IMG/VR virus record: IMGVR_UViG_3300024308_000188
Location: 150,527-214,526 of that record
Reading direction: 5' to 3' (one strand)
DNA: 64,000 nucleotides
In this document: in pieces, positions 1 through 64,000 of the stretch
Position numbering within the stretch: position 1 is the first letter of the stretch
How the letters are laid out: the number at the start of each line of letters is the position of its first letter
Program-made: the position numbers and the translations under genes
The notes under the pieces: generated by a model
Told to the model about the DNA's origin: nothing
Databases searched by the model: none
What the model saw: the letters and a program-made list of their open reading frames with translations, nothing else

Positions 1-357
1 AAAGAAAAGTTGGTTGATCTGAAAGGTTCTGGTACTGCCAAAACTGTAAATAAAACAGTGACTGGCAAAGCAAGTAAAAAGCAAGCGGTAGCGCAGTTCG
101 TTGCTCCATCCACAGAGTTACGAAAGGTTTATCGTGAAGCAGGTTTGAGCGAAACTAAAGATTCGTTCAAGGCGAATTTAGCCAAAGCTAAAGAATTCGG
201 CGTTGCATTATCAATGTTCAACAAGTCGATATTCGTAGATGATCAGGAACTTCTGGTTTACGGTGTTTCAGTGCGTGGTGGCGTTTGCCGCTTAATCTGT
301 AAAAATGCCAAAGGCAAGGATGTTCGCGTTGAGTCAGATACTGTAATCAGTTTCTAA
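1..357 (+). CDS. Hypothetical protein, 5'-truncated (basic region plus small beta-rich C-terminal domain)
   Basis: Frame is open from base 1 (KEKLVDLKGSG...) to TAA at 355-357; codon usage like neighbouring genes. Confidence 0.75.
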   Translation, partial: KEKLVDLKGSGTAKTVNKTVTGKASKKQAVAQFVAPSTELRKVYREAGLSETKDSFKANLAKAKEFGVALSMFNKSIFVDDQELLVYGVSVRGGVCRLICKNAKGKDVRVESDTVISF

Positions 358-382
358 CAAAAAGTTTGTTTGATTAATGTGT

Positions 383-398
383 GGGGCAATCCTGCCCC
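383..398 (+). other. GC-rich hairpin GGGGCA-atcc-TGCCCC immediately before a CTGTAAATA motif
   Basis: 6-bp perfect inverted repeat in an intergenic gap; no U-tract. Confidence 0.5.
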
Positions 399-405
399 GA
401 CCGTT

Positions 406-414
406 CTGTAAATA
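406..414 (+). promoter_or_regulatory. CTGTAAATA motif, candidate phage-sigma promoter element
   Basis: Same motif recurs in intergenic gaps at 5457, 6126, 23707, 27850. Confidence 0.5.
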
Positions 415-445
415 TTTATTTGAATCCAATGTAAGGAAAGTTGAA

Positions 446-1909
446 ATGAAAGTAACTCCTAATGAAGCTTTAGTCGGTAAAAAAATTACTCTGTTAGATG
501 GTTCGCGTGACACTATCACAGAGACAACTAAAACTGGTTACAAACTGCAAGGTCGTCGTAAAGGCGTTGCCGCAAATTGTGTTGTACGTGATGGTCAAAA
601 GTTTGAAGAAATCGATCAGCCTGTTGACGGTGCAAAAGTTGGTTCTGGTTATGTGACTTTGCCAAAAGTTAAAAAAGCTCCGGCCAAAGCCGACAAAAAA
701 GCTCCAGCAAAAGCTCCGGCCAAAGCCGACAAAAAACCAGCTGGCAAAAAAGTTGCTGAAACAAAACCTGCACGTAAGTCTGCCGCCAAAGTTGTGGAAG
801 AACTGGAAGAAGTTGACGCCATTACTATCGAAAATGTTACTGAACAGTCAGGTGAAATTCGTTCAGCGGTTGAAGAAATTCTGCGCGAACATTTGCCAAA
901 ACGCTTTGACAATTTCGTTAGCGTAAACACTGGCGCACAGATCGAAGAAGAAGGTGGCGATCCGACCGTTATTCTTTGCATGTCAGATTTAACTTTTGAC
1001 ATTCCTGAAGAAGAGGAAGAGTTAGAAGAAGAACTAGAAGAACTGGAAGAAGAGGAAGAAGCTGTAGAATTTAACTTCAGCGAAGAAACTTTATCTCTGG
1101 TTGAAGAAGGTCTGTGGGAAAGTCAGGTTGCCGCGAATTCAAAAGTTGCTCAACGTGTGTTTGCCGCACTGCAACTGGACGAAGAAGAAATGGAAGAGTT
1201 TGTCATCGGTTCACGCTTAGTTGACGAAGATGGTAAAACTTACTACTTTGCTGGTATGCAACGTGATCCAGTTCGTTTGATTCTGGAAGATGAAAACGGT
1301 GAACCAAAAGATGTTGGTTCAAAAGACTTTGAAAGTTTAGACTTTGTTCCTTTCTCTGAAGAAGAGGAAACAGAAGTTGATGAACTGGAGGAAGAAGAAG
1401 TTGATGAACTGGACGAGCTGGACGAAGCCGAAGAAGAGGAAGAAGAATCTGAAGATGATTCAAATCTTTTAGAAGGCTGTGAATCTGCTGAAGAAGCCGC
1501 TGACGCACTGGCCGATTACTCTGAATCAGAAATCCGCACTTTCATCTTTGGTGCTGTTGATTTAGGTGAAGAAGGTAGCGAAGATTACGAAGCTACTGTT
1601 GATTACATCGAAGGTTTGGATAAAGAAGAACTGATCGAATACGTGGTCAGCCTGTTCTTTGAAGAAACTGACGAAGAGGAAGAGGAAGAAGAAGTTGAGG
1701 AAGGCATTACTGCCGAGGAAATCAACGAAATCCGCGACTTCGATTCTTTACTGGAAATTGCAAAACAATACAGCGATAAAGTTGGTAAAGTTTCGCAGAA
1801 CATCCGTCACTTCCGTAAAATCAAAGCGTTGAAAGCTTTACTGATTGAAAAGTTGGTTGACGCTGAAGAAACTACTGGCGAAGAGGACTTCGAGTTCGAG
1901 AGCGAGTAA
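446..1909 (+). CDS. Acidic low-complexity protein with N-terminal beta domain, PAKADKK basic patch and Glu-rich tracts
   Basis: ATG 446 follows AGGAAAG (preferred to 377); KKAPAKADKKAPAKAPAKADKK; multiple poly-E runs. Confidence 0.85.
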   Translation: MKVTPNEALVGKKITLLDGSRDTITETTKTGYKLQGRRKGVAANCVVRDGQKFEEIDQPVDGAKVGSGYVTLPKVKKAPAKADKKAPAKAPAKADKKPAGKKVAETKPARKSAAKVVEELEEVDAITIENVTEQSGEIRSAVEEILREHLPKRFDNFVSVNTGAQIEEEGGDPTVILCMSDLTFDIPEEEEELEEELEELEEEEEAVEFNFSEETLSLVEEGLWESQVAANSKVAQRVFAALQLDEEEMEEFVIGSRLVDEDGKTYYFAGMQRDPVRLILEDENGEPKDVGSKDFESLDFVPFSEEEETEVDELEEEEVDELDELDEAEEEEEESEDDSNLLEGCESAEEAADALADYSESEIRTFIFGAVDLGEEGSEDYEATVDYIEGLDKEELIEYVVSLFFEETDEEEEEEEVEEGITAEEINEIRDFDSLLEIAKQYSDKVGKVSQNIRHFRKIKALKALLIEKLVDAEETTGEEDFEFESE

Positions 1910-1964
1910 TTCTCTAGCTTAAGAGGAAGATGAAGAAGAGGAAGAATCTTTAACCAAGTAAATT

Positions 1965-1986
1965 GGCGGTAGGAATTCCTACCGCC
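1965..1986. promoter_or_regulatory. Perfect 22-bp palindrome GGCGGTAGGAATTCCTACCGCC
   Basis: 11-bp arms with no spacer, 15 nt before ATG 2002. Confidence 0.6.
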
Positions 1987-2001
1987 TAATCTGGAAAATT
2001 T

Positions 2002-3279
2002 ATGAATCAGCACACAAAGTTGATCTATTCAAGCATTTTGCATGAACAAGCGCCAAACGCTTTAACAAATTGTTTGATTACTACTGCTGTGCCTTTGTCT
2101 GGTGATCGTTGGGTAGCGCGAGGTAGCGCAAGCAGCGAACATCATTTCATGTTGCGTATATCACGTTCGCACCTTATTAATTTGTACAATCAAATTTGTC
2201 GTGGTAGTTATGTTGCTTGTGAAAAAGTTGCATTACTTTACGAATGCGGTTTAGCTTTGCCCCAAAGCAATATAAATAAAATGCTTTGGAATGAAGTCGC
2301 TGGTTATGATGCGGTTCAGTTGCCTGATTCCGTATTAACGAAAAAAGATCTAAGATCAGTTTTAAAAGAACACATGCGCTCCGCTTTAGATTGCAGTGTG
2401 ACTTATGTTCCTTCTGATCACTATTTAAAATTGATGAAGAGCATTTCTCAGTTCAAAATAGTAGATGGGCCAGCAAAATCTTGTTTAGGTAAAAGTTTTG
2501 TTCGTGTTCAAACTGACGCTTATGATATGTACTGCGTTTATAAAAAAGTTGCTGGTCAGACTAAGTTAGTTTCTGCTTTTCTGAATTACGTAGACTCCAA
2601 ACAAAAAGAAAAGTTTGTTGATTTTACGTATCAAGCTTCAAACATTGTTCCACCGAATTTACCTGACGGTGCTTTTGGTAAAAGTGAGCAGTATTATGTT
2701 GTTTACGGCAAACTTGAGCGCAACGAATACGATCCTGAAATGGATTATGCTTCGGTGATTCATGAATGGATTATTCACGATGTTGATCGTTTAGCTGAGA
2801 TATATCGTGAACGTGCGGATCGAAAAAGTCCATATATTGGATTCTTAGATAAGTATCGTGAAAAGAAAGCAAAGGCAGTGCTTTATCTTTCAGAGTTCAA
2901 TCAAATAAAACGGCCAACAAGACGCCAGATTAATTTGGCTGAAGCCGCTAAAAAGTTGATTGATGCTTTTGAAGAAAAGCGAGAAGCCAATCGTGAATTG
3001 CGTAAAAAAGCTCGTGAAGTTGCGAAAGCAAATGACCCAGTGAATTTATTTTGTTTTAAAGCATTAGATTTATTTCTTTGCTCAAATTCAAATGAGATCA
3101 CATGCACTCCACCGAGCGTTAAACACCCTCAGATTATGAGCAAACTAAAAAGTTTGGGTTTTGTTTGTTGTGATTCAAAAACAGCTCAGAGTTCCAGCCT
3201 CGAAAGCAGAAAGGGCAAAAATGGAACTCAGCCAGTTGTGAGAATTTCAAAACCTAAAATGTACTGGCAAAAAGCCTAG
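2002..3279 (+). CDS. Hypothetical protein (425 aa)
   Basis: Long ORF; no recognisable motif. Confidence 0.75.
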   Translation: MNQHTKLIYSSILHEQAPNALTNCLITTAVPLSGDRWVARGSASSEHHFMLRISRSHLINLYNQICRGSYVACEKVALLYECGLALPQSNINKMLWNEVAGYDAVQLPDSVLTKKDLRSVLKEHMRSALDCSVTYVPSDHYLKLMKSISQFKIVDGPAKSCLGKSFVRVQTDAYDMYCVYKKVAGQTKLVSAFLNYVDSKQKEKFVDFTYQASNIVPPNLPDGAFGKSEQYYVVYGKLERNEYDPEMDYASVIHEWIIHDVDRLAEIYRERADRKSPYIGFLDKYREKKAKAVLYLSEFNQIKRPTRRQINLAEAAKKLIDAFEEKREANRELRKKAREVAKANDPVNLFCFKALDLFLCSNSNEITCTPPSVKHPQIMSKLKSLGFVCCDSKTAQSSSLESRKGKNGTQPVVRISKPKMYWQKA

Positions 3280-3287
3280 AGGACATT

Positions 3288-5438
3288 ATGCTAAAACCAA
3301 AACATAAGTTGTTGCCTAAAGTTAGTGCAGCTGCCGCTGCTTCTATGCAACAATCTAAAGTAGTGCCGAACTCAGCGCCTGTTGTGGCTGAACCAAAAAC
3401 AAATGTTGGAGAAACCGCAATGTACGTTAACGAAGTTAAAATTCCTGCTCCAGAGAAAAAGCAATTCAATCCATCTGTTGATTACACTAATCCGGTGAAT
3501 CTTGAAGAGTTAAGTTTGAAAGGCCACAAAGATCTGTTGAACCATTTAGGTGGTAATGCGGAAGCTTTGTTGAAAGGTATTAAAAACGGTGCTGAATCTC
3601 GCAACAAACTTCGTGCCGAAATTGATCCGTTATTGGCCGCTTTATCTGGCGGAAATCCAGCAAACTCTACTTTTGATGAAGCTGATTTTGCCGAATTCGA
3701 TCCGATGGTCGATTACTCAGACGCTTCAAAAGTTGAACAACTTTCTGATGACGGTCTGGCCGATCTGCTTATTCACTTAGGCGGTTATGCCGATGAAGCT
3801 ACAGAAAACGCTGAAACTTCAGACGAAGCTCGTCAAATGTTGATTGCAGCAATCAACAAAATTTATGCTGAAGATTCAGATGAAAGCACAACTGTAGTTG
3901 TTGATGCTGTGCCGACTGCCAGCGATTTTGAAGCCGAAGAGTCGAGCGAATTTGATTTTGCAGAAAACGAAACTGTTTCAACAGCGCAGGTTATGCAGGA
4001 AATCACCGGAACTGAAAAAGTTGATGATTCAGATTTTGATGAACTTCTGGAACATGCTACCAACGGTGACGAAGATAAATTTCTGGAAGTTTTGGACTCT
4101 ATGGATCGCAAAGCCTTGCTTTCTCATTTTGAACAGCACATTAGCTTAACAGCTGATCAGCTTTCAGAAATTTCTGACTTAGGTACTTCAGAAATTCGTG
4201 AAGAATTACGCGGTCAGTATTCTGACGTTCTGGCCGTTGCTGAAAACAAAGCTTTGGCTGAAGTAGAAGCCGAAGATGATTCAGAAACTTCTGACGAAAC
4301 TGACGACTTTGAAACTCATGAAGAAGAAGTCGAAGAAGTTGAACGCGACGATCCTGAAAACTATGTTTCTGATGAAGATGAAGAAGATGGTGTTCAGATT
4401 GAATTCACCGAAGAACAATTGGCTGAAATGGATGCCGAAATCGAAGCAGAAATGCAAGCTGAGGCTGAAGCTGAAGCTTTGAATGCCGAAGTGATTCGTC
4501 ACTTAGAAGAAGTAGATTATTTAGGTTCAGAAGTTCCGCACTTTGAACTTACAACTTCTTCTCGCATTATTCTGGTTTTATCGGCTGGCACACAGCAAAC
4601 TCGTGAAATCGATCAGGAAGAACTGGCCGCAATTTACATTGGCGAAAATGCAATGTGTGCCAATCATCCGTTACGCCGTCGTGAAACCGATGACAAAAAC
4701 ATGGGCTGGTTTGTAGATCCAATGCAATCATTATCGCAAATGGTTGCAGAGTTTAACATGAAGCAGCGCGTTTACTGCGGCCCAACAATTGCTGTTCATC
4801 AAACCGTTTATGGTATTTGTGAGAACCTGCAAAAAGTTGCAAAAGCTTTGGTCTACGGTTTAACCGATGACAACGTATTACCAGAAGGTATCGATTTAAG
4901 CGACTTAGCTTCTATCAATGTTCAACCTTCAGTCGGTGATACTGAAAATGAAATCGTGTACAACTTTTTCGTATCTCTGAACGTCCCAATGTTGGGCCGT
5001 AGCCGTGATTCAGAAAAGTTGCGCGGAAATCTGACGGCACTAAAAAAATCTGCTCAAGCAATTGCTGATGAAGCGACAGAAGAGTCGATTGAAATCATGG
5101 TTACTTTTGCAGCCGATTTAGATCTGCTGTTAAAATCTCGTGCTGTTGTTGATCTGTTTAACAAAACAGGCTACTATAGCCGCGAACAGTTAGTTGAATA
5201 TGTTCGTGAAAAAGCAGAACAGGCCGCTGAAATGCAGGACTCTGAATTTGAATTCGATGGTGAATTGGATGAAGAGTACGAAAGCGAAGAAGTTGAAGAA
5301 ACAGAAGAAGAAATTGATTCAGAAGAAGAAACTGAGTCAGAAGTCGAAACCGACATTGTTCACACTCTGTTATCTGATTTTGATTCAATTTCTTACCTGT
5401 TGCCGTGGTCTGCAAACTCAATGATTGTCATTGAGTAA
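3288..5438 (+). CDS. Large acidic protein with an internal repeat and a globular C-terminal domain
   Basis: GAGGA SD; repeat FNPSVDY..NLEELS..LLNHLGG / FDPMVDY..VEQLS..LLIHLGG; D/E-rich linkers. Confidence 0.85.
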   Translation: MLKPKHKLLPKVSAAAAASMQQSKVVPNSAPVVAEPKTNVGETAMYVNEVKIPAPEKKQFNPSVDYTNPVNLEELSLKGHKDLLNHLGGNAEALLKGIKNGAESRNKLRAEIDPLLAALSGGNPANSTFDEADFAEFDPMVDYSDASKVEQLSDDGLADLLIHLGGYADEATENAETSDEARQMLIAAINKIYAEDSDESTTVVVDAVPTASDFEAEESSEFDFAENETVSTAQVMQEITGTEKVDDSDFDELLEHATNGDEDKFLEVLDSMDRKALLSHFEQHISLTADQLSEISDLGTSEIREELRGQYSDVLAVAENKALAEVEAEDDSETSDETDDFETHEEEVEEVERDDPENYVSDEDEEDGVQIEFTEEQLAEMDAEIEAEMQAEAEAEALNAEVIRHLEEVDYLGSEVPHFELTTSSRIILVLSAGTQQTREIDQEELAAIYIGENAMCANHPLRRRETDDKNMGWFVDPMQSLSQMVAEFNMKQRVYCGPTIAVHQTVYGICENLQKVAKALVYGLTDDNVLPEGIDLSDLASINVQPSVGDTENEIVYNFFVSLNVPMLGRSRDSEKLRGNLTALKKSAQAIADEATEESIEIMVTFAADLDLLLKSRAVVDLFNKTGYYSREQLVEYVREKAEQAAEMQDSEFEFDGELDEEYESEEVEETEEEIDSEEETESEVETDIVHTLLSDFDSISYLLPWSANSMIVIE

Positions 5439-5456
5439 GCTGCTGGTCTGCTAAAA

Positions 5457-5465
5457 CTGTAAATA
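5457..5465 (+). promoter_or_regulatory. CTGTAAATA motif followed by GGCAGGTC/GACCTGCC inverted repeat (5470-5505)
   Basis: Intergenic, upstream of ATG 5562. Confidence 0.5.
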
Positions 5466-5561
5466 CATAGGCAGGTCGGGAGGAATTTTAGAATTCTGAC
5501 CTGCCGATGATAATGTAATAACTGTCGCTTTTGACTAAAATCGCAAAGGAAATTTATAGCT

Positions 5562-6083
5562 ATGTCAAACCAAAAGAAACTGCCTTTAACCAAAGGCAAA
5601 GCCCCTGTAAAAGCTGCCGGTAAAGTACCTGCCAAAGCTCCTGCTACAAAAGTTAAGAAAGCTGGCCAGCCTTCAATGCTTGATAAGTTTGAAAGCAAAC
5701 TTTCCAAAATTTCTTTACGCAAGCACAACCCTAAAATGGAATTACGTGTTCGTATTGTTGCGAAACGCACTGCCCAACACCTGCAAGGTTATTTGCTGAA
5801 AATCGAAGGTGAATCTTTTGTTTTCTCACACACAAAACCTCGTTCTTCCAAGCAAACAGTTTCAATCTTTCCAGCGAAAGATGTAATCATGTACACTGGT
5901 GCTGTAGGTGAACGCGCTCAAATCACCGTGATGTCACAAGAAGTTGTTCGTGAAATCAAACGTGCCAATGTTGAAACTCGCGGTTCTGCCAATGTTATCA
6001 CAAATCTGGACACTGGTGACGTTACTGTTTTTAATACGTCAAATACTGACGGCTTTGAAATGCAGACCGAACTGGCCGAGTAA
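5562..6083 (+). CDS. Protein with a Lys/Ala/Pro-rich N-tail and a beta-rich, possibly Sm/Hfq-like domain
   Basis: KGKAPVKAAGKVPAKAPATKVKK tail; LRVRIV..HLQGYLLKIEGESFVF..QTVSIFPAKDVIMY resembles the Sm-fold pattern (fold call is low confidence). Confidence 0.7.
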   Translation: MSNQKKLPLTKGKAPVKAAGKVPAKAPATKVKKAGQPSMLDKFESKLSKISLRKHNPKMELRVRIVAKRTAQHLQGYLLKIEGESFVFSHTKPRSSKQTVSIFPAKDVIMYTGAVGERAQITVMSQEVVREIKRANVETRGSANVITNLDTGDVTVFNTSNTDGFEMQTELAE

Positions 6084-6125
6084 TTCTTTTCAAGTATTCC
6101 CTTAGTTTAGTCTGCTTTGGGAATA

Positions 6126-6133
6126 CTGTAAAT
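6126..6133 (+). promoter_or_regulatory. CTGTAAAT motif overlapping the right arm of AGTATTCCC/GGGAATACT inverted repeat (6093-6127)
   Basis: Intergenic, upstream of ATG 6196. Confidence 0.45.
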
Positions 6134-6195
6134 TCTTTAGTATACCTAAATGGTATAAACAATTTTTTATAACAGTAGAACATTGGGAAAATATC

Positions 6196-6921
6196 ATGTC
6201 AAAGAAAAAGACCGCCGGAAAAACAGTTGCTTCTGCGTTACTGGAATTGCTGACAGTTTGTGTTGAAGAAGGTGTTATCGAAGCTGATGACGTTGTTGCC
6301 GCTGTAGGCGCTCCTGCCGGTAAATCCTCCAAAGGCAAAAAATCCAAAAAGGATGAAGAAGTCGAAGAGGAAGAAGAGGAAGAAGAGTCTGATGAACCAG
6401 ACTTTGAAGAAATGAATCTGAAGCAGCTGAAAAAGTTTGCTAAAGACAACGAAATCGAGATCCCTAAAAAGATCAAAGATGAAGATGACCTGCGCGAGTT
6501 TTTAGCTGAGCAGTATTCCGAAGAGGAAGAGGAAGAAGAGGAAGAAGAGGAAGAAGAATCTGATTCTCCTGACTTCGAGGACATGGATCACAAAGCACTG
6601 AAAAAGTTTGTGAAAGAAAATGATCTGGAAGTTCCTGCCAAAGTTCTGAAAGACGAAGATGACCTGCGCGAGTGGTTGGAAGAAAACTATTCCTCTGACG
6701 AAGAAGAGGAAGAAGAGGAAGAAGAGTCTGAAGAACCAGACTTTGAAGAAATGGATTTAAAAGAAATGAAGGCTTTCGCAAAAGAAAACGATCTTGAGCC
6801 GCCTAAGAAGGCGCTGAAGAACGAAGATACTCTGCGTGAGTGGCTGGAAGAAAACTATTCCTCTGACGAAGAAGAGGAAGAGGAAGAAGAGGAAGAAGAG
6901 GAAGAGTGGGAAGAAGATTAA
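6196..6921 (+). CDS. Extremely acidic protein: three helix-extension-helix (Rho-N/SAP-like) modules separated by poly-Glu runs
   Basis: Three copies of PDFE(E/D)MxxKxxKxFxKxNxxExPxKxxKxEDxLRExLxE; runs of up to 13 Glu; near-identical DNA blocks at ~6669 and ~6838. Confidence 0.85.
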   Translation: MSKKKTAGKTVASALLELLTVCVEEGVIEADDVVAAVGAPAGKSSKGKKSKKDEEVEEEEEEEESDEPDFEEMNLKQLKKFAKDNEIEIPKKIKDEDDLREFLAEQYSEEEEEEEEEEEEESDSPDFEDMDHKALKKFVKENDLEVPAKVLKDEDDLREWLEENYSSDEEEEEEEEESEEPDFEEMDLKEMKAFAKENDLEPPKKALKNEDTLREWLEENYSSDEEEEEEEEEEEEEWEED

Positions 6922-6954
6922 TCCCTGACCTCTAACTAACCTTCTTTAAAATTT

Positions 6955-6979
6955 AAAGCGATGTGTATTGCATCGCTTT
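6955..6979 (+). terminator. Probable intrinsic terminator
   Basis: AAAGCGATG/CATCGCTTT stem followed by a pyrimidine run. Confidence 0.5.
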
Positions 6980-7009
6980 CCTTTAATTCGCAATAAGAGA
7001 AATTGAAAA

Positions 7010-7477
7010 ATGAGTAAACAAGCTATTTCCGCACTGAACAAAAGTGCAACTGCTTCTACAAAGCAAGCCGCTGCTTTACGCAAACAAGCAGAAGCTTTAG
7101 TTAAAGCCGCTGAACAAGCAGAAGCAGTTGCTGCCGCTACAAAACAGCAAGCCGAAGCTTTAGCAGGTAATCCAGCTCCTGCCGCAAAAGCTCCTGCCAA
7201 AGCTGACAAAAAAGCTCCGGTAGCCGATAAGAAAGCTCCGGCCAAAGCGGATAAGAAAGCTGACAAAAAAGCTGACAAAAAAGCTCCGGCCAAAGCGGAT
7301 AAGAAAGCTGATAAAAAGTCTGCTGACAAAAAAGCTCCGGCCAAGTCAGACAAGAAAGCTGACAAAAAGCCAGCTGATAAAAAGTCTGCTGACAAAAAAG
7401 CTCCGGCCAAGTCAGACAAGAAAGCTGACAAAAAGCCTTCTACAAAAAAGAAAAATAACGACTTCGATTTTGAATAA
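7010..7477 (+). CDS. Histone H1-like (Hc2/AlgP-type composition) Lys/Ala-rich protein
   Basis: N-terminal Ala-rich coiled coil, then tandem PAKADKK/ADKK repeats. Confidence 0.85.
   Translation: MSKQAISALNKSATASTKQAAALRKQAEALVKAAEQAEAVAAATKQQAEALAGNPAPAAKAPAKADKKAPVADKKAPAKADKKADKKADKKAPAKADKKADKKSADKKAPAKSDKKADKKPADKKSADKKAPAKSDKKADKKPSTKKKNNDFDFE
7306..7437 (+). repeat. 66-bp tandem duplication (22-aa unit ADKKSADKKAPAKSDKKADKKP)
   Basis: Identical copies start at 7306 and 7372. Confidence 0.85.
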
Positions 7478-7500
7478 TAAATTTTAGTCGTTATAAAACA

Positions 7501-7524
7501 AAAGCCGCTTCTTGCGGCTTTTTT
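7501..7524 (+). terminator. Rho-independent terminator
   Basis: AAAGCCGC-ttctt-GCGGCTTT followed by T run. Confidence 0.85.
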
Positions 7525-7556
7525 CGTAAAAGTTCTCTAGCGAATGGAATTGAGAA

Positions 7557-7985
7557 ATGAACACGAGTTTGGCTCATGTAACCAATAATCTGCTTCACAT
7601 AAAAGATCCTGTTGAGCTTTATGCTTACATGGTTTCTTACCGCACTTCGCTTCGCCTCAACTTACTTGAGCTAGAGCAACAAAAAACTGAACAAACAAAC
7701 TTAGTTGCAAAGGGAAATAGAATCCTTACTAAAAACAAGGACAATCTAGATCCAGAAGATATTGCAATTTGGGAAGGTTCAGTATCTTGCGCCAAAGCCT
7801 CTTTGGAAATTCTAAAAGTTAGTCTGATGGAAACCTCTATGGTTCTTGATGCTGTTAATGCAAATATTTCCTTGCTAGGGAAACATTATAATCTCAGCGA
7901 AGAAAAGATTTTATCTACTCAGATTGATAGCATTAACGAATATTTCCGAAAATGTTTGGGGATAACTTTAAATGCCGAGCATTAA
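7557..7985 (+). CDS. Hypothetical helical protein
   Basis: 142-aa ORF overlapping the next gene. Confidence 0.7.
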   Translation: MNTSLAHVTNNLLHIKDPVELYAYMVSYRTSLRLNLLELEQQKTEQTNLVAKGNRILTKNKDNLDPEDIAIWEGSVSCAKASLEILKVSLMETSMVLDAVNANISLLGKHYNLSEEKILSTQIDSINEYFRKCLGITLNAEH

Positions 7986-8349
7986 AAAGCGCTTGACTTC
8001 TTTGCAGAATCAAGGAACTTCGTGGTTTGAAAAGTTTGAGGCTAAGGTTGATGTTTTCCGGCAAGATGTTTTCCGAGCTTTTATTTTGGATGGTTATATT
8101 TTCCTGATAACAGCTACAGGTAACTCAATCACAGCACCTATTGAAATTGTCGCCACCGTTCTTGACGAAAATTTTTCTCAGATACCAGTCAAGTTGGATT
8201 CTTCTGATCTGAAATTGGTTAATGCTTATGTAAAAGTTCTTAACCTTATTTCTTCTGGAAGATTACCAGATGCTGATCCAGATCTGACTTCAAAAATAAT
8301 TCAAGTGTTGGAGTCTCGTTATTTCAATACAAATAACAATACGCCTTAA
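7972..8349 (+). CDS. Hypothetical protein
   Basis: 125-aa ORF upstream of topoisomerase B. Confidence 0.7.
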   Translation: MPSIKKRLTSLQNQGTSWFEKFEAKVDVFRQDVFRAFILDGYIFLITATGNSITAPIEIVATVLDENFSQIPVKLDSSDLKLVNAYVKVLNLISSGRLPDADPDLTSKIIQVLESRYFNTNNNTP

Positions 8350-8361
8350 GGAAAGATCCCA

Positions 8362-10344
8362 ATGGCTAAAGCAAAAGCAAAATCTGCAAATACTTATGAT
8401 GAAGATAGTATTCAGGTTCACAAAGGTTTAGCTGGTGTTAGATTAAACGCTGGCATGTACATGGGTGAGCTTGGCGATTCAATGATGTATCGCATGGGCA
8501 AAGAAGCTGTTGAAAACAGCCGCGATGAATACGAAGCTGGACGCAACAACGCAATCTATGTAGCCTTTAATAACAAAACAAGTGAATACGTTTTTGCCGA
8601 CTGCGCTCAAGGTATTCCTGTTGGAATGAAAACAGTTGAAGGTAAAAAAGTAAGCGCATTAACAGTAATTCTTACTGAACTTCATGCTGGCGGAAAATTT
8701 GATGTAAAAGCTTATCAGACTTCAGGTGGTACGCACGGTGTTGGTATTTCTGCGGTCAATGCTTTATCAAAAGAACTTGAGGTCTGGACTTGTCGTGAAG
8801 ATCAGTGGTACTACCAAAGTTTTTCATGCGGAAAAGAAACCAGTCCTGTTAAAAAGGTTCCAGACACTTTCCTCAAGAAAAAGTTTGGTTATCTTTTGCC
8901 GCTCAAGAAAAAGTTTAAGCGACTTGGCACTATCATTCGCTTGGTTCCAGATCAAAGCGTGATAAGCGTTGATGCTAGTCGTACCTCAAAACTTAAAACA
9001 TATACCCAAGCTGTTTTGGAAGAACAAAAGTTTGCTGATTATTTAAAGTTCATGAGTACCATGAATAGCAAGCTTTATATCGGTTTCCTAAACCTTGAAA
9101 CAAACAAAGAACAGGTTTTCTACAATGATAAAGGTTTGGGTGCTGTAGTCAGTTCAATAATTTCTGATCATGATTTAGAGCCTTTGGGTAAGCCATTCGA
9201 GTTCGATGGCTCAAGCCTGAAAGTTGCTATTCAATGGTCTAATCACTATGACAGTGATCTGTTCAGAAGTTATGTAAATAGTAGTCCAACAATAGATCAT
9301 GGTACGCATGTAAATGGTTTCCGTGCGGCCATGTCAAAAGCTTTGAAAAACTATCTGCCCAAAAAAGCAGGTAAGTTTAAGCCAGAAGATCTTTATGTTG
9401 GCGCAGTTGCTATTATCAACTGGAAAATGAACAGCGCTCAATTTAGTGGTCAGGTAAAAGATAAACTGGTATCTAAAATCGATAACGAAGTTTGTGATTT
9501 ACTGACTCAACCATTAACCGATTTTTTTGCAAAGAACAAAACATTAGCCAAGCAGATTATAAAACGCGCAAGTGATGTTGCGGCTTCCCGTGAAGATCTT
9601 GCTAAAACAATGAAAGGCATGAGCGAAGTTAAAAAAGGTGGAAGTAAGCTGCCGATAAAACTTTATGAAGCTCCAGATTGTAAACCGCATGAGCGTGAGC
9701 TGTATTTTGTCGAAGGCGATTCGGCTGGCGGTACTGCCAAAAATGCTCGTGGCTTTAATCAGGAAGTTTTAAAACTTGGCGGTAAAATTCCAAACGCATT
9801 GAATGTTAGTCTAAGTGCCTTACTTTCAAATGACCGCATTCAAGATATGCTGAACAGTTTGGGAGTTGACATAAAAAGTTTGGATGTTAAAGCTGATAAT
9901 CCTACATTCAGTACAAAGAATCTGCGAGTTGCTGTTGCAATGTTGCTTGCTGATGCTGATGCTGATGGATCTCACATTAACGTACTTATCACCGCATTTT
10001 TCTATAAACTTATGCCCGACTTTATTAAAGAAGGTCGTTTGTTTGTTGTTGACGCTCAATTGTACAACGCACTCGTTAATGGTGTGCATTACAGCGGAAA
10101 CACAATGGAAGAGTGTTTAGCTAAGTTACCAAAAAATGCTCCGAAGGGAAGTGTGTTCCGTGCAAAAGGTTGGGGAGAGACAGATGCAGATTTACTTGAA
10201 GCCATAGCATTTGATATTAACAACAGAAAGTTGATTCAAATTGAATATGGCAAAGTTCAAGAAGATCTTGCGTTTTACAGATCAGTTGTAGGTGAAGATG
10301 CCTCTGCCAGACGGCAATTGTTGGGGTTAAGTTCCAACGATTAA
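8362..10344 (+). CDS. gyrB: Type IIA topoisomerase subunit B (GyrB/ParE family)
   Basis: GMYMG, ENSRDE, GIPVG, TELHAGGKF, GGTHGVGISAVNALS, TOPRIM VEGDSAGG, DADADGSHI, KGWGE. Confidence 0.95.
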   Translation: MAKAKAKSANTYDEDSIQVHKGLAGVRLNAGMYMGELGDSMMYRMGKEAVENSRDEYEAGRNNAIYVAFNNKTSEYVFADCAQGIPVGMKTVEGKKVSALTVILTELHAGGKFDVKAYQTSGGTHGVGISAVNALSKELEVWTCREDQWYYQSFSCGKETSPVKKVPDTFLKKKFGYLLPLKKKFKRLGTIIRLVPDQSVISVDASRTSKLKTYTQAVLEEQKFADYLKFMSTMNSKLYIGFLNLETNKEQVFYNDKGLGAVVSSIISDHDLEPLGKPFEFDGSSLKVAIQWSNHYDSDLFRSYVNSSPTIDHGTHVNGFRAAMSKALKNYLPKKAGKFKPEDLYVGAVAIINWKMNSAQFSGQVKDKLVSKIDNEVCDLLTQPLTDFFAKNKTLAKQIIKRASDVAASREDLAKTMKGMSEVKKGGSKLPIKLYEAPDCKPHERELYFVEGDSAGGTAKNARGFNQEVLKLGGKIPNALNVSLSALLSNDRIQDMLNSLGVDIKSLDVKADNPTFSTKNLRVAVAMLLADADADGSHINVLITAFFYKLMPDFIKEGRLFVVDAQLYNALVNGVHYSGNTMEECLAKLPKNAPKGSVFRAKGWGETDADLLEAIAFDINNRKLIQIEYGKVQEDLAFYRSVVGEDASARRQLLGLSSND

Positions 10345-10356
10345 GAGGATCGTGAA

Positions 10357-10746
10357 ATGGGACAACGCTACTATGCTCTAATGGACTTAAGCTTTATTCC
10401 AATAAAGATGAATCCAGATCACATGCGAAATAATAGTTTGACTGTGTTTTGGGTTCGACTTTCATTTATCAACACAAAGATTAAACGGGCCGCTTTGATT
10501 GTACTTAGTAATGATGGTACAATCGTAAAAAGTGTTTGGCCCACAAAATCGAAAACAATATCTTCAGTTATATTGAATGTGTTTGAGAGAACTTCTCTTG
10601 ATGGTGACGATTGGAATTGGGACGAGCTTTTAAAAATAAGTCTGGCGCGAAAGCGTATGATTCAGTATTATGGATCAAGAGAGTCTTATCGCAGACGTAT
10701 TGCTTTGCTTCCAGTTACGCAAAATAGTTTGCATAATATTTGTTGA
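10357..10746 (+). CDS. Hypothetical protein between topoisomerase subunit genes
   Basis: GAGGA SD; 129 aa. Confidence 0.7.
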   Translation: MGQRYYALMDLSFIPIKMNPDHMRNNSLTVFWVRLSFINTKIKRAALIVLSNDGTIVKSVWPTKSKTISSVILNVFERTSLDGDDWNWDELLKISLARKRMIQYYGSRESYRRRIALLPVTQNSLHNIC

Positions 10747-10755
10747 GGAAATTGC

Positions 10756-11181
10756 ATGATTAAAAAACAAATTGTATTCATGTATATGGCTCAAGGTGTA
10801 GTCGAAGAAAGTTGTCGATGGATAAAAGCTGAACTTGAAGTCAACGACAATCCTAAAAAATTGTTGGAAACTCGATTGCAGTGTATGGCCTTAGCTATTG
10901 TGGATGCGAACGGATTTTTCATAAAACGCCCTCCACAAAATATTATTGGTAGCGTTTCCCGTGTTTACACTACAGGTCTTTATTGGTTGGGTAAGAATAG
11001 TAAATTCCTGACAGACACGTTGCTTAATGAATTGAGTGAAAAGAAAACTCTTTCAACATTAGGACTGGACTCTGTGAGAGCATATGTTTCTTATTTGAGT
11101 TCAAATAATCCGTATGATCAAGTTCAATTCACTTCATTCCTGAAAGAAGTGTTACCTAAAGGAACACCATCTTTAGTATGA
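10756..11181 (+). CDS. Hypothetical protein between topoisomerase subunit genes
   Basis: GAGGA SD; 141 aa. Confidence 0.7.
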   Translation: MIKKQIVFMYMAQGVVEESCRWIKAELEVNDNPKKLLETRLQCMALAIVDANGFFIKRPPQNIIGSVSRVYTTGLYWLGKNSKFLTDTLLNELSEKKTLSTLGLDSVRAYVSYLSSNNPYDQVQFTSFLKEVLPKGTPSLV

Positions 11182-11279
11182 ACTGATCCAAGTGTGTCAA
11201 AAATCAGGGGTTTATTTCAATACCTTATTTTGGTATAATCCGGCCTGTTCGCTTACACAAAAAGTTGGTAAACTAAACA

Positions 11280-12923
11280 ATGAAATCAAAAAAGCCGCCA
11301 GCAAAAACAAAGAAAGTTTCTAAGACTGAGTTGGGAGATATTAAACAACATAAAAAGTCGAAGAAAAATTTACCCGCAGTTGTTGAACCTAATCAATTCA
11401 AACTGCCTTCCACTGTACTGATGAAAACTATTGTCAAAGAAGATTTGGCAAACTTTGCAAAAAGAAATTTAACTCATTACGGTGAATACGTTGTACAAGA
11501 TCGTGCTGTTCCAGAATTCCGTGATGGATTAAAGCCAGTTCACCGCCACATTATTTATGCAATGTCTCAGCTGAATTTATTCGGTTCTGACTTTAAAAAG
11601 TGTGCGCGTATTGTTGGTGATACAATTGGTAAGTATCATCCTCACGGTGACTCTGCAACGTATGGTGCATTAGTTACGTTAGCCAATACAATTCCAAAAC
11701 TTATTCAAGGTCGAGGAAATTTTGGCAGTCCACTCGATATGGCGGCAGCTCAGCGTTATACTGAAGCGCGTTTGAGTGATTACAGCAAACTTTTTCTTTT
11801 GGATAAAGGTTATCTTGAAGTTGTTCCGCGTATAAACAACTTTGATGACAGCGAAAAAATTCCGTTGTATTTGCCTTCGCTTCTTCCAACAATGCTGTTG
11901 ATTGGAAATGCTGGTGGTATTGCCTACGGTGTTCGTGCTTGTAATCCTGCTTTTGAAATTGAAGGCGTTACAAAACTTATTCAAATTGTATTGGAAAAAG
12001 GCGATTTGAAATCTTCTGATTGTGTAAAGCATTTAAAAATTCAAGCTCCTTTTGGATCTGATTGCGTTAGCACACCAGAAGAACTTGCAAGCTTTATTGA
12101 AACAGGTAGAGCAAAGGCAATAAAATATTGTCCGAAAGTTCAAGTTGATTACAAAAATAAAATCGTTGAAATTGTTTCTTATTCTCCCGGTTTCGCATCT
12201 GAAGATGGCGTTGCTAAAAAACGTGATAAGATTTTAGAATTACCCGAAGTTAGTCGTTGGGTAAGTGACTGTGGTGATAAACGTCCGAACGCTGGCCCTT
12301 ATGGTGCATATTATTATGTTGTACCAAAACGTGGAATGTCAGATGACGGCCTTTTTGATTTAGCTGAAAAAATTCGTAAGATGTTGACTGGCAGTGAGTT
12401 CTATAACTTAGGACTTACAATAAACAACGTCGATGGAACTGCTAAATTCCTTTACTGTAACTTTGCGACCTATATTAAAAACTGGGTTCGCTATCGTGTG
12501 GAATTGGAAAAGCGTTATCTGGAAAACATTATTGCAAAACGCGAACGCGATTTGTGGGAATACAACGTATTGTCCTACGCTGTTATCAACAAGAATAAAA
12601 TCTTGGAAGTAATGAAAAAAGCTTTGGACAAAGATGATCCAGATACTTACACTGCAAAAACATTGAAGATTCCTCAAGATGAAGCTACTTTCATTTTGGA
12701 ATTGAAAATGCGTAGGCTGGCAAAACTTGAACTGAAAGCGCTACAGGACAAGATTAAAATTGCTACTGCCGACATTAAAGGATGGAAACGCGATCACAAA
12801 GATCCTAATCCTCGTATCGCTTCTTCCTTGACCGAATCTGTAAATAAGTATGTACGGATGGTAAATGCTTCAATCGCAGACACTAAAAAGTCTGAGAAGA
12901 AGCGCAAGAAAAAAGCAGACTGA
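11280..12923 (+). CDS. gyrA: Type IIA topoisomerase subunit A (GyrA/ParC breakage-reunion core, no C-terminal beta-pinwheel)
   Basis: [33 protein letters not shown], catalytic [11 protein letters not shown]; ends at 547 aa. Confidence 0.93.
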
Positions 12924-12945
12924 CGCTGCTTTAGGATAAAGGCAA

Positions 12946-12968
12946 GAGGATTATAATTTATAATCCTC
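12946..12968. promoter_or_regulatory. 23-bp palindrome GAGGATTATAA-T-TTATAATCCTC containing two TATAAT boxes
   Basis: 11-bp arms, 1-nt centre, in the gap after gyrA. Confidence 0.55.
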
Positions 12969-13024
12969 AACACCTTTCGGGCCTAGCCCATTATAACAAA
13001 CAGAAAATTAGGGAAATTAACACA

Positions 13025-14410
13025 ATGTCAGAAGTCCTTTACGCGACGGTACTTCAATCATTGATGTCGAGCATTAGCTCAACAGACAATTTGATTAAAA
13101 AGGCTGCAACACCTAAAAAGTTTGCTAAAGCTAGTGAAACACTGGCTGACCTATCATCTACTATAGATGCTTTAGCTGACTTCGATTCTAGCTCAAAGCG
13201 GGATCGTAAATTTACCGCACAGCGAAAACCTGCTCGGTATTTAGCTAACACTATACGTTCTTTAAAGGATGCGTTGGAAAATCGTGAGATTAATCTCACT
13301 AGATTTTGTGAATTGATCAGAACAGAAATGTCTGACAGATTGCAAGATCTAAAAGATTCTTCGCAGACCCATATAAAAAGGATCGAGCAAAATCCAGATC
13401 TTTTAATGGAAGTAAGTGACGACGAAGTTGGCCATGCCATTTTTGTTGAATCCTACAAAAAAGTTTCTGGTGCTTCAAAATCCAAGGCAGAACCTGTCGA
13501 GGAGTACGAAGAGATTGCCGATTTTTCTCAAGCTCAATATGAATTTGTGACAAACAGATTGGCTGTTCATAGTCAAGCTGTACACAAAGCATTAGTCAGC
13601 AAAATAAAATCTGATAAATTAAATTTCTCCAGAAGTGCTGTAATACCAACGCAGTGCCCTGTTACAGTTAACTTTGAAAATGTTGCTTTACGCAGCACAA
13701 AACTTTTACGTCACATATTTACTGGTGTCGATGCGCTTGGCTTTGCTGGCCCTGATAGCAGTGATGTTGCTTTAATTTTACCTAATCAAATTCTTTTGCA
13801 GTTTAGCAAAAGTCAAAGCGAATTGTTGATTGCTACAAAACACGACGATTCAAAGTTTGCCGATGCCGTAACAAAAAACAAGTCTGCAATGAAAGCGGAA
13901 AAAAGTTTGTTACGTAAACTTCTGACCGAACGTGAAAAACTAAATAACAGAAAAGAAGGGGCAAAGCGTACTGGAACTCTGGACTCTGAATTACGTAAAA
14001 AACTTGAAGCCGAACTGAAATCGGTTCAAGTTAAAATAGATACTTCTGAAAAGATGATCTCTATTTTGAAACGTCATGGAGTAGAAGCTAAAAGTATCTA
14101 TGATTCCAAGGCTCGATTCCTTGACAAGAAAACCTCAAATGTTTATTTTGAGCGCGTTAATCAATTTCTTGATGACGCTAGATCTCGCGGCCATGAATAT
14201 AGTTTAATGTCAAATGATTTTGCTACCAGTCCTACTAATAGCGATATTTCCTTGGCATGGATCGTACCAACAGCCGTCTATAAAAAGTTGTATGCTCAAA
14301 CAAAAGGCAATATCAAAGTTTTGTCATGGGGACTTCCACTTTCAAATAAAAGTTTAGGAGTTTCAAATGGAAAACAAACTGCCAGTGGTAAAAAGAGCCG
14401 ACGGCTGTGA
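13025..14410 (+). CDS. Hypothetical protein with a coiled-coil segment
   Basis: 461-aa ORF; heptad-rich EKSLLRKLLTEREKL...KKLEAELKSVQ. Confidence 0.8.
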   Translation: MSEVLYATVLQSLMSSISSTDNLIKKAATPKKFAKASETLADLSSTIDALADFDSSSKRDRKFTAQRKPARYLANTIRSLKDALENREINLTRFCELIRTEMSDRLQDLKDSSQTHIKRIEQNPDLLMEVSDDEVGHAIFVESYKKVSGASKSKAEPVEEYEEIADFSQAQYEFVTNRLAVHSQAVHKALVSKIKSDKLNFSRSAVIPTQCPVTVNFENVALRSTKLLRHIFTGVDALGFAGPDSSDVALILPNQILLQFSKSQSELLIATKHDDSKFADAVTKNKSAMKAEKSLLRKLLTEREKLNNRKEGAKRTGTLDSELRKKLEAELKSVQVKIDTSEKMISILKRHGVEAKSIYDSKARFLDKKTSNVYFERVNQFLDDARSRGHEYSLMSNDFATSPTNSDISLAWIVPTAVYKKLYAQTKGNIKVLSWGLPLSNKSLGVSNGKQTASGKKSRRL

Positions 14411-14918
14411 GTTATGTTGTATTTGTATGAATTGGTTTGCCAATATACATTGGCACCACACTATTCCAAGATCGTTAGGTGGTAGTGATAGTTTGCAAAT
14501 TCCTATCGATGGAGCTTGCCATACAACACTTCATGCTCATGCAGATGCTATAGTTGCACGTATTGGTGCTAAAAACCCAAAACCCTTAAGGAAATTTTGG
14601 GCTGACCCTGAGACAGAACTTAGAGCTAAAACTTGGTTAGAAATTTTGGTCAAGGCATTATTGAGTCCTCCAGTTTCTTCCAATGCTAAAATGACTTTAC
14701 TTCCTATGGTACATGCCGATCCAGCAACTCGGCAAGGATTAGAGTTACTCAAAAAAGATCTTCCGGGGATAACCAATATGGAGCAGACGATCTTATATTG
14801 TATCAATCACACGTTGAGATCCAAAGGATTAAAAAATGACAACAAAAAGACAGACATCAGTAAACAAAGCGCAGATAAAGATAAAAGTCATAACAGAAGA
14901 AAAACTAACTTGTGGTGA
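14367..14918 (+). CDS. HNH-like protein (degenerate motif)
   Basis: CELCCIC..WHHTIPRSLGGSDS..GACHTTLH matches the HHxxPxxxGG...CHxxxH pattern. Confidence 0.65.
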   Translation: MENKLPVVKRADGCELCCICMNWFANIHWHHTIPRSLGGSDSLQIPIDGACHTTLHAHADAIVARIGAKNPKPLRKFWADPETELRAKTWLEILVKALLSPPVSSNAKMTLLPMVHADPATRQGLELLKKDLPGITNMEQTILYCINHTLRSKGLKNDNKKTDISKQSADKDKSHNRRKTNLW

Positions 14919-15921
14919 GTGCATTGGACTCACACGAGAACGGTTGATTGCTGGTGACGATACGCCTTGCATTAAACAAGGTCGCTTTGAATACTCTTCG
15001 AGCTGTGAAAATTTTAAACCCAACAGTGTGGCTCTGGCCGAGAGCATCGAGAAAAATGGCAGTTCACTTTATGAGCTTGCCGATATTATGCGTGAATTTG
15101 ATAATGGACAGCTAAGACTTTTTGGTGCAGCTATTTTAAACGAACATATTACTCGCAAACAAGGATATACATTCTTACAAAAAGTTTATGTTCGTTTCCG
15201 TGGAACTTTGGCTTCGGATTATTTATCAAATTTCATGACAGCACGTATTCTTTCAGCTGATAAAGATTATGTGCGTGTGTGCAGTGATGATGGAAAGATT
15301 GTACTGACTTTCCAAAATCTAGGAAAAGAGAAGAATATATTTACGGTTTCTCAGTTTTCTATTTTCCGCCGTCAGATGGAATTCAAAGGTCGAGTTGTAG
15401 ATCCTAAGTTGGACAGACCGACCGCTAAAAATGTAAAAGCTCTTGAACTTCCATTTGAATTAAAATTGAATACCAATGGAGTCATGGGTTACATTGATGA
15501 CATAGGATCTTTGGCTAAACGCAACAAAATTAAACGTGAAAGCTCTGATCAGCAAGTTTACAGCCTTGTTGATATTGCTCGTGATATTGACCGTGGTTAT
15601 GCAAAAGCTCATAAAGAAACGGATGAAGATCATTACGAACTGGATGAACTTGACTACAAGCGTGAAACCACGATTGAAGATATTCAGGAAATGGAAGAAG
15701 CGCAACTTCTGAAGTTTGCCAAAAAGAACAAAATTCGTATACCTCGTGATATTAAAGAAAGCGATGACGTCGATGACTTAAGACAACATTTGTCAACAGC
15801 TTATCTTGAAAAATTGGAACTGGAATTGGCAGAGGCTCAGGCCGAAACGAAAAACTCTGGTAAGAAACGAAGTCTTAAAGGCGGTAAGATCAAAACTGAA
15901 CTTGGCGATATGGCAGACTAA
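14836..15921 (+). CDS. Hypothetical protein with N-terminal Cys motif and a C-terminal HeH-like module
   Basis: LTCGEC..PC..SC; IQEMEEAQLLKFAKKNKIRIPRDIKESDDVDDLRQHL matches the repeats of 6196-6921. Confidence 0.75.
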   Translation: MTTKRQTSVNKAQIKIKVITEEKLTCGECIGLTRERLIAGDDTPCIKQGRFEYSSSCENFKPNSVALAESIEKNGSSLYELADIMREFDNGQLRLFGAAILNEHITRKQGYTFLQKVYVRFRGTLASDYLSNFMTARILSADKDYVRVCSDDGKIVLTFQNLGKEKNIFTVSQFSIFRRQMEFKGRVVDPKLDRPTAKNVKALELPFELKLNTNGVMGYIDDIGSLAKRNKIKRESSDQQVYSLVDIARDIDRGYAKAHKETDEDHYELDELDYKRETTIEDIQEMEEAQLLKFAKKNKIRIPRDIKESDDVDDLRQHLSTAYLEKLELELAEAQAETKNSGKKRSLKGGKIKTELGDMAD

Positions 15922-15944
15922 CCTTCTTATTCAGGGATTTAAAA

Positions 15945-17075
15945 ATGCAAATAGAGTCCAGATCTATAGTAAGCGTTTTTCAAAAAGTTTTGGGTGTTGA
16001 ATATGATACTCAGCAATGCAAAGATTTGTTTAATTATGTTGTTGAACACTTTTGTATGCAAACAAACATCGCGGATTTCCATAAAAAGATTTCCTCTGTT
16101 GTAAATTTTAATGATACGGAACTTTCTGCCAGCCAGTTTAGATTACTGCTTTCTGAAACAGGTTATGTTGTTTTGAATTTGCGTTACTATGCAACATTCT
16201 TGTCTGGTTATCGTGGTTTGAACAGTATGGTGGCCGAAGAAAACTATGCGCGATTTGATTTATGCCGTTGTGATGCTGTGCGAGTATTTCACGCAGTTAA
16301 AATACACAGAACGGCAATAAACAAATTTTTGGTTAAACGTAAGCAAACAAGCAAACTTTTTTGCCCAAGTGAATTTGAGCAGGTTCGTAATGGCTTTGCT
16401 CAGTATGCCGAGCCGATTCAACGCTTTATACGTTATAAGACTAAAAGCAAACTGAAATTTGTTTATCAGTCTAACAATATTGATAAGAAGGATTTTCACT
16501 CTGAACTTACTATAGCTGCTTTAAGAGCATACTATAAAAGACAGCCGTGCAATTTAAGTTATGACCACATGCTGAATTATTTAAGAGCCAGTGTTCGTAA
16601 TACAACTTGCAATCTTATCGATAAGTACACAACTGAAAAACGTCAAACACTTATTGGTGATGGTGAAGGAGCAGATCGTCGTTATCGGTTGAACGTAGAA
16701 GCTATGAGTCAAATAACTCCACGTTACAATGGTGACGGTGAAGAAATTTCAATCGAAGATCGTTTCGATGAATCTGCTCACACTAAATCTGGAAGTGATT
16801 TTGATTTCAGCGTAGATCGTATGCTTGATCGTTTACGCAACACCAAAAAAGGATTCATCCTTGCTGTTTATGTTGGACGGGAAGTAGCCAAGTTTACACA
16901 GTGGCTCCGTGAGAAAAGATACATTCGTACAGAAGATAAAAGTTGTCAAGATTTTTTAGCTGAGCGCGGTTTTGATGAAACTGCAAGTGTTGTAGCTAAA
17001 TTTATGGGATCTGATGTCGATTACGTTCATAAAAAACTACGGGAAGTTGCGTTAGAACTTGGCGTCATGAATTAG
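15945..17075 (+). CDS. Phage-encoded sigma70-family RNA polymerase sigma factor (divergent)
   Basis: Region-2-like IDKKDFHSELTIAALRAYYK...LNYLRASVRNTTCNLIDKY; region-4-like HTH TASVVAKFMGSDVDYVHKKLREVALEL. Confidence 0.65.
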   Translation: MQIESRSIVSVFQKVLGVEYDTQQCKDLFNYVVEHFCMQTNIADFHKKISSVVNFNDTELSASQFRLLLSETGYVVLNLRYYATFLSGYRGLNSMVAEENYARFDLCRCDAVRVFHAVKIHRTAINKFLVKRKQTSKLFCPSEFEQVRNGFAQYAEPIQRFIRYKTKSKLKFVYQSNNIDKKDFHSELTIAALRAYYKRQPCNLSYDHMLNYLRASVRNTTCNLIDKYTTEKRQTLIGDGEGADRRYRLNVEAMSQITPRYNGDGEEISIEDRFDESAHTKSGSDFDFSVDRMLDRLRNTKKGFILAVYVGREVAKFTQWLREKRYIRTEDKSCQDFLAERGFDETASVVAKFMGSDVDYVHKKLREVALELGVMN

Positions 17076-17084
17076 GTAAGTAAA

Positions 17085-17531
17085 ATGACAACTACATCAA
17101 ATTTGTTATTAAAAAGTAGTAAAGTGGACGGTGACTTATTGATAAAAAGGTCACTATTGTTTGGGTTGGTTTCTGAGGGCTTGTTCGAGGAAAAGAACAA
17201 TCTGCTTTATGTTGTACTCAAAACGCTTAAGCGCTATCCGAGTATATCTAATAGCATGTTGTCCTACAATCTGTCTAAGCGTTTTCCATTTTCAGAAAAA
17301 GTTATTATGCAAATGGTAGATGCTTTAACAACGGATGCAGCTGGCACACCTCCTTTAGTGTGGAGTCGCAAGAATACTCAGGATGCTAAACGCCCTGAAA
17401 AAGTTTTTTACTCTATCCAAAATGCAGAACTTGCTGACCAGTGGTTATCTGCTTTAGAGTTGGAAAATTCGGCTTTGAAATTGGTTAACGTAGTAATCGG
17501 TGCGCTTGAACAAAAAAGCAAAGGGAGTTAA
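17085..17531 (+). CDS. Hypothetical protein (possible winged helix)
   Basis: 148-aa ORF between sigma and helicase. Confidence 0.7.
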   Translation: MTTTSNLLLKSSKVDGDLLIKRSLLFGLVSEGLFEEKNNLLYVVLKTLKRYPSISNSMLSYNLSKRFPFSEKVIMQMVDALTTDAAGTPPLVWSRKNTQDAKRPEKVFYSIQNAELADQWLSALELENSALKLVNVVIGALEQKSKGS

Positions 17532-17534
17532 CCA

Positions 17535-18902
17535 GTGTCTAAGAAATTGTTTTCGCCACTAGCGGAAATGACTTTGTTAAAGACGATAACCGACACTGAC
17601 GTTCCAGAAAAACAAAGAACAATGTTGCTTGCAAAAACTGATGCAAGTCTTTTTCATACACCTGCAACAAAGAAAGCTTTCTTGCGTGTGAAAAAATTGA
17701 CTGAAGCAAAGCAACGTGTTCCTGTTTGGGATGATATAGTTGATGATCCTACGTTCGATGCAAAAGTCCGAGAATTTTTAGCGGACTCAGATGCTAAGCC
17801 TGTAAAAAGTAAAATAAAGGCAAGGACTCTAATTGAGCGTTTAGATCGTTACCGCAAATTACGCGGTCTATTTGATATGGGAAAGGATATTATTTCCTAT
17901 TTCGATTTACAGGATTCTTTAGATCCTGAAGAACTTGCAGATAAGTTAGCGCTTCAACTAGCCAATAACCGTAAAGAGTTTGGAAAGCAACAAGAAATAC
18001 ACACGTTTGGTGTTGGTGGATCTATTCGTGCTTTGGTACGCAGAACTTTGCATAAACCAACAGAACGAATGTACAAAACTGGTTACGCAGATTACGATAG
18101 GCGTAATGGTGGATTGCCGACAACTGGAGTTATGTTACTTGCTGGTACAACGAGCGGTGGTAAATCCGTTCTCGCATCAAACTTGGAACATAATCTAACT
18201 TCTTTAAATTCTGGACTTTCAGCTATCAAGATAACTCTTGAAATGACGGCAGAGCAAGAAACCAACAGGGTTCTTTCAATGCTTACTGGAATTCCATTAT
18301 GGAAGTTCAAACAAAATAAGCTTACTAAACAGGAGAAGAAAAGAATAGAACGTGCTGCCTTAAAGCACGATAAGAAACTGAAAAAACTTGGCAGCAAATT
18401 TAGTTATTCGAGTCCTGATGGTTCAATGACGATAGATGATGTCATTAACATGGTCAAACCTTTTGGTTACAATGTTGTTATTCTCGACTACATTAGTTTG
18501 CTTGAAGGTGTTGACGATGATAACCAGTGGCGTATGCTAAGCGCTATTTGTCGTAAAGCAAAAGTTTATGCAACAGAATTCAAAGTGTTGTTTATAATTC
18601 TTGCTCAGTTAGATAGCGATAGTAACAATCTGAGATATTCTCGTGGTATGAAAGAACACGCTGACATTGTGTGGACTTGGAACTATAGTAAACCTGAAGT
18701 TCGTGCTACGAAGATATTACCAATCGATGTTGTTAAAGCGCGTGACGGTGAATTATTCCGTCTTGAGTTGCAAGAGACATTTGAAACAATGCGTGTTTCA
18801 AACTTACCCGGAGTTGCAGGTTCTCAATTTGGAGCAAGCGCTGCTGGCGGGTCTGACGTTGATGAAGATGATGAAGATGCTGGTCTTAATGCTTTATCGT
18901 AA
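17535..18902 (+). CDS. dnaB: DnaB-like replicative helicase
   Basis: Walker A AGTTSGGKS, TLEM, Walker B VVILDYISLL, LAQL, EHADIV, VKARDGE. Confidence 0.9.
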   Translation: MSKKLFSPLAEMTLLKTITDTDVPEKQRTMLLAKTDASLFHTPATKKAFLRVKKLTEAKQRVPVWDDIVDDPTFDAKVREFLADSDAKPVKSKIKARTLIERLDRYRKLRGLFDMGKDIISYFDLQDSLDPEELADKLALQLANNRKEFGKQQEIHTFGVGGSIRALVRRTLHKPTERMYKTGYADYDRRNGGLPTTGVMLLAGTTSGGKSVLASNLEHNLTSLNSGLSAIKITLEMTAEQETNRVLSMLTGIPLWKFKQNKLTKQEKKRIERAALKHDKKLKKLGSKFSYSSPDGSMTIDDVINMVKPFGYNVVILDYISLLEGVDDDNQWRMLSAICRKAKVYATEFKVLFIILAQLDSDSNNLRYSRGMKEHADIVWTWNYSKPEVRATKILPIDVVKARDGELFRLELQETFETMRVSNLPGVAGSQFGASAAGGSDVDEDDEDAGLNALS

Positions 18903-18911
18903 ACTTAGATA

Positions 18912-18932
18912 AGAGGCACATTTTGTGCCTCT
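18912..18932 (+). terminator. Hairpin AGAGGCACA-ttt-TGTGCCTCT after dnaB
   Basis: 9-bp stem; weak T tail. Confidence 0.55.
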
Positions 18933-18954
18933 ATTCTTTGGGGAAATAAAAAAT

Positions 18955-19764
18955 ATGTTTAGTTCACCAGAAAATAGTCCTTATGGAGTGTTGCCAGAAC
19001 ATACAATACCTTTGGTTGAAATAGAAGAATCTTTGTGTGAACCTTATATTCATGGTCAAACAGTAAAAGTCAAAAAGCTTCCAAGGTTTCAACCAGTATG
19101 TCACATTATAATTCGCCCACCTGAAGCCAAACAAGTTGTTGTAGAAGAAAGTTTCGAGCAAGATTTTATTCAACAAAAATACACAACTGTAGATCTCAGC
19201 AAACTTTCTCGCTACAAAAGAACAGCCGAACAAAAAGAAGTCATGCAGGAAGTTGACATCGAAGTTGATATTTCTCCACCTGACAATCTGATACGTTTAA
19301 AAACTGCCCATATAAAAAACTTTCCTAAAATACTTCAAACTAAATCAGGTTTGATAAAAGATGTTTTTATAAAAGAATATCTTCCTCAAATTTTAGGTAT
19401 TGATGAAGCTTCTGCTTATGTAGAGGCATTCGCAAAAGACGGACTCGGCTTATCTGAATTTGAGATAAGCGTTGATATGATTCCATATATTCATAACGCG
19501 ATCAAGACTGATTTCGTTAGCCTTATCCTAAAACAATTGACTAACCTAAGTGAAGAAACCCGACAAGCTTATATTATAGGTTATGTAACTGATGCTCTTG
19601 CATCTGCGCGTTATCTAGCTAAAAATAATCTTGCGGCTCAACAGCACAGACGTTACCAAGAAAGACTGGACAATCCTGCCGGATATGTTGCTGGCGTTGG
19701 AATGAAAAAATCTAAGGTAATTCGTGATGGTAAAGCAGATAAAGAAAAAGAAGCCAATAGGTAA
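18955..19764 (+). CDS. Hypothetical protein upstream of terminase (positional candidate for small terminase)
   Basis: ATG 18955 preferred because GTG 18925 lies inside the hairpin; function is positional inference only. Confidence 0.7.
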   Translation: MFSSPENSPYGVLPEHTIPLVEIEESLCEPYIHGQTVKVKKLPRFQPVCHIIIRPPEAKQVVVEESFEQDFIQQKYTTVDLSKLSRYKRTAEQKEVMQEVDIEVDISPPDNLIRLKTAHIKNFPKILQTKSGLIKDVFIKEYLPQILGIDEASAYVEAFAKDGLGLSEFEISVDMIPYIHNAIKTDFVSLILKQLTNLSEETRQAYIIGYVTDALASARYLAKNNLAAQQHRRYQERLDNPAGYVAGVGMKKSKVIRDGKADKEKEANR

Positions 19765-22675
19765 AGCCAAAAAACCTAGTGCAATTAAACCATTAGATGA
19801 TTTATTCAATTTGTTGGGTGAAGATGACGATGAAAGCGTCACAATAGTACATGACGACGATGACGACGATGATGGCCATCATTTTAAGCATGATTTAGAA
19901 GATGGCCATGAAGTCTTAGATCTCGAACAACTTATATATGATGAACTGGATAATGCTAGGCCGATCTCTAAAGATTTGCGTATAGACGACAGTTCTATGC
20001 CGATAGCAAAAAACTTCTTACAGTTTGCTAATGATGAAAGTTTTCTTAGTTCCACGCCTTATCTCGAACAGGCCATAATAGGTATCAAACTTTTTGCTGA
20101 GTATTGTCCAAGACCTGAATGTTCTGATTTAAAATGGTTTTCTGATGATGGACATTCGGCAGATGAACCATTAGCAACACTTTCCAGAAAAGTGTCTCTT
20201 TTACATCATGGTGTTTGTCCAAAGTGTGGCGCACGTAAATCCGAACTTATTGCAAGTGGTGAACTAAATTTCTATAACGAACTTGTAGTTGTTGCTGGAC
20301 AGCGTTGTGTTACTGGCGATACTCATATTTTCACTGGAAAAGGTATTGAAAGAATTGGAGATCTTGTTCCGCGCAATGCTAAACAAGGTTACAATGATTT
20401 TAAATATCCTGTATTCAACGGTGAAAAGCTTGAGACAACAAAAGAATTTTATATAACGAAAGCCGAACACGTTTACACACTACAGCTGGATAATGGATCT
20501 ACTTTAAGTGGAACTCTTGACCATCCTGTTCGTGTTGAAAAGTTTGGTTATCGTGCTTTGCACCAAATAAAAGCTGGTGAGCAAGTTGTTGTACAAACCG
20601 GACAAAATTGTTGGGGAAATTTAAACTGCCCTTATACAGTTGATGAATTACGCTCTATAGGATCTGATATTACAAATCGACTAGACTTGTTGGTTGATAC
20701 AGTAGCTGGTAAAGGCTTACATCCAGATCTTTTAAAATACAGTATGAAAAATTGTCGAGAATTTCTACGTGGAGTATTCGACAACAACACAACGCAATAT
20801 CCTGTTGCTTACCACCAATTAGTAAAAGATGTTTATGCCTTGCTGCTAAACATTGGCATTCTGCCTACAATTCAAAATACCTCAGAAACAATCTCCATTT
20901 CTATCTCAAACGAAAACCGAAATATATTATTTGATGATCACAGATCCGTCAAAAGAAATCGGCATCTTTTATCCGTTGTTAGCTGCGGAGTTACAGATAG
21001 AACTGAAGTCATGTACGATGTTACAATGCCTATCACACAACATTTTATTACCAATGGCATTGATTCACATAACAGCGGCAAGTCTGCGGTTGTTACCATG
21101 ATAAGTGCTTATATAGTGCATTTGTTTTTGATGTGTGGTAAGCCCACTGAACTTTTCAATATTCGTAATAACGAAATATTGCATGGAACTTTCCTTGCGC
21201 TTACACTTGGACAAGCAACACAAAACTTATGGGAACCTTTTCTCGGTTACATAAATAATAGTCCTTGGTTTAAAGCTTATCACTTAATGCTTCGTCGTTA
21301 TGAAAAGAAATACGGAGAAGTTCTACTAAAGCTAAAAGATACCTTTATTGATTATCGTCATAGAAACCTTAAACTTTATCCGGCAACTCCAGACAAACGT
21401 GTACTTCGTGGTCGTACTCGTATACTCGGAGCCCTGGATGAACTTGGGTGGTTTGATTCTAATCGTGATAGTAAAAAAGTTAAGGATAACGCGCACGAAG
21501 TTTATAAAGCAATGTCAAACAGTTTGGCTACTGCCAGACAAAGTGAAAAGCGTTTAGTCGAACAAGGCTTTGATCAATTCATGTTAACCGGATATATGTT
21601 GAACGTAAGTTCTCCAAATAATATCCGTGACAAAATCATGGAACTTTATAAACAAAGTTTGGGCAGTCGTAAGATGCTTGGCCTTCATCGTCCAACATGG
21701 AAAATGAATCCACATATTCCATTTGATGGTGAATTGATACGTGAAGAATATCGTAAAGATCCTATTGGAGCTGCACGAGACTTTGGAGCCGAGCCAAGTT
21801 TATCAAGTAATCCGTTTATGAGTAATCACAGATTACTTGAAGAGACTGTTAGAACTAGCGGTAAAAATTGGGTTAAATATGCGCTCAAAACTATTCGTAT
21901 CAGTCGAGACGAAAAGCACAGAACCGTTGAGTTACTTAACGTCAAACAAAATGGCTCTAGGAGTGTTATGGCTATTGATGCTGGATTCTCTAACAACTGT
22001 TTTGCCATAGTCTGTGGATCTTTGCATGATGGTATTCCTCACATGGATTGCCTTTTAGAAATAAATGCTCTTCCTGGTATTCCAATAAGTTTCACTTCTG
22101 TTTTTGCAGATGCTGTACTTCCACTTATTGAACAGCGCAATTGCAGTATTCTTTTGGCAGACCGTTGGAATAGTATCAAGTTATTGCAAGATGCTCAAGC
22201 CACCTATGATAGTTTAAAAGTGTCAGGTCAATATAGCTTACGCTACAACGATATGTACGAAGTTAAAACAGCTATTGAAATGGGTCAATTCAAAATACCA
22301 AACATTGAAGATCCTAGCATTAAAAATATCCTTGCTAGTAACCTCGATGATTATCCAGCGTGTTTTGAAGGTAGACCTGTACATCATTTGCTGCTGCAAC
22401 TTGCAACCGTTGTTGATGTTGGTAAGAAATCTGTTGAAAAAGGAAATGGATTCACCGATGATCTTTGGAGAGCAGCCGCGCTTTGTTATTTTGGTTTAAC
22501 TAATCCAGATTATCAAGAGCATTTGGTTGGTGAGGTTGAAAGTAAAAAAGTTCAACCACCGTTAGCCCTGTTGAAGAAACTCACGGGCGGAATGAATGCG
22601 CTTACTGTTACAACCGGAAACAAAACGTATTCGGGTTCGACAAAATTCATCGGTGTAAAACGAACAGGAAAATAA
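19724..22675 (+). CDS. terL: Terminase large subunit, intein-containing
   Basis: Walker A GQR|SGKS split by intein; Walker B LGALDE; nuclease AIDAG, LADRW, DDLWRA; portal-like gene downstream. Confidence 0.9.
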   Translation: MMVKQIKKKKPIGKAKKPSAIKPLDDLFNLLGEDDDESVTIVHDDDDDDDGHHFKHDLEDGHEVLDLEQLIYDELDNARPISKDLRIDDSSMPIAKNFLQFANDESFLSSTPYLEQAIIGIKLFAEYCPRPECSDLKWFSDDGHSADEPLATLSRKVSLLHHGVCPKCGARKSELIASGELNFYNELVVVAGQRCVTGDTHIFTGKGIERIGDLVPRNAKQGYNDFKYPVFNGEKLETTKEFYITKAEHVYTLQLDNGSTLSGTLDHPVRVEKFGYRALHQIKAGEQVVVQTGQNCWGNLNCPYTVDELRSIGSDITNRLDLLVDTVAGKGLHPDLLKYSMKNCREFLRGVFDNNTTQYPVAYHQLVKDVYALLLNIGILPTIQNTSETISISISNENRNILFDDHRSVKRNRHLLSVVSCGVTDRTEVMYDVTMPITQHFITNGIDSHNSGKSAVVTMISAYIVHLFLMCGKPTELFNIRNNEILHGTFLALTLGQATQNLWEPFLGYINNSPWFKAYHLMLRRYEKKYGEVLLKLKDTFIDYRHRNLKLYPATPDKRVLRGRTRILGALDELGWFDSNRDSKKVKDNAHEVYKAMSNSLATARQSEKRLVEQGFDQFMLTGYMLNVSSPNNIRDKIMELYKQSLGSRKMLGLHRPTWKMNPHIPFDGELIREEYRKDPIGAARDFGAEPSLSSNPFMSNHRLLEETVRTSGKNWVKYALKTIRISRDEKHRTVELLNVKQNGSRSVMAIDAGFSNNCFAIVCGSLHDGIPHMDCLLEINALPGIPISFTSVFADAVLPLIEQRNCSILLADRWNSIKLLQDAQATYDSLKVSGQYSLRYNDMYEVKTAIEMGQFKIPNIEDPSIKNILASNLDDYPACFEGRPVHHLLLQLATVVDVGKKSVEKGNGFTDDLWRAAALCYFGLTNPDYQEHLVGEVESKKVQPPLALLKKLTGGMNALTVTTGNKTYSGSTKFIGVKRTGK
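20306..21073 (+). mobile_element. Intein (256 aa) with degenerate LAGLIDADG remnant
   Basis: Starts CVTGDTHI, block B TLDHP, ends FITNGIDSHN followed by Ser; remnant EFLRGVFDNN..LVKDVYALLLNIGI. Confidence 0.9.
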
Positions 22676-22681
22676 ATTGAT

Positions 22682-22704
22682 TAGGGGATAAACTTTATCC
22701 CCTA
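22682..22704. promoter_or_regulatory. 23-bp palindrome TAGGGGATAAA-C-TTTATCCCCTA
   Basis: 11-bp arms, 1-nt centre, directly before AGGAG SD of the next gene. Confidence 0.55.
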
Positions 22705-22717
22705 TCAGGAGAAACCT

Positions 22718-23401
22718 ATGTCAAATCAATATGTCTATAGTGCTAAGCAGCACTCAGACTTTCTGCAAAAACATAATGTACTTAAAGCCGCAAATTTTCT
22801 TGAGTTTGTCTCTGCCCCTCAGTTTTTAGGGCAATCTGTTATTTGGGAAAAGATGTCTACTGCAAGTGTAATGGACTACGCACACAAAATTACATTTTTT
22901 CAAAATAGTGTAATGGGTGATGTTAACTATTATGAAGCATTATTTTTATATGCGATACATACTCAAATAACAACACTCAATTTTCACGAACACAACGCAC
23001 AACCTAAACACCTTTATTTGTGTCGTACTGAACGTGCATATATGTTCAATCGATTCAAAGATATTTTCCGAGATAGTCCTTGGTTCTCAAATTTACTTAA
23101 ATCATTGGCTGAATACAATAGCAATTCTTTTAAAGCCCTAACAATTAAAGACTGTGACATGGAATTCTCTTTGTGTGGGAATTTAGTTATTCGATTTGTT
23201 GGAGCTATTAACACAGATAATGATCTAAGATTGATGCGCGGTAAATTCATTGTAGGTATTCTGAACTTCCAAAGTTCGCTATTTCCTAGTGTGAAATTGC
23301 CTTATGAAAAACCTCGCCTTATCTATGATAAGTTTTTGTCCGAAAATGTAGATCCTGCTGATTTGCCGTATTTGCCATACATAAACGCTTGTTTAGAATA
23401 A
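22718..23401 (+). CDS. Degenerate paralogue of the terminase ATPase N-terminal region (no Walker A)
   Basis: AANFLEFV..FL vs TerL AKNFLQFA..FL; FRDSPWFS vs INNSPWFK; DLRLMRGK vs DKRVLRGR. Confidence 0.6.
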   Translation: MSNQYVYSAKQHSDFLQKHNVLKAANFLEFVSAPQFLGQSVIWEKMSTASVMDYAHKITFFQNSVMGDVNYYEALFLYAIHTQITTLNFHEHNAQPKHLYLCRTERAYMFNRFKDIFRDSPWFSNLLKSLAEYNSNSFKALTIKDCDMEFSLCGNLVIRFVGAINTDNDLRLMRGKFIVGILNFQSSLFPSVKLPYEKPRLIYDKFLSENVDPADLPYLPYINACLE

Positions 23402-23457
23402 GTAGGGTACATGCTCTAATTCGATAATTTAAGGGTATAAACACAAGGAAACTGATC

Positions 23458-23694
23458 ATGAACCAAACTCAAAGAAAAAAGCCTTTAGATCCATTCGCAC
23501 TTGTTAAACAGCAAAAGCTTTCAAGTGAAAGTAGTGCGATTAAGAGTGAAAGTAGTGTAGATAACACTCGTGCTGGTGTGTGTCCAAAGTGTGGTGTTCC
23601 TATGGATATAGTTAAAGCTAACACACATAGCATGAGCACAGTGGATGCTTATATGTGCGCTCCATGTTGCGTGGTTACACCTATTCCTGCGTAA
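23458..23694 (+). CDS. Small zinc-ribbon protein
   Basis: GVCPKCG...CAPCC; AAGGA SD. Confidence 0.75.
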   Translation: MNQTQRKKPLDPFALVKQQKLSSESSAIKSESSVDNTRAGVCPKCGVPMDIVKANTHSMSTVDAYMCAPCCVVTPIPA

Positions 23695-23706
23695 CATCCA
23701 CTAAAT

Positions 23707-23715
23707 CTGTAAATA
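23707..23715 (+). promoter_or_regulatory. CTGTAAATA motif inside ATCTGTAA/TTACAGAT inverted repeat (23705-23726), upstream of portal
   Basis: Intergenic; motif recurrence. Confidence 0.55.
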
Positions 23716-23740
23716 CAATTACAGATATGGAGAATACATA

Positions 23741-25675
23741 ATGTTCAGTTTTAAGAAAACAATTCCTTCCACTTCTCGAAGTCGAGATCAAGAAGGGTTA
23801 GGTACGTCATCTAAAGATCGTGTTAGTGTTCGCAAAGCTGCTGAGGCAGAACAAAAGAAAACACGATCCGAACAACAAGGCTTCAGATCTGAAAGTAACG
23901 CTTCAGCTGGCGCACGTATGAGTAGTTTAGACGTAAACTTAGATACCTCTTTATTGTTAGAAGGTATGGACAGTGATTTAAAAGATCAGCAACTGTTCAG
24001 AGTTTATCGTGATATGTACTGGCACGATCCTGTTTGTGGATCTTGTGCAGATTTATACTCAACACTTCCTTTTTCTGAATTTAGTTTGGCCGGAGCTTCG
24101 GACAAATATTTAGATCAATACAGAGAAGTAGTTGAACTCTTGAATCTGCGTACAGCAATGCCTCGTATTAGTATTGACCATCAAGTTACTGGCGCATTCA
24201 CTGCAACTATTTTGTACAACAGCCAGAAAAAGCAATTCATTGATTTGATGTGTCACAAATATGAAAACCTTACCGTACACTCTTTGCCATTATTTGGTCA
24301 AGATCCAATAATGTACTTGCAGCTTGATGCTGATATGAAACGTACTTTGGGTTTGCCTTCAAAACGCATAGAGCAAATACGTCAAAGTCTTGGTATAGAA
24401 TTTTTTAACAAACTACTCAACGATCAAATTGAATTAGATCCAGTAGGTACTTTGTATGTTCCACGTAAAACTTTCTCTTATGGTGAAGGTGTTAGTTACT
24501 TTAAACGAGTGCTTCCACTTTGGTTGATTGAGAAAAATTTATATCGCGGAACACTGATTGAAAGTGGACGTAGACAACGAGCCATACTTCACTTAATGTT
24601 AGGTGAAGAAGGTTGGGAACCTACACCACAAGATTACGAACAAGCAACTGATTTATTTCTTGATGCTGATGCTGATCCTATAGGTGCTGTTGTCGCAACA
24701 CGTTTAGGTATTAGCGTTAGCGAGTTAAGACCAGGTGGTGACTTTTGGAAAGTTACTGACATTTGGGATCAAACAACTCCAGCAAAAATGAGAGCGCTTG
24801 GAATAAGTGAAGCTTTCTTGAGTGGTGACGCAAGTTATCAAACAATGGAAGGCTCAATGACTGTTTTCACTGAAACAATGAGAGCATATCGTGATATGCA
24901 AACTCGTTGCATTTTCTACGATAAAGTATTTCCGTTAGTTTCTATGATGCACGGTAATACAATTCGTAAAGGTAAGATTGTTAAACGTGAAGGCTTGATG
25001 TCTGGAACTACAGAAGAACGCTTACGTTTAATGCAAGATGGTTCAAAACTTTTAATTCCAAATGTACATTGGGCAAAAAGTTTAAAGCCTGAGCAAGATC
25101 AATCTTATATGGAAATTCTTGATCGTATGACTGCTGCTGGAATTCCAGTTCCAATACGAATGATGGCTGCTGCTGGTGGATTTAACTTGGATCAGCTGTT
25201 ATTAAATCAAGATGAAGATTTTGCTATTCAACGTCAACTTCTTGATTACAAAAAACGTGTTGCCGATATGACCGCTAAATATGCTGCTGCCGAAGGCGGT
25301 GGCGCTGAAGGCGGTGGCGGAGGAATGGGATCTTTCAGTTCTTCAAGTTCTGATCGTTATTTCAATCCAGATCGTTATCTCGATAAAGTAACTGCACAGC
25401 CACGGGGATTCAGTAATATTCTTGGAGGTGCTTCGCAAAATCTTTTACGTCACGATTTTGGTGAAGGAAGCGAGTTATATACTCACGATCATAGCGGTAA
25501 GAAAAAGCATGTATTTAATCAGACTGCGAAAAACAAGATGATCAATGCCAAAATTACAAAAGCCTTAGTTGCTATGAGTAAGAGTGGTAATGCACCATTG
25601 TTAACGCACGAAACAACGACAAATTTAAAGCCAACGCAAAGAGAAATGCAACGGCTTCTTGGAGTAGTTAAATGA
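23741..25675 (+). CDS. Portal protein (probable)
   Basis: Position after terL; 644 aa; YRDMYWHDPVCGSCAD, RALGISEAFLSG portal-like pattern. Confidence 0.7.
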   Translation: MFSFKKTIPSTSRSRDQEGLGTSSKDRVSVRKAAEAEQKKTRSEQQGFRSESNASAGARMSSLDVNLDTSLLLEGMDSDLKDQQLFRVYRDMYWHDPVCGSCADLYSTLPFSEFSLAGASDKYLDQYREVVELLNLRTAMPRISIDHQVTGAFTATILYNSQKKQFIDLMCHKYENLTVHSLPLFGQDPIMYLQLDADMKRTLGLPSKRIEQIRQSLGIEFFNKLLNDQIELDPVGTLYVPRKTFSYGEGVSYFKRVLPLWLIEKNLYRGTLIESGRRQRAILHLMLGEEGWEPTPQDYEQATDLFLDADADPIGAVVATRLGISVSELRPGGDFWKVTDIWDQTTPAKMRALGISEAFLSGDASYQTMEGSMTVFTETMRAYRDMQTRCIFYDKVFPLVSMMHGNTIRKGKIVKREGLMSGTTEERLRLMQDGSKLLIPNVHWAKSLKPEQDQSYMEILDRMTAAGIPVPIRMMAAAGGFNLDQLLLNQDEDFAIQRQLLDYKKRVADMTAKYAAAEGGGAEGGGGGMGSFSSSSSDRYFNPDRYLDKVTAQPRGFSNILGGASQNLLRHDFGEGSELYTHDHSGKKKHVFNQTAKNKMINAKITKALVAMSKSGNAPLLTHETTTNLKPTQREMQRLLGVVK

Positions 25676-26457
25676 AGTTAGTCCGTGACCTTTTTTATAA
25701 AGGAACTGCGGCAATATCTGACTGGCTTGTATTCCACCGATTCATTCGTCAGCCATTATCTTTCTTTGAGGATAATCTGAGGAAAGGAATTTTGTCTGAA
25801 GTAAAAGCAATTGAAGATATTCTCTTTGCTTTTACTTCAGAACATTCCGCTTGGTTTACAGACAGACACTTCAATCAATACGGTGCATTTATGTGCCGTG
25901 ATTTGATAAACAAAGAACTTTTCGATATAAATGATTATGTAGCTACGGATCTATATGATGCTGTGGCGCGGTCATCCATCAAAAGTAATTTTTCAGTTGA
26001 AGTGCAAAAGATGGTTGCTGAGCTTTCTAAGAAATTTTCAGAAGATCCTCGTTTCCAAAACACAACAACTGAAACTTATTTGAATTTATTTCACAGAACG
26101 CTACCTTTATTGTTTTTGAGATTTTTTGCACCAAAAGATTTGGTGAATTTCTCTAACAATTTCTTATATGCTATCGCAGCATTAGTAGCGTTTGATCGTA
26201 AAGGCTACTCAGAGTTTACCTCACCTGAAGCCATAAAAACAAAAACCTTTCTTGAGGATTTTTTGTTTGAAGTTGTCAACGATAGCTTTCACATATACAG
26301 CTACAATTTTTATATGGTTGTGCGTCGTATGTTTCCTGAAAGAATGTCTAACAGAATGGCAACCGTGCAATTCAAATTCAAATCCCTTCAAAGTGATAAT
26401 TACATATATGCGCCAAAACGCATGGTTAGTGATGTTGCCCTGTTCAGGAGAAAATGA
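25672..26457 (+). CDS. Hypothetical protein
   Basis: 261 aa; 4-nt overlap with portal end. Confidence 0.75.
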   Translation: MKLVRDLFYKGTAAISDWLVFHRFIRQPLSFFEDNLRKGILSEVKAIEDILFAFTSEHSAWFTDRHFNQYGAFMCRDLINKELFDINDYVATDLYDAVARSSIKSNFSVEVQKMVAELSKKFSEDPRFQNTTTETYLNLFHRTLPLLFLRFFAPKDLVNFSNNFLYAIAALVAFDRKGYSEFTSPEAIKTKTFLEDFLFEVVNDSFHIYSYNFYMVVRRMFPERMSNRMATVQFKFKSLQSDNYIYAPKRMVSDVALFRRK

Positions 26458-26837
26458 TGGAACTTTCTTGGTCAGAATTTCTGAAGAAATTTGAGGAAAA
26501 AGAATCTGGATCGAACATACGCTTGCTTATTCAAGATGTGAATTTACCTGCGTTTTGTGTTGGGATTATTTTTAGAAGCAATCAAGGAGTGCTAGAACCT
26601 ATTGTTAGATTCTTCACTACAAAAGACGCGACTGATGCACTACAAGCAAATGCCGAGAATCTCGTTTCTTTAAATTCGTGCTATGTAATTCCACACGTTC
26701 TTTACTATCCGGCTGGTTTGCTGGTTAATCGTGTAATGGCTTGGATGTCAGGATCTACAACTCTTGCTGGTGTTCCGTTTAATTCAATGCAATACAAAAC
26801 AACATTGACATACAGGGATCATAAACAAGATGAATAA
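26454..26837 (+). CDS. Hypothetical protein
   Basis: 127 aa; ATGA coupling; AGGAG SD. Confidence 0.75.
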   Translation: MMELSWSEFLKKFEEKESGSNIRLLIQDVNLPAFCVGIIFRSNQGVLEPIVRFFTTKDATDALQANAENLVSLNSCYVIPHVLYYPAGLLVNRVMAWMSGSTTLAGVPFNSMQYKTTLTYRDHKQDE

Positions 26838-27099
26838 TGAAGAGTTAAATGCCGCTTGGTCAGAACTTACAAAACAGCCTGTTAAAGCTTGGGCAGAAGA
26901 TCAGGTTAAACTTGATTTAAGCTTTATAACCGATCTTGAGTTGCAAGTTAAGATTGCAACAAGCTTTAGCGGATCTGTTTCTGAACAATTTTATAAGTTG
27001 CCTTCTAGTCAACAAGATGCTTACTTGTTTTATTTTATGATGGCAACCATACCGAACAAACTGCTTATGCAAGCAGTTTTATCTCAACTTAAAAAGTAA
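26830..27099 (+). CDS. Hypothetical protein
   Basis: 89 aa; overlapping start. Confidence 0.7.
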   Translation: MNNEELNAAWSELTKQPVKAWAEDQVKLDLSFITDLELQVKIATSFSGSVSEQFYKLPSSQQDAYLFYFMMATIPNKLLMQAVLSQLKK

Positions 27100-27107
27100 A
27101 GGAAGTA

Positions 27108-27485
27108 ATGATGGAAACTTTGTTTGATTTTTCTCAGGTTGATTTGAGTTCTGCCCCTGCACTGGTTATATTACCTGTTGGAAATTTCAATGGGGAAGAT
27201 CTGGAAACCTTAAAACGCTTTGAACAAGAGTACGATAAATACGTAAATCTTGGTGAGATCGTTAACTACGAAACAGCTGAAATTTTAGTGGATGCTTTTG
27301 GTGAATTTCAGGAAGAAAACGAATTGTATGTTGGTGACGAATCTTCAGCTGAAGAAGATGGTGTTGAAAACATTGCAATGATTTCAGGCGTTACGTTATT
27401 AGCGCTTGGTACTCGTCAAACCATTTTGATTACAATCATACCGTCCTTTGAAGATGCTGAATCTGAAGAAGATGACTTTGAATAA
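27108..27485 (+). CDS. Small acidic hypothetical protein
   Basis: AAGGA SD; D/E-rich; ends DDFE like 7010-7477 (DFDFE). Confidence 0.75.
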   Translation: MMETLFDFSQVDLSSAPALVILPVGNFNGEDLETLKRFEQEYDKYVNLGEIVNYETAEILVDAFGEFQEENELYVGDESSAEEDGVENIAMISGVTLLALGTRQTILITIIPSFEDAESEEDDFE

Positions 27486-27499
27486 CAGTTAACCCAAGG

Positions 27500-27526
27500 A
27501 AGGGCGGCCCAGTGTCGCCCTTTTTT
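27500..27526 (+). terminator. Rho-independent terminator
   Basis: AAGGGCG...CGCCCTT stem followed by T6. Confidence 0.8.
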
Positions 27527-27541
27527 ATTAGGAATTTCATT

Positions 27542-27844
27542 ATGAATATTCAACTTGTACATTCCTCAGTTTTAACCGTTAATCATTTTGTACGCAATCA
27601 AATGGCAGGAGAACTTACTGTTGTTTTATGTGATACAAGCGATACACTAGAAGCCCAGCGCTATATGGAAACCTTCAAAAAGAAAGTCCAACAGGTAATG
27701 CCGCTTATGGTTCCAGATAAGTTAAGTTGCTACTGCTATACAAATGGCCGCCTTAATTGCAGAAAGCTACACAGGAATCTTTCTACCTTTATTCAAAATC
27801 ATCCAGACCAGAAATTAATTAATCAACGAGCCGAGTGGCATTAG
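27542..27844 (+). CDS. Hypothetical protein
   Basis: ATG 27542 follows AGGAA; 27512 lies within the terminator. Confidence 0.65.
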   Translation: MNIQLVHSSVLTVNHFVRNQMAGELTVVLCDTSDTLEAQRYMETFKKKVQQVMPLMVPDKLSCYCYTNGRLNCRKLHRNLSTFIQNHPDQKLINQRAEWH

Positions 27845-27849
27845 TAAAA

Positions 27850-27857
27850 CTGTAAAT
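27850..27857 (+). promoter_or_regulatory. CTGTAAAT motif
   Basis: Intergenic, before AGGAG SD and ATG 27883. Confidence 0.45.
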
Positions 27858-27882
27858 CTTTCTTTAGTAACAGGAGAGATTT

Positions 27883-28584
27883 ATGATATGCACTTTATAT
27901 TCGTGTGGTTGCAGTAACACAGCTAAAAAGCAAGGGCCAGATTTCTGTGACATACATGGAAGGCAGTATATAATCAGAGGCAGCTGGCCGAATCCTTTAA
28001 AGAAAAGAAAGTTTGTGCGCGATAAGTATTCTGTTTATTTATGTGCTAATCCAGAAGATGTGCCGTTCAAACCTGTGATAACAGATCTTGTTGTCATAAA
28101 CAATATGTATGACTTAACAGTCGAAAACATAAAGCATTTCTTTGGTGGAAATAAAGTTCTTTGTTTGCTCTTAGAAAACATGAAAGCAGAATCTGACATA
28201 AGATCTTTTATTTTTGCTGGCGTCCCTATGAACATGGGTACTGTAGGAAAAAGTTTCCAGTTTGTGGACATACATACAGTAGAAAATGGATCTATTATTT
28301 CAGAATACAAAACGCTTTCTGGAATACTCGCTCCGAAAAAGCTTGAAGAATTTGCTGAGTGTCATCGCAGCGTTGGTTGCTTTTTTGAAAAGTGGCTTAT
28401 TACACAAGTTAAGCCAAAACGAGTTGTTCACGTAAATGCTAAATCTTTACGTTGGTTAAAAGCAGCTAAAGAAACTGAAACTCCTTACACAGCGCAAACT
28501 GTAAATCCATTAGTATACAATCTAATGGTCGATTCGGATAAATTGGAAAGAATTCAATTATCCGAACATGGGATAATCAAATGA
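27883..28584 (+). CDS. Hypothetical protein with N-terminal Cys/His finger; possible degenerate N4/N6 DNA methyltransferase fold
   Basis: CTLYSCGC..FCDIH; TDLVVINNMY where DLIITDPPY is expected (fold call weak). Confidence 0.65.
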   Translation: MICTLYSCGCSNTAKKQGPDFCDIHGRQYIIRGSWPNPLKKRKFVRDKYSVYLCANPEDVPFKPVITDLVVINNMYDLTVENIKHFFGGNKVLCLLLENMKAESDIRSFIFAGVPMNMGTVGKSFQFVDIHTVENGSIISEYKTLSGILAPKKLEEFAECHRSVGCFFEKWLITQVKPKRVVHVNAKSLRWLKAAKETETPYTAQTVNPLVYNLMVDSDKLERIQLSEHGIIK

Positions 28585-29549
28585 ATAAAATCAAACCTAA
28601 TCCGGTTATAGATATTATTGACGGCCACAACTGGCTTAATCGAGCATATTACTCCAGTTTAAAGAACAAGGGAATGACGTTAAAGGACGGAACACCTACC
28701 GGAGCAGCTAAAACTTTTTGCGTTATGCTAAATGCTCTTATTCGCAGAAGATTAGCGTCACGAGGTCAAGTTATTTTAGCTGTTGTATTTGACCACAAAA
28801 AAGGTTCGGACAAGCGCAAGAAAATAATGCGCGATTTCATGGAAAAGCGTTTACGCGGAGAAGATGCTGCTAAATTTCCAGAAAAATATTTAAGTGGTTA
28901 TAAAGGTAATCGTTTTTCTGACGGTGACGATGCTAAAAGTATTGCACTTCGCCCACAATTAAAAATGATTATTGATATTTTGACTGCGCGTGGAATTCAC
29001 CCTATAACTTCTGTTCACGGTGAGGCCGACGATATTATAGGAAGCTTGTGTTTCCAACTAAAATGTCGTAAATATATTTGGAGTCGTGACGGTGATTTCG
29101 CTCAGTTATTAAAACCTGATACAAGGTTACGTTTACCAAAACAAGACAACAGTGAAGAACAAGATATTACATATCAAAGTTGTCTTGAAAAGTATGGCGT
29201 TATTCCTCCAATGTTTGTGGATCTTTTGGCACTGACAGGAGATCAGAGCGATAACATTCCAGGCATTCCAGGCGTCGGAGATAAAACAGCTATCGAATTG
29301 TTGATGCAGTATGAAGATCTTGATTCTATATTCCAAGCAGAACATAAAGGCGCTTTGGGAAAAAAACTCAAAGATCCATTTTATCAAGATCTTTGTTTTA
29401 TGTGCAGAGATTTAGTTGAGATCAAGAAAGACTTAAAGGTAGATACACGATTATCGACCTATCTGTTGGAACCTTGGTCTAAAAAAGTCGAACGAAAAGT
29501 TCGTTCTGTAGAAAAACAGTTTGAGTTCAAAGAAACATTCAACTGTTAG
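28581..29549 (+). CDS. 5'-3' exonuclease / flap endonuclease (PolA N-terminal-like)
   Basis: IIDGHN, VVFD, YKGNR, EADDIIG, SRDGDFAQL, LTGDQSDNIPGIPGVGDKTA. Confidence 0.93.
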   Translation: MNKIKPNPVIDIIDGHNWLNRAYYSSLKNKGMTLKDGTPTGAAKTFCVMLNALIRRRLASRGQVILAVVFDHKKGSDKRKKIMRDFMEKRLRGEDAAKFPEKYLSGYKGNRFSDGDDAKSIALRPQLKMIIDILTARGIHPITSVHGEADDIIGSLCFQLKCRKYIWSRDGDFAQLLKPDTRLRLPKQDNSEEQDITYQSCLEKYGVIPPMFVDLLALTGDQSDNIPGIPGVGDKTAIELLMQYEDLDSIFQAEHKGALGKKLKDPFYQDLCFMCRDLVEIKKDLKVDTRLSTYLLEPWSKKVERKVRSVEKQFEFKETFNC

Positions 29550-29563
29550 CGAGGGGAAATATT

Positions 29564-30238
29564 ATGACAACATTAGAACAAAGACTTCAACAGCTGGTTA
29601 AAGGTGGCTTGGGCTGCAAAACAAATTCAGTTAACTATATGATAACCGATCATTTCTTGGACGCTATAGTACACAGCGTAAGAAATAATTTTTCTGATTT
29701 GGTTGTTGCCTCAAATACGTCCCATGTTCCTAAAGGTCTTGTGGGTTCTTTGCATAAGTTTATACCTGAACTTATTAAAGCAGAAGCTGCTTGCAAATTC
29801 ACCGGACGTACTGCACTAGGAAAGCATTTTAAATATTCTTGCTATCCGGCTTCAGAGTTACCTAACATAGTTGACCAGAGAAATGCCGGACGCAAACTCG
29901 ATATTACTACAATATTCGTGCAAAATACTTTTGGACACAAAGTTCCAGATAATAAAGTTCACCACGTTGATCTGGATTCTGTAGAATCTGGCTTTAATCA
30001 ATTGTTGGAAGATTTTGATAAACCGACCAACATCGGACTTTATTTTTTCGGTAACGATTCTTCTTATGGTACACCTTGGGAAGAAATAGAAGATGCTTTA
30101 AATCGGTCTTTTGATGGTACTCGCCACAACTTAACAGTTTTCCTTCCTGCATCTGTTGTTCGAGATCATAATTTTTTCAAAAGACTGAGTTTGACTTCAG
30201 TTCCTAAGTATTACAGCAAAGTCAAAAACAAAAACTAA
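29564..30238 (+). CDS. Macrodomain-like protein, apparently degenerate
   Basis: Pattern VASN..KGLVGSL..FIPE..ALGK..IFVQNTFG..VDLDSVE..F..FFG..PWEEIEDAL..LTVF follows phage macrodomain layout; Gly-rich loops altered. Confidence 0.5.
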   Translation: MTTLEQRLQQLVKGGLGCKTNSVNYMITDHFLDAIVHSVRNNFSDLVVASNTSHVPKGLVGSLHKFIPELIKAEAACKFTGRTALGKHFKYSCYPASELPNIVDQRNAGRKLDITTIFVQNTFGHKVPDNKVHHVDLDSVESGFNQLLEDFDKPTNIGLYFFGNDSSYGTPWEEIEDALNRSFDGTRHNLTVFLPASVVRDHNFFKRLSLTSVPKYYSKVKNKN

Positions 30239-30290
30239 AAAGTTTGGGGGCTTAGGCTCCCAACCTGTTAGTTCTGATAACAGGTGAATC

Positions 30291-31124
30291 ATGATCACTC
30301 AATTTTCAGCTAATGAAGCTGTTCGTTGTTTTATAAGTCAAGAGTCCTCAGACTTGTCTTTGTTAGAAGATAATTCGGAGGCTTTAGAGAGACTCACAAC
30401 AAAATACAATCGTACTTATATCTTCAAGGTAACTAAAGATCGTATTGATTGCTTTAGTACAAGCATGACACGAGTTATGAATGCCGTGCTTTATCATGGA
30501 TATGATATTCCTTGCTATTTGGTTCCTGCTTCCTCAAATTCTTTAACTGACAGGCTGGCTAGACTTATCGAGCATAGTGAATTAATAAATACATTGAGAA
30601 GCAATTTTACAGAAAGCTTTGTTACCGTTACAAAAATAGAAGATACTTGGTATTTCAAATATGGCCATAAAGATTCTATTTCTGATAAAGCGTTAACATC
30701 TTTTGGATTTCCAATTTGTTCAAAGTTAAATCGCTTAATTGATTCTCAGCTTGATGTGTCGGGCATAGGTAAAATTTTTCTGATAAAAGATCAGACTCTT
30801 ATGTTGAACGTACAGTCTTTGCTTGAAATGAAATATTCATTTGATTTAATTGAAAGCAGAGCCGAAAACAAATCCACCTCTGACGAAATGGATATTTGGC
30901 GTTTGACATCTTGGATGAATGAATATGCTCTTTTCATATACAGAACTTACGACCTTGATATTTGCACTAGCTTGAGCGGTAAATATTTTGGATTAAATCA
31001 CGACAGAGTTTGCATTAAGTCTATTGACGGGCATTTACGCATTGTAAGTAATTCAAGCCCAAGACATCACGACTTGCATTATCTTCATATTTTAAATCAA
31101 GTAGAAGCCATAATGGAGGCTTAG
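30291..31124 (+). CDS. Hypothetical protein
   Basis: 277-aa ORF; CAGGTG SD. Confidence 0.75.
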   Translation: MITQFSANEAVRCFISQESSDLSLLEDNSEALERLTTKYNRTYIFKVTKDRIDCFSTSMTRVMNAVLYHGYDIPCYLVPASSNSLTDRLARLIEHSELINTLRSNFTESFVTVTKIEDTWYFKYGHKDSISDKALTSFGFPICSKLNRLIDSQLDVSGIGKIFLIKDQTLMLNVQSLLEMKYSFDLIESRAENKSTSDEMDIWRLTSWMNEYALFIYRTYDLDICTSLSGKYFGLNHDRVCIKSIDGHLRIVSNSSPRHHDLHYLHILNQVEAIMEA

Positions 31125-31126
31125 TT

Positions 31127-31582
31127 TTGCAGATACAACCTTATTCAAGTACAACTTGGTGGCGTGATATTTTAAATCAATCGCTGCCTTCCCATCTTTT
31201 GCTTGTCGATGTTCAGTTGACAGAGTTTCCTGTAAGTACATCCAAGCATTGGGGTAAGCTTGAGTTGATTCAAGATCCTGAAGATCAAGAGTCGCAGAGT
31301 TACAATGAGTATCTTCAATCTTTTATAGATGAAGGAAATATTTTTAATTATGGTGCAGAACGTCTTGAAGATTGCACTTTGTTTATGACAGTAGCTACTG
31401 TGATAATGGAAAAACAAGACGGCGAATTATTTGCTCAAATTGAAATTCCTCTTGTTATTGATCAGACTACAGTAAGTCCTGATGTAGTTGGTATAAGAAA
31501 AACTGTTCTTACCACTGTCAAAACGCAGTTAGATGAATTGTTATCTGATATTCCAGAATTTATTCCTCACAGGCTAAACTAA
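31127..31582 (+). CDS. Hypothetical acidic protein
   Basis: TTG start after GGAGG; 151 aa. Confidence 0.7.
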   Translation: MQIQPYSSTTWWRDILNQSLPSHLLLVDVQLTEFPVSTSKHWGKLELIQDPEDQESQSYNEYLQSFIDEGNIFNYGAERLEDCTLFMTVATVIMEKQDGELFAQIEIPLVIDQTTVSPDVVGIRKTVLTTVKTQLDELLSDIPEFIPHRLN

Positions 31583-31583
31583 G

Positions 31584-32264
31584 ATGAAAGCAAAACAACT
31601 ATTAGCTGAGTACGGAAAGTGTTACAGCATTGTTCACCGCACAGCAAACTCAAAATTCAATACAACGATGGGTGTTGTTTGTGAGTGCGAAAAACGACTT
31701 GAATCTATTACAAATGAATTGATTAAGTTACCTGAAAAATCTCAGTACGCAAGTCCTTATGTTCGTATTCGTTATGGAAATCGGTTATGCACTATTGATG
31801 AACTTGCTTCTGCTTTTGATTGTTCACCAGTTTATATAGCTGCATATTATGGAATTTATGGTGCTGATATTAAAGGTATGTTACGCGATCTTGGTCGTGA
31901 CTACATTGAATACCACGGCCACCACTATGATCTTTTAGAGATAGGGAATAGAATAAATGTTCCTTGGTCGCTAATGAAAGACATTGAAGATCCAGAAGTT
32001 TTGTACAAGCTGCATGATCACTATCTGAGAATTTTATTCATAGATAAAAATGTTTCTCACGGCAAACCAAATAAAGAACCTTCTGAGAAAATTAAAAAGG
32101 AATACGATATTATACTGAAGAAAATTCTTCAGGCATTTAATACACTTCCTAAGCTTGAAAGTTACTTGGCGGATAAAGCAAAATGTAATTCTGCCGCGCA
32201 AGCACGTAGCGTTAAACGTAGGGCAAAACCTGCCGATATTTTTGATAACATTGATAGAGGATAA
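31584..32264 (+). CDS. Hypothetical protein with two repeated small DNA-binding-like modules
   Basis: IRYGNRLCTIDELASAFDCS / IEYHGHHYDLLEIGNRINVP. Confidence 0.65.
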   Translation: MKAKQLLAEYGKCYSIVHRTANSKFNTTMGVVCECEKRLESITNELIKLPEKSQYASPYVRIRYGNRLCTIDELASAFDCSPVYIAAYYGIYGADIKGMLRDLGRDYIEYHGHHYDLLEIGNRINVPWSLMKDIEDPEVLYKLHDHYLRILFIDKNVSHGKPNKEPSEKIKKEYDIILKKILQAFNTLPKLESYLADKAKCNSAAQARSVKRRAKPADIFDNIDRG

Positions 32265-32267
32265 TTC

Positions 32268-33074
32268 ATGTTTTTCACAAACTCAAATCCGTATATGACC
32301 GCTACTGAAGCCAAAGTGAACTTGAATCCAAAGGGATTTATTTTGGTTGAACAGCAGGTAAGTGCCGAAGAAGTACATCAAACTCTTTTAGATCGTTACC
32401 GTGATAAAGATGGTGATGGTTACTTAGATATTAATCCTGACGAACTTTTAAGCGACAACTTTAAATATAAAGAGTTGATTCGTAGTGATAACGCCACTAA
32501 GTATGGCCTTGAAAATCGTGTACCTGCCAACATGATTCACATTGTTGAAAATGCACGTTACACAGCTAAAACTTGTTTGGAAGTTATTCGTAATAAGTTT
32601 GGCGGCTTCACACCTAACAGTTGGTATCGCGGCCCTGAAGTTGAGTACATGGCTACCTATAAAGACGGCTTTAGTAAATACGTTACAAAGTCTTATCGTC
32701 GCAGCAACAACAGTGAGCCTACAGCCGCTGAATTAGTTACCATAATTAATTCAACTATGTATCATCGTGATTTAGTTCGGAATGCACTGAATTCAAAAAC
32801 TCACACGTATGCGATTATTTTAGAACTTTGGGATCGCTATTACGCTGGCAAGCAGCATCCGTTAGGTGAAGCTGTTGATCTTGAAGTTACTAAGAGTGGA
32901 AGTAATGGCTCATTGTTTAACTGGATCAAAAACGACAGTAAGATTCAGTACGATCAGTTGATTCTGGAATTTCACAAACCAAATATGGGTGCATTTACTG
33001 GTTGGGTTCATATTAGCACAACGGAAACCGCACGTACTGGTAAAAAGAATCGGTTGAGCGCATTCAGCATTTAA
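32268..33074 (+). CDS. Peptidase M15A-family Zn metallopeptidase (candidate peptidoglycan hydrolase)
   Basis: LSDNFKYKELIRS, SWYR, QHPLGEAVD, DQLILE, WVHIS. Confidence 0.85.
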   Translation: MFFTNSNPYMTATEAKVNLNPKGFILVEQQVSAEEVHQTLLDRYRDKDGDGYLDINPDELLSDNFKYKELIRSDNATKYGLENRVPANMIHIVENARYTAKTCLEVIRNKFGGFTPNSWYRGPEVEYMATYKDGFSKYVTKSYRRSNNSEPTAAELVTIINSTMYHRDLVRNALNSKTHTYAIILELWDRYYAGKQHPLGEAVDLEVTKSGSNGSLFNWIKNDSKIQYDQLILEFHKPNMGAFTGWVHISTTETARTGKKNRLSAFSI

Positions 33075-33077
33075 TAT

Positions 33078-33097
33078 ACGAGGCCGCAGCCTCGTTT
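33078..33097 (+). terminator. Hairpin ACGAGGC-cgca-GCCTCGT-TT
   Basis: 7-bp stem with short T tail after the peptidase. Confidence 0.55.
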
Positions 33098-33113
33098 CCT
33101 ATTGGAGATTCTT

Positions 33114-33332
33114 ATGTTTGAGTATCAAACTCCTCAATTGTTTCAAGCCGATGATATTCGGGACTCTGAAACGCAAACACAAATTACTCGTCAGGGTGCA
33201 AGTTGTTGGACTGCTTCTCGTCCATTATCGCTTCCAAGTTTACGTACTCGTTTAAGTTTAGCTTGGAAAGTATTTACTGGACAAGCTGATGCTTTAGTGT
33301 GGCGTGGAGATCAGGGAAAACAAACAAAATGA
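33114..33332 (+). CDS. Small phage protein (RLSLAWKVFTGQADAL type)
   Basis: GGAG SD; motif recalled from small phage hypothetical proteins. Confidence 0.7.
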   Translation: MFEYQTPQLFQADDIRDSETQTQITRQGASCWTASRPLSLPSLRTRLSLAWKVFTGQADALVWRGDQGKQTK

Positions 33333-33457
33333 TGTATATGAAAAAGATGAATCCTTTTATTCGTGCTGTACTTATTTACATTGCAAGTACAATTGTAGTA
33401 TCTACTTTACTCGTGGCAAGCAACGCACTCAGTTATGTAGCAAAAGAACTAGATTAA
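33329..33457 (+). CDS. 42-aa single-pass membrane peptide (absent from ORF track)
   Basis: ATGA overlap with upstream stop; MMYMKKMNPFIRAVLIYIASTIVVSTLLVASNALSYVAKELD. Confidence 0.6.
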   Translation: MMYMKKMNPFIRAVLIYIASTIVVSTLLVASNALSYVAKELD

Positions 33458-33472
33458 AGGTTACGGCACTCT

Positions 33473-33988
33473 ATGACTTCAGATCAATTTTGGACAATTT
33501 ACAACATGATCAAGGCCAAGCCTGTAATAAGTAAAAGTGTACATGCTGTGCATGACGTCTTGTGTGGTAGCCTGTCTGTTAGTGAATCCGCTGCTAAATA
33601 TGGTGTGAGTATTCCAGTTGTTTTTGATGGTGTAAAGCGCTACACTAAATATCACGCTGATTTATGTATAGCCTATGGTTATTCGGATCGTGAGATAATT
33701 CAGTTACGTATTGCTTCATCTTCGCGTGATTGGATTTTAATGCAACGTCCGTTTGCTGCACGTAATTATAAATTTGTTGCTGAGCTTGCGTTAAAATCTG
33801 ATCCAAACGCGAAAACGGCAATGATAGACAACTTTATTGCAAGCGTGATTAAACTTGTTAAACAAAACAAGTGCATTCAACCTGATGTGAAGTTAAGGGC
33901 TTTAGTTTACAGTTGGCACAGCATTCCAGCAATGGATGCGTTAAACTCTTTGGAATTGAAACCTCAACCGCAGCAATTAGTCTGTTAA
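33473..33988 (+). CDS. TrfB/KorA-like HTH transcriptional regulator
   Basis: MTSDQF...AVHDVLCGSLSVSESAAKYGVSIPVVFDGVKRY resembles KorA MTESQF..IARGVLVDG....A..LGLT..AVSQAV. Confidence 0.55.
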   Translation: MTSDQFWTIYNMIKAKPVISKSVHAVHDVLCGSLSVSESAAKYGVSIPVVFDGVKRYTKYHADLCIAYGYSDREIIQLRIASSSRDWILMQRPFAARNYKFVAELALKSDPNAKTAMIDNFIASVIKLVKQNKCIQPDVKLRALVYSWHSIPAMDALNSLELKPQPQQLVC

Positions 33989-34001
33989 AGGAATTAATTT
34001 A

Positions 34002-34208
34002 ATGTCAACAAGCTCTAATGTTCCACCGCATCCAGAAATTAAATATTTCCCCACTGGAAATTCACGATTGCGCCCTCACACTTTAGAAGATGGCACTGTT
34101 TTGCTTGTATATCAAATTGAGTTGGCTTCAAATATGAATCAAGTTAAAATATATCGTGACGCCACTGTGCAAGATTTATCTCTTAATATTCCTCTTGTAA
34201 AAAACTAG
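34002..34208 (+). CDS. Small hypothetical protein
   Basis: AAGGA SD; 68 aa. Confidence 0.65.
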   Translation: MSTSSNVPPHPEIKYFPTGNSRLRPHTLEDGTVLLVYQIELASNMNQVKIYRDATVQDLSLNIPLVKN

Positions 34209-34223
34209 AAAAGGAAATCAATT

Positions 34224-34745
34224 ATGAAAATTTTGGTATCTTTAAATAAAAATAAACCTAAGTCTTTTCCTCAGAAAAGTGCTCAAGTAATTTGCGGCTT
34301 TCCTGGAATTGGTAAAACTCATTTCTTCAATCGCCAGCAAGAGTTGGGATTTACTGTTATGGACAGCGATAGTTCAAAATTCCCTAAAGATGATTTTCCG
34401 GCAAATTACATTAAACACATTGAAGAAGCTCGTTACCAGTGCGATTATTTACTCGTTAGTTCGCATGATGCTGTACGCCAAGCTTTGGTAGATGCTGGAA
34501 TTGAATTCACTTTGATTTATCCAGAAAAGAATTTAAAAGTAGAGTACATGCAGCGTTATGCTAAGCGTGGATCTCCAAAAGAATTCTTAACCATGATGAA
34601 CAAGAACTGGGCAAATTTTTTAACCAGTTGTGTTGATCAACAAGGTTGCACTCATGTTGTGTTAAAAGCAAAACAATTTATGTCGGATGTGATTGGCACA
34701 CAGGAGAAAGTTGATGAATTTACAACAGATGAAAGTCAGGGTTAG
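34224..34745 (+). CDS. P-loop nucleotide-kinase-like protein
   Basis: VICGFPGIGKT, DSDSSKF, lid RY.KRG. Confidence 0.75.
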   Translation: MKILVSLNKNKPKSFPQKSAQVICGFPGIGKTHFFNRQQELGFTVMDSDSSKFPKDDFPANYIKHIEEARYQCDYLLVSSHDAVRQALVDAGIEFTLIYPEKNLKVEYMQRYAKRGSPKEFLTMMNKNWANFLTSCVDQQGCTHVVLKAKQFMSDVIGTQEKVDEFTTDESQG

Positions 34746-35586
34746 AAACTGGCTTACTAATTGTTTTGGTGTTGAACACACAAATGACAAAAGTGAACGC
34801 AGTTTTCGTTTTGCAGAAGAATGTGTAGAATTGTGTCAGGCTATAGGTTTATCGCGTGACCAAATGAATAGTATTTTAGATCACGTTTATAGCCGACCAA
34901 AAGGTGAAGTAGATCAGGAAGCAGCAGGTACACTGATCACATTATTATCAGTGTGTGATTTGCATAGCGTTTCACTTGAATCAATTTTTAAAAGTGAAAT
35001 GAATCGCGCTGAAAATAATATTGAGGCTATTCGTGCTAAGCATAATACAAAACCTGCACATTTGGCCAAACATATTTCTTATTCACAAAATCAAGAAATT
35101 TTAAATCGATCAAAGATAAAGCACGTTACTAAGAAATTGTGTGATTTCTTTAACGCACCTATTTCCTTTGCTTTTCACATGGGAACCGCATCTTCGGAAT
35201 ATTTCGCAATAAGTGTTAAATCTATTTCAGCAGTTATTCAGGCAGATCCTACATTGCTGGACATAAGGGTATATAAAGAGTGGCGCGAAAAACAACCAAA
35301 ACTGTTTTTCTTGGATTCTTATACCACTATAGAAAGAATCACCGGCATCTTTGAAGGCATTAAACTTGATAAGAAACAGACTAAATTTTGGGTAACTCGC
35401 ATTGCACCAAACTCAAAAGATTTGAATAATATAGTAGAGCTTACGGAAGCTCTGGACTTGGACTCAATTGGTTTTTGCTTACAAGGAATTGCATTTCCAA
35501 AGGTTGTTCAGTGTGAGTTCGGTAGCCCTGTTCCATCAGACAATGAATACTTATTTATATTCAATAAACAAATATTGAATGACTGA
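34714..35586 (+). CDS. MazG-like nucleotide pyrophosphohydrolase fused to an unknown C-terminal domain
   Basis: ATG 34714 after AGGAG; ERSFRFAEECVEL...QEAAGTLITL (EExxE...E pattern). Confidence 0.65.
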   Translation: MNLQQMKVRVRNWLTNCFGVEHTNDKSERSFRFAEECVELCQAIGLSRDQMNSILDHVYSRPKGEVDQEAAGTLITLLSVCDLHSVSLESIFKSEMNRAENNIEAIRAKHNTKPAHLAKHISYSQNQEILNRSKIKHVTKKLCDFFNAPISFAFHMGTASSEYFAISVKSISAVIQADPTLLDIRVYKEWREKQPKLFFLDSYTTIERITGIFEGIKLDKKQTKFWVTRIAPNSKDLNNIVELTEALDLDSIGFCLQGIAFPKVVQCEFGSPVPSDNEYLFIFNKQILND

Positions 35587-35595
35587 GGGTAAATT

Positions 35596-36429
35596 ATGCA
35601 ATCTTTTTTCCAATTTTGTACAAAATACCATGATGGAATGTGGCCTGATTTAATTTTGATCGGAAGTCAGATATTCGGTCAAGTTAAGCCTGATGAATTC
35701 TTAAAAAGAGACGGTATAAACATTCCGAAACCTTGCACTTATTTAGATGTTGGTAACTTGCAGTTAGATGCTAGTTACTACAGGGAACAGGCTTTGACAT
35801 CTAGCCTTCTTATAGGTCAAAGATCCGGTAAATCTTATTTGTTAAGAGCTTTAGTGAGCTATATATCTAGCTTCTCAGAAGAATTTAATTTAGGTCAGAA
35901 TTCTACACAGTCAAAAGATTATTTTCATATTGATGTGCCGAATGCAAATGTTGAAGATCATGTAAGAAGTATATGTGAAACTTTAACAGCCTTTAAAGCA
36001 GCCTTTACTGTGGAAATGTTTGAATCAGGAAATCAGACAGCTGCACGAATTCTAATGAATTCTGGATTCACCGTGGTTTTGTGTGATGGTATTCCAAATT
36101 CAGGAAACGCTGATTATTTTGAACTTGGAAGATGTATTGGTTATATATCTGAAGAGTTAGCTTGGAGATATAAAGCAGTAAAAAATAAATCAATGAATCC
36201 AATTGACCGACTTAATTCTTTAAAGATGTCGAGCATTGCACATAATGCACCTCTCTTTATTTCGATAAGTTCGGTTTTCGATGATGATACCTTTTTAAAA
36301 TGTCGCGTTAATTTATTCATACGTCGCGCTACTTGGGAAGTCAACCCAAATATAAAAGGATCTTTACTTGGAGAGTTATTCATCGCAGATCCTACAGGAG
36401 CCATGCGTGATTTTGGATCACGAGTTTAA
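35596..36429 (+). CDS. Stand-alone paralogue of the terminase ATPase domain (intein-free, no nuclease domain)
   Basis: GQRSGKS identical to spliced TerL Walker A; RATWEVNPNI vs RPTWKMNPHI; DPTGAMRDFGS vs DPIGAARDFGA. Confidence 0.8.
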   Translation: MQSFFQFCTKYHDGMWPDLILIGSQIFGQVKPDEFLKRDGINIPKPCTYLDVGNLQLDASYYREQALTSSLLIGQRSGKSYLLRALVSYISSFSEEFNLGQNSTQSKDYFHIDVPNANVEDHVRSICETLTAFKAAFTVEMFESGNQTAARILMNSGFTVVLCDGIPNSGNADYFELGRCIGYISEELAWRYKAVKNKSMNPIDRLNSLKMSSIAHNAPLFISISSVFDDDTFLKCRVNLFIRRATWEVNPNIKGSLLGELFIADPTGAMRDFGSRV

Positions 36430-36441
36430 ATTTACTTGTTG

Positions 36442-36477
36442 AAAAAAGAAAAGGGAACCGTAATGGCTCCCCTTTCT
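36442..36477 (-). terminator. Terminator at the convergence of the two transcription arms
   Basis: Minus strand GAAAGGGGAGCC...GGTTCCCTTTTC followed by T-rich tail. Confidence 0.7.
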
Positions 36478-36941
36478 CATATTGCTACGACTAATGCAAG
36501 TGCAGTAATTATTTTCAGTGTTATGCTTTCAATACTATTCCGCAATTGTTCTTCCCTTCTGCTTTCCCTTTCATCATTCAAAACAACTTCCATTTTCAAT
36601 GCTCTGTATTCTTCCAGCTCAGCAAGTTCACGTATTAAGTTTGCGCGTTGGACAGTTAATTCTAAAATTAAATTGGCCTGTTCCACAAGTGCTGCATTAG
36701 ATTCAGCACTGATATAAGCTTGCTCTACTTTTACTAAGTCGTCAGGATCTACAAGTGCCCATGTTTTTCCATTTGCATCTTTATAACTTCCTACATCATG
36801 CGTGAAGGCTTCTGGAATACTCACAGGAGTTACTTCTTTGTGTACGAATTCTGCAATCTTTTTGGTCTGTATTTCTCTCGGCTCTGGCGCACTAGCACAT
36901 CCAAAAAGAAACATTGATAAAACAATTAGAGCGTATTTCAT
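36477..36941 (-). CDS. Lipoprotein with coiled coil and C-terminal hydrophobic segment (spanin-like)
   Basis: MKYALIVLSMFLFG-C lipobox; ATGA coupling at 36938-36941; C-term ITLKIITALALVVAI. Confidence 0.75.
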   Translation of the reverse strand: MKYALIVLSMFLFGCASAPEPREIQTKKIAEFVHKEVTPVSIPEAFTHDVGSYKDANGKTWALVDPDDLVKVEQAYISAESNAALVEQANLILELTVQRANLIRELAELEEYRALKMEVVLNDERESRREEQLRNSIESITLKIITALALVVAI

Positions 36942-37447
36942 TTCATTCCCCTGTTTTCTTCCCAAGCACGAAATCCAACTAAACGAAGTGCATTGTACAT
37001 TGCCCAAGATTTTCTGTCGGTTACGCCTTCAACAATTAAACCTATTTTAAAAATTAAGTCCGCATCTTTCTGCGTGTAAAATTGCCCTGATGGAGAAGGA
37101 ATATCATTTCTATAAAGTAGATCATGAATAACCGATGCCTTTAGTCCACTACCAAATGGAGGAAACAGCGACCATAGAAATCGAGGACTACTAATAAGAT
37201 CAGATTCAAAACCTTCTCTTGCTGTTAGCGTTACGATCTTAAACTTACGCAACTTATTAGCTGTTGGAAGTATAGGGCAATTATTTTCTATGTCCCAACA
37301 AAAATCCATACTAAAATCTTCAAGTAAATTAAACTTGTAGCCGCCATCATGTGCTTGAATTTTCAAACTATCGTGAAATTTCGCAGAGAAGGCATTGGCT
37401 ACAGAAATTTGCTCTGAATGTTTTACCAAGTAATTTTCTGTAGCCAT
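36938..37447 (-). CDS. DUF1353-family protein
   Basis: GFESDLISSPRFLWSLFPP..ASVIHDLLY..DADLIF..AMYNALR. Confidence 0.8.
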   Translation of the reverse strand: MATENYLVKHSEQISVANAFSAKFHDSLKIQAHDGGYKFNLLEDFSMDFCWDIENNCPILPTANKLRKFKIVTLTAREGFESDLISSPRFLWSLFPPFGSGLKASVIHDLLYRNDIPSPSGQFYTQKDADLIFKIGLIVEGVTDRKSWAMYNALRLVGFRAWEENRGMK

Positions 37448-37450
37448 TAA

Positions 37451-37813
37451 CTATCTCCGTTTTTTCATGCTTTCATTAAAATCAGCAATCTTTTGATCGT
37501 CCGTTTTATTAACTGCTTGATCTGCAACAGAATCGAAAGCAGCTTGCCCTTCAACTTTAATTTGTTGCATATCCGTTTGCTCAGCCTCTATTTCTTTCCC
37601 TACTGTGTTCGCATCAACAATTTTATTCTCAATAATATCTCTGTCGATTTCATCAAGTTTATCGGTTGTATCAGTAGGATTTTTTGAACGCGCTGCATAA
37701 GCATACGCGCCCAGTGTAAGTACGGCAAGCAATCCCATAAGAATATACTTGCCCCACTTTTTATACCATACTTCTTTAACTTCAGTAACTTGGTTCGTCT
37801 GGAGTTCTGACAT
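37451..37813 (-). CDS. Type II membrane protein with periplasmic coiled coil (i-spanin-like)
   Basis: KKWGK then YILMGLLAVLTLGAYAYAA, then helical hydrophilic tail. Confidence 0.65.
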   Translation of the reverse strand: MSELQTNQVTEVKEVWYKKWGKYILMGLLAVLTLGAYAYAARSKNPTDTTDKLDEIDRDIIENKIVDANTVGKEIEAEQTDMQQIKVEGQAAFDSVADQAVNKTDDQKIADFNESMKKRR

Positions 37814-38129
37814 TTGGATTCACCTTTGGGCCACCATCCCTGTTTAATATGCTATCAGCCATATAACTAATACCGATAAACGTCATTAAATTTGGATTTG
37901 GATCAATAATCAAAGTGGTAAAATAACCAGCTGTTGTAGTTAAGACAACTAAAATACTGCTTTGTTTGTTGCAAGTCCAGTATTTCACAAAATCCAGTTT
38001 ATCCTGCACACATTTTTTAACCCAGTGTATTGCTACACCAAGCAAAGTAAATGCGTAGGCTAAGATAAGATAATCCCATGAATATTTCATCAGTGGGCCG
38101 AGTAGTTGAGTTGCTGTTACTTGCTCCAT
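37782..38129 (-). CDS. Small multi-pass membrane protein (holin-like)
   Basis: 2-3 hydrophobic segments, charged C-tail, next to spanin-like genes. Confidence 0.55.
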   Translation of the reverse strand: MEQVTATQLLGPLMKYSWDYLILAYAFTLLGVAIHWVKKCVQDKLDFVKYWTCNKQSSILVVLTTTAGYFTTLIIDPNPNLMTFIGISYMADSILNRDGGPKVNPNVRTPDEPSY

Positions 38130-38143
38130 TTTATTTCCTTATG

Positions 38144-39274
38144 TTATAAATTAAGTTCAAACAATTGTTTGTTTACAATGCAATTTGGTCTGATATAATG
38201 TTCAGATCTTCCATTGAATTCTATATCAGCGCCGCTTGCTGGATCACCTATTGTAACCAAGGCTAAAGGTAATTTTCTTTCGGTTAAGGCCGAAGCAGTT
38301 GGATCTGGTGTTGGCACTAAAATACCCCAAGTAAAAGGATTTCTCGTGTTATCACTTAAGTCAGATTCTAATTCCCAATCTTTAAGACCTGCCGTAAAGT
38401 AAGTTGCATAGAATCTGGCTTGGGTTGAACTAAAAGTTTGATGTGTTGTTGCCAAACGTAAACCCTTTATCAAAGTTTTTGCAAAGTTTAACACGTAACT
38501 TATATTTTGTGTTGCCGTGAATGTAGGCAATTCCACTATCGAATTATTTGGCAAAATTAAAGATACGTTTGAAAAAGTTCTTGTAGCCACGTTATTCTGG
38601 CAAAGCATTCTGAATAAAAGAAAATCCGCTTGAACTGGTTCGTCGAACACGATAGCCATGTGTGCTCTGTGACTATCGTTAGTAACACCTGCTGTTGTAG
38701 ATCCTCTACGACCTAAATAAGTCCCATAGGAATCCAATTGTTCAAATGTACGTATTTTTTGACCAGATTGGCAATTTATTCCAGTCATCTGCAATAATGA
38801 ATTTACTGAATCCAGTGGAGGTAACACCGGAGGAATAACGAGCGCAGGTAAGCCCGTTCCCGCTTGCCAATCTGCCCAAGCATTATTGAATCTATATAAG
38901 ACACAATCACCTAAAGCTCTATTTCCAGAAGTATTAAGATCAAATACTTGTTGTGAAATATCTGGAATATAAGCTCCTTTCTTTGTGCCAATTTTTTCTC
39001 TTATTCCACCAAAATCACCGCTTGCTATATTGGCCTTTATTTTCAAACCATCTGATTTATCCAGAACTATATTTGGAAAACATACACCATCGGCGCTTTG
39101 AAGTAGCGACTTGAGATTTTCTGTCAAGGAACCTACATTCAAATCTAATGATTCAAGACTTGGTGGAACTGAACCGCTAAACATATACAAAACACTTTGA
39201 TGTGTTATGGAATTAATTGTTGCAGTGTTAATTAATGTTCTTACTAAGTTTTCATTTAATCCTGCGGTCAGCAT
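38144..39274 (-). CDS. Paralogous virion protein, long form (scaffold plus inserted domain)
   Basis: YMFSGSVP..FTWGILVP..VTIGDPASGADIE; shares ADFLL and FTAGLKD with 44845-45993. Confidence 0.75.
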   Translation of the reverse strand: MLTAGLNENLVRTLINTATINSITHQSVLYMFSGSVPPSLESLDLNVGSLTENLKSLLQSADGVCFPNIVLDKSDGLKIKANIASGDFGGIREKIGTKKGAYIPDISQQVFDLNTSGNRALGDCVLYRFNNAWADWQAGTGLPALVIPPVLPPLDSVNSLLQMTGINCQSGQKIRTFEQLDSYGTYLGRRGSTTAGVTNDSHRAHMAIVFDEPVQADFLLFRMLCQNNVATRTFSNVSLILPNNSIVELPTFTATQNISYVLNFAKTLIKGLRLATTHQTFSSTQARFYATYFTAGLKDWELESDLSDNTRNPFTWGILVPTPDPTASALTERKLPLALVTIGDPASGADIEFNGRSEHYIRPNCIVNKQLFELNL

Positions 39275-39293
39275 AAATTTTTCCTTAAGTAGA

Positions 39294-39307
39294 GGGGCCG
39301 AAGCCCC
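39294..39307 (-). terminator. GGGGC-UUCG-GCCCC hairpin (copy 1)
   Basis: Identical to 60976-60989; between co-directional genes. Confidence 0.6.
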
Positions 39308-39313
39308 AAATAC

Positions 39314-39805
39314 TTATATAGATTTAATTTCAAAGTCTGTAGTTTTATATAGTTTATCAGATTCAATCATTGAACCTAATAATTCCATATCGACTCCAGT
39401 TTCACCTATGTCACCAACTTTACCGATGAAACATTGATAAATCTTGGCGTCTGTTGTGTAGTTCGGTTCGTTGATGTTAGTTTGCACATACATAAAAACA
39501 AACCAATCGGCAGCACCAGGTGAGTTAACTGTGAAAGTTTCACCGCGTTGACTTAATAACCAACTTACTAGGTTTATTCCGGTACGTAATGGAACAACAG
39601 TGGCTGGATATGTAACACTTAATCTTAAAGTACCTAATGCTTTTAATGCGTTACTACTTATTGAACCATCAGCCTGAACTAATGCAGCAATTTGAGCTTG
39701 AGTTGGCATAGTGCCTCCCATAACCCACATTACTTTTTTAGCCACAGATGCTTGCTCGTACTTTGCACCAAGTAGTGCTTTCATGCTAGTGGATAATCCA
39801 ATCAT
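39314..39805 (-). CDS. Paralogous virion protein, short form
   Basis: VMGGTMPT..GAADWF..IGKVGDIG..DME..YKTTDF. Confidence 0.75.
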   Translation of the reverse strand: MIGLSTSMKALLGAKYEQASVAKKVMWVMGGTMPTQAQIAALVQADGSISSNALKALGTLRLSVTYPATVVPLRTGINLVSWLLSQRGETFTVNSPGAADWFVFMYVQTNINEPNYTTDAKIYQCFIGKVGDIGETGVDMELLGSMIESDKLYKTTDFEIKSI

Positions 39806-39807
39806 AA

Positions 39808-40716
39808 TTAAATCTCCACTACTTGAGGACGAATTTGACAGTGCATTACAACAACATCTTCGCCAGATTGCTTTGTTCCTATGTCTAAACGCATTTCCGT
39901 TGTTGCATTTGTTCCACCAGAAGATATTACCATGAAAGGATAATCTGCACCTACTGGTAATAAACTGCCGGTTACACTTACTGGACGTAACAGAGCAAAA
40001 TTAATTGATACTGCTGAATGTCCATTAATATTATCTGTCATGATCTTAATAGATTTTAGATCAAAAGCTGGTTGTCCGGCTGTAAACTCGATAATAACTT
40101 TAGTTACATCTGTTCTTGTGTTATTGAACATGAAACGATTGTTCGCTACTTTAGTAACAACGTGTTCAAGCTCTACTCCATTAGCCACGGTTTTGATATT
40201 GAAGTTTGGAACAACAGAACCAAAATCCATGTCAATAAAATTTATCTTTTGCGCGGAACAGTCTAATTCTATTTTATGACCTAATGCTGTTTGAGCAAAA
40301 GTCACATAAGTTGATTGTCTACCAAGTAGCGCACATTTCTCAGCAAAAGTAAATTGAGTTCTGTCTCCTGTACTCCAAACATTTAAAATGCGGCCTTGAT
40401 AAAGGGGATCATTGCCGTATCTTGGATTGGAAACATCTGGCCCCATTTTTCTCATAGGAATTAATGAAGATGCGTGATTAAATACCAAGTTTCCATTAAC
40501 AACACTTGAGGTCAGTAATGATACTGCTCGACAGTTATTAATCAACGCATCTACATCGTGCGGATTGAATTTTAAAAACTCTTCCGTCAATTCCTCAAAA
40601 CTAACTGGAAGAGTTAAACCCAAATCCGCTGCCGAAAAGAAAAATGAATGCCATCCAGAAGCACCGAAATAGTCTTGAATACTATTAGGTGCGTTAACTC
40701 CTGAATGGAATATCAT
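39808..40716 (-). CDS. Paralogous virion protein, long form
   Basis: C-terminal FALLRP..MVISSGG..TEMRL pattern; central beta-sandwich-like insert. Confidence 0.7.
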   Translation of the reverse strand: MIFHSGVNAPNSIQDYFGASGWHSFFFSAADLGLTLPVSFEELTEEFLKFNPHDVDALINNCRAVSLLTSSVVNGNLVFNHASSLIPMRKMGPDVSNPRYGNDPLYQGRILNVWSTGDRTQFTFAEKCALLGRQSTYVTFAQTALGHKIELDCSAQKINFIDMDFGSVVPNFNIKTVANGVELEHVVTKVANNRFMFNNTRTDVTKVIIEFTAGQPAFDLKSIKIMTDNINGHSAVSINFALLRPVSVTGSLLPVGADYPFMVISSGGTNATTEMRLDIGTKQSGEDVVVMHCQIRPQVVEI

Positions 40717-40718
40717 GG

Positions 40719-41255
40719 TTATACTCCGTCAAAAGTGAATATTTGATCATTCATTTTAACTGCGCGTGTGTTATCAATTGCGCCGCCGAACAAAATCATA
40801 TCAGCACCACTTCCAGAAGCACCAACAGTACCGATACCTACCCAGTGAACTGCACCGTTAGTTGTTGGAGCAACAACTGTACTGGCAACAACTGCCAGAA
40901 TAAAATAAGTTACATTACCAATCGCAGATTTAATCAATTCTTCTGGACGTTCGGATAATGGAAAACGCAATTTGTTTGCACCTTGCATCTGAAGTGCAAA
41001 GTTTGTTGGGTAGTTTACATAACCGCGTAATATTCCGCCTTTTGCAAGGGCAAGATTGTGAATAAGATCTTGACGATAAAGACCGCGAGTTGTACTTGCA
41101 ATACCTGATCCTGAAGTAGTGGAATATAAAGCAGCTTCCAAATCTTCTTTTGTTGGCATGGTGCCATCATACAGAGTAAGCATTTTGCGGTTTGTTACAC
41201 CTAAAATTGGTGATTGATTCAACAGTGGAATCATCGCATCAGTTGCTAATAACAT
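40719..41255 (-). CDS. Paralogous virion protein, short form
   Basis: LYDGTMPT..GNVTYF..IGTVGASGSGADM..VKMND. Confidence 0.75.
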   Translation of the reverse strand: MLLATDAMIPLLNQSPILGVTNRKMLTLYDGTMPTKEDLEAALYSTTSGSGIASTTRGLYRQDLIHNLALAKGGILRGYVNYPTNFALQMQGANKLRFPLSERPEELIKSAIGNVTYFILAVVASTVVAPTTNGAVHWVGIGTVGASGSGADMILFGGAIDNTRAVKMNDQIFTFDGV

Positions 41256-42205
41256 TATGCTACCTCCGTGACTACAGCAGTTTTAAGTTTAAGACTGATA
41301 ACACTAAAAATATCTTCGATTGTTCCGCTACTGCGATTTAATAGGCCCACGCCACCGTCAGCTGGCCCACCTAATGTAAAAATAAATGCGGGTACACGTT
41401 GAGCAAACAAACTTTCATAGATAGAAGCTACTGGAGCTGCCGGAACTAAAATACCCCAAGTTACAGGAATATTTTCTTTTGACATTACATTACTTGGTAC
41501 TGCCGAAGCAAAGAAACGAATGTAGTTATACACTAATGTATTTGCCGCAACAGTTCCTGTGTTATCCAGAAAACGCACTCTCCAACGACGAGCACTGATT
41601 GGAGCAAAAGTTGATTCAATACCGGCAGCATTATAAGTTTTAACAGCGATGCCTGTGGCTGCTACAACCCAAGCACTTCCGTTCCAATATTCAATCGCCA
41701 TTGTGCTTGGATTTCTTGTGGTAGTAACAAAATTTCCGTATACAACACGGTTCACACTAACAGCATCACCAAAATCATATTCAATCCAACCATCAGTTGT
41801 TATGTGAGTTGTGGCTGTTGCTGGAGCCAGTGCCATAGTCTCCAATCCATTCACAAAACCAGCTGGTTTTTCCAGTCCTTGAATGTTTGAATCGATAGAT
41901 TGTGGTAACAGTTGAATGCCAGCCAGACCATTAGTAGATCTTGCACCGTGCATTTTAAGTGTGAACAGTTGAGCTACGTTTTCAAATGCAGCTAATTCTG
42001 TTCCGTATGTTGTACTGTTTACAGACAGTAAACGTAAACCTGCAATGGCATTTGCATAAATGCCTTTCATATCTGACAAGCCGATTTCTGTATGAACTTC
42101 ATTTACTGAAGTTGGAACATCACCAGTCATCAGAAAAAGATTCCATTGTGTGCCAGCTTGCGCTTGCATACTTACCATATTCGCATTTTCTGCTGCAAAA
42201 TACAT
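41255..42205 (-). CDS. Paralogous virion protein, long form with discoidin (F5/8 type C)-like insert
   Basis: LMTGDVPT; WIEYDFG..IEYWNGSAW..ARRWRV; VTWGILVP. Confidence 0.75.
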   Translation of the reverse strand: MYFAAENANMVSMQAQAGTQWNLFLMTGDVPTSVNEVHTEIGLSDMKGIYANAIAGLRLLSVNSTTYGTELAAFENVAQLFTLKMHGARSTNGLAGIQLLPQSIDSNIQGLEKPAGFVNGLETMALAPATATTHITTDGWIEYDFGDAVSVNRVVYGNFVTTTRNPSTMAIEYWNGSAWVVAATGIAVKTYNAAGIESTFAPISARRWRVRFLDNTGTVAANTLVYNYIRFFASAVPSNVMSKENIPVTWGILVPAAPVASIYESLFAQRVPAFIFTLGGPADGGVGLLNRSSGTIEDIFSVISLKLKTAVVTEVA

Positions 42206-42215
42206 AACTGCGCCC

Positions 42216-42677
42216 TTATATCAAAGTTGAGGTTAATGTAGATTCATTCATCAGATTGTACTGCACAAATGCAGTAGCATTAAAATCTAAATCAGGATCT
42301 TGAGGCAATAACACACTAACTGTATGCAGAGAATTCTGTACAAATACTTGTCCAAAATTTGATTTAACCTCCACTACAGTGTATGGTATTTGCAATTCAT
42401 TTATTGAACTACTTAGCAAGTATGAACTTGCTTGTGGAACTAAAGGTCGTTCAACTGTAGTCGCTACTTGATCGAAAAATACTTCTGGCATGTTCAGGTA
42501 AGTTAGACTCAAGAAACTTAAAAAGCTTTGACCTATATTGTACTGACCTCTTTGTGCCAATGAAGGATTTCCGTCTGACAAAAAAACTTGATCGCCATCA
42601 ATCGTGACCGTTTCAGGAAACAATGTATCTGGATCAAATCTGTTTGCGTAGTATGCCGCGACATATACACTAGGCAT
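42216..42677 (-). CDS. Hypothetical (probable virion) protein
   Basis: AGGAG SD; within structural array. Confidence 0.7.
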   Translation of the reverse strand: MPSVYVAAYYANRFDPDTLFPETVTIDGDQVFLSDGNPSLAQRGQYNIGQSFLSFLSLTYLNMPEVFFDQVATTVERPLVPQASSYLLSSSINELQIPYTVVEVKSNFGQVFVQNSLHTVSVLLPQDPDLDFNATAFVQYNLMNESTLTSTLI

Positions 42678-42732
42678 CAGATGTCTCCTATTAAATGCAG
42701 AACATACTGCGTTTCATTTTCCCAGTTTTATT

Positions 42733-43062
42733 TTATTCTTCTGTCATTACAGTTTCGCATATTCTGTGAGACTGTGTAGTAGGTTGAGTATCCACAACAG
42801 ATCCTCTTGAAAATCTGGCTCGGATTGCAGAAGCTTCTGGTTCCGCCACTATAACACCATTTAAACGAAGTGGCAAAATGACGGCACCTGTTGCATCGTT
42901 AGTGACCCAATAGTATCCGTCAAAAAACCATTCGTTTTGTCTAGGATTTACCGATGTATAAAAGTTTACGTAACGTCTTGGTGAATTTAGACTATAGTAG
43001 CATGTGGTCACTGGAACTAACGTGGCTTCTTTTGAGTGACTGTGTACGTATATATTTGCCAT
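42733..43062 (-). CDS. Hypothetical protein
   Basis: 109 aa; aromatic/beta-rich. Confidence 0.65.
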   Translation of the reverse strand: MANIYVHSHSKEATLVPVTTCYYSLNSPRRYVNFYTSVNPRQNEWFFDGYYWVTNDATGAVILPLRLNGVIVAEPEASAIRARFSRGSVVDTQPTTQSHRICETVMTEE

Positions 43063-43071
43063 TACATTGCC

Positions 43072-43734
43072 TTAATTCGTTGAATATGTTTTAATGCACA
43101 CCGCATGTATAGCAGCACCTGTTCCTGAGATATAAGTTCCCAAAGAAGTCAGATTTAAAATATAGTTACGAAGCTCTACATTAGTTGAAGGTAAACCCGC
43201 TACTGAAAATTCACTTAAATATCCAGAAGCTCCAGGAGTATCTGTCCTACTTCTCCATCTGTACGTTATATTATCTACTTGGATATTGAACAAGGTTGTT
43301 CCGTTTAAGTAAGGTTCTGGTTGGTAGTTTTCGTATTTTACTGCTTGGTGCGTAGTTTGAACATACGAGCAGTAAATGCTTTCTGTATAATCATCATACT
43401 CAACTCTTTCAAATAAAGTGTAGTAAATGGGATTGTTATTTATATTCCTATTCGGCCCTATAAAGTATTTAGATTGTAACAAGGCAAAAGTCTGCGCTTG
43501 ATCCGCAACTACTACACCATTTAATCTAACAGATCCATATTGAGTTCCGTCTGGATTGTATGCCCATTCGTAACCACCAACAAAACCAAATCTTACATTC
43601 GGTGTTCCTGACTGCGGGTACGACATAAAATAACGTAACTCACCGTTATTTACTAAGTTATTAAAAGAAGGCTTGAATAAAATAACTGGTGTAGACTCTA
43701 CGCGATTTGTATTATGTAAATAAGTATTTCCCAT
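43072..43734 (-). CDS. Hypothetical protein, Tyr/Asn-rich
   Basis: 220 aa within structural array. Confidence 0.7.
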   Translation of the reverse strand: MGNTYLHNTNRVESTPVILFKPSFNNLVNNGELRYFMSYPQSGTPNVRFGFVGGYEWAYNPDGTQYGSVRLNGVVVADQAQTFALLQSKYFIGPNRNINNNPIYYTLFERVEYDDYTESIYCSYVQTTHQAVKYENYQPEPYLNGTTLFNIQVDNITYRWRSRTDTPGASGYLSEFSVAGLPSTNVELRNYILNLTSLGTYISGTGAAIHAVCIKTYSTN

Positions 43735-43738
43735 AATC

Positions 43739-44266
43739 CTAACCTAACAAGTTTTGAATTGTAAACTTGAAGTCGTTTATTTTGTAACGCTGTCCAGTTA
43801 CTATTGGGCCATTGTGTTCAAATTCAGCACCTGAACCTACGTTACCTACTGAACACAACATTAACATTCTGCAAATATTTCCTGCTGTGTAAGCAGCTGC
43901 ACCACCATGCAGAGAAATCATTGCAAGTGTTGGCGATCCATTAGCTAATCCAGTCATTTCTTCTGTGCGTTGTGTGAACATCCAAATGCGTTCATGTACA
44001 CTTCCACCTATTTTCTTTTGAGTAAAAGTAGGTAAAAACAGTTGACCAAGTTCAGTACGTGTTGAAATTAAATTTGTTCTGGCTAAACTGTGACTAATCA
44101 AACCTGTCGCAGCTGCTGTAACAGTAGCACTGTTTATATAATCTTCTTCAGGTTGAGTTAGTGGGCCACCAGTAAACAAACTAACTGAAACAGCCGTAGT
44201 ATTTGCAAGATCGTTTCTGTGCAAAGCGTATGTACTTGCTAATAAAGCACCAGTATTCATTTTCAT
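43739..44266 (-). CDS. Paralogous virion protein, short form
   Basis: LFTGGPLT..LCSVGNVGSGAEF..YKINDF. Confidence 0.75.
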   Translation of the reverse strand: MKMNTGALLASTYALHRNDLANTTAVSVSLFTGGPLTQPEEDYINSATVTAAATGLISHSLARTNLISTRTELGQLFLPTFTQKKIGGSVHERIWMFTQRTEEMTGLANGSPTLAMISLHGGAAAYTAGNICRMLMLCSVGNVGSGAEFEHNGPIVTGQRYKINDFKFTIQNLLG

Positions 44267-44281
44267 TGTGTGACGCCTCTA

Positions 44282-44848
44282 TTACCAGCCCATTTCAAGA
44301 CTTGGGAAATTAAATTGGAAATTAATGTCAGTAGCTTTAACCTTACTTTGCATAGTAATGGATGTTGATTCAATTTTTACATCAGCACTGCTTGCATTAT
44401 TTCCTACTGAACCGTTGAAAATAATTCGACTCGCATTTGCCGCCGCTGAAGTCCAACCTGTCCAACTTGAACCTACAATTGCGAGAGTGAAAGATCCAGC
44501 TGTACCTGCTGACAGTACAGTCATTAAGCTATCGATTTTGGATAAAGCAAATTTCTTGCGTAGACCAGTAGTTCCGCTATTGTCAGATCTTTGTGAAAAA
44601 GCCGGAACATATAATCGAGCTAATTCAACTCTTCCATTTGGCCCCATTAAAGTAGCTGGCCAATTTCCTGCAATAATTCCATTTGCGTCTGTGAATGTGT
44701 CCCTAATGACATTCATTTCAGTCTGAGAAAGTTCTGATCCACTCCACAAACTAAATACTATGCCTGTTCCCAAAGTTAAATTGGAATTTGCGTAGCGTTC
44801 TCCAAATAAAAGTAGCATTTGATCTGCAAAAGATTTATTAATTTTCAT
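44282..44848 (-). CDS. Paralogous virion protein, short form
   Basis: LWSGSELS..AGTAGSF..NGSVGNNASSADV..VKATDI. Confidence 0.75.
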   Translation of the reverse strand: MKINKSFADQMLLLFGERYANSNLTLGTGIVFSLWSGSELSQTEMNVIRDTFTDANGIIAGNWPATLMGPNGRVELARLYVPAFSQRSDNSGTTGLRKKFALSKIDSLMTVLSAGTAGSFTLAIVGSSWTGWTSAAANASRIIFNGSVGNNASSADVKIESTSITMQSKVKATDINFQFNFPSLEMGW

Positions 44849-45993
44849 GCGTCCACTTCCAAAAGTTTTTGACCATCAACAAAGAAGTTGCTTGGTATGA
44901 AATACTGACTTTGATTATTTATCTTAAGTTCAGCCGCTGATTCTGGAGTACCTACATTACACATGAGGACGGGAACTGTTTTTCCTTGCACACCAAGTAG
45001 TAGGTTACTTTCTACGTTTGGAATAACAACGGCTTTTGTCCACTCCGGTCTGGCTGTGTTTGCGTATGTCGCATTTGCACTCGGATCTTTTAATCCGGCA
45101 GTAAACTGTCTTATATAGAATGAGGACTGTCCTGAAGTTGTGGAGGTAGCATGTGAAATACACGCAACACCTTTTATCATTCGCTTTGTAAAATTAAAGC
45201 GATAAGTAGTGTTCACGTTTATTGAAGTACCTGCCGCTATTCCTATACTCACTAAAGCATTATTTTCATCTACAATATAAAGTGCGCCAATTTGCTGGTT
45301 ATTAAATGCACCAGTATCAGAGCGAATTATATGTAGTAAAAGAAAATCAGCTTCAACAGTTTCCTCAAATAAAAAACAACTAAAATCCCTTCTGCGTAAA
45401 GTACCGTCACCACCAGCTCTACGTCCAAAATCTACAGCAAAGTAAAGTGGGCCACCTAAAGTTTTGGCTGCTATACTATTTAAGTGCCAAGCACCGCCGT
45501 CAGATGCACCACCCAAAGCATAATACTGATCTTCCGTTGTCAGTGCTGGAACAGCTTGAGAAGGTGCGGCATTTGAGCTGCCTCCATTTCTATTTACATA
45601 AGTTCTTGCTGTAAATAAAACACAATTCCCTATGTTTTGGTTTGCGGCTGCTTGCCAATCATAGACCTGATCAGTTATGTTTACTGGCTTAAACCAACAA
45701 CCATCCCGTTCTTTGTACGTAGCATAATTTCCGTTTGAAAGTTGTAAACTTACTTTTCCACTTGCACGGACAACATTCAACTGAGCTGTGGTCATGCCAT
45801 CTGCTGCTAGTGCAACTGAACTTACCCAATTGTTATCTCTTGATTCAATTCCTGTGTTAAGATCTTCTATATTTTCTGCCGTAGACTCTCTGAATAAAAA
45901 TACTTGACAGTTATAACTTATATTTCCAGACGGAGTTATGTAATCAAAATCTAAAGATCTTAGTGCTGTGTCCATCAAACCAGTAGAGCGCAT
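44845..45993 (-). CDS. Paralogous virion protein, long form
   Basis: ATG 45993 after AGGAG; EADFLL, FTAGLKD, CNVGTPESAAEL. Confidence 0.75.
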   Translation of the reverse strand: MRSTGLMDTALRSLDFDYITPSGNISYNCQVFLFRESTAENIEDLNTGIESRDNNWVSSVALAADGMTTAQLNVVRASGKVSLQLSNGNYATYKERDGCWFKPVNITDQVYDWQAAANQNIGNCVLFTARTYVNRNGGSSNAAPSQAVPALTTEDQYYALGGASDGGAWHLNSIAAKTLGGPLYFAVDFGRRAGGDGTLRRRDFSCFLFEETVEADFLLLHIIRSDTGAFNNQQIGALYIVDENNALVSIGIAAGTSINVNTTYRFNFTKRMIKGVACISHATSTTSGQSSFYIRQFTAGLKDPSANATYANTARPEWTKAVVIPNVESNLLLGVQGKTVPVLMCNVGTPESAAELKINNQSQYFIPSNFFVDGQKLLEVDA

Positions 45994-46001
45994 AGCAACT
46001 C

Positions 46002-46994
46002 CTAGATAATCTGCCCAACTACTAAATAGTAGTTGTATTTGTTGTATTCGTCTGTTGTAGGTGCGTTCATTTTCATGTAAACGCTTTGGCTTGGCAGACC
46101 TGCACTGCACATTATAAGATGTTCAGTATTTTGATTACGGTTTCCATAAGTGTCGTTTTGTTTTGATAACAAGTTTGTGTAGGTAGCCGCACTAATATGC
46201 TCTGGAACAATAATGGCGTATTGTGGAACAGCTACGTTCTTACGAATGTCACCAGCATTGAATCCAAACTTACCAAAATAAGCGAAAGCTAAATCGATAT
46301 TCGCTGCTGTCCCAGTTGTACTTACTTTACGAATTCTGAAACGAGTAGCTGTTACCTCAGCAAATTTAACTATCCAATAACCAATTTGATTTATTGGACT
46401 TGTATCAATCAATGTCCAAGCAGATCCATTCCAGTATTCAATGTGAAATTGATACATCACTTGCGCGGCTGTTGTACTTTGCTTGATACCAAAACAGTTT
46501 ACTGCTCTTGGTGTATCATATTCGAATTCGATAGTTTCATCATTTTCTGTTGTACGAGCAATGAAAGTATCTAATCCGTCAAAGCCATAATCACCTTGCA
46601 TCTTATACATGACAGACATAAAAGTGTTGTGATCTCTGTAGTCATTTTTGCAGGTGATTTTTCTTGGATAGTAAATCAAATGATCATCAAAAGCTGTTGG
46701 ATTACTTGCTCCGTCTTTAACTGACACAACTTCACCGCGATATACAGCAACCAAATCGCCAGACTTTATTAATGATCCTGCGTTCACAAAATTTACATTG
46801 CGGTTATCTGTGAAATAGCTTGTGATAACACAAGCGTTCTTACAGTTTTCAATTAAACCTGCTGCTGTTTGCGGAAAACCTAATGAATTAAAATCCGCTG
46901 GCATTGTACCATCAAAGAAATACGCAAGATTTCTTGTTGGCATAATGTTCTTAAATGACTCAACTAAAGTTGGATTCATTCCAAAAGTTTTCAT
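46002..46994 (-). CDS. Paralogous virion protein, long form with discoidin-like insert
   Basis: FFDGTMP; IEFEYD..IEYWNGSAW..ATRFRI; YAIIVP. Confidence 0.75.
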   Translation of the reverse strand: MKTFGMNPTLVESFKNIMPTRNLAYFFDGTMPADFNSLGFPQTAAGLIENCKNACVITSYFTDNRNVNFVNAGSLIKSGDLVAVYRGEVVSVKDGASNPTAFDDHLIYYPRKITCKNDYRDHNTFMSVMYKMQGDYGFDGLDTFIARTTENDETIEFEYDTPRAVNCFGIKQSTTAAQVMYQFHIEYWNGSAWTLIDTSPINQIGYWIVKFAEVTATRFRIRKVSTTGTAANIDLAFAYFGKFGFNAGDIRKNVAVPQYAIIVPEHISAATYTNLLSKQNDTYGNRNQNTEHLIMCSAGLPSQSVYMKMNAPTTDEYNKYNYYLVVGQII

Positions 46995-46995
46995 T

Positions 46996-47388
46996 TCATA
47001 CCCCTATCTGAAGTGTAAAGAAAGCAGCATTCATTACATTTAAAGTTGGCAATGTAGTTGCTTCAAAATTTATGATGGCTGTGTACGTTTGAAATACAAC
47101 ATTCGAGTTAAGCTGCGTAGCCACAAAAGGCATATCAATGAACTGAGGTTGTACAAAAATAGAAATACTTGGCAATCCAGCAGAGTAAATTAATCCAACA
47201 TTTATAACAGGATGAATTAAATTTACTATTTCTGGAGTCGGCACATAATCAACTTGAGGGTTGTTACCTTGAATTACATTAGTGCCGTTTAAAGATAGAT
47301 CCCAAGTGATTTGTTTTGGAAAAAACACAAATTTATTCTGATCGAAATTCTTGTCGAAGTAATTGACGTCTTTGATTAAATTATTCAT
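46996..47388 (-). CDS. Hypothetical (probable virion) protein
   Basis: 130 aa within array. Confidence 0.7.
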   Translation of the reverse strand: MNNLIKDVNYFDKNFDQNKFVFFPKQITWDLSLNGTNVIQGNNPQVDYVPTPEIVNLIHPVINVGLIYSAGLPSISIFVQPQFIDMPFVATQLNSNVVFQTYTAIINFEATTLPTLNVMNAAFFTLQIGV

Positions 47389-47887
47389 GACCTACCTGCC
47401 TTATTTTGCAGTTTGTCATTTCATAAATTTCACCAACTGTCATGTTGCGATTTCCAACACGCAAATCACCGTCACCTGAAAAATCTGTTATGCTGCCACG
47501 TATTAAAAAGTTTGACGCACCATTAGCATTGTAAGCTACGTTTGTTGTTCTTGGATAAATCAAAAACCAATCAGGTTGACCTGAAACCATAACAGTTGGA
47601 GCTACTTTACTCCAATCAAAATCTAATAAGCTAGGAAAGTTTGCTTTCATTGCTGGATTTTGCGTTGTTATTAATTCTGCTTGTGCTAACACAGCACCGC
47701 CACGCGAACCTATCTGAGTTATCAAGGTTGCTATATTGGTAAAGATTCCGTTTGTTGCATTGAACAGTGTATCTAACTCTGTCGTCGTGTGTGTATTACC
47801 GCGAACAAAAATCATGTGATACCGTAAAGCAGTAGTACCTAAGTTTCTTTGGTACAATAAACTAGCAGCGGCTTTATTCATTTTCAT
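47381..47887 (-). CDS. Paralogous virion protein, short form
   Basis: FVRGNT..GQPDWF..RGSITDFSGDGDL..YEMTN. Confidence 0.75.
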   Translation of the reverse strand: MKMNKAAASLLYQRNLGTTALRYHMIFVRGNTHTTTELDTLFNATNGIFTNIATLITQIGSRGGAVLAQAELITTQNPAMKANFPSLLDFDWSKVAPTVMVSGQPDWFLIYPRTTNVAYNANGASNFLIRGSITDFSGDGDLRVGNRNMTVGEIYEMTNCKIRQVGHE

Positions 47888-48804
47888 GTTAATGTGGCCC
47901 TTGCTTCCATACGACCTGCAATCAAATTCATTTCAATGAAACGATTTGTTTGAAGTGTATTCAATTTGATTTCACTTAAATCGTAAGAAAATATTCTTAC
48001 GCTACTTGGTTCCCAAGTTGCAGGTGAAGTGTGTCCAGCTATAGGCATAGGGCAAACAATTAAAGATTCAACTGTTTCCTCCAATATATAATCGGAATCT
48101 GTCTCAAATGTTAGATAACTAAATTGCCAACCTATTTTGCTTCCTGAATTTATAGTACCTATTTTAATTGCAGTACATTCAGGAATATCAAAGACTTTAT
48201 TTACTATGTTCGTGTTGGCATCTGTTAAAGTAATGGTATCAGCAGAAAACCATTGATCGCCAACTTTGTATTGAACTGAAAGACCTAAAGGTCTTGAGTT
48301 TGCCGCACTTCCTGCAAAGTGAGCGTAAGCAATGTTCTTTATAGTTGTTGGGTTCTGAAATTCGTAGATAACAAAAGCAGTGATCGGAATACTAACTCGC
48401 TGTAATCGAGAAGTTCCGGCCAGAAGTGTTGGGGTATAAAACGGGGTAAGTGTAGCATTCCATTGCGAATCAGTTACACCTTCAAAATAAATACGAGTTG
48501 GTATTGCGCGTCTTAAGTTTGAACCTGAAATATCCAGCGTACCTCTGTGGTGAAATAATCTTCCGCTATCTGCAAAAATTAAATCAGCGTAAGGATTTAC
48601 CGCTGGATATATATTACGCAAGCTAATTAATCTACTTGCAATACAATTTTGTGACATGAATTCAAAAGAAGAAAGCGAGACAGGATCTTCTAGCAGCAAG
48701 TCCGTCTGCGCTGTATTTAGGTAGCCAAATAGCCAATCAGTATTTCCATTTGTGTTACCCGTCAAATTTGTAAGTGCTGACTTTTCCCACTGTATAAGAT
48801 CCAT
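47884..48804 (-). CDS. Paralogous virion protein, long form (divergent)
   Basis: ATG 48804 after GAGG; IYEFQNPTTI..VQYKVGDQW discoidin-like insert. Confidence 0.65.
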   Translation of the reverse strand: MDLIQWEKSALTNLTGNTNGNTDWLFGYLNTAQTDLLLEDPVSLSSFEFMSQNCIASRLISLRNIYPAVNPYADLIFADSGRLFHHRGTLDISGSNLRRAIPTRIYFEGVTDSQWNATLTPFYTPTLLAGTSRLQRVSIPITAFVIYEFQNPTTIKNIAYAHFAGSAANSRPLGLSVQYKVGDQWFSADTITLTDANTNIVNKVFDIPECTAIKIGTINSGSKIGWQFSYLTFETDSDYILEETVESLIVCPMPIAGHTSPATWEPSSVRIFSYDLSEIKLNTLQTNRFIEMNLIAGRMEARATLT

Positions 48805-48811
48805 ACTAACC

Positions 48812-49360
48812 TCAGACGAATAAAAGTCCTGCCATTGTAATAGCAATTGTTGACAGTGTTGTATCACGAGTGGCCGGAGCTACAATCGTTAATTCATCAC
48901 CTACACCAAAGATAATAGAGTTTGCACCAGCTAAACTCGCATAAACACCAACAGTTGCACCAGCTGCAAAAGTTAAGGTTCCTATTTGAGTTGTTACGCC
49001 ACTACGAACAGCATTAATAGTAAATACTGTTTGTGCTGTTGCAGCTACGTTTGCTCTTGCAGAACATCCAGCCAATCCAGCCTTTAGATAAAAAGTTCTT
49101 GCTGCTAAATGTCTGACCACAACATCACTGCTACGTGGACGATCAAAAATGCTCGAACTAATATCATAGCTGTTAAAGGCTACGTTTGTTACCAGAATCC
49201 AAGTTGACAAAAATGCGGAGTACACATAATTGCCTGCACCTGTTCCAGTTTTCTTAAAGCGTTTGCCGTCAGTTGGTGACGCTGGAAAACTTGCACCTTC
49301 TTCAACAGGTGAAATTTCCAGCGTACTTCCATCAAGCAAAGAAGCGCCATCTAATAACAT
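48812..49360 (-). CDS. Probable virion structural protein
   Basis: AGGAG SD; FPASPTDG motif; Ala/Thr/Gly-rich beta protein. Confidence 0.7.
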   Translation of the reverse strand: MLLDGASLLDGSTLEISPVEEGASFPASPTDGKRFKKTGTGAGNYVYSAFLSTWILVTNVAFNSYDISSSIFDRPRSSDVVVRHLAARTFYLKAGLAGCSARANVAATAQTVFTINAVRSGVTTQIGTLTFAAGATVGVYASLAGANSIIFGVGDELTIVAPATRDTTLSTIAITMAGLLFV

Positions 49361-49370
49361 TTAATTTCTC

Positions 49371-49601
49371 CTACAATGCGCGAACATTGCCAGTCATCGG
49401 AACAGAGAAATGAATCTTGGTAATATTACCAGATTGTTGCTCTATAGATTTTGGCTGAATTTTTTGCAGAATGCCTTGGTGATTTACAAACACTTCCAAC
49501 AATGGAACACGACCTAAATTGTGCTCAACCAACCACATTGTACTTGGAGTTTGTTGCGTGTGAGTATAGCCACCTTGACCTACCAAACGAACTGATGCCA
49601 T
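49371..49601 (-). CDS. Small protein made of a single HNLG-type beta module
   Basis: YTHTQQTPSTMWLVEHNLG. Confidence 0.7.
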   Translation of the reverse strand: MASVRLVGQGGYTHTQQTPSTMWLVEHNLGRVPLLEVFVNHQGILQKIQPKSIEQQSGNITKIHFSVPMTGNVRAL

Positions 49602-49611
49602 AACTTACTCC

Positions 49612-50232
49612 TTATAAACAGTAAACTGTTCCAGTTGAAGAAGTTGTAAACGTCAGCACACTTTGATTCACTGAAGGACTGGATAATTCGTAATTCAAAA
49701 TTTCCATTCCGTAAGCGTTCAGAACGCGAATTGCTGGATCATAACCTAAGTTGTGATTTACCGTAACAGTTGTTTGACTGGTGAACGGTTGCTCATAACG
49801 AATATCTGGTTTAGCTAAACCATCAATGTTACCAACCATAATTGTTGCAACACCAGAAACTGCTACGTTAAATGTAATCTGAACTGTGTCAGCATCTAAT
49901 GTAATAATTTCTTGCGCTGTAGCAACTTCACCATCCGGCCAAGGCTGCACAATTAAACGTGTACTGTTCATATTGTGTTGCACTGTCCAAACTGTCGATG
50001 GAGTTTGTTGTTCGTGCGTATAAGTATTTTTCTCTTGCAGAAGTTGCACCCAACCTAAAGAAGTTGTTTGACCATCAACAATAGTTACACCCATAAGCAG
50101 ACGACCTTGGACACGCACTATTCGACCTTCACCTGCAAATTCGACACCATCGTCGTCAGCACTAAAGGCCAAATTTTTTACGGCGTTTCCCATGAAGTTT
50201 GTTCTACCTAAGACTTTCATAGGTTTCCTCAT
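49612..50232 (-). CDS. Protein with two HNLG-type modules
   Basis: YTHEQQTPSTVWTVQHNMN; YEQPFTSQTTVTVNHNLG. Confidence 0.75.
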   Translation of the reverse strand: MRKPMKVLGRTNFMGNAVKNLAFSADDDGVEFAGEGRIVRVQGRLLMGVTIVDGQTTSLGWVQLLQEKNTYTHEQQTPSTVWTVQHNMNSTRLIVQPWPDGEVATAQEIITLDADTVQITFNVAVSGVATIMVGNIDGLAKPDIRYEQPFTSQTTVTVNHNLGYDPAIRVLNAYGMEILNYELSSPSVNQSVLTFTTSSTGTVYCL

Positions 50233-50245
50233 TAAAGAAAATGAT

Positions 50246-50278
50246 AAAAAATTGGGGCAGTCAAATGCCGCCCCAATT
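50246..50278 (-). terminator. Rho-independent terminator
   Basis: AATTGGGGC...GCCCCAATT followed on the minus strand by a T run. Confidence 0.75.
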
Positions 50279-50295
50279 GTTATTAGCCGTAAAAA

Positions 50296-51990
50296 TTAAA
50301 CTAAAGGTGCAGCACCGACAGCGATAACACGGATTTTACTTGCAGGAATTACGTCAACAGTAAAGCTGTTTGCATCAACGAAAGTAATTTCGTCAACACC
50401 AACTACGTTGTCGAATTCATCTACAACAGTTACACCAACATATTTCTGGCCCATACCGTGTGTTACAGTGTGGGTAGAAGCAGCTGTTGCAGTACCATCA
50501 TAAACGAAGTAACCAGCAGAAATGCGCGTGTTCACATCGTTGATTGCGCCACTTAATTCTGTATCTAAGTTATCCAGATCCAGTTTACGAGCAGGGTTTG
50601 CATCAACAGTCGGAGCTTGAACTGTAACAGCACCAGTGAAATCCGCACCATCTAAACGTGCATACAGACCATCTAAGAAAGTTTCGTCAACACTTACACC
50701 AGAACCATCAACAGTGATACCATCACCAGCAGTAACAGAAATCGCAACACCGTTACCACCAGCTAAACCGTTACCAACAACTGCACCTAACATTGCAGCA
50801 GTAACGCCTTGCGAAGCGATTTGTACGCCACCATCGACACCGAAACTTAAACCACCAGCAGACTGTAATAAAACAGCTAAAGCAGCAGAAGTATCAGTAG
50901 AAGCAGTTGAACCATCAACAGTTAAGAATAAACCGCTGTTAGCGCGAACATCAATACCAACTTCATCAGTAGGTAACTGAGAAATACCAGCACCCATGTT
51001 TACGTTGAAAGTATTTCCGCTACGAACTAAACCGATACCCGCAACGATTGAATCGACACCTTCAAAACGTGCCCAAGCGCCGTTGTAACGATAGAATGAA
51101 CCATCATCTAAGTTGGTAGCAAAAGTACCAGCGGCATTTGCACCAGCTGTAGAAATATCGTAGGCAACTACGAAAGATCCATCCATATATTCAACGATGT
51201 CGTTGTCACCAACACCAGCGATAGTTCCGAAACCTGCATTCAGATTCGCGACATCAGTAACGATATAGCGAGCACCTTCAACAGTCTGTGGAACTAATGT
51301 GTTATCAACTTGAATTGCTAACACATCATCTTGCCAGTTCAGATTTGCAATGGCAGTTTCTAAATCGATTTTACGAGCGACATCAGTTGCATTCAACGGC
51401 GCACCAACACCACTAATGCGATTGTCGTTCATTGCTAACTGACCAGTCATGCTGTCGCCAGCACGATTTACTGGAGTGTAGCCTAAATCAGCTTGTTTTC
51501 CATCCAATTGAGTTTGGATTGGGCCAGTAACTCCACCGACATAACCTAATTCAGTAGTCGTTACAGAAGAAACTCCAACTTTACCAAAAGCATCTGCAAC
51601 CAAAACACGATCAGATGTTAAATCGGCGGTAGTGATTGAAGTGGCAGCACCAGTGATAGTGTTTTGTTTGGTAGCTAATTGAGTATCTAAGTGACCTTTA
51701 CTGATTGCAGTTAAATCAGTAGCAGCACTTTGATCATCGCTGTCTAACAGCAAAGCACCTAACATTGCCAGTGAACCGTCACGACGTAAATAATCGTCCA
51801 GTGAACCACCTTCGGCAAATTGTTTTACTTCGCCATCTAAATAAAAGCGAATAACATTGTCAGTTGTGTTTGTCCATACACGACCTTCCCACAAACCTGC
51901 GCCAGCTGGATCAGCTACCAGTTTCTCAGGTGTGAAATTTTTGATTTGGCCTTGGCCCATAAAAGTTAAAGAACCATATTGTTTAGACAT
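50296..51990 (-). CDS. Fibre-like structural protein (564 aa)
   Basis: GDSMTGQL and xAxxKxxLD fibre-type motifs; Gly/Val-rich repeats; C-terminal HNLG-like module (THGMG); GAGGT SD. Confidence 0.75.
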   Translation of the reverse strand: MSKQYGSLTFMGQGQIKNFTPEKLVADPAGAGLWEGRVWTNTTDNVIRFYLDGEVKQFAEGGSLDDYLRRDGSLAMLGALLLDSDDQSAATDLTAISKGHLDTQLATKQNTITGAATSITTADLTSDRVLVADAFGKVGVSSVTTTELGYVGGVTGPIQTQLDGKQADLGYTPVNRAGDSMTGQLAMNDNRISGVGAPLNATDVARKIDLETAIANLNWQDDVLAIQVDNTLVPQTVEGARYIVTDVANLNAGFGTIAGVGDNDIVEYMDGSFVVAYDISTAGANAAGTFATNLDDGSFYRYNGAWARFEGVDSIVAGIGLVRSGNTFNVNMGAGISQLPTDEVGIDVRANSGLFLTVDGSTASTDTSAALAVLLQSAGGLSFGVDGGVQIASQGVTAAMLGAVVGNGLAGGNGVAISVTAGDGITVDGSGVSVDETFLDGLYARLDGADFTGAVTVQAPTVDANPARKLDLDNLDTELSGAINDVNTRISAGYFVYDGTATAASTHTVTHGMGQKYVGVTVVDEFDNVVGVDEITFVDANSFTVDVIPASKIRVIAVGAAPLV

Positions 51991-52013
51991 GAAAACTTAC
52001 CTCGGTAATGTGA

Positions 52014-52745
52014 TTAAAGAATACAAACAATTTCAAACCCGCACTTCTTTATTTCCTCTAGTGTCAACTCGTAAGTATCGTTGAGCGTTTGATCACTTTC
52101 CAACCGCTCAGCGTTTAAATACGATTTCACACAAAGAAATTTGTCTCTCAAAAGTCCATTGTCCTTATAGAATTTCAATCTTTCTACAACAAATGTTTTA
52201 TCTATATCTCTTGTGAATATGAGATCTAAATAATCAAGTGTGATAAAAGGATCAAAATTTTCTTGAGATTTACAAAAAACCAGATAGTCGATTTCACTTA
52301 AAATAAAACCAACATGGTTTAAAACGCTACACAAAAAGTTTGCGGTTTCTGTGTAGCTTGCTTCTCGGCTAGACTGTATCAAAGAATTGACACGTTCCGC
52401 CACGACCCTTATGTACTTTTGCTTTATGTTCAAGTACACAAGACGCAATTTTGGATCTAACTCAGACCTAGATTTTAAGCTTGCAATTTGATATGTCATT
52501 GCTCTTTGCAGATCATTGATGATATTTACTCTCGCAGCCTCTATGTCTAAATTATTTAGAAATTCGTTTTCCATGCAACGAATTGTTTCACTGAGTAAAT
52601 CTATTTCAGACTCAAGTACAAACAAACTTGTTTCCGAAAATTTATATCTTTGACTGTTTAAAAACATTGTAATCAAATGATGTTTCTTTTGTTCAACATG
52701 GCTATTTGCTAAACTGACAATGGCTTTAAATGCAAGATCTTTCAT
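52014..52745 (-). CDS. Hypothetical helical cytoplasmic protein
   Basis: 243 aa; ATGA coupling to upstream gene. Confidence 0.7.
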   Translation of the reverse strand: MKDLAFKAIVSLANSHVEQKKHHLITMFLNSQRYKFSETSLFVLESEIDLLSETIRCMENEFLNNLDIEAARVNIINDLQRAMTYQIASLKSRSELDPKLRLVYLNIKQKYIRVVAERVNSLIQSSREASYTETANFLCSVLNHVGFILSEIDYLVFCKSQENFDPFITLDYLDLIFTRDIDKTFVVERLKFYKDNGLLRDKFLCVKSYLNAERLESDQTLNDTYELTLEEIKKCGFEIVCIL

Positions 52746-53275
52746 TTGAGATCCTTTACGTCGTTCCCCATTAAATCAGATAGCGCAGACCTCTGTTGAT
52801 TTCCGATCAACAAACCAGTTATTGTTGCTAATCGGTAACTTACTGCACTGACTTGTTGGGTTATAAGCCTGAGTTCGGCATCTAGTCCTTCTACCCTTCG
52901 CAATAATGTGCTATCACTGCTTGCCGAAACTTCTTTCAATGTACCGATAAGTTTATCCAGTTTACCTGCCAATTCAACAAACTCTTTATCAGTTTCTACT
53001 ACTAAGCTAGATACCATTTCGTGAGTTGCTTGGCATGTTTTTATTAGATCTAACAGAAGTTGTTCTGTCGAATCTTGCGTTACGTGGTTTTTAATAACCT
53101 CATTTAATTCATCTTTTTCTTTCTGCCACTTTTCCCGTTCTTCCTCGAACGTCTTTTGGTTTTGAATAGCAGGTAAGCCGTGGCTATACAAATACCAACC
53201 ACAGGCAACAAGTAATACTGCAAGTATCACTGTGCTTGGGGCTGAACTTGATAAATACTCAAAAAAGCCGCCCAT
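52742..53275 (-). CDS. Single-TM protein with long coiled coil
   Basis: TVILAVLLVACGWYLY then heptad-rich region. Confidence 0.75.
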   Translation of the reverse strand: MGGFFEYLSSSAPSTVILAVLLVACGWYLYSHGLPAIQNQKTFEEEREKWQKEKDELNEVIKNHVTQDSTEQLLLDLIKTCQATHEMVSSLVVETDKEFVELAGKLDKLIGTLKEVSASSDSTLLRRVEGLDAELRLITQQVSAVSYRLATITGLLIGNQQRSALSDLMGNDVKDLK

Positions 53276-53290
53276 CCGTCAACCCTTTAT

Positions 53291-53584
53291 CTAGTTGTGT
53301 ACTGAGCATTCATTACCAGTCTCAATGATTAACCTTTTAGCATCACGTTCAACAGAATCTTCAGCCACAACAACACGAGCAATAACAGGAGCCATTTCTA
53401 CACACTGTTGCCCAACTTTTTTATTTAAGCATACAGCGCTGACACAAAGTACGAATTCTTCTCGTATTGCTTTTTGTTTGTCATCTTCTCGGTTTAAATA
53501 AAAATCACCGAACACAACACCGAGAACAAATAAAAGCAATATAAGGAAAATCCACTTAACTTGTTTTTGGCTAAAGTTAGTCAT
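53291..53584 (-). CDS. Small single-TM protein with Cys-containing exported domain
   Basis: WIFLILLLFVLGVVFG; C..C..C..C. Confidence 0.7.
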   Translation of the reverse strand: MTNFSQKQVKWIFLILLLFVLGVVFGDFYLNREDDKQKAIREEFVLCVSAVCLNKKVGQQCVEMAPVIARVVVAEDSVERDAKRLIIETGNECSVHN

Positions 53585-54515
53585 TTGTTAGTGCATCCAC
53601 ATTATGAAGGCCGCGAAGATAGTTATCTTTAAAGCCAAGTTCATTCATGCGCTTTGCATTTAATGTGACTCTAAATTTAACAGTACCACTGAGTTTAGTT
53701 TTGGTTCCTAAAACACTATTCGCAAAATAATCACCAGCCGTTTTTGTGTCAATTGAAAATATTAGCGCTTCGTTTTCTTCAGGGCTTAGATAACCATTTA
53801 CATCAATGTGTTTTCGGTTAATGCGTACAACAATGTTTTTTAGATCGACCGCATAACTAAACTTACTTAGTTCCTGATCCTTTAGAACATACATCGCATT
53901 TATAATAATTCCGTGCGGCTCTGCATTTAAAGATCTTAGCTTCAATTCCAGTTGTTTGACATTCTCAAATTTATGAATCTCAACCAAATTTTCCTTTATG
54001 CCTTGATTTAATAACAGAGTTTTGTAAAGTCTAGCATTGCGCCCACTTTGATTTGTTTGATCTGTTAAGATATGAACCCTGCCGTATTCATAATCAAATT
54101 CAGATAAAACGTGTAGCAATTTAGCTATAGGATTCTCAATAACAATATCTGTGTTGGAAGATACTATAGAAAAATCAGCTACAATAAATTTATTTCCTAG
54201 CTCTCGCTTCAAATCAGCAGCTATTCCAGAATTGTACACAAATACATAAGCTGGCTTAACATTTTGCACATCACGAACTACAATATCCAGTAAATACTTT
54301 GCGTTAGATCTTGAACCTCCAACATCCATTTGCATATAGTATGCAAGAACTTGATGGCTCTTGAATCTGGATGCTAAATAACTGGCTATTGGATCTCCAT
54401 AATGTGTGCTGATTGGATTTTGAGTTACGTAATAAATGATAGGTTTTTCAGTAGACAACAAAGGGTTGGCAAAAGTCTGAAACGCTAAAAATAATGCACC
54501 TATCAAATAACGCAT
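53577..54515 (-). CDS. Exported protein resembling type I periplasmic/ABC substrate-binding fold
   Basis: Signal peptide MRYLIGALFLAFQTFA; alternating beta-alpha units; C-term VTLNAKRMNELG like ABC_sub_bind (fold call moderate). Confidence 0.6.
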   Translation of the reverse strand: MRYLIGALFLAFQTFANPLLSTEKPIIYYVTQNPISTHYGDPIASYLASRFKSHQVLAYYMQMDVGGSRSNAKYLLDIVVRDVQNVKPAYVFVYNSGIAADLKRELGNKFIVADFSIVSSNTDIVIENPIAKLLHVLSEFDYEYGRVHILTDQTNQSGRNARLYKTLLLNQGIKENLVEIHKFENVKQLELKLRSLNAEPHGIIINAMYVLKDQELSKFSYAVDLKNIVVRINRKHIDVNGYLSPEENEALIFSIDTKTAGDYFANSVLGTKTKLSGTVKFRVTLNAKRMNELGFKDNYLRGLHNVDALTND

Positions 54516-54519
54516 GATC

Positions 54520-55434
54520 TTATTCCTCTGGAACTACTTCTAACCCTGCTTCCAACAACACAACTATTCCTGTTGCTGGTATCGTATGATCAATTAAAAC
54601 AAAATTGTCATTTACTATAACAACTTGTTCTGCTCCAGCCAATTCCAATTTTATTCCATCAGGTGTAGTAATATGAACCCAATGTTGTACAATTAAGAAT
54701 TGAGTACCTAGATTGTGATTTATAATCCAAGTAGGCTCTGCTTCTGCTTGCTCATGTACATAAGTACGTGGAACAAGATTTGGATCTATTTGGCCACCAC
54801 CAGTTGTCTCTAAAGCTGTAATTCTTTGAGCTAACTGAGCGTTAGTTGTTTCTACTGCACCTATTCTATTGAACAACTGCATTAGAATAGTGTAAAAGCC
54901 TTGAGTCTGGCTATTAAGGCTATCTGTCATTTTTTGCAGAGGAATAAATTCTTCTGGTTGTAGTGGAACAGATCTCCAATTTGCTCTGGCTCTTAAAACG
55001 CCAAGCATTGTATCGCCATTTATATTAACTGCTCCAATTTGAGTTGGAGTAGCAGCATGAGCATTCCCTACAGAATATCTATGATTTTCTAGTGCAGGGC
55101 GAATAAAACCGTCAACAGCATCATACACAGGAAATGTATTTATTACGTTTGCGTATACCGTTGGATATTCGTAAGTATTTTGGTAAGGAAAGTTTGCAGT
55201 CTTTGAAGTTCTTCTCAGAATCTTCTGATAATCTGCACTGTTAGAATCTGAAACTATCCACATAAAATTTAGTGGAAGTTCTGGCCCAGTGGGTTCAACA
55301 GCACTGACATAAATCAAAGCTGTTTCGTTTTGTGTAGATCCTACAGCTAAAACTATTTTATTGGATGCCGTCAGTCCCAAAGCTACAGCTTTACTCAAAC
55401 ACTCACTAACTAGCCCTATTAATAGTGTGTCCAT
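54520..55434 (-). CDS. Probable virion protein with coiled coil and C-terminal HNLG module
   Basis: GDTMLG; YVHEQAEAEPTWIINHNLG. Confidence 0.75.
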   Translation of the reverse strand: MDTLLIGLVSECLSKAVALGLTASNKIVLAVGSTQNETALIYVSAVEPTGPELPLNFMWIVSDSNSADYQKILRRTSKTANFPYQNTYEYPTVYANVINTFPVYDAVDGFIRPALENHRYSVGNAHAATPTQIGAVNINGDTMLGVLRARANWRSVPLQPEEFIPLQKMTDSLNSQTQGFYTILMQLFNRIGAVETTNAQLAQRITALETTGGGQIDPNLVPRTYVHEQAEAEPTWIINHNLGTQFLIVQHWVHITTPDGIKLELAGAEQVVIVNDNFVLIDHTIPATGIVVLLEAGLEVVPEE

Positions 55435-55446
55435 TGATCTACCCTA

Positions 55447-55950
55447 TTACAAAGTTTCGTAAGCACCTGAACTGATAGATTCACGGCGATCATTAATAGC
55501 AGTAGCTAGTCGCACTAAATCTTCGTATGTATGATCTCGGAATATCCAAGTATCTGATTCCACAACTTTACACGGCAAACTTACCGTTTTATTTTTATCA
55601 TGAATACATAAATGTAGACCTAGTGCTGTGTTTAGTTGCAAAGTCATATCTGGAATATATACAAATTTTGCATCACCGTGCTCTATTTCTAAAGGACTTG
55701 TGATTGTTGTTTTTGTTATTTCTTTTTCTGTCTGCATTCTTTGGACAGTTGAAATGTTTGGCTGATTAATCTTTTCCAACTTACCAAGTGTAACTCTGAA
55801 TCCATTTGGGTTTTTTCTAAATTGCTCTACTTCAAGAGCTGTGACAAGAATATGATTTTTTCCAGCCAGTTCTTTTGTTGAATATTGACCGCGAATATTC
55901 GGGCCAGTTTCAACAGTTGGATCGTAACTAAGGTACTTAGATTGTTGCAT
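55447..55950 (-). CDS. Hypothetical protein (possible fibre assembly chaperone)
   Basis: ATG 55950; immediately downstream of collagen fibre gene; role is positional inference. Confidence 0.65.
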   Translation of the reverse strand: MQQSKYLSYDPTVETGPNIRGQYSTKELAGKNHILVTALEVEQFRKNPNGFRVTLGKLEKINQPNISTVQRMQTEKEITKTTITSPLEIEHGDAKFVYIPDMTLQLNTALGLHLCIHDKNKTVSLPCKVVESDTWIFRDHTYEDLVRLATAINDRRESISSGAYETL

Positions 55951-55952
55951 GA

Positions 55953-56726
55953 TTAATCGCCCATTACAAACCACCAGAACTGCCAAGGCTCAAGCTGTGC
56001 AGGTGGAGTTCCTTTAAGAGTTATTGTTACACCACCAATTTCTAAATCATCGTAGAAATATTCACCTATTTCATAATTCAGAGCTTGGTAGCTACTTGGA
56101 TTCTTAAAGAACAATACAATACTTACAACACCGTTTATTAAATTTCTCGGAAACAGTAAAGTTATTGTTCTGTCTTGCAGAGCATTTTCGAAGAAGCCAC
56201 TTTGAATTGTTCCACCGCTTCTTTGTAAATAAATAGATGCTCCACGACTTGTCTTTACATATTCTGGTTCAAGGCCGTCAATACCTGCATCACCTTTGTC
56301 ACCTTTGTCACCTTTGTCACCTTTGGGGCCGATTTCTCCTTGCGGCCCTCGTGGGCCTTCTGGCCCAATTGGGCCTCTTAAGCCACGATCACCTTTTACT
56401 CCAGGACAACCTTGTTCTCCAGGACGACCATCACGACCATTTCTTCCTGCTACTCCAGAAATACCTTGTTTACCTTCTGGCCCACGTTGTCCAGTTGGTA
56501 AACTTCTTATTGTTGGAAAGCCAGAAATTAAAACTATCGAATTATCAGCATTGACTATTGTGACTGTTCCACTATCCGCATCATACGTTCCTTGTATAAC
56601 AGCAGGTTGAACAGTTGCCGACGGATCTTGTGCGGCTAATATTCCCGGCTGAACAACCGTAACATTTTGTCCTGCTAAACTTGTTGATCCAGCGTTGATC
56701 ATTGCTAAAGGTAGTCTAGTTATCAT
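55953..56726 (-). CDS. Collagen-like fibre protein
   Basis: About 24 contiguous Gly-X-Y triplets (GQRGPEGKQG...GDKGDKGDKGDAGIDG) plus C-terminal beta domain. Confidence 0.9.
   Translation of the reverse strand: MITRLPLAMINAGSTSLAGQNVTVVQPGILAAQDPSATVQPAVIQGTYDADSGTVTIVNADNSIVLISGFPTIRSLPTGQRGPEGKQGISGVAGRNGRDGRPGEQGCPGVKGDRGLRGPIGPEGPRGPQGEIGPKGDKGDKGDKGDAGIDGLEPEYVKTSRGASIYLQRSGGTIQSGFFENALQDRTITLLFPRNLINGVVSIVLFFKNPSSYQALNYEIGEYFYDDLEIGGVTITLKGTPPAQLEPWQFWWFVMGD
56291..56325. repeat. 9-bp tandem repeat (CACCTTTGT)x~4 encoding GDK repeats
   Basis: Directly visible. Confidence 0.85.
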
Positions 56727-56944
56727 TCTGATACCACCTGTGTATATAACGGAAATTCAGTATCATCTGGTGCGTGTACAGTTGGATCATGATCTGGATT
56801 TTTAATCAGAGTATTTTCTGGAACCATTCTGATCCATTTATTTTCATGACGAACACGCCAGCCACCTAAATGAAAATTCTTTACGTGAAAAGGATCAAGG
56901 ACGTTTTTAACGTCCCTGACTCTCAAAACAACTGCCTTTGGCAT
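56723..56944 (-). CDS. Small hypothetical protein
   Basis: ATG 56944 after GGGAG; ATGA overlap with collagen gene. Confidence 0.7.
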   Translation of the reverse strand: MPKAVVLRVRDVKNVLDPFHVKNFHLGGWRVRHENKWIRMVPENTLIKNPDHDPTVHAPDDTEFPLYTQVVSE

Positions 56945-56962
56945 TTTAAGCTCCCAGTACAC

Positions 56963-56998
56963 AAACTTCTTCTGAATACAATGAAACAGAAGAAGTTT
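56963..56998 (-). terminator. 12-bp-stem hairpin after the large fibre gene
   Basis: AAACTTCTTCTG / CAGAAGAAGTTT. Confidence 0.6.
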
Positions 56999-57041
56999 TG
57001 TCTATAACTTTAAATTAGCAGGTTTTGCCATTTTAAAAACA

Positions 57042-60000
57042 CTACTGTTGTATTGTAGTATCTTTGTTGTGTACAAGAACTCCACCAGCAAAATAAGTAT
57101 CTAACGATTCAACATCAAGACGTACAGTTTTAATGTTTCCGTATATCAATTGATTCGACAGAACTTTTATTTGACGACCGTTTGAATCTAAAACAGTATC
57201 ACCTGCTTTAAGATAACGAGCGTAATCAAATACCCAATCATTTCTATCAGAAAACTTAACTAAGAATGGATGTTCCGCAGTGACCCTTATAGGATCTATT
57301 TTGCCTTCTATCCAAATCTTATGATGTAGATTAGTTTCGTGATAAGAAACTGATGTTACTATGGCAGTAGATTCTTTTATTTGCAGATCATAAGTTGACC
57401 AAGTTAAATAATCAACAGGATTTTCAGCATTTGCATCAGTTAATCCTTCTATGGAAAAAGTTTTAACTGTTTCTCCAATAACAATATCTTCGATTTCTTT
57501 TTCAAAACCGTCAGACATAGTTATCAAAGTTCCGTATGCAAAACAATCTGCACTTCCGCCACCTACACTTGTTCCACCAATTACAGGATCGCAAGGGAAT
57601 TGTATTGGAACGTAACCAACTGTATCTGCCGCCGGACTAACATAACTTGTTACTGTTTGTGTGCAAATCACATTATCATTTTGATCTAAAAGATCTATGC
57701 TGTATGGAAGTGCTGGAGCGCGAAACACTGGCGCACCGTTACTATTACAGTAATGCCAATCCATCATGTTGAAACCTATTATATCCGTCATTTGAGATAA
57801 ACGAATTAATAAGTACGCATCATTTGTGAATGGGCCATAGTAATCCTTGTGTGAACACTGTATTCCATCTTGATAGCCATTTATCGCCTGTTTTGGCTTA
57901 TAGCTATTTAGATATTGGACAGGTTGGCCTTCTGTATATCCATGCTCAAAAGTACAATTTACGTAATTGTCTTGTATGACATTACCGAAATCATAAATAG
58001 ATCTATCTGATTTTATAAAATCAATATAACCTATTGCAATTGCTCCTGCCCCAGGTGCTGGATCTAAATTTCTGAATTTTATTCCAGCAATTGTCACGGC
58101 TGGTGGAGGTGGTGCTTCTGCTGGAACAGGACAATCTAAATTGTAATTCCATGCAGTTCCGTTTGGCCCAGTCATTCGGATCATTATTGTTGAAGGTTTA
58201 TTTGGCGGCCCTTCATAGTAAAATGAAAGAGTACCAGAACCACTTACTTCTGTTGGCAAATCTTTATTACCATTAGGTAGATTGTAATAGCGACCAGATC
58301 CATCATACGGATTACTTAAATCTTTACTTGTGGCCGCAACACGTACACCATCATAAAAGATTTCCATCATATCTGGAACACCAAACATATCAAAACCAAC
58401 TGTCACTTGGCCTGATTCAGATCCCATATTGTGAACTGTTTCTGTAACACCAGTACCACCAGATCCTGTCGTAACACCGCAAGGTTGAGCGTCATCATCT
58501 TGAAGTGTGACACGACCAACATTTTTTACTATTTGACCTCGACTATTGTTAGAGATCATTATTTCAAAATATTCGTCGTTTTCAATTGTAGTGTCCCCAA
58601 CAATAGTAACTTCAATTATTTTGTGTTGTTCACCTACACCAAAAACTAAAGTTCCTCTACCACTTATATAATCAGGTTCACTATCAATAGCATCAACGTA
58701 AGATTCAGAGTCACCTGCGTCAATGGCTCCACTCAAGCCAGCCCACAATGGATGATTACCTAAAGTAGATTTTGCGTTTTCTACTGTAAGTACCATAGAG
58801 CTTCGATCAATATTTCCTTTTAAGCCTATTCCAAAAGCATCAATTAAAACTTCGTTCACACCTTTAAAGTAACCAAATCCATTTATATCTTCAACGCCAT
58901 GATCTGATATGAATGCTGCACCTATTCCACTTAAATGGCTATCAACTAAAGCATTGATAAACTCTGGTGTGTTAACTTGAGATCCTGATTCAAAACTTCC
59001 AACATAAATAATGCAATCGAATTGATCGAAATATGCTTTAGTGGCCGGAACCTGAGAAGTGTAACCAGTAACCAAAGTTCTTCCAGATGCAATTGCAGCC
59101 GCATTAAACATATTAAAGAAGTCTGCATCATGACTTCCAGCTACATTGTAAGGTGAATCCAATTTGTCACCTAACAACAAAACTTGACCGCCAGTTTTAG
59201 ATTTAGATAACCAGTTTATTATGTTTATTGTAAATAAGTAAGAAGTTTGGTATTTTGCTACAGTATCTTTTGCAGCAAAACTCATGTTATACCATTTTGG
59301 AAAACAGCCATCTATATAAGTTCTGACTTTACTGTCTAAACTTTCTATGACGGTTATAAATGGATTACCTAAATCATCTTTAGCAAGTGTTTTAACACTA
59401 AGATCGCCTTTTGCCGTACCGTCACGAGTTTGCCAATCGACTGTTAATGCTTCGGCTGTTGCAGGTTCAGATAATGAAACTGTAACTTGTATTACATGAT
59501 TAACGTCTTGCTCAAGTACAGTAATATCTTCAATGCTTATGTCTGGTTGGTTAGCCACAACAATACAAGGTAATTCAAATTCGATAATTGCTGTATCGCT
59601 ATCTTGTACACCAGCTGAAGCATAATCCATATCATATACTGTAACAGCTACATTGATAGGGAACATTATTCCATCGTCAGTTGGTTCCAACATTTTTACA
59701 AAGCGAATTTTTGCAATTCGCCCTTTAGCCTCGGTTCCAACTAATTCAACAGAACCATTTCCAATATCGCCGCCCCATTCGTAACGATAGTTTCGTAATT
59801 GCCAATCATCAGGCTTAACAAAACGAACTTCAATACTCGCTGTTTGTTCCCACAAAACTCCTGCTGGTACGCAAGCGCGACAATCAATTACAGGATCGAC
59901 TGGCGGTGGAGGTTCTGGCGGTGGAACATCCAATGTAGGTAATTTCTCCCACGCTGCATAAATTCTGCCATCACTTGAACGAATATGTTTTGTTCCGCGA

Positions 60001-60953
60001 TTTTGCCAAATAGGTTTCAACAACTCTATATAATGATCATAACCCGCATCATACAATAAACCGCGTTCACGCCAATTTATTTGAGTTGTATTCTGAATGT
60101 TTGAATCTGTGAAATAATAAGAAGTAGCCATTTCTGTGCTACCTTTAGGATCTTGTGATACTACCATTATTTCAGTATCATCAGGCCAAGCATAAGGTTT
60201 AGCATCACGCCAATTTCCACCAGCTTGTATGCCATTAGGAAGTGCAAACGTGTGTTGCTTCCAACTATTAAATTCAGTTGTTGCTTTGGTATCAGTTCTA
60301 AATTTTCTGCGAAGTATATACGCTATTAAACCATCACCTTTGTCGAATCTACGAATATGTCTGCCAGTTGGACTAGAAAACCGACCACGATACATCATTA
60401 CACCTGACGCACCTTCAATCGGTTTTAAATAACCACCGCCATTTATATCACTCGCATTCATTGCTGCCGGACAAAAGAAGTGAGCGCATATAGACCACTT
60501 AAGATCTGGATAGCGACCAGGAGGCTCTGTTGCGTGAACAAAGATAACGTATTCATAATCATCAGGCCAGTCAATATTTAATTGTACAACTCCAGGGCCT
60601 GAATAATAAACTTCCCAATTTTCTGAAGTAAAGTCCGATACGCCAACTGTAATCGGGCGCTCTAAAACTTTTAAAATTGGACAAGCATCACCTTTACGTG
60701 ATTCGCTTTTAATCTGCATTGTTTGACGATCAAGAACAATCCATGCGTCAACCGTTACAGCTAAAAATCCACGATCAATAGCTCGAAGAGAAGCCGCATG
60801 TGTATTTATATAAACAACACCTACTTCATCATCTGCGTTTCTTTCAATCGTGTAGATAATGTATTCATGGTCAAACTTCCACGAAATTCCAGGAACAGTT
60901 GTCGCATTAGATCCTAAATTTTCGTAAACAGTTGTGAATGGAGTTCCTGCCAT
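57042..60953 (-). CDS. Large modular fibre/adhesin-like protein (1303 aa): PKD-like region, split Calx-beta, beta-sandwich module, C-terminal Hint domain
   Basis: ISIEDITVLE..WQTRDGTAKG [insert] PDYISGRGTLVFGVGE..ENDEYF..VTLQDDD; Hint CFAYGT..TAEHPF..VLVHN. Confidence 0.85.
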   Translation of the reverse strand: MAGTPFTTVYENLGSNATTVPGISWKFDHEYIIYTIERNADDEVGVVYINTHAASLRAIDRGFLAVTVDAWIVLDRQTMQIKSESRKGDACPILKVLERPITVGVSDFTSENWEVYYSGPGVVQLNIDWPDDYEYVIFVHATEPPGRYPDLKWSICAHFFCPAAMNASDINGGGYLKPIEGASGVMMYRGRFSSPTGRHIRRFDKGDGLIAYILRRKFRTDTKATTEFNSWKQHTFALPNGIQAGGNWRDAKPYAWPDDTEIMVVSQDPKGSTEMATSYYFTDSNIQNTTQINWRERGLLYDAGYDHYIELLKPIWQNRGTKHIRSSDGRIYAAWEKLPTLDVPPPEPPPPVDPVIDCRACVPAGVLWEQTASIEVRFVKPDDWQLRNYRYEWGGDIGNGSVELVGTEAKGRIAKIRFVKMLEPTDDGIMFPINVAVTVYDMDYASAGVQDSDTAIIEFELPCIVVANQPDISIEDITVLEQDVNHVIQVTVSLSEPATAEALTVDWQTRDGTAKGDLSVKTLAKDDLGNPFITVIESLDSKVRTYIDGCFPKWYNMSFAAKDTVAKYQTSYLFTINIINWLSKSKTGGQVLLLGDKLDSPYNVAGSHDADFFNMFNAAAIASGRTLVTGYTSQVPATKAYFDQFDCIIYVGSFESGSQVNTPEFINALVDSHLSGIGAAFISDHGVEDINGFGYFKGVNEVLIDAFGIGLKGNIDRSSMVLTVENAKSTLGNHPLWAGLSGAIDAGDSESYVDAIDSEPDYISGRGTLVFGVGEQHKIIEVTIVGDTTIENDEYFEIMISNNSRGQIVKNVGRVTLQDDDAQPCGVTTGSGGTGVTETVHNMGSESGQVTVGFDMFGVPDMMEIFYDGVRVAATSKDLSNPYDGSGRYYNLPNGNKDLPTEVSGSGTLSFYYEGPPNKPSTIMIRMTGPNGTAWNYNLDCPVPAEAPPPPAVTIAGIKFRNLDPAPGAGAIAIGYIDFIKSDRSIYDFGNVIQDNYVNCTFEHGYTEGQPVQYLNSYKPKQAINGYQDGIQCSHKDYYGPFTNDAYLLIRLSQMTDIIGFNMMDWHYCNSNGAPVFRAPALPYSIDLLDQNDNVICTQTVTSYVSPAADTVGYVPIQFPCDPVIGGTSVGGGSADCFAYGTLITMSDGFEKEIEDIVIGETVKTFSIEGLTDANAENPVDYLTWSTYDLQIKESTAIVTSVSYHETNLHHKIWIEGKIDPIRVTAEHPFLVKFSDRNDWVFDYARYLKAGDTVLDSNGRQIKVLSNQLIYGNIKTVRLDVESLDTYFAGGVLVHNKDTTIQQ
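57066..57545 (-). other. C-terminal Hint (intein-like/BIL-type) domain, 160 aa
   Basis: Cys1, block B TAEHP, terminal HN followed by Lys and only 7 residues. Confidence 0.85.
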
Positions 60954-60975
60954 AAAATTCTTCTTCTTGGTGAAA

Positions 60976-60989
60976 GGGGCCGAAGCCCC
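60976..60989 (-). terminator. GGGGC-UUCG-GCCCC hairpin (copy 2)
   Basis: Identical to 39294-39307; followed by TTT on the minus strand. Confidence 0.6.
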
Positions 60990-60995
60990 ATTTGA

Positions 60996-63900
60996 TTACG
61001 GAATGTTTCCACCTGCAAAAATTGGATCACTAACAATATTGATTGTAACCAAGTTACTTTTCATTTCAACACCATTACTTGCTTTGATCCATAATATTGC
61101 CTCTACAACAAGCGAGTAACCTGATCCGCTATGTTCTTCGTTCGATTGATTCACAGCAAACGATGTTATTCTGTTCATTACATCGTAAGTAGTTGCTATC
61201 GACGGAACAGTAAGCTTTCTATTTCCATCATTAAATTTAACTGAGTATTCCCACTTATAAACATAAGTAAGTGCAGGATCATACGGATAATCACCAGCAG
61301 TATAGTATTTATTAAGTTGAGCTTGCGTACCCATACCACCATTTGCTTCAACAACAGCAATTTTTCCAGGCTGTTCTATGCCACCTGGATTTGTTTGGGT
61401 AGGAAAGCCGGAATAATCTATTGCAAACGCAACTGCACTTCCGTAAACTCTGACACCAGAGTTGTCCCAAGTATTTTTACTGTGTGAAGTAAAATAAGAT
61501 GGAGCAAAGTTCAAATCACCTACGGGTGTAGGTGAAGTGTTGGAGTTAGCAAAAGTTGCAATACCTTGAGCATCTACAATTGTACCGCTGTCAGTTCCAG
61601 TTAAGTTCAAATAGAAATTTTTTCCAATCGGACTTGCTTTTGGATCTAAAGTTGTTACCTTAACTTGAGCTGAAGTTGCCCCAGTTGGTATAGTAACTAT
61701 TTCAGATTTCGCAACGTAATCAGGATCAACTGTTGTCGGTGCTGGAATATAAAGAACATCCAATACAGTAAAATCTGAATCAGCTTTTGCTTCAGAAATA
61801 CCTGTCAACAATGGAGTATCAGGATATTGAGCAAGATGACGACCAAGCGTAACATCAGCATTAGTCGGATTTTTTGTCAGCTGCTCGTTCCAGTAAAACT
61901 TTACACCAACAAAACAATTCATTACATCACGAATTAAAATGTTTTGGGCAAGACGTTGGTTTGTCGCTCTAAAATAACAATGAAGCACTCGATTTTGTTT
62001 AACTTGATCTGCAATGGCAATACCAACAGGACTTTTATATCCTTGAAGTACCCGCGCCATATAATGCACACCAGCCGCACTGAATTGACCAACTTCACCC
62101 CAACGTCTACTATTCGCAATCGTAATAATATCATATGGTGTAAAATTTTGAGTTGTATAATCATCACGCACAACATGAACATTCATGCCATAAATGTTTA
62201 TCATGCTTTGAATAAAGTTGGAACATATTTCAGAAAAATCACCAGCAGGATCTGCACTATCCGTTAAGATAATCCAACTTTTGCCATTTAAGTTCCCTAA
62301 ACGATGTTTCCAAGCATTCACAACTAATTTTGCATCAGGCGAAAGATTAGCGAATGAACTTGTTTCCAAGTTTTGCCAGTAGTTGGTGTTTCTTCCCATT
62401 ATATGAGAAGGATCATTTGTAGCCGCAGCATTTTTATGTTCAGGGTTTGCCAAATTTCCCCAACCATTATCAAATACAACACTAGCATTCGGCCAATTCT
62501 GTACACCAAAACGCAATGTCTTGCTGTCGAAATTTGCGGTTTCTGTAGGTGAATCATTATCCTGAAAAATACCATAAATGTCCGGTAATCCAGCATAATC
62601 AGATCCTGCACCGCCAGAACTTTTCGCAGTTCCGTCTTGCGTTGAAACACTTACATGCACATCATTTGGAACCGGTAAACTTGATGTGACTGTGAATGTA
62701 GCAAAATCACTTTTCACACACTGAACATCATTAACAGTGATCTCAAATTCATCGTTACAAACTGGAATTGTTTTATCATCCAACTCAATATCAAGTAATT
62801 CTACTGGACATCCTACAAAGTAAGTCCAAGAACTTCCGATTGGCGCATCAATACGTACAGCAATGCGTTTACGAGTATCACCATGTTCAGCCGCTTTAAT
62901 AAAAAATTGAGTAAATGTAGTTCTCTTACCTTCAGTGTACGCAACAAGTTTTCCGTCAATATCAAAAACAGTTACAGTATAAGTAAAATCTCCGTAACCT
63001 GTTGCTTTAATACTGACTACTCCGTTTTCAACACCATTATCCATGTCATAGTTATCTTCGGTGCTACCGTGACCCATGCTACTTAAACCAGCAACAGGAG
63101 TTTCACAGTCCCAAGGATTTTCTCTGTATCCAGGAGTGTTTTGACAGAATAATGTGTAGTACCAACTCATAATATCTTCGCCGTATTGACGAACATCAGC
63201 ACTCACACGAATCATTAAATCTGGAACGGGAATACTAAAACGATTTGGTTCCCATAAAAATTGAATCATTCCCAACAAACTTTTTGGATCCATTGTGCTA
63301 CCGATACGCAAGCCTCCGTGATAAACTTCAAATTTATCAAGGTTCATCCAACTTGTGTAATCAATAACCATTAAGGCAAGTTCGTTTGGATCTGCATTTT
63401 CACCTACATAGTGGTGAAATTCGTAAAACCATTTGCCATCATTTGTTTTGTAGTCACGAGGAAAAACTGTTGCGTGGCACGGTGCAGGAAATAAAGGAGT
63501 TCCACTATATTCATCAGTTCTTATTAAAACCTGATGCAGTGGATCTTCTAAATCTAAATCATAAACACTGAGCATTTGTTTTGGCCCAGTTACCATGTAT
63601 GTCCAACGTGTACTTTCTTGACCACGAACACGAATCATTACACGACTTTCACCTTCGCCAGCAAGTGCATCAAAAAAGAATTCAATTTTGTAACGATCTT
63701 TAATGCGACCACACGTTGTTGCAATACGTTGACCTAAATAATAAACGTCAACACTAATACCTACATCGTCGTATGAAGCAAATATTACTTCGTACCATCC
63801 AGCAACTTGACCAAGATCATAAATTGTTTCAGTGATTTGAGCGCCACCACTAAAAGTAGTTGCCCACAAATAGTTTGGGTTCGCATAATTGCCACGACCT

Positions 63901-64000
63901 AGATTACTTGTAACACCTTCTGGATCGTAATATTCAAGAGCATAGTTTAATGCAGGTCTTTTAAGTGCAAAACCGCGAGGACTTCCTATCGCACGTTCTA
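60996..64000 (-). CDS. Large modular fibre-like protein, 5'-truncated; three beta-sandwich modules plus split Calx-beta
   Basis: Frame is open to the window edge (ERAIGSPRG...NYLWATT); STQDGTAKS..SDY [insert] PDYVAKSEIVTIPTG. Confidence 0.85.
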   Translation of the reverse strand, partial: ERAIGSPRGFALKRPALNYALEYYDPEGVTSNLGRGNYANPNYLWATTFSGGAQITETIYDLGQVAGWYEVIFASYDDVGISVDVYYLGQRIATTCGRIKDRYKIEFFFDALAGEGESRVMIRVRGQESTRWTYMVTGPKQMLSVYDLDLEDPLHQVLIRTDEYSGTPLFPAPCHATVFPRDYKTNDGKWFYEFHHYVGENADPNELALMVIDYTSWMNLDKFEVYHGGLRIGSTMDPKSLLGMIQFLWEPNRFSIPVPDLMIRVSADVRQYGEDIMSWYYTLFCQNTPGYRENPWDCETPVAGLSSMGHGSTEDNYDMDNGVENGVVSIKATGYGDFTYTVTVFDIDGKLVAYTEGKRTTFTQFFIKAAEHGDTRKRIAVRIDAPIGSSWTYFVGCPVELLDIELDDKTIPVCNDEFEITVNDVQCVKSDFATFTVTSSLPVPNDVHVSVSTQDGTAKSSGGAGSDYAGLPDIYGIFQDNDSPTETANFDSKTLRFGVQNWPNASVVFDNGWGNLANPEHKNAAATNDPSHIMGRNTNYWQNLETSSFANLSPDAKLVVNAWKHRLGNLNGKSWIILTDSADPAGDFSEICSNFIQSMINIYGMNVHVVRDDYTTQNFTPYDIITIANSRRWGEVGQFSAAGVHYMARVLQGYKSPVGIAIADQVKQNRVLHCYFRATNQRLAQNILIRDVMNCFVGVKFYWNEQLTKNPTNADVTLGRHLAQYPDTPLLTGISEAKADSDFTVLDVLYIPAPTTVDPDYVAKSEIVTIPTGATSAQVKVTTLDPKASPIGKNFYLNLTGTDSGTIVDAQGIATFANSNTSPTPVGDLNFAPSYFTSHSKNTWDNSGVRVYGSAVAFAIDYSGFPTQTNPGGIEQPGKIAVVEANGGMGTQAQLNKYYTAGDYPYDPALTYVYKWEYSVKFNDGNRKLTVPSIATTYDVMNRITSFAVNQSNEEHSGSGYSLVVEAILWIKASNGVEMKSNLVTINIVSDPIFAGGNIP

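What the first reader, a model, noticed from the sequence alone, without database searches (positions are those of the whole stretch)
15945..17075. Divergent phage sigma factor with a long N-terminal extension, and its candidate promoter CTGTAAAT(A)
Seen: sigma region-2-like and region-4-like segments after ~150 unexplained residues. CTGTAAAT(A) occurs on + in five short intergenic gaps (406, 5457, 6126, 23707, 27850), 25-100 nt before starts. It also occurs near gene ends at 12838 and 28499 (upstream of 13025 and the exonuclease) and at 44. My rough expectation is about two per strand by chance, and intergenic DNA is a small fraction. It resembles the T4 late -10 element TATAAATA in its TAAATA core. 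Several copies overlap or abut inverted repeats. I found no copy in the minus-strand intergenic gaps.
Basis: partly seen in the sequence, partly recalled or inferred. Interest (0 to 1): 0.6.

Follow-up and report, generated by a model that had tools for sequence, protein, structure and literature searches.

The report
Sigma-like jumbo-phage protein; conserved middle promoter
The gene encodes a very divergent relative of bacterial sigma factors that is a core gene of a large group of giant phages lacking their own RNA polymerase, and CTGTAAAT is a real promoter of their DNA-replication genes, conserved across the group, but nothing yet shows that this protein is the one that reads it.

Summary
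Both observations hold. The link between them is unproven.

**The protein.** The ORF at 15945-17075 (376 aa) is the ortholog of Pseudomonas phage PaBG gp112. It has no Pfam or PDB sequence match. A confident AlphaFold model (pLDDT 93.8) shows:
- a sigma-2-like bundle (aa ~146-235) and an acidic linker;
- a sigma-4-like helix-turn-helix domain (aa ~286-376);
- a family-specific helical N-domain (aa 1-145) with no recognisable relative.

Sigma factors dominate the structural matches, but only at Z 6-8.

**The genome.** The complete genome (319.5 kb) encodes no RNA polymerase. It carries two sequence-recognisable sigma factors elsewhere.

**The motif.** The functional form is AAACTGTAAAT-N6-GTA.
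- It is the top non-ribosome-site 8-mer upstream of genes.
- It runs in gene direction on both strands.
- It precedes the replication genes, the gp118-like sigma gene and the portal gene.
- It is enriched in nine other jumbo phages tested; PaBG itself shows only the looser AAACTGTMAA form.
- The Lu11 GenBank record (genome paper 2012) already annotates it as "putative middle/late promoter".
- PaBG gp112 was called a possible sigma factor in 2020.

It may be this protein, the better-conserved gp118-like sigma, or host sigma-70 with a helper. The data do not decide.

The parts
15945..17075 (+). ORF of 376 aa, ortholog of PaBG gp112 (phrog_19229); a sigma-70-family-like protein
   Evidence: The family has 449 representatives at 50% clustering, nearly all 350-390 aa. 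AF2 model pLDDT 93.8.
15945..16379 (+). N-terminal all-alpha domain (aa 1-145). It is conserved in the family and has no recognisable relative.
   Evidence: Folded alone: pLDDT 89.9, pTM 0.85. Best VIA Z 5.8 (COMMD HN domain, rmsd 4.2 over 110 aa); Foldseek E >= 0.75. ESM features found nothing. R66 and D110 are nearly invariant.
16380..16649 (+). Sigma-2-like helical bundle (aa ~146-235), the most conserved block of the family
   Evidence: VIA: E. coli sigma70 1sig_A Z 8.0, rmsd 2.7 over 72 aa; RpoE 5uxx_C Z 7.6, rmsd 2.2 over 68 aa; also sigK, SigW, SigE and AR9 nvRNAP holoenzyme chain 7s01_A. Conservation 2.0-2.2 bits per column. K169, F172, P201, N211 and N223 are nearly invariant.
16650..16799 (+). 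Acidic linker with a short beta-hairpin (aa ~236-285), lower model confidence
   Evidence: pLDDT 59-87; strands 236-239 and 246-249. The sequence is rich in D/E. That it corresponds to the sigma-3.2 / ECF linker is an inference.
16800..17072 (+). Sigma-4-like helix-turn-helix domain (aa ~286-376)
   Evidence: VIA: S. aureus sigmaA domain 4, 4g6d_A, Z 6.1, rmsd 2.3 over 60 aa. Two-domain alignments to sigH, sigL, sigE, sigS and sig32 span model residues 150-376. G311, F317 and L321 are nearly invariant.
403..426 (+). CTGTAAAT promoter-like site (core 406-413), 40 nt before ATG 446
   Evidence: 13.2 bits. It follows a G+C hairpin.
5454..5477 (+). CTGTAAAT promoter-like site (core 5457-5464), 105 nt before the start at 5562
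   Evidence: 23.1 bits.
6123..6146 (+). CTGTAAAT promoter-like site (core 6126-6133), 70 nt before the start at 6196
   Evidence: 20.8 bits.
12835..12858 (+). CTGTAAAT site (core 12838-12845) in the last codons of the topoisomerase II subunit gene. It is the nearest motif copy upstream of the operon that holds the ORF.
   Evidence: 17.5 bits. The position is conserved in G001, Dickeya AD1, Yersinia fHe-Yen9-02, Erwinia 2910A and NCTB.
23704..23727 (+). CTGTAAAT site (core 23707-23714), 34 nt before the portal gene
   Evidence: 17.5 bits. Conserved before the portal gene of G001.
27847..27870 (+). CTGTAAAT site (core 27850-27857), 33 nt before the start at 27883
   Evidence: 20.6 bits.
28496..28519 (+). 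CTGTAAAT site (core 28499-28506), 82 nt before the exonuclease gene (28581)
   Evidence: 26.6 bits, the best in the window.
41..64 (+). CTGTAAAT copy (core 44-51) with good flanks but inside a gene, about 400 nt from the next start. Its status is uncertain.
   Evidence: 22.0 bits.
11180..11239 (+). Early, host-sigma70-type promoter module before the topoisomerase II subunit gene: AACTGATCcaaGTGTGTCAAAAA, about 26 nt, then TGGTATAAT. It lies 4.7 kb upstream of the ORF in the same transcription direction.
23424..23431 (+). ATAATTTA, the second (late-like) phage promoter class, before a 78-aa gene just upstream of the portal promoter

Best explanation
The window comes from a jumbo phage. Its complete relative is 319.5 kb. 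It belongs to the PaBG / Lu11 / Alexandravirus kind, group 2.2 of Iyer et al. 2021. It has no RNA polymerase of its own and reprograms the host core enzyme.

**The protein.** The ORF is the ortholog of PaBG gp112, a fast-evolving core gene always placed between a topoisomerase gene and the DnaB-type helicase gene. The protein is a sigma-70-family derivative. It has a sigma-2-like bundle, an acidic linker and a sigma-4-like helix-turn-helix domain, behind a clade-specific 145-residue helical domain of unknown role. Most likely it binds host core RNA polymerase and directs it to one class of phage promoters.

**The motif.** AAACTGTAAAT-N6-GTA is the middle-class promoter of the replication and recombination regulon. 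It is a single -10-like element that differs from the T4 late promoter TATAAATA at one position. The transcript start is inferred about 7 nt downstream, at the conserved GTA.

**The programme.** Three promoter classes are visible:
- early: a host sigma-70 extended -10 with a conserved upstream module;
- middle: CTGTAAAT;
- late-like: ATAATTTA.

Two phage sigma-like proteins are conserved, gp118-like and gp112-like. Which of them reads which class is not resolved.

**Shown:** the anatomy, fold, conservation and gene sets. **Inferred:** polymerase binding, the start site, the temporal classes and any pairing.
For: **Protein**
- No Pfam hit; PHROG of unknown function.
- 449 family representatives.
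- AF2 model pLDDT 93.8.
- In an unbiased search of 48,161 chains, about 20 of the top 50 are sigma factors. Sigma-2 matches have rmsd 2.2-2.8 A over 68-77 residues, and sigma-4 matches 2.3 A over 60.
- Nearly all of Foldseek's top chains are sigma factors aligned over residues 150-376.
- ESM-feature neighbours are viral Sigma70_r2, r4 and ECF clusters, at score 0.95 with 174 shared features.
- 2 of 124 members touch Pfam Sigma70_r2.
- The most conserved block is the sigma-2-like one.
- Published HHpred for PaBG gp112: 97% to sigma factors (PMC7412058).

**Genome**
- No RNAP beta or beta-prime domain hit in G000 and no beta-prime or T7-type hit in the complete relatives; the T7-type search rang in no control genome, so it is uninformative.
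- Group 2 jumbo phages are described as using sigma factors instead (PMC7824862).

**Motif**
- Enrichment and orientation.
- Conserved flanks only at gene-upstream copies.
- It precedes the clamp loader, SbcC, DNA polymerase, helicase, exonuclease, SSB, primase, sigma and portal genes.
- Positions are conserved between genomes whose flanking DNA differs.
- Enriched against the reversed-pattern control in Yersinia, Dickeya, Erwinia, Pseudomonas (Lu11, Peetri), Xanthomonas and Vibrio phages. The looser AAACTGTMAA form is enriched in PaBG, NCTB and Lu11.
- The Lu11 record annotates exactly these 16-mers as promoters.
Against: - Sequence-profile tests for sigma homology fail here: Pfam found nothing at E <= 1, a PDB profile search found nothing, and hhalign against FliA and gp118-like profiles gave probabilities of 0.3-1.3%.
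- Structural Z-scores of 6-8 are in the range where helical bundles can match by chance (tool notes). ORC, MCM and Sld7 helical or winged-helix hits sit at similar Z.
- The invariant position among replication genes would also suit a replication protein.
- No transcript start is mapped. The only public runs that hold the phage are contigs of wastewater libraries, which carry no 5'-end information.
Confidence: 0.6

Rival explanations
1. One reading: this gp112-like protein is the sigma that reads AAACTGTAAAT and so switches on the replication (middle) genes. The gp118-like sigma, itself made from a CTGTAAAT promoter, then reads the late promoters.
For: - The gp118-like sigma gene has CTGTAAAT 39-47 nt upstream in G000/G002, G001, Dickeya AD1 and Yersinia fHe-Yen9-02. 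In a cascade this marks it as a product of the middle class rather than its reader.
- In G000/G002 an early host-type promoter lies 4.7 kb upstream of the ORF in the same operon.
- The gp118-like protein keeps the canonical region-2.3 aromatic motif (SYIxWW). That motif suits a TAnnnT -10 such as the TAATTT inside ATAATTTA.
Against: - The ORF itself lies about 3 kb downstream of a position-conserved CTGTAAAT copy in every genome checked. The early promoter upstream is not conserved in G001.
- The protein is only 23-30% identical across phages that keep the identical 11-nt motif, which is fast evolution for an unchanged specificity.
- No direct evidence exists.
Confidence: 0.3
2. The reverse pairing: the well-conserved gp118-like sigma reads AAACTGTAAAT, including its own promoter (positive autoregulation primed by weak host recognition). 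The fast-evolving gp112-like protein serves the late class, whose motif also changes between phages, or acts as a co-factor there.
For: - Rates match. The gp118-like sigma is 42-46% identical between this phage and the Erwinia, Dickeya, Yersinia and PaBG phages. CTGTAAAT is kept in the first three of these and in Lu11; in PaBG only the looser AAACTGTMAA form is enriched, 7 against 0.
- The gp112-like protein is 23-27% identical, and ATAATTTA is not kept in those phages.
- TGTAAAT can be read as TG plus TAAAT, close to an extended -10.
- gp118-like has only region 2 by Pfam, as expected for a reader of a -10-only promoter such as T4 gp55.
- Autoregulated alternative sigmas are common (general knowledge).
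Against: It needs a priming source for the first sigma molecules. Both genes sit behind CTGTAAAT, so the argument from gene position does not discriminate. The rate matching is a correlation over few clades.
Confidence: 0.3
3. Neither phage sigma reads the motif. Host sigma-70 holoenzyme, redirected by an unidentified early phage protein (as T4 MotA/AsiA do at middle promoters), uses AAACTGTAAAT as an activator box or unusual -10. Both phage sigma-like proteins act later.
For: - Both sigma-like genes lie behind CTGTAAAT copies, so an early factor is logically needed to start the class.
- The motif is conserved across phages of hosts that share a nearly identical sigma-70.
- A weak TA-rich element follows the motif at 6-7 nt in many copies.
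Against: - No AsiA homolog in G001 or G002.
- The downstream element lacks the T at its sixth position that sigma-70 requires (inspection).
- The conserved flank information stops at GTA.
Confidence: 0.2
4. The protein is not a transcription factor. It is a replication accessory protein (helicase loader or origin-binding protein) built from a helical bundle and a winged-helix-like domain, and its sigma resemblance is convergent or too remote to matter.
For: - Invariant synteny between the topoisomerase and DnaB-helicase genes in PaBG, NCTB, and the Yersinia, Dickeya and Erwinia phages.
- ORC/Cdc6, MCM, CMG and Sld7 chains appear at Z 6-7.8.
- No significant sequence-profile link to sigma families in my tests.
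Against: - Sigma chains of all groups dominate both structural lists, with the two domains in sigma order.
- Language-model neighbours are sigma clusters.
- Published HHpred gives 97%.
- The replication hits cover one domain only.
Confidence: 0.15

Closest known systems
Pseudomonas phage PaBG gp112 (YP_008433444.1) and its family, phrog_19229
   Same: An ortholog: 27% identity over 97% of the length, with the same neighbours (topoisomerase, small ORF, DnaB helicase, terminase, portal). Evseev et al. 2020 called it a possible sigma factor on HHpred 97.2%, E 0.2.
   Different: Nothing essential. Every record seen annotates it as a hypothetical protein. No experiment exists.
ECF (group 4) sigma factors, e.g. 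M. tuberculosis SigH/SigL and E. coli RpoE
   Same: A two-domain sigma-2 plus sigma-4 architecture joined by an acidic linker, with no sigma-3. These are the best two-domain structural matches (5zx2_F Z 8.1; 6dv9_F; 6jbq_F).
   Different: It has a 145-residue N-terminal domain that ECF sigmas lack and a longer linker with a beta-hairpin. It does not reach the Pfam Sigma70_r2, r4 or ECF thresholds.
PaBG gp118-type phage sigma (phrog_17569), encoded in this genome at G000 116501-117520, outside the window
   Same: It is a phage sigma with a roughly 160-residue N-terminal extension before region 2. It is a core gene of the same clade and always co-occurs with the ORF's family.
   Different: gp118-type is recognisable by sequence (Pfam Sigma70_r2 27.6 bits) and evolves about half as fast. 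Profile comparison with the ORF's family is not significant.
T4 late transcription: gp55 and the late promoter TATAAATA
   Same: A single -10-like element without a -35. TGTAAAT(A) differs from TATAAATA at one position. The phage sigma works on host core polymerase.
   Different: The motif here drives replication genes, not virion genes. It has extra conserved AAAC upstream and GTA downstream. gp55 lacks a sigma-4 domain. Sequence similarity to gp55 was not tested.
Lu11 'putative middle/late promoter' features (GenBank JQ768459.1; Adriaenssens et al. 2012)
   Same: The identical motif. The annotated 16-mers begin with CTGTAAAT and end in GTA, for example CTGTAAATGGTGAGTA.
   Different: Those are computational annotations in one phage. 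No factor was assigned. The genome paper was not readable here.
phiKZ gp68 / AR9 gp226, the promoter-specificity subunits of jumbo-phage non-virion RNA polymerases
   Same: A sigma-2-like bundle. The 463-residue AR9 nvRNAP holoenzyme chain 7s01_A matches residues 151-234 at Z 6.3. That this chain is gp226 is my recollection, not shown by the tool.
   Different: Those proteins are subunits of phage-encoded multisubunit polymerases. This genome and its relatives gave no beta or beta-prime domain hit.

Membership tests
Sigma-70 family | Sequence match to region 2 (Pfam PF04542) at family threshold | tested here: not met
   No Pfam family at E <= 1 for this protein. Only 2 of 124 family members touch PF04542, best E 0.0043. 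hhalign against FliA and gp118-like profiles gave probabilities <= 1.3%. Published HHpred for the PaBG ortholog gave 97%.
Sigma-70 family | Sigma-2 domain fold | tested here: met
   Residues 150-234 superpose on sigma-2 of sigma70, RpoE, SigW, SigE and sigK at Z 6.5-8.0, rmsd 2.2-2.8 A over 68-77 residues. The Z range calls for caution.
Sigma-70 family | Sigma-4 helix-turn-helix domain C-terminal to sigma-2 | tested here: met
   Residues 286-374 match S. aureus sigmaA domain 4 (Z 6.1, rmsd 2.3 A over 60 residues). Two-domain alignments in sigma order cover many sigma chains. No Pfam r4 hit.
Sigma-70 family | Binds core RNA polymerase (beta-prime clamp helices, beta flap) | not testable with these tools
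Sigma-70 family | Confers promoter-specific initiation | not testable with these tools
   Needs in vitro transcription or 5'-end mapping. The public runs are contigs only.
Promoter-specificity subunit of a jumbo-phage multisubunit RNAP (phiKZ gp68 / AR9 gp226 kind) | Phage encodes beta and beta-prime-like subunits | tested here: not met
   PF00623 and PF00562 found nothing in G000. PF00623 found nothing in the complete genomes G002, G001 and G003, while all 14 controls rang.
Lu11-type middle/late promoter | CTGTAAAT followed about 5-6 nt later by GTA, upstream of genes in sense orientation | tested here: met
T4-type late promoter | TATAAATA centred at -10, drives virion genes, needs gp55/gp33/clamp | tested here: inconclusive
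   The core differs at one base. The gene set here is replication, not virion. The start site and factors are unknown.

The most novel reading that the evidence does not exclude
The gp112-like family is a distinct, previously uncharacterised branch of sigma-70-family factors, universal in the polymerase-less jumbo phages. Its unique N-terminal domain docks on the phage replisome (its gene neighbours: topoisomerase, DnaB helicase). That would couple one promoter class to ongoing replication, a new solution to the problem T4 solves with the sliding clamp. It would work in a fixed two-sigma relay with the gp118-like factor.
Probability: 0.12. Interest if true: 0.7.

Novelty: new member of a known kind. 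Interest (0 to 1): 0.4.

Why it matters
Jumbo phages of this kind infect Pseudomonas, Erwinia, Dickeya, Yersinia, Xanthomonas, Vibrio and Burkholderia. Their transcription programme has never been studied at the bench.

This analysis gives a concrete, testable map:
- three promoter classes;
- one promoter class (AAACTGTAAAT) enriched in nine of the ten other phages tested, with a looser form in PaBG;
- two conserved phage sigma-like proteins, one of which is invisible to standard annotation.

If the gp112-like protein is a working sigma, it extends the known sequence space of the family, and its extra domain needs explaining.

Tried and rejected
It gives no verdict either way.
2. RNA evidence: the only runs holding the phage are four small wastewater 'RNA-Seq' libraries kept as contigs. 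They show presence at 95-99% identity but no starts or strands.
3. Sequence-profile links to sigma factors were not significant: PDB phmmer/hmmsearch, Pfam, and hhalign against FliA and gp118-like alignments. The weakly aligned stretches do fall on region 2 and region 4.2.
4. The FliA-like third sigma as reader of the motif: rejected, because G001 keeps the motif and lacks that gene. No FliA-type promoter set was found in the phage.
5. Phyletic profiles cannot separate the two sigma-like genes. They co-occur in every phage tested.
6. Hairpins after the motif as a defining feature: not enriched.
7. An AsiA-type appropriator: none found.
8. The search for related loci with the wide alignment and with two distant members returned nothing usable.
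9. The N-terminal domain folded alone found no convincing fold relative.
10. The Lu11 genome paper is not held in the library.
Full report
**What the window is.** The window is G000:C1:150527-214526 of a 214.5-kb IMG/VR phage contig with 38% G+C. That contig is 97-99% identical to a complete 319.5-kb record with terminal repeats, here G002. A second complete relative, G001 (286.6 kb), carries an ortholog of the ORF at 53% identity.

Protein searches place the phage with PaBG, NCTB, Lu11 and the Erwinia, Dickeya and Yersinia jumbo phages. Iyer et al. 2021 put PaBG, Lu11 and NCTB in their subgroup 2.2. They describe group 2 as having no RNA polymerase but encoding sigma factors (PMC7824862).

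I confirmed the lack of a polymerase. No beta-prime or beta domain hit appeared in G000, and no beta-prime hit appeared in G002, G001 or a more distant relative G003, while all 14 control genomes rang. A T7-type polymerase search also found nothing, but it rang in no control, so it is uninformative.

**The ORF.** ATG 15945 to stop 17075 gives 376 aa. Pfam finds nothing at E <= 1. PHROGs places it in phrog_19229, of unknown function.

The exhaustive profile search found 449 cluster representatives, nearly all 350-390 aa and matching end to end. The N-terminal 'extension' is therefore an integral, conserved part of the family.

The PaBG ortholog is gp112. Evseev et al. 2020 wrote that gene 112 possibly encodes a sigma factor (HHpred probability 97.2%, E 0.2). 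They also found that gene 118 is a clear sigma factor (PMC7412058).

Synteny is strict in PaBG, NCTB, Yersinia fHe-Yen9-02, Dickeya AD1 and Erwinia 2910A. The order is topoisomerase II subunit, one or two ORFs, a small topoisomerase-like gene, this gene, a small ORF and the DnaB-type helicase; where the fetched stretch reaches further (PaBG, Yersinia fHe-Yen9-02) the terminase follows, and in PaBG the portal too. The window has the same order.

**Fold.** With a 124-sequence alignment, AlphaFold2 gives pLDDT 93.8. The model has nine helices up to residue 150, a helical bundle at 152-229, a short beta-hairpin and an acidic, less confident linker at 236-285, and five helices at 270-372.

- The search of 48,161 representative chains that does not lean on Foldseek lists sigma factors in about 20 of the top 50 rows. 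Sigma-2 matches: E. coli sigma70 Z 8.0, rmsd 2.7 A over 72 residues; RpoE Z 7.6, 2.2 A over 68; plus sigK, SigW, SigE, SigR, SigK and CnrH. Sigma-4 match: S. aureus sigmaA domain 4, Z 6.1, 2.3 A over 60. Two-domain matches in sigma order: SigH Z 8.1, sigB, sig32, SigL, AlgU, sigS and WhiG.
- Foldseek's own best chains are T. thermophilus sigmaA, though at E about 0.3 because the domain arrangement differs. Realigning Foldseek's top 671 chains gives a list that is almost entirely sigma factors over residues 150-376.
- The tool warns that Z below 8-13 can be common for helical proteins. Unrelated bundles and ORC, MCM and Sld7 chains do sit at Z 6-7.8.
- Independent support comes from the protein-language-model search. 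The nearest named clusters are viral Sigma70_r2, Sigma70_r4 and ECF-sigma clusters, at score 0.95 with 174 shared features.
- Family conservation peaks in the sigma-2-like block at residues 161-240, as it does in true sigma factors.
- Against this, my profile-profile comparisons with a FliA alignment and a gp118-like alignment were not significant. The weakly aligned stretches do fall on region 2.1-2.2 and region 4.2.

I put the chance that this is a sigma-70-family derivative at about 0.8, and that it acts as a working sigma at about 0.6.

**The N-terminal domain.** Folded alone from seven sequences, it gives pLDDT 89.9 and pTM 0.85. It finds no convincing relative. The best VIA match is Z 5.8 to the COMMD helical N-domain, with Foldseek E >= 0.75. 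The language-model search of residues 1-145 found nothing. Some whole-model alignments to group-1 sigmas reach back to residue 76, but this is weak. The domain remains unexplained.

**Other sigma factors.** The genome has two sequence-recognisable sigma genes outside the window.
- One is a 339-aa gp118-like protein at G000 116501-117520. It has Pfam region 2 only, belongs to phrog_17569 'RNA polymerase sigma factor', and has a 160-residue N-terminal extension.
- The other is a 226-aa FliA-like protein with regions 2, 3 and 4. It is closest to gammaproteobacterial FliA at 36-38% identity. It is absent from G001.

The gp118-like gene and the ORF's family co-occur in every phage tested, including Xanthomonas, Vibrio, Burkholderia, Achromobacter and P. 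putida phages.

**The motif.** Two more copies are chance-level: 45609 on +, and 17905-17912 on -.
- Across G000, G002 and G001 about half of all copies lie within 130 nt upstream of a start, in sense. That zone is 8% of the sequence space (P = 2e-9 to 3e-15).
- CTGTAAAT is the top non-ribosome-site 8-mer upstream of genes in both G002 and G001.
- Gene-upstream copies share AAA before, C or A after, and GTA at six nucleotides downstream. Copies elsewhere carry no flank information.
- Many copies follow a terminator-like hairpin and T-run.
- Downstream genes are the clamp loader, SbcC-like nuclease, DNA polymerase, helicase, exonuclease, SSB, primase, the gp118-like sigma and the portal. This is a replication or 'middle' regulon.
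- Positions are conserved between G002 and G001 before the sigma, SSB-like and portal genes, and at the end of the topoisomerase II gene.

The motif is also enriched in other phages. Counts are given against the reversed-pattern control.

| Phage | Motif copies | Control |
|---|---|---|
| Yersinia fHe-Yen9-02 | 32 | 5 |
| Dickeya AD1 | 35 | 1 |
| Erwinia 2910A | 33 | 1 |
| Lu11 | 48 | 6 |
| Xanthomonas PhiXhv-15 | 18 | 4 |
| Vibrio GR7B | 14 | 3 |
| Pseudomonas vB_PpuM-Peetri | 10 | 1 |
| Burkholderia BcepSauron | 6 | 2 |
| Achromobacter Motura | 5 | 1 |

As AAACTGTMAA it is enriched in PaBG (7 against 0) and NCTB (17 against 0).

The Lu11 GenBank record annotates exactly these sites, for example CTGTAAATGGTGAGTA, as 'putative middle/late promoter'. 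The motif is real, and it has already been predicted in a relative.

If the last T of the motif is at -7, the conserved G of GTA is +1. TGTAAAT(A) then aligns with the T4 late promoter TATAAATA with one change. This geometry is an inference.

**Other promoter classes.**
- Early promoters are a conserved 55-nt module: AACTGATCnaaGTGTGTCAAAAA, about 26 nt, then TGnTATAAT. It is present in both G001 and G002. One copy lies in the window at 11180-11239.
- ATAATTTA precedes the tail sheath gene and other, probably virion, genes. It is shared by G001 and G002 but not by the Erwinia, Dickeya or Yersinia phages.

**Which factor reads CTGTAAAT?**
- The FliA-like sigma is excluded, because G001 keeps the motif without it.
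- For the ORF: the gp118-like gene sits directly behind a CTGTAAAT copy in four lineages, which in a cascade makes it a product of that class. In G000/G002 an early promoter heads the operon that contains the ORF.
- Against the ORF: it also lies 3 kb behind a position-conserved CTGTAAAT, and the early promoter is not conserved in G001. The ORF's family evolves about twice as fast as gp118-like (23-27% against 42-46% identity to the same phages), while the motif stays identical.
- The late motif does change between clades, which would suit a fast-evolving reader.
- A host sigma-70 plus early-factor mechanism also remains possible, although no AsiA homolog exists.

**Limits.** No transcript ends could be obtained. 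All temporal labels are inferred from gene content.

Noticed in passing
L009:1480-2160 (G000 132307-132987, outside the window): A complete FliA-type sigma factor (regions 2, 3 and 4) sits in the early region of this phage. It is 36-38% identical to FliA of Marinobacter, Shewanella and Aliidiomarina. It is present in G000/G002 and absent from the relative G001. No FliA-type promoter set was found in the phage genome, so it may act on host genes.
   Followed up: partly
window 11180-11239; also nine further copies in G000 at 127-150 kb, and copies in G001 and G002: Early promoters are a strikingly conserved composite of about 55 nt: AACTGATCnaaGTGTGTCAAAAA, a variable spacer of about 26 nt that is often a hairpin, then an extended -10 TGnTATAAT. 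The upstream block sits too far from the -10 to be a -35. It looks like an UP element or a factor site.
   Followed up: partly
whole contig (G000) against G002: The contig holding the window is a fragment. A 319.5-kb IMG/VR record with a 127-bp terminal repeat is 97-99% identical and contains about 105 kb that G000 lacks.
   Followed up: yes
window 23424-23431 and 23707-23714: A late-like ATAATTTA, a 78-aa gene and then a CTGTAAAT copy stand in tandem before the portal gene. The same arrangement is kept in G001, so the portal may be served by two promoter classes.
   Followed up: partly
window 377-446: The longest ORF starts at 377, but ATG 446 has a good ribosome site (AAGGAAAG). It leaves the CTGTAAAT copy at 406 intergenic, so 446 is the likelier start.
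   Followed up: partly
window 12946-12968: A perfect 10-bp-stem hairpin (GAGGATTATAAATTATAATCCTC on the minus strand) lies between the topoisomerase II gene and the next gene. It contains an ATAATTTA on the + strand. Whether it is a terminator, an operator or a late promoter is unclear.
   Followed up: no
window 14367-14918: A 183-aa ORF with a Cys/His pattern resembling an HNH nuclease overlaps both neighbours. It has no Pfam or PHROG hit. An ORF of similar size stands at this place in the Yersinia, Dickeya and NCTB phages; its homology to this one was not tested.
   Followed up: no
window 23300-29000: Four small wastewater libraries of one study hold this phage or close strains at 95-99% identity, one as a single contig across the whole stretch. 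This suggests a wastewater host.
   Followed up: partly
window 41-64: A CTGTAAAT copy with full promoter-like flanks (22 bits) lies inside a gene about 400 nt from the next start. It could be an internal promoter or a chance copy.
   Followed up: no

What the first reader, a model, noticed from the sequence alone, without database searches (positions are those of the whole stretch)
22718..23401. Catalytically dead terminase-ATPase fragment directly behind terL
Three separate blocks align in order with this phage's own TerL: AANFLEFV/AKNFLQFA, DSPWFS/NSPWFK, DLRLMRGK/DKRVLRGR. There is no Walker A, no clear Walker B and no nuclease domain. Its place between terL and portal, with its own SD and palindrome, suggests a packaging regulator, a motor accessory subunit or a decoy for terminase-sensing immunity.
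Basis: partly seen in the sequence, partly recalled or inferred. Interest (0 to 1): 0.65.

Follow-up and report, generated by a model that had tools for sequence, protein, structure and literature searches.

The report
Probable dead terminase-ATPase copy beside terL
Right behind the DNA-packaging motor gene (terL) of an uncultured jumbo phage sits a small, fast-evolving gene that is probably, not certainly, a degenerate copy of the motor's ATPase domain with every ATP-handling motif lost; its function is unknown.

Summary
A 227-aa ORF (22718-23401) lies 42 nt after terL, with its own SD and an 11-bp-arm palindrome. It carries the three quoted blocks in TerL order and has no Walker A, no acidic Walker B and no nuclease domain. 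It is a real gene: intact in five contigs and four other samples, with dN/dS 0.14. It is also the fastest-evolving of 16 neighbouring genes. Its family is limited to a narrow clade plus one 164-aa homologue (21% identity) in the same slot of a related phage.

Homology to the TerL ATPase domain is moderately supported, not proven.
- hhalign gives P 6.5e-5 to 5e-3 and probability 7-64%.
- No shuffle reached the real score (0/250 and 0/300).
- A TerL HMM ranks it third of 518 genome ORFs (E 9e-4).
- The alignment is collinear over about 200 columns, and the predicted secondary-structure order agrees.

The gaps remove TerL's zinc ribbon and exactly the P-loop, which is the intein site. Weaknesses: BLASTP is not significant, the C-terminal half alone is not significant, no fold could be predicted, and the divergent homologue adds no signal.

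Function is untested. I favour a TerL mimic. A second ATPase-only TerL paralogue, with intact Walker motifs, lies at 35596-36429.

The parts
22718..23401 (+). ORF227 (P0001), 227 aa: the candidate degenerate TerL-ATPase-like protein
   Evidence: The ORF is seen. Orthologues of 67-69% identity occur in the same position, and a 99%-identical copy lies on a 319.5-kb IMG/VR contig. dN/dS is 0.14. It is intact in four other samples. hhalign to TerL.
22787..22810 (+). Block 1, AANFLEFV (residues 24-31), matching the TerL APNF..F helix (TerL 95-102)
   Evidence: K23-V41 is invariant in the four close orthologues. The asparagine is invariant in 28 TerLs but is T in the 164-aa homologue.
22916..22954 (+). 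Block GDVNYYEALFLYA (residues 67-79), matching TerL GELNFYNELVVVA (strand beta-1 before the P-loop). The alignment gap that removes the P-loop follows directly after residue 79.
   Evidence: The gap runs from ORF residue 79 to 80, against positions 120 to 129 of the TerL model, which is GQRSGKSA.
23072..23089 (+). Block 2, DSPWFS (residues 119-124), matching TerL SPWF (W invariant in 28 TerLs)
23222..23245 (+). Block 3, DLRLMRGK (residues 169-176), matching TerL KRVLRGR, about 10 residues before the Walker B DE. This is a possible trans-arginine-finger position. The following strand, FIVGILNF, has no acidic residue.
   Evidence: R174 is invariant even in the 164-aa homologue. [quoted passage not shown] This block is not independently significant.
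22707..22711 (+). Shine-Dalgarno AGGAG, 6 nt before the ATG
22682..22704 (.). Perfect palindrome (11-nt arms, 1-nt centre) in the 42-nt terL-ORF227 spacer. It is not a terminator and is not conserved in the orthologous loci.
19724..22675 (+). terL, 983 aa: the proposed parent-type gene. ATPase with a zinc-ribbon insert, an intein, and a nuclease domain.
   Evidence: phrog_17415 at E 1.9e-282. 81 homologues. The ATPase-domain model of an intein-free homologue has pLDDT 90.6 and matches the solved TerLs of P74-26, Sf6, T4, HK97 and D6E.
20306..21073 (+). Intein (TerL residues 195-450), inserted in Walker A between AGQR and SGKS. This is the same spot that is missing from ORF227 in the alignment.
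   Evidence: Pfam Intein_splicing match, motif positions, alignment gap.
23458..23694 (+). 78-aa zinc-ribbon ORF, conserved between terL and the portal in the other 42 of the 43 related loci surveyed (70-91 aa)
23741..25675 (+). Portal protein
   Evidence: phrog_16240 at E 4e-209.
35596..36429 (+). P0087, 277 aa: a second TerL paralogue made of the ATPase domain only, with an intact Walker A (GQRSGKS) and a Walker-B-like ISEE, and without zinc ribbon or nuclease

Best explanation
ORF227 is a genuine, lineage-restricted, very fast-evolving accessory gene. It most likely descends from a copy of a large-terminase ATPase domain of this phage group and has become a pseudo-ATPase.

Relative to TerL it:
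- starts at the APNF helix;
- lacks the zinc-ribbon insert and the eight P-loop residues, which form the intein insertion site;
- lacks the Walker B acidic pair, everything after motif III, and the nuclease domain.

It keeps framework motifs: NF..F, the beta-1 strand, D.F...SPWF, three short strands, and LR..RG at the position where P74-26 TerL carries its trans-acting arginine finger. It therefore cannot bind or hydrolyse ATP in the way TerL does. This is shown by the absence of motifs.

No promoter-like site above chance and no terminator-like site separates it from terL and the portal, so it is probably made together with them late in infection (inferred).

Mechanism, inferred and not shown: it acts by protein-protein mimicry of the TerL ATPase domain, occupying a surface that normally meets TerL. 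Because it is dispensable in most relatives and evolves about 7 times faster than TerL, I favour a role in conflict, either against a host sensor of terminase or against a competing phage's motor, over a role as a built-in motor part.
For: It is a real gene:
- Orthologues lie in the same slot.
- dN/dS is 0.14 and dN is 0.21, the highest of 16 neighbouring genes. Amino-acid identity is 69% against 80-97% for the neighbours.
- Other samples carry strain variants with no indels inside the ORF. By my own reading, these are about five synonymous and two non-synonymous changes.

Homology to TerL:
- hhalign of P0001 against 28 intein-free TerLs gives P 6.5e-5, 126 columns and 64% probability. The orthologues hit the same region at P 0.003-0.007. 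No shuffle reached the real score (0/250), and a Gumbel fit gives p 1.5e-5.
- The profile version gives P 0.0032, with 0/300 column shuffles reaching it.
- Among 246 other ORFs of the genome only P0087, a true TerL paralogue, scores higher.
- HMMER with a TerL HMM gives E 9e-4 in a set of 521 sequences, with the ORF and its orthologues at ranks 3, 4, 5 and 7.
- The greedy alignment is collinear over 207-214 columns, ORF 6-227 against TerL about 65-365.
- Secondary structure from the TerL-free ORF227 model agrees with the confident TerL model at Q3 0.64, against a null of 0.37 +/- 0.07 with maximum 0.50.
- ORF227 resembles TerLs of its own clade more than distant ones (Spearman 0.76).
- Other ORFs found in the same slot elsewhere show no TerL signal.
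- P0087 shows that copies of the TerL ATPase domain do arise in this genome.

Loss of catalytic motifs.

Accessory status: the slot is empty in most of the 43 related loci.

Precedent: T4 vs.8 is a standalone TerL-ATPase-like protein (PMC13601566).
Against: - HH-suite probability is only 7-64%, below the usual confidence level.
- BLASTP is not significant.
- No Pfam, PHROG, NCBIfam, PADLOC or PDB sequence hit was found.
- The profile search of 1.84 billion proteins found no TerL.
- The C-terminal half alone is not significant: 12/200 shuffles reach the local score and 28/200 the global score.
- The 164-aa homologue shows no TerL signal on its own, and adding it to the profile does not raise the score (P 0.0048).
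- The residues most conserved across the ORF227 family (the N-terminal Y.YS..H..L...N and TQITTL) are not TerL motifs.
- Three TerL hallmarks are lost in the 164-aa homologue: the N of the NF motif, the W of SPWF, and the G of RG.
- The fold could not be predicted (pLDDT 35; ESM Atlas model 0.34).
- The secondary-structure comparison rests on that low-confidence model.
- Nothing bears directly on function.
Confidence: 0.6

Rival explanations
1. ORF227 is an unrelated orphan accessory gene ('moron') that landed in a hypervariable slot behind terL. Its resemblance to TerL is chance plus selection by the first reader.
For: - The slot holds at least four unrelated gene families in related phages: a MazG-like family of 209-238 aa, a 174-175-aa family, a 101-aa ORF and a 109-aa ORF. 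In most relatives it is empty.
- ORF227 has lower GC (34.2%) than terL (37.9%) and the portal (39.1%).
- HH probabilities are low.
- The 164-aa homologue has no TerL signal, and the family's best-conserved motifs are not TerL motifs.
- The C-terminal half is not significant.
- No fold could be predicted.
Against: - The score exceeds every shuffle and every other non-TerL ORF of the genome.
- HMMER, an independent method, agrees.
- The alignment is collinear over the whole protein, with gaps at discrete modules of TerL.
- Secondary-structure order agrees.
- The other slot ORFs score at background.
Confidence: 0.3
2. ORF227 is TerL-derived and works inside the phage's own packaging machinery. 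It would be a non-catalytic subunit or regulator that binds TerL, the small terminase or the portal and tunes assembly, initiation or timing of the motor, for instance by donating its conserved arginine to a neighbouring TerL active site or by capping the ring.
For: - It sits in the packaging operon between terL and the portal, with no terminator.
- The LR..RG motif is retained. R174 is invariant even in the 164-aa homologue, which ends a few residues later.
- The corresponding position in P74-26 TerL is the trans-acting arginine finger (PMC5727402).
Against: - It is absent from most phages with the same TerL, zinc-ribbon ORF and portal module, so the motor does not need it.
- It evolves far faster than any motor part, and identity falls to 21-24% in a phage whose TerL is 63% identical.
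- The block that carries the arginine is not independently significant.
Confidence: 0.15
3. ORF227 is a decaying remnant of a partial terL duplication with no function of its own.
For: All catalytic motifs are lost. It has the highest dN in the neighbourhood.
Against: - dN/dS is 0.14 against the window orthologue and 0.09 between L003 and L004.
- The reading frame is intact in all five orthologous contigs and in four other samples.
- A homologue persists at 21% identity in a distant relative.
- It has its own SD.
Confidence: 0.04

Closest known systems
The phage's own large terminase ATPase domain (PHROG 17415; Pfam PF27249 on the precomputed hits). The jumbo-phage group is the 'Lupandier' group of Lu11, PaBG, NCTB and the Dickeya and Erwinia phages (PMC7412058).
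   Same: Collinear weak similarity over about 200 residues, at 21-24% identity to own-clade TerLs on the fixed alignment. The two share the NF..F helix, the beta-1 strand, D.F...SPWF, a triple short-strand unit and the LR..RG loop, in the same secondary-structure order.
   Different: ORF227 has no N-terminal acidic region, zinc ribbon, intein, P-loop, Walker B acidic residues, lid subdomain or nuclease domain. It is not recognised by the PHROG or Pfam terminase models.
P0087 of the same genome (window 35596-36429)
   Same: Both are short proteins that start at the TerL APNF helix. Both lack the zinc ribbon and the nuclease, have lower GC than terL, and are lineage-specific.
   Different: P0087 is clearly TerL-related (hhalign 96%, P 2e-9; BLASTP E 4e-8). 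It keeps Walker A, a Walker-B-like EE, motif III and the lid. ORF227 keeps none of the nucleotide motifs and is not detectably similar to P0087.
T4 vs.8, an uncharacterised standalone protein homologous to the T4 terminase ATPase domain (PMC13601566)
   Same: It is a phage-encoded, nuclease-less paralogue of the phage's own TerL ATPase domain, of unknown function and similar size (219 aa).
   Different: vs.8 keeps Walker A and Walker B and activates EcAvs2 on co-expression (PMC13601566). ORF227 lacks both motifs and has no detectable sequence similarity to vs.8 (hhalign P 0.22).
Pseudo-enzymes in ring ATPases, such as the non-catalytic clamp-loader delta and delta-prime subunits (from general knowledge, not tested here)
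   Same: The concept is the same: a paralogue of an oligomeric ATPase that has lost nucleotide motifs but keeps the fold and interfaces.
   Different: There is no evidence that ORF227 joins any ring. It is not conserved with the motor.

Membership tests
Large terminase ATPase domain (ASCE P-loop) | Significant sequence or profile similarity to the family | tested here: inconclusive
   hhalign gives P 6.5e-5 to 4.8e-3 and probability 7-64%. HMMER gives E 9e-4 in 521 sequences. No shuffle reaches the real score. However, there is no hit to the PHROG or Pfam terminase models, BLASTP gives E 0.56, and no TerL appeared in the 1.84-billion-protein profile search.
Large terminase ATPase domain (ASCE P-loop) | Walker A, G/AxxxxGK[S/T] | tested here: not met
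   A regular-expression search finds none and there is no GK[ST]. The alignment puts an 8-residue gap exactly over GQRSGKSA.
Large terminase ATPase domain (ASCE P-loop) | Walker B hhhhDE with a catalytic glutamate | tested here: not met
   The aligned strand is FIVGILNF. The protein has no adjacent acidic pair anywhere.
Large terminase ATPase domain (ASCE P-loop) | Motif III (coupling motif, VSSP in this family) | tested here: inconclusive
   Three orthologues end in FVSSPVD, which aligns to the TerL NVSSP. The window's protein has INACLE there. The match is not significant alone.
Large terminase ATPase domain (ASCE P-loop) | RecA/ASCE alpha/beta fold | tested here: inconclusive
   The AF2 model has pLDDT 34.9 and the ESM Atlas model 0.34. 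The order of secondary-structure elements agrees with the TerL model at Q3 0.64 against a null of 0.37.
Full-length large terminase | C-terminal RNase-H-like nuclease domain | tested here: not met
   The protein ends at the position of TerL motif III, and nothing aligns beyond about TerL extein residue 367.
T4 vs.8-like standalone TerL-ATPase paralogues | Conserved Walker A and B, and sequence similarity to the terminase ATPase domain | tested here: not met
   There are no Walker motifs, and hhalign to T4 vs.8 gives P 0.22. P0087 of the same genome fits this description, not ORF227.
Small terminase | Conserved partner gene of terL across the phage group | tested here: not met
   ORF227 is absent from most related loci. 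The conserved neighbour is the 266-282-aa ORF upstream of terL.
Anti-defence decoy of terminase sensors (Avs1-3, Upx) | Binding to, or inhibition of, a terminase-sensing defence protein | not testable with these tools
   The only evidence is indirect: fast evolution, patchy distribution and co-location with terL. There is no PADLOC hit.

The most novel reading that the evidence does not exclude
ORF227 and its 164-aa homologue would be the first example of a phage-encoded 'pseudo-terminase'. This would be a TerL ATPase-domain copy stripped of all nucleotide-binding motifs, possibly through imprecise loss of the P-loop intein, and kept because it mimics TerL. As a mimic it would either blunt host immune sensors that recognise the terminase ATPase domain (Avs1-3, Upx) or poison the packaging ring of competing phages. 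Together with P0087, the genome would then show a graded series: active TerL, an ATPase-only paralogue, and a dead mimic.
Probability: 0.15. Interest if true: 0.8.

Novelty: new variant of a known kind. Interest (0 to 1): 0.45.

Why it matters
The terminase ATPase domain is one of the few phage proteins that bacterial immune receptors recognise directly (Avs1-3, Upx; PMC13601566). Its ring assembly is also the core of the packaging motor. A co-expressed, catalytically dead, fast-evolving look-alike of that domain would be a natural candidate for two roles: a counter-defence decoy, or a dominant-negative weapon between phages. It would also be a case of pseudo-enzyme evolution in a virus.

If the similarity turns out to be chance, the finding shrinks to an orphan gene in a hypervariable slot behind terL. 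That is ordinary.

The ATPase-only paralogue P0087 is solid. It gives a second example, beside T4 vs.8, of a class of proteins whose function is unknown.

Tried and rejected
Searches and predictions that gave nothing for ORF227:
- Family scans: Pfam, PHROGs, NCBIfam and PADLOC gave no hit.
- PDB sequence profile search: none at E <= 10.
- tblastn against 50,697 phage records: none.
- Word search of 5.8 billion proteins: only three close orthologues.
- Profile search of 1.84 billion representatives: only its own cluster.
- AlphaFold2 on the 4-sequence alignment: pLDDT 34.9, unusable. I did not run a structure search on that model.
- ESM Atlas: no feature hit, and its own model has pLDDT 0.34 with structural neighbours at TM <= 0.42 that mean nothing.
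- Complex prediction of ORF227 with the TerL ATPase domain of an intein-free homologue: 'no answer', score 0.00. This is evidence neither for nor against binding.

Comparisons that were negative:
- ORF227 against P0087: P 0.3.
- ORF227 against T4 vs.8: P 0.22.
- The C-terminal half (residues 138-227) tested alone against the expected TerL segment is not significant.
- Adding the 164-aa homologue to the profile did not raise the TerL score.
- The slot ORFs of NCTB, L003, L005 and L010 are related neither to ORF227 nor to TerL.

The palindrome as a regulatory element of the gene is rejected as a conserved feature. It is unique in the window and absent from L003 and L004. No terminator-like site is present, and promoter-like sites are no more frequent than in shuffles. 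Rfam found nothing in the window.

RNA evidence: no listed run is on record as RNA, and the four wastewater runs labelled RNA-Seq are only guessed to be RNA. Only contigs could be laid, and these cannot show expression.

I never sent the joined (intein-free) sequence of the window's own TerL to any search or fold tool. I used intein-free natural homologues instead. In one search the two extein parts were added to the alignment as separate fragments.

Full report
**Context**

The window is the last 64 kb of a 214.5-kb virus record. Near-identical contigs of 243-320 kb exist. The terL product hits phrog_17415 at E 1.9e-282. Its nearest named relatives, at about 40-48% identity, are phage NCTB and the jumbo Erwinia phages (Y3, Alexandra, Yoloswag, pEa_SNUABM) and Dickeya phages (JA11, JA33, AD1). 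PMC7412058 calls this the 'Lupandier' group and notes terminase inteins in it.

The local gene order, all on the + strand, is:
- DnaB-like helicase, 17535-18902;
- a conserved 279-aa ORF that overlaps the terL start;
- terL, 19724-22675;
- ORF227, 22718-23401;
- a 78-aa zinc-ribbon ORF, 23458-23694;
- the portal, 23741-25675.

The phage occurs in subsurface and wastewater metagenomes.

**Checking the observation**

There is no Walker A, no hhhhDE and not a single adjacent acidic pair. The SD (AGGAG, 6 nt before the ATG) and a perfect palindrome with 11-nt arms at 22682-22704 are real. The hairpin folds at -15.6 kcal/mol, z -2.4. It has no T-run, and no terminator-like site lies in 19000-26000. 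The palindrome is unique in the window and is not present in the orthologous loci, so it is not a conserved part of the gene. One correction: the zinc-ribbon ORF sits between ORF227 and the portal.

**Is it a real gene?**

Yes.
- Orthologues of 67-69% identity and 227-229 aa lie in the same position on a 329-kb contig, a 71-kb contig and two short contigs.
- Against those, ORF227 has dN/dS 0.14. Between L003 and L004 it is 0.09. So it is under purifying selection.
- Its dN of 0.21 is the highest of 16 neighbouring genes. For comparison, TerL has 0.03 and the portal 0.03. Its amino-acid identity is 69%, against 80-97% for the neighbours.
- Contigs from four other samples carry it without indels. 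By my own reading of the listed changes, they are about five synonymous and two non-synonymous.

A survey of 43 related loci shows that the gap between terL and the zinc-ribbon ORF is normally empty, at about 260-300 nt between terL and the portal. In some lineages it holds unrelated genes: a MazG-like family of 209-238 aa, a 174-175-aa family, a 101-aa ORF and a 109-aa ORF. One occupant is a true but very distant homologue of ORF227. This is the 164-aa ORF of a 286.6-kb contig whose TerL is 63% identical and whose portal is 71% identical to the window's. BLASTP gives 21% identity at E 2.5e-5, and hhalign gives P 6e-5. The family is therefore older than the narrow clade and diverges extremely fast.

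**Is it related to TerL?**

Simple methods say no:
- BLASTP gives E 0.56.
- No family-library hits.
- No PDB sequence hit.
- No TerL in a profile search of 1.84 billion proteins.

Targeted profile methods say probably:
- Against 28 natural intein-free TerLs (A2), the 4-sequence profile gives P 0.0032 over 119 columns.
- The window's protein alone gives P 6.5e-5, 64% probability and 126 columns. Each orthologue alone hits the same TerL region at P 0.003-0.007.
- No shuffle reaches the real scores: 0/300 column shuffles and 0/250 sequence shuffles, with a Gumbel p of 1.5e-5.
- Among natural controls, the other 79 ORFs of at least 100 aa in the window reach at most 24.4. The 166 ORFs of the rest of the genome reach at most 34.0, through short P-loop or CxxC matches. 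ORF227 scores 41.1. The one exception is P0087, described below.
- HMMER, a different method, ranks the genome's 518 ORFs plus the three orthologues as follows: TerL, P0087 (E 4.8e-11), ORF227 (E 9e-4), then the orthologues at ranks 4, 5 and 7.

With greedy extension the alignment is collinear over 207-214 columns, ORF 6-227 against TerL extein about 65-365. Its large gaps remove discrete TerL modules: the two halves of the four-cysteine zinc ribbon, and exactly GQRSGKSA, the P-loop.

The ATPase domain of an intein-free TerL folds confidently (pLDDT 90.6) and matches solved TerLs of P74-26, Sf6, T4, HK97 and D6E. Along the sequence alignment, its secondary structure agrees with that of the ORF227 model, which was built without any TerL sequence. 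Q3 is 0.64 against 0.37 +/- 0.07 (maximum 0.50) for circular shifts. The helix-helix-strand-strand-strand-loop-strand series before and through the Walker B strand matches in order and length.

On the fixed alignment, ORF227 shares 21-24% identity with TerLs of its own clade and 13-18% with distant ones (Spearman 0.76). This result is not corrected for phylogeny or alignment quality.

**Weak points**

- HH probabilities are far below 95%.
- The 164-aa homologue has no TerL signal alone, and adding it does not raise the profile score (P 0.0048).
- That homologue has lost the N of the NF motif, the W of SPWF and the G of RG.
- The family's most conserved motifs (the N-terminal Y.YS..H..L...N and TQITTL) are not TerL motifs.
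- The ORF227 model is of low confidence (pLDDT 35; ESM 0.34).

I put the probability of true homology at about two in three.

**What is kept and what is lost**

Lost:
- the acidic N-terminus;
- the conserved glutamine of the PY..QA..IG stretch, invariant in the 28 TerLs; by its position upstream of Walker A I take it, untested, for an adenine-contacting residue;
- the zinc ribbon;
- the P-loop;
- the Walker B aspartate and glutamate;
- the lid;
- the nuclease.

Kept:
- the NF..F helix;
- the beta-1 strand (GDVNYYEALFLYA against GELNFYNELVVVA);
- D.F...SPWF;
- three short strands;
- LR..RG, where R174 is invariant even in the 164-aa homologue, which ends a few residues later.

In TerL the matching R-G is invariant in 28 sequences and lies 10 residues before the Walker B aspartate. 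[quoted passage not shown] That equivalence is inference.

The missing P-loop coincides with the insertion site of the TerL intein, AGQR|C...HN|SGKS at residues 195-450. Imprecise loss of an intein from a duplicated copy would explain the gap. However, inteins prefer catalytic loops anyway, so the coincidence is weak evidence.

**A second paralogue**

ORF 35596-36429 (P0087, 277 aa) aligns with the whole TerL ATPase domain: 247 columns, 27% identity, hhalign 96%, P 2e-9. BLASTP to the window's TerL gives E 4e-8. It begins at the same APNF helix as ORF227 and also lacks the zinc ribbon. Unlike ORF227, it keeps Walker A (GQRSGKS), a Walker-B-like ISEE, motif III and the lid, and it stops at the end of the ATPase domain. 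It is known only from this genome and near-identical contigs and has no match in the phage collection.

It is the same kind of protein as T4 vs.8, a standalone terminase-ATPase homologue with Walker motifs and unknown role (PMC13601566). It shows that copies of this domain arise in this lineage, which raises the prior for ORF227.

**Mechanism**

Shown:
- The protein cannot use ATP the way TerL does.
- It is dispensable for the TerL, zinc-ribbon ORF and portal module in most relatives.
- It is under purifying selection but evolves about sevenfold faster than TerL.

Inferred:
- It is co-transcribed late with terL, because no promoter-like site above chance and no terminator separates them.
- It acts as a mimic of the TerL ATPase domain.

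I favour a conflict role because of its evolutionary rate and patchy distribution. That role could be to titrate a host sensor of terminase such as Avs1-3 or Upx, which recognise the ATPase domain (PMC13601566), or to poison a competitor's ring. A motor regulator that lends its arginine or caps the ring is the main alternative within the homology reading. A chance resemblance in an orphan gene remains a serious rival (about 0.3). A dead remnant is unlikely.

**Comparison and novelty**

ORF227 fails the defining catalytic features of the TerL ATPase family and cannot be filed as a member in the functional sense. It may be a descendant. Standalone TerL-ATPase paralogues are known (T4 vs.8), as are pseudo-enzymes in general. 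My two paper searches on terminase paralogues, truncation and duplication turned up no description of a Walker-less terminase look-alike next to terL. I rate it a new variant of a known kind, of moderate interest, limited by the uncertain homology and the lack of any functional evidence.

I did not send the joined extein sequence of the window's TerL to any tool, and used natural intein-free homologues instead. The complex prediction gave no answer and is not used as evidence.

Noticed in passing
window 35596-36429 (+): P0087, 277 aa, is a nuclease-less, zinc-ribbon-less paralogue of the TerL ATPase domain. It has an intact Walker A (GQRSGKS), a Walker-B-like ISEE, motif III and the lid, and ends at RDFGSRV. 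Support: hhalign 96%, BLASTP E 4e-8 to the window's TerL, HMMER E 4.8e-11. It is known only from this genome and near-identical contigs. It lies at a strand-switch point and has GC 35.1%. It is the same kind of protein as T4 vs.8.
   Followed up: partly
window 20306-21073 (+), inside terL: A 256-aa intein (TerL residues 195-450) splits Walker A between AGQR and SGKS. Relatives carry no intein (716-740 aa), a mini-intein, or an intein with a LAGLIDADG domain (about 1210 aa). Inteins in this phage group are mentioned in PMC7412058.
   Followed up: partly
window about 20105-20230 (+), TerL residues 128-169: The TerL ATPase domain of this family carries a four-cysteine zinc-ribbon insert (CPRPEC ... 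CPKCG) upstream of Walker A. The four cysteines are invariant in 28 homologues. Both paralogues, ORF227 and P0087, lack it.
   Followed up: no
between terL and the zinc-ribbon ORF in loci L001, L003, L005, L010, L017, L019-L021, L044, L045, L047: This intergenic slot is an insertion hot spot. It is empty in most of the 43 related loci. Elsewhere it holds at least four unrelated ORF families: a MazG-like family of 209-238 aa in NCTB, L019-L021 and L047; a 174-175-aa family in L044 and L045; a 101-aa ORF; and a 109-aa ORF.
   Followed up: partly
L004 7927-8001 compared with L003 7688-7993: L004 keeps about 35 nt of the 101-aa ORF found in L003, L005 and L006. That small gene was therefore removed by an internal deletion. 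The window has a different spacer, which carries the palindrome.
   Followed up: no
window 23458-23694 (+): A 78-aa zinc-ribbon ORF is conserved at 70-91 aa between terL and the portal in the other 42 of the 43 loci surveyed. It matches phrog_13972, labelled 'DNA ligase', and is so annotated in RefSeq for phage Alexandra. That name is implausible for a protein of this size. Strain contigs show loose ends at its serine-rich repeat, 23523-23557.
   Followed up: no
window 18925-19764 (+): A 279-aa ORF overlaps the terL start by 41 nt. It is conserved at 240-282 aa upstream of terL in the relatives whose upstream genes were listed and has only a weak PHROG hit of unknown function. By position it is a candidate small terminase.
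   Followed up: no
G000:C1 71481-73142 (-) and 112739-113881 (+), outside the window: Two ORFs (553 and 380 aa) give long but weak hhalign alignments to TerL region about 58-269 (P 0.016-0.018). I suspect they are other P-loop ATPases rather than TerL paralogues, but I did not examine them.
   Followed up: no

What the first reader, a model, noticed from the sequence alone, without database searches (positions are those of the whole stretch)
35596..36429. Second, stand-alone terminase-ATPase paralogue among accessory genes: candidate decoy against terminase-sensing defence
Seen: intact GQRSGKS at 35815-35835 (the intein-free form of the TerL site), LIGSQIFGQ/IIGIKLFAE, ISISS/LNVSS, RATWEVNPNI/RPTWKMNPHI and DPTGAMRDFGS/DPIGAARDFGA. 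The protein stops where the TerL ATPase ends, with no nuclease domain. It lies 13 kb from terL, after a kinase and a MazG-like gene. Established: Avs1-3 (AVAST, NLR-like STAND) sensors detect large terminase, including ATPase features. Inference: with 22718-23401 this is a three-member terminase family in which truncated copies may titrate sensors, inhibit a competing phage's packaging motor or tune the phage's own motor. I do not recall such a system being described.
Basis: partly seen in the sequence, partly recalled or inferred. Interest (0 to 1): 0.8.

Follow-up and report, generated by a model that had tools for sequence, protein, structure and literature searches.

The report
Stand-alone copy of terminase ATPase domain
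An uncultured jumbo phage carries, 13 kb from its real DNA-packaging enzyme, a small intact gene that is a very diverged copy of that enzyme's ATP-binding half. The same kind of gene (T4 vs.8) has already been described, and it switches the Avs2 immune sensor on rather than blocking it, so the find is real but only moderately new and its function is still open.

Summary
Window 35596-36429 (+) is an intact 277-aa gene. [quoted passage not shown] It stops at the ATPase/nuclease linker.

It keeps the P-loop (GQRSGKS), the catalytic Glu, the coupling Ser and the lid motif (TWxxNP...DPxxAxRDFG). It has lost the 4-Cys zinc ribbon, the TerL-invariant LRGRTR motif (arginine-finger position), the alpha-3 motif and the nuclease.

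Only one other family member was found among about 15 billion proteins: P0002, 262 aa, 35% identical, full length, with Walker A GKN. Two closer relatives of the phage lack the gene. So it is a rare, fast-evolving accessory gene kept by selection, not a fresh pseudogene and not a recent duplicate of terL.

The "third member" (22718-23401) is only borderline (6.6 bits, E 0.024).

The decoy idea is untested and weakened. Published work shows that isolated TerL ATPase domains and T4 vs.8, a stand-alone TerL-ATPase-like protein, activate Avs2. ORF277 is not a sequence relative of vs.8.

Best reading: an ATP-binding, non-motor terminase mimic whose partner is unknown.

The parts
35596..36429 (+). 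ORF277: stand-alone, diverged paralogue of the TerL ATPase domain (ASCE plus lid), 277 aa
   Evidence: ORF listing and sequence. hhalign against TerL: probability 96.6%, E 5e-10, over residues 3-276. TerL HMM 31.5 bits against a shuffle maximum of 2.9. Identical protein on 8 contigs. Homologue P0002 at 35% identity.
35585..35589 (+). Shine-Dalgarno GAGGG, 6 nt before the ATG, overlapping the TGA stop of the upstream gene (34714-35586)
   Evidence: Read directly from the sequence.
35596..35694 (+). N-terminal conserved block (aa 1-33), matching the TerL N-terminal helices (NFxxFC...PYLEQAxIGxxLFAE)
   Evidence: 18 of 28 residues identical between ORF277 and P0002. Aligned to TerL profile positions 103 onwards.
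35815..35835 (+). Walker A / P-loop GQRSGKS, including the P-loop arginine
   Evidence: Coordinates. G, Q, R and K are invariant in all 27 aligned sequences. P0002 has GQRSGKN.
36118..36135 (+). FELGRC: the degenerate counterpart of the TerL-invariant LRGRTR motif, which sits just before the Walker B strand at the position of the P74-26 trans-arginine finger
   Evidence: Alignment A4 and the conservation table. Finger position taken from PMC5727402 and the secondary structure of the TerL model. The mapping is inferred, not superposed.
36136..36156 (+). Walker B strand IGYISEE. The Asp is replaced by Glu and the catalytic Glu187 is kept.
   Evidence: E187 is invariant in all 27 sequences. TerL has D at 186, ORF277 has E and P0002 has D.
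36259..36273 (+). ISISS: counterpart of the TerL coupling motif N[IV]SSP at the end of beta-4
   Evidence: S226 is invariant in all 27 sequences.
36322..36423 (+). C-terminal lid block RRATWEVNPNI...DPTGAMRDFGSR, the best-conserved part of the protein
   Evidence: BLASTP against the phage's own TerL: 45% identity, E 5e-8. phrog_17415 TerL, E 0.007. 27 of 47 residues identical to P0002. T, W, N, P, D, A, R, D and G are kept in both family members.
36447..36477 (.). Hairpin between the convergent genes; a likely bidirectional terminator that ends the rightward gene block
   Evidence: RNA fold -12.2 kcal/mol, z -2.3. A-run before it and T-rich sequence after it.
19724..22675 (+). The bona fide large terminase (983 aa) with a 256-aa intein (nt 20306-21073) inserted inside Walker A. 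This is the parent family of ORF277.
   Evidence: phrog_17415, E 1.8e-282. Intein_splicing match. Junctions GQR|C...HN|SGKS. The model of the 86%-identical intein-free TerL P0004 has pLDDT 80.6 and hits HK97, Sf6, T4, D6E and P74-26 TerL.
22718..23401 (+). Kinship with TerL is borderline, so it is listed for completeness only.
   Evidence: TerL HMM 6.6-6.8 bits (E 0.024 among 232 frames; 0 of 500 shuffles reach it). hhalign probability 6.6%, falling to 1.9%. Against ORF277: probability 0.06%.

Best explanation
ORF277 is a functional accessory gene. It encodes a stand-alone, anciently diverged paralogue of the ATPase domain (ASCE core plus lid) of this phage family's large terminase.

Shown:
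- Homology runs over the whole ATPase domain.
- The protein is cut off exactly at the ATPase/nuclease linker.
- It keeps the P-loop with its arginine, the catalytic glutamate, the coupling serine and the lid motif.
- It has lost the zinc ribbon, the Arg-rich LRGRTR motif, the alpha-3 motif and the nuclease.
- It is rare and sporadically distributed, and it lies in a variable accessory block.

Inferred: it can still bind nucleotide and undergo the P-loop/lid switch. It cannot act as a packaging motor, because it has no donor arginine motif, no nuclease and no C-terminal arm. One family member has GKN in Walker A, so ATP turnover is probably not required for the family's role. It therefore most likely works as a non-translocating terminase mimic: it occupies a surface that normally recognises the ATP-bound TerL ATPase domain.

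Which partner it binds is not decided by the evidence. My split is roughly equal between (a) the TerL ring of this phage or of a co-infecting phage, where a finger-less subunit would cap or poison the motor, and (b) host sensors of terminase, as a trigger, sponge or decoy. It is the same kind of gene as T4 vs.8, arisen independently.
For: Homology and extent:
- E 5e-8 against the phage's own TerL.
- probability 96.6%, E 5e-10, residues 3-276 aligned to TerL 103-435.
- 31.5 bits; second-best frame in the window.
- the reciprocal HMM finds only TerL, E 1.4e-4.

Domain boundary: the alignment ends at the low-pLDDT linker 424-427 of the confident TerL model. That model matches solved terminases.

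Kept and lost residues: of 80 TerL columns that are at least 96% conserved, 16 are kept in both family members. All 16 lie in the P-loop, the catalytic Glu, the C-motif or the lid. The 4 Cys, GTFxALTxxQA, LRGRTR and SLxTxR are lost in both.

Selection: P0002 is 35% identical, full length, colinear and without stops. Conservation is concentrated in the N-terminal block (18/28), the P-loop block (15/35) and the lid (27/47), against 17-25% elsewhere.

Not a recent copy of terL:
- 24 of 60 nt are identical at the P-loop, and every codon differs.
- GC3 is 0.248, like the rest of the genome.
- In the tree the family sits on a stem of 4 substitutions per site. The AU test rejects grouping it with the phage's own TerL clade (p 0.004 and 0.002).

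Accessory status:
- The gene is absent from the 261-kb relative L025.
- It is absent from the closest relative, with 86% TerL identity.
- It sits in a different gene order in L007.
- An alternative sequence follows the upstream gene in one wastewater contig.

Precedent: PMC13601566 describes vs.8, and vs.8 is present in 1011 phage records.

Arginine-finger positions and the cis role of the P-loop arginine with the lid come from PMC5727402.
Against: - No usable structure. The AF2 model of ORF277 has pLDDT 54.7, and its Foldseek hits are meaningless. The fold is therefore inferred from sequence only.
- The mapping of LRGRTR to the P74-26 R139 position rests on secondary-structure order, not on a superposition.
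- ORF277 and P0002 share an Arg (R205, in the pair 'DR') in the shortened alpha-3 segment, and ORF277 has R179. A trans-finger is therefore not strictly excluded.
- There is no evidence of expression. The 'RNA?' runs are contigs that may hold DNA, and they do not cover the gene body.
- No binding partner was or could be tested.
- With only two family members, the conservation statistics are thin.
Confidence: 0.5

Rival explanations
1. One reading: ORF277 is an immune decoy. It binds terminase-sensing STAND sensors (Avs1-3) without activating them and so shields the real TerL.
For: ORF277 keeps exactly the features that Avs sensors are reported to read on TerL, namely the ATP site and its active-site residues (PMC13601566). 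It is an accessory, fast-evolving gene in a variable block. The authors of PMC13601566 themselves raise the possibility that vs.8 and Ksap-type proteins are anti-defence proteins.
Against: Isolated TerL ATPase domains of five phages and the stand-alone paralogue vs.8 activate EcAvs2, and Ksap2 activates KpAvs2 (PMC13601566, PMC11564622). By analogy a binder is more likely to trigger than to block. There is no PADLOC or anti-defence family hit, no information on timing, and the host and its defences are unknown. The family is extremely rare, with 2 members, which is odd for a counter to so widespread a sensor.
Confidence: 0.12
2. ORF277 is a neofunctionalised P-loop NTPase. It kept the terminase fold but now does an unrelated job, such as a nucleotide-dependent switch or regulator, and terminase mimicry plays no part.
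For: The P-loop, catalytic Glu and lid are kept, while everything specific to the motor is lost. The ESM Atlas look-alikes are generic P-loop NTPases such as AAA_22/TniB, ABC and AFG1. The neighbours are nucleotide-metabolism-like accessory genes.
Against: The most conserved parts are the TerL-specific lid motif and N-terminal helices, not only the generic P-loop. P0002 has GKN in Walker A, which argues against a role that depends on catalysis.
Confidence: 0.2
3. ORF277 is an evolutionary relic: a leftover half of a second terL gene that is drifting without function.
For: It is very divergent (20-24% identity to TerLs). It has lost many invariant TerL residues. It is dispensable in close relatives. 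It is the least conserved of the 8 genes shared with L007.
Against: The frame is intact in two lineages that are 35% identical, with blockwise conservation of 57-64% in the lid and N-terminus. It has a good Shine-Dalgarno, tight operon packing and a terminator. Its codon composition is ameliorated. The protein is identical on 8 contigs from several samples.
Confidence: 0.1
4. ORF277 is a true second motor subunit: an auxiliary packaging ATPase that forms part of this phage's terminase holoenzyme.
For: It is homologous to the TerL ATPase and has an intact P-loop and catalytic Glu.
Against: It is not syntenic with terL and portal. It is absent from phages whose TerL is 86% and 67% identical. The Arg-rich motif and the alpha-3 motif are lost. 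P0002 has GKN.
Confidence: 0.05

Closest known systems
T4 vs.8 (NP_049732, 219 aa), a stand-alone ATPase-like protein of T4-like phages (PMC13601566)
   Same: Both are small stand-alone proteins related to the ATPase domain of the phage's own TerL. Both have a TerL-type P-loop that carries the P-loop arginine (GGRQSGKS in vs.8, GQRSGKS here). Neither has a nuclease domain. Both are encoded far from terL among accessory genes, are restricted to one phage lineage, and have no known function (PMC13601566).
   Different: There is no detectable sequence kinship beyond the P-loop: hhalign probability 0.5% against the ORF277 family and 15% against this TerL family. Each therefore appears to derive from its own TerL lineage. 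vs.8 is common (1011 phage records), whereas the ORF277 family has 2 members. vs.8 is reported to activate EcAvs2 on co-expression; nothing of that kind is known for ORF277.
Large terminase (TerL) of Y3/Yoloswag/JA11-like jumbo phages and their uncultured relatives (phrog_17415; PF27249-bearing proteins)
   Same: The ATPase domain is homologous from the N-terminal helices to the lid. The shared elements are the GQRSGKS P-loop, the catalytic Glu, the coupling Ser, and TWxxNP and DPxxAxRDFG.
   Different: ORF277 lacks the first 80-100 or so residues, the 4-Cys zinc ribbon, the LRGRTR and SLxTxR motifs, the nuclease domain and the C-terminal tail. It has no intein, is not next to the portal gene, and is not conserved among relatives.
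Ksap2 of Bas60-like phages, the small trigger of KpAvs2 (PMC11564622, PMC13601566)
   Same: It is a lineage-restricted small phage protein of unknown function that resembles a TerL ATPase core.
Arginine-finger mutants of TerL (P74-26 R139A, D6E R158 mutants) (PMC5727402)
   Same: These are subunits that can still bind ATP but cannot donate the trans-acting arginine. That is the state ORF277 appears to be in naturally at the LRGRTR position.
   Different: They are laboratory mutants of full TerL or its ATPase domain. Whether ORF277 enters a TerL ring at all is unknown.

Membership tests
Large terminase (TerL) | N-terminal ASCE ATPase domain with Walker A, Walker B/catalytic Glu and a lid | tested here: met
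   hhalign probability 96.6% over the whole domain. The P-loop, E187, S226 and the lid motif are conserved.
Large terminase (TerL) | C-terminal RNase H-like nuclease domain | tested here: not met
   The protein ends at the inter-domain linker. TerL's nuclease begins around D484 in P0004 numbering.
Large terminase (TerL) | [quoted passage not shown] | tested here: not met
   LRGRTR reads FELGRC in ORF277 and FGLKYC in P0002. The alpha-3 SLxTxR motif is deleted. Positions are taken from PMC5727402. Caveat: R179 and R205 are present, and the mapping was not made by superposition.
Large terminase (TerL) | Core gene, conserved in relatives and adjacent to the portal gene | tested here: not met
   The gene lies 12.9 kb from terL. 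It is absent from L025 and from the relative with 86% TerL identity.
vs.8-type stand-alone TerL-ATPase-like proteins | Stand-alone protein of about 200-280 aa, homologous to a TerL ATPase domain with Walker A and B | tested here: met
   vs.8 is described in PMC13601566.
vs.8-type stand-alone TerL-ATPase-like proteins | Sequence membership in the vs.8 family | tested here: not met
   hhalign of vs.8 against the ORF277 family gives probability 0.5%, with only the P-loop aligned. tblastn of ORF277 against 50,697 phage records gives no hit.
vs.8-type stand-alone TerL-ATPase-like proteins | Activates Avs2 on co-expression | not testable with these tools
   This needs a co-expression toxicity assay.
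   No multimer prediction or assay was available. The published analogues are activators (PMC13601566, PMC11564622).
   The runs labelled RNA are contigs that may hold DNA, and they do not cover the gene body. The promoter scan is at background level.
Pseudogene or relic | Disrupted frame, or neutral decay between lineages | tested here: not met
   The ORFs are intact and colinear at 35% identity, with blockwise conservation.
Three-member terminase paralogue family including ORF227 (22718-23401) | Significant homology of ORF227 to TerL or to ORF277 | tested here: inconclusive
   6.6-6.8 bits, E 0.024, with 0 of 500 shuffles reaching it, from two short colinear matches. However, hhalign probability is 6.6% and falls to 1.9% with its relative added. 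Its relative L028_164 scores at shuffle level. Against ORF277 the probability is 0.06%.

The most novel reading that the evidence does not exclude
ORF277 is a naturally 'finger-less' terminase ATPase module that the phage deploys as a weapon or a shield. It would either cap or poison the packaging ring of co-infecting relatives and satellites, or sponge terminase-sensing immune receptors (Avs1-3, Upx) without letting them oligomerise. If so, TerL-ATPase paralogues (vs.8, Ksap-like proteins, ORF277) would form a recurrent, independently evolved class of mimicry proteins.
Probability: 0.12. Interest if true: 0.75.

Novelty: new variant of a known kind. Interest (0 to 1): 0.4.

Why it matters
Terminase is one of the main molecular patterns that bacterial immune sensors (Avs1-3, Upx) use to detect phages. 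Stand-alone terminase-ATPase look-alikes (T4 vs.8, Ksap1/2) have just been recognised, and their function is openly unknown.

ORF277 is an independent second origin of such a protein, in an unrelated jumbo-phage lineage. It shows an informative pattern: the ATP site and lid are kept, while the arginine motifs, zinc ribbon and nuclease are lost.

If these proteins turn out to be mimics that modulate immunity or packaging, convergent cases like this one would show which features matter. If they do not, ORF277 is simply a rare accessory NTPase.

Either way, the question can be tested directly with assays that already exist.

Tried and rejected
- Pfam, NCBIfam and PADLOC scans of ORF277 and P0002 gave no hits. 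PHROGs gave only a weak TerL hit.
- tblastn and megablast against 50,697 phage records gave nothing.
- Searches for more family members returned only P0001 and P0002. These were the k-mer/HMMER search of 5.8 billion clusters (single sequence and profile), full HMMER on 1.84 billion representatives, IMG/VR, JGI metagenome contigs and GTDB genomes. The further IMG/VR hits were ordinary TerL genes that matched the lid motif.
- dN/dS was not possible. All 6 fetched copies differ by at most 1 synonymous base, and the only distant homologue is saturated.
- The AF2 model of ORF277, built with a 27-row alignment, has pLDDT 54.7. Its Foldseek PDB hits are meaningless and were discarded.
- Profile searches of PDB sequences with the TerL alignments gave no true hits. 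Residue-level mapping onto P74-26 or D6E could therefore not be done. I used the secondary-structure order of the confident TerL model instead.
- Expression could not be assessed. The only 'RNA' runs are wastewater contigs that may contain DNA and leave the gene body uncovered.
- I first misread the 750 unlaid nt of one contig as lying inside ORF277. They lie beyond the end of the laid stretch. This is corrected in the notebook.
- The 30-nt alternative sequence seen after the upstream gene in one contig was not found in the window or in IMG/VR.
- A recent duplication of terL, or an intein homing-site copy, is rejected. Only 24 of 60 nt are identical at the P-loop, and the AU test gives p 0.002-0.004.
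- Chance similarity is rejected.
- vs.8 family membership is rejected.
Full report
**What is at the coordinates**

Window 35596-36429 (+) is an intact 277-codon ORF. It starts with ATG, and a GAGGG Shine-Dalgarno lies 6 nt upstream, overlapping the stop of the preceding gene. It is the last gene of a rightward block. A hairpin at 36447-36477 (-12.2 kcal/mol, z -2.3) separates it from a convergent leftward block that begins with a lipoprotein gene and a DUF1353 gene.

**The genome**

The window belongs to an uncultured jumbo phage. Its contigs are 214-319 kb and come from subsurface metagenomes; close strains occur in wastewater. No sequenced phage matches it at the DNA level.

The true large terminase is at 19724-22675: 983 aa, phrog_17415, E 1.8e-282. 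It is followed by the portal gene at 23741-25675. TerL is about 40% identical to those of Erwinia Y3/Yoloswag and Dickeya JA11-type jumbo phages.

A 256-aa intein (aa 195-450) is inserted inside Walker A, which reads ...AGQR|C...HN|SGKS.... The same insertion site is used in many relatives, and other relatives are intein-free. An AF2 model of the 86%-identical intein-free TerL P0004 is confident (pLDDT 80.6). It matches the solved terminases of HK97, Sf6, T4, D6E and P74-26, and the Avs3-bound PhiV-1 TerL.

**Is ORF277 a terminase ATPase paralogue? Yes.**

- BLASTP against the phage's own TerL gives 45% identity over 44 aa, E 5e-8.
- A profile of ORF277 and its one homologue, compared with 25 intein-free TerLs, gives hhalign probability 96.6%, E 5e-10. 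Residues 3-276 align with TerL profile positions 103-435 of 731.
- A TerL HMM scores ORF277 at 31.5 bits and P0002 at 32.4 bits. The maxima in 500 shuffles are 2.9 and 4.3.
- Among all 232 open frames of the window, ORF277 is second only to TerL, E 6.8e-10. The reciprocal ORF277-family HMM finds only TerL, E 1.4e-4.
- The alignment starts where the folded part of TerL starts and stops at the low-confidence inter-domain linker, P0004 residues 424-427.

So the protein is the ATPase domain and nothing else.

**What was kept and what was lost**

Eighty TerL columns are at least 96% conserved. ORF277 keeps 25 of them, P0002 keeps 20, and both keep 16. Those 16 are the P-loop G-Q-R..K, Y195, the catalytic Glu, the coupling-motif Ser, T-W..N-P and D...A.RD.G of the lid.

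Lost in both:
- the four Cys of a zinc ribbon that this TerL family carries ahead of Walker A;
- the beta-2 motif GTFxALTxxQA;
- the invariant LRGRTR just before the Walker B strand;
- the alpha-3 motif SLxTxR, which is deleted;
- RDKIxEL.

[quoted passage not shown] In the TerL model these are the LRGRTR and alpha-3 sites. The family therefore seems to have lost the arginines it would donate to a neighbour, while keeping the site that binds ATP and the P-loop arginine that couples in cis to the lid. This mapping is by secondary-structure order only. ORF277 R179 and the shared R205 remain as caveats.

Two further details bear on catalysis. ORF277 has Glu in place of the Walker B Asp. P0002 has GKN instead of GKS in Walker A. 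From general knowledge of P-loop NTPases, replacing the Mg-coordinating Ser/Thr cripples catalysis. So the shared function probably does not need ATP turnover.

**Is it a live gene?**

Only one other family member exists in the searched collections: P0002, 262 aa, 35% identical, aligned over its full length, on a 5.4-kb contig of a related phage. Nothing was found in IMG/VR, JGI contigs or GTDB genomes beyond the same phage.

Two intact colinear frames at this divergence argue for purifying selection and against a recent pseudogene. So does the pattern of identity, which is concentrated in the N-terminal helices (18/28), the P-loop block (15/35) and the lid (27/47), against 17-25% elsewhere. 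Classical dN/dS could not be computed, because the six fetched copies differ by at most one synonymous base.

**Origin**

ORF277 is not a fresh duplicate of terL.
- Only 24 of 60 nt around the P-loop match, and every codon differs.
- Composition is genome-like, GC3 0.248.
- In a maximum-likelihood tree the ORF277/P0002 pair (support 100/100) sits on a stem of about 4 substitutions per site and attaches in a deep polytomy.
- AU tests reject grouping it with the phage's own TerL clade (p 0.004) or with the phage's own TerL plus P0004 (p 0.002). The usual long-branch caveat applies.

**Distribution and context**

- The 261-kb relative L025 (TerL 67% identical) has the upstream MazG-like gene abutting the convergent lipoprotein gene, with no ORF277.
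- The closest relative (TerL 86% identical) shows the same gene-size pattern with a 40-bp gap. No DNA was available, so this rests on gene sizes and the DUF1353 hit.
- In L007 the homologue sits elsewhere in the block. It is the least conserved of eight shared genes: 34% identity against 36-71%.
- In wastewater contigs with 96-99% identical flanks, one contig runs from the upstream gene into 35 nt of unlike sequence at position 35592. Two contigs of another run break exactly at the two borders of ORF277. A third run has the first 117 nt of ORF277.
- Between the two long-contig strains, ORF277 differs at 1 of 834 nt, while the flanks differ at 12-22 per 500 nt. The divergence is mosaic, so this is not decisive.

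Together these results mark ORF277 as a swappable accessory cassette. They say nothing about transcription.

**The proposed third member**

ORF227 (22718-23401) lies right after terL. It has one relative, a 164-aa gene in the same place in the closest relative phage (BLASTP E 2e-6). It is missing from another relative.

Its similarity to TerL is borderline. It scores 6.6-6.8 bits, E 0.024 among 232 frames, from two short colinear matches: the N-terminal helix and the SPWF...Y helix. None of 500 shuffles reaches that score. Against this:
- hhalign probability is 6.6% and drops to 1.9% when the relative is added;
- the relative itself scores at shuffle level;
- there is no similarity to ORF277.

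I leave this as inconclusive.

**Function**

The tools cannot test binding. The anatomy points to a nucleotide-binding, non-motor mimic of the TerL ATPase domain.

Two partners are plausible. The first is the TerL ring, where a subunit with an acceptor site but no donor arginine would cap or poison the motor. The second is host sensors that read the ATP-bound ATPase domain.

The literature bears directly on the second. EcAvs2 is strongly activated by the isolated ATPase domains of five terminases. T4 vs.8, an uncharacterised stand-alone protein homologous to the gp17 ATPase with Walker A and B, is toxic with EcAvs2. The authors leave the function of vs.8, Ksap1 and Ksap2 open and mention anti-defence as one possibility (PMC13601566). 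Ksap2 activates KpAvs2 (PMC11564622).

vs.8 (L034:9257-9913, 219 aa) occurs in 1011 phage records. It shares only the P-loop with ORF277 (probability 0.5%). ORF277 is therefore an independent origin of the same kind of gene, not a member of that family.

**Verdict**

The identity of the gene is well supported. The three-member family is unproven. The decoy role is untested and made less likely by analogy. Novelty is moderate: a new, very rare variant of a recently recognised kind of phage protein whose function is still open.

Noticed in passing
window 20306-21073 (within terL, 19724-22675): A 256-aa intein splits the TerL Walker A (GQR|C...HN|SGKS). Only the splicing domain is recognised; no LAGLIDADG domain was found. 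Many relatives carry larger inteins with LAGLIDADG at the same site, and others are intein-free.
   Followed up: partly
TerL family, P0004 residues 116-156 (window TerL aa ~128-170): This jumbo-phage TerL family carries an invariant 4-Cys zinc-ribbon-like insert just ahead of Walker A. The insert is absent from ORF277 and P0002.
   Followed up: partly
window 22718-23401 and L028:12872-13366: A small gene family sits in the slot between terL and portal. It has faint colinear matches to two TerL helices but no P-loop. It is present in two relatives and absent in a third.
   Followed up: yes
window 23458-23694: A 78-aa ORF with CPKC...CAPCC (zinc-ribbon-like) lies between ORF227 and portal. Genes of 76-77 aa sit at the same place in relatives (L028:13434-13664, L029:12229-12462). 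Their homology to this ORF was not checked.
   Followed up: no
window 18925-19764: A 279-aa gene overlaps the start of terL and is conserved in relatives (266-277 aa). It has no family hit. By position it is a possible small-terminase candidate.
   Followed up: no
L028:1-3292: In the closest relative, the topoisomerase IV/gyrase A-like gene carries an intein with a LAGLIDADG domain. Inteins are therefore widespread in this phage group.
   Followed up: no
window 35592 onward in run X5: A wastewater contig with a 99%-identical upstream gene continues with 35 nt of unlike sequence (beginning TTATGCAACATAATC...) in place of ORF277. This sequence was not found in the window or in IMG/VR.
   Followed up: partly
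window 34224-34745 and 34714-35586: The 173-aa P-loop protein (GFPGIGKT; weak AAA_33 hit; phrog_4182) overlaps the 290-aa gene by about 30 nt. The N-terminal 120 aa of the 290-aa gene match phrog_8593 and phrog_14118. The 'kinase' and 'MazG-like' labels are plausible but not confirmed by any curated family.
   Followed up: partly
L001 vs L002 (window ~29100-31600 and 35596-36600): The two long-contig strains are 97.9% identical overall, but the divergence is mosaic. Blocks with no differences alternate with blocks of 4-10% divergence, and a segment downstream (window ~42600-46100) is replaced. This suggests frequent recombination between strains.
   Followed up: partly
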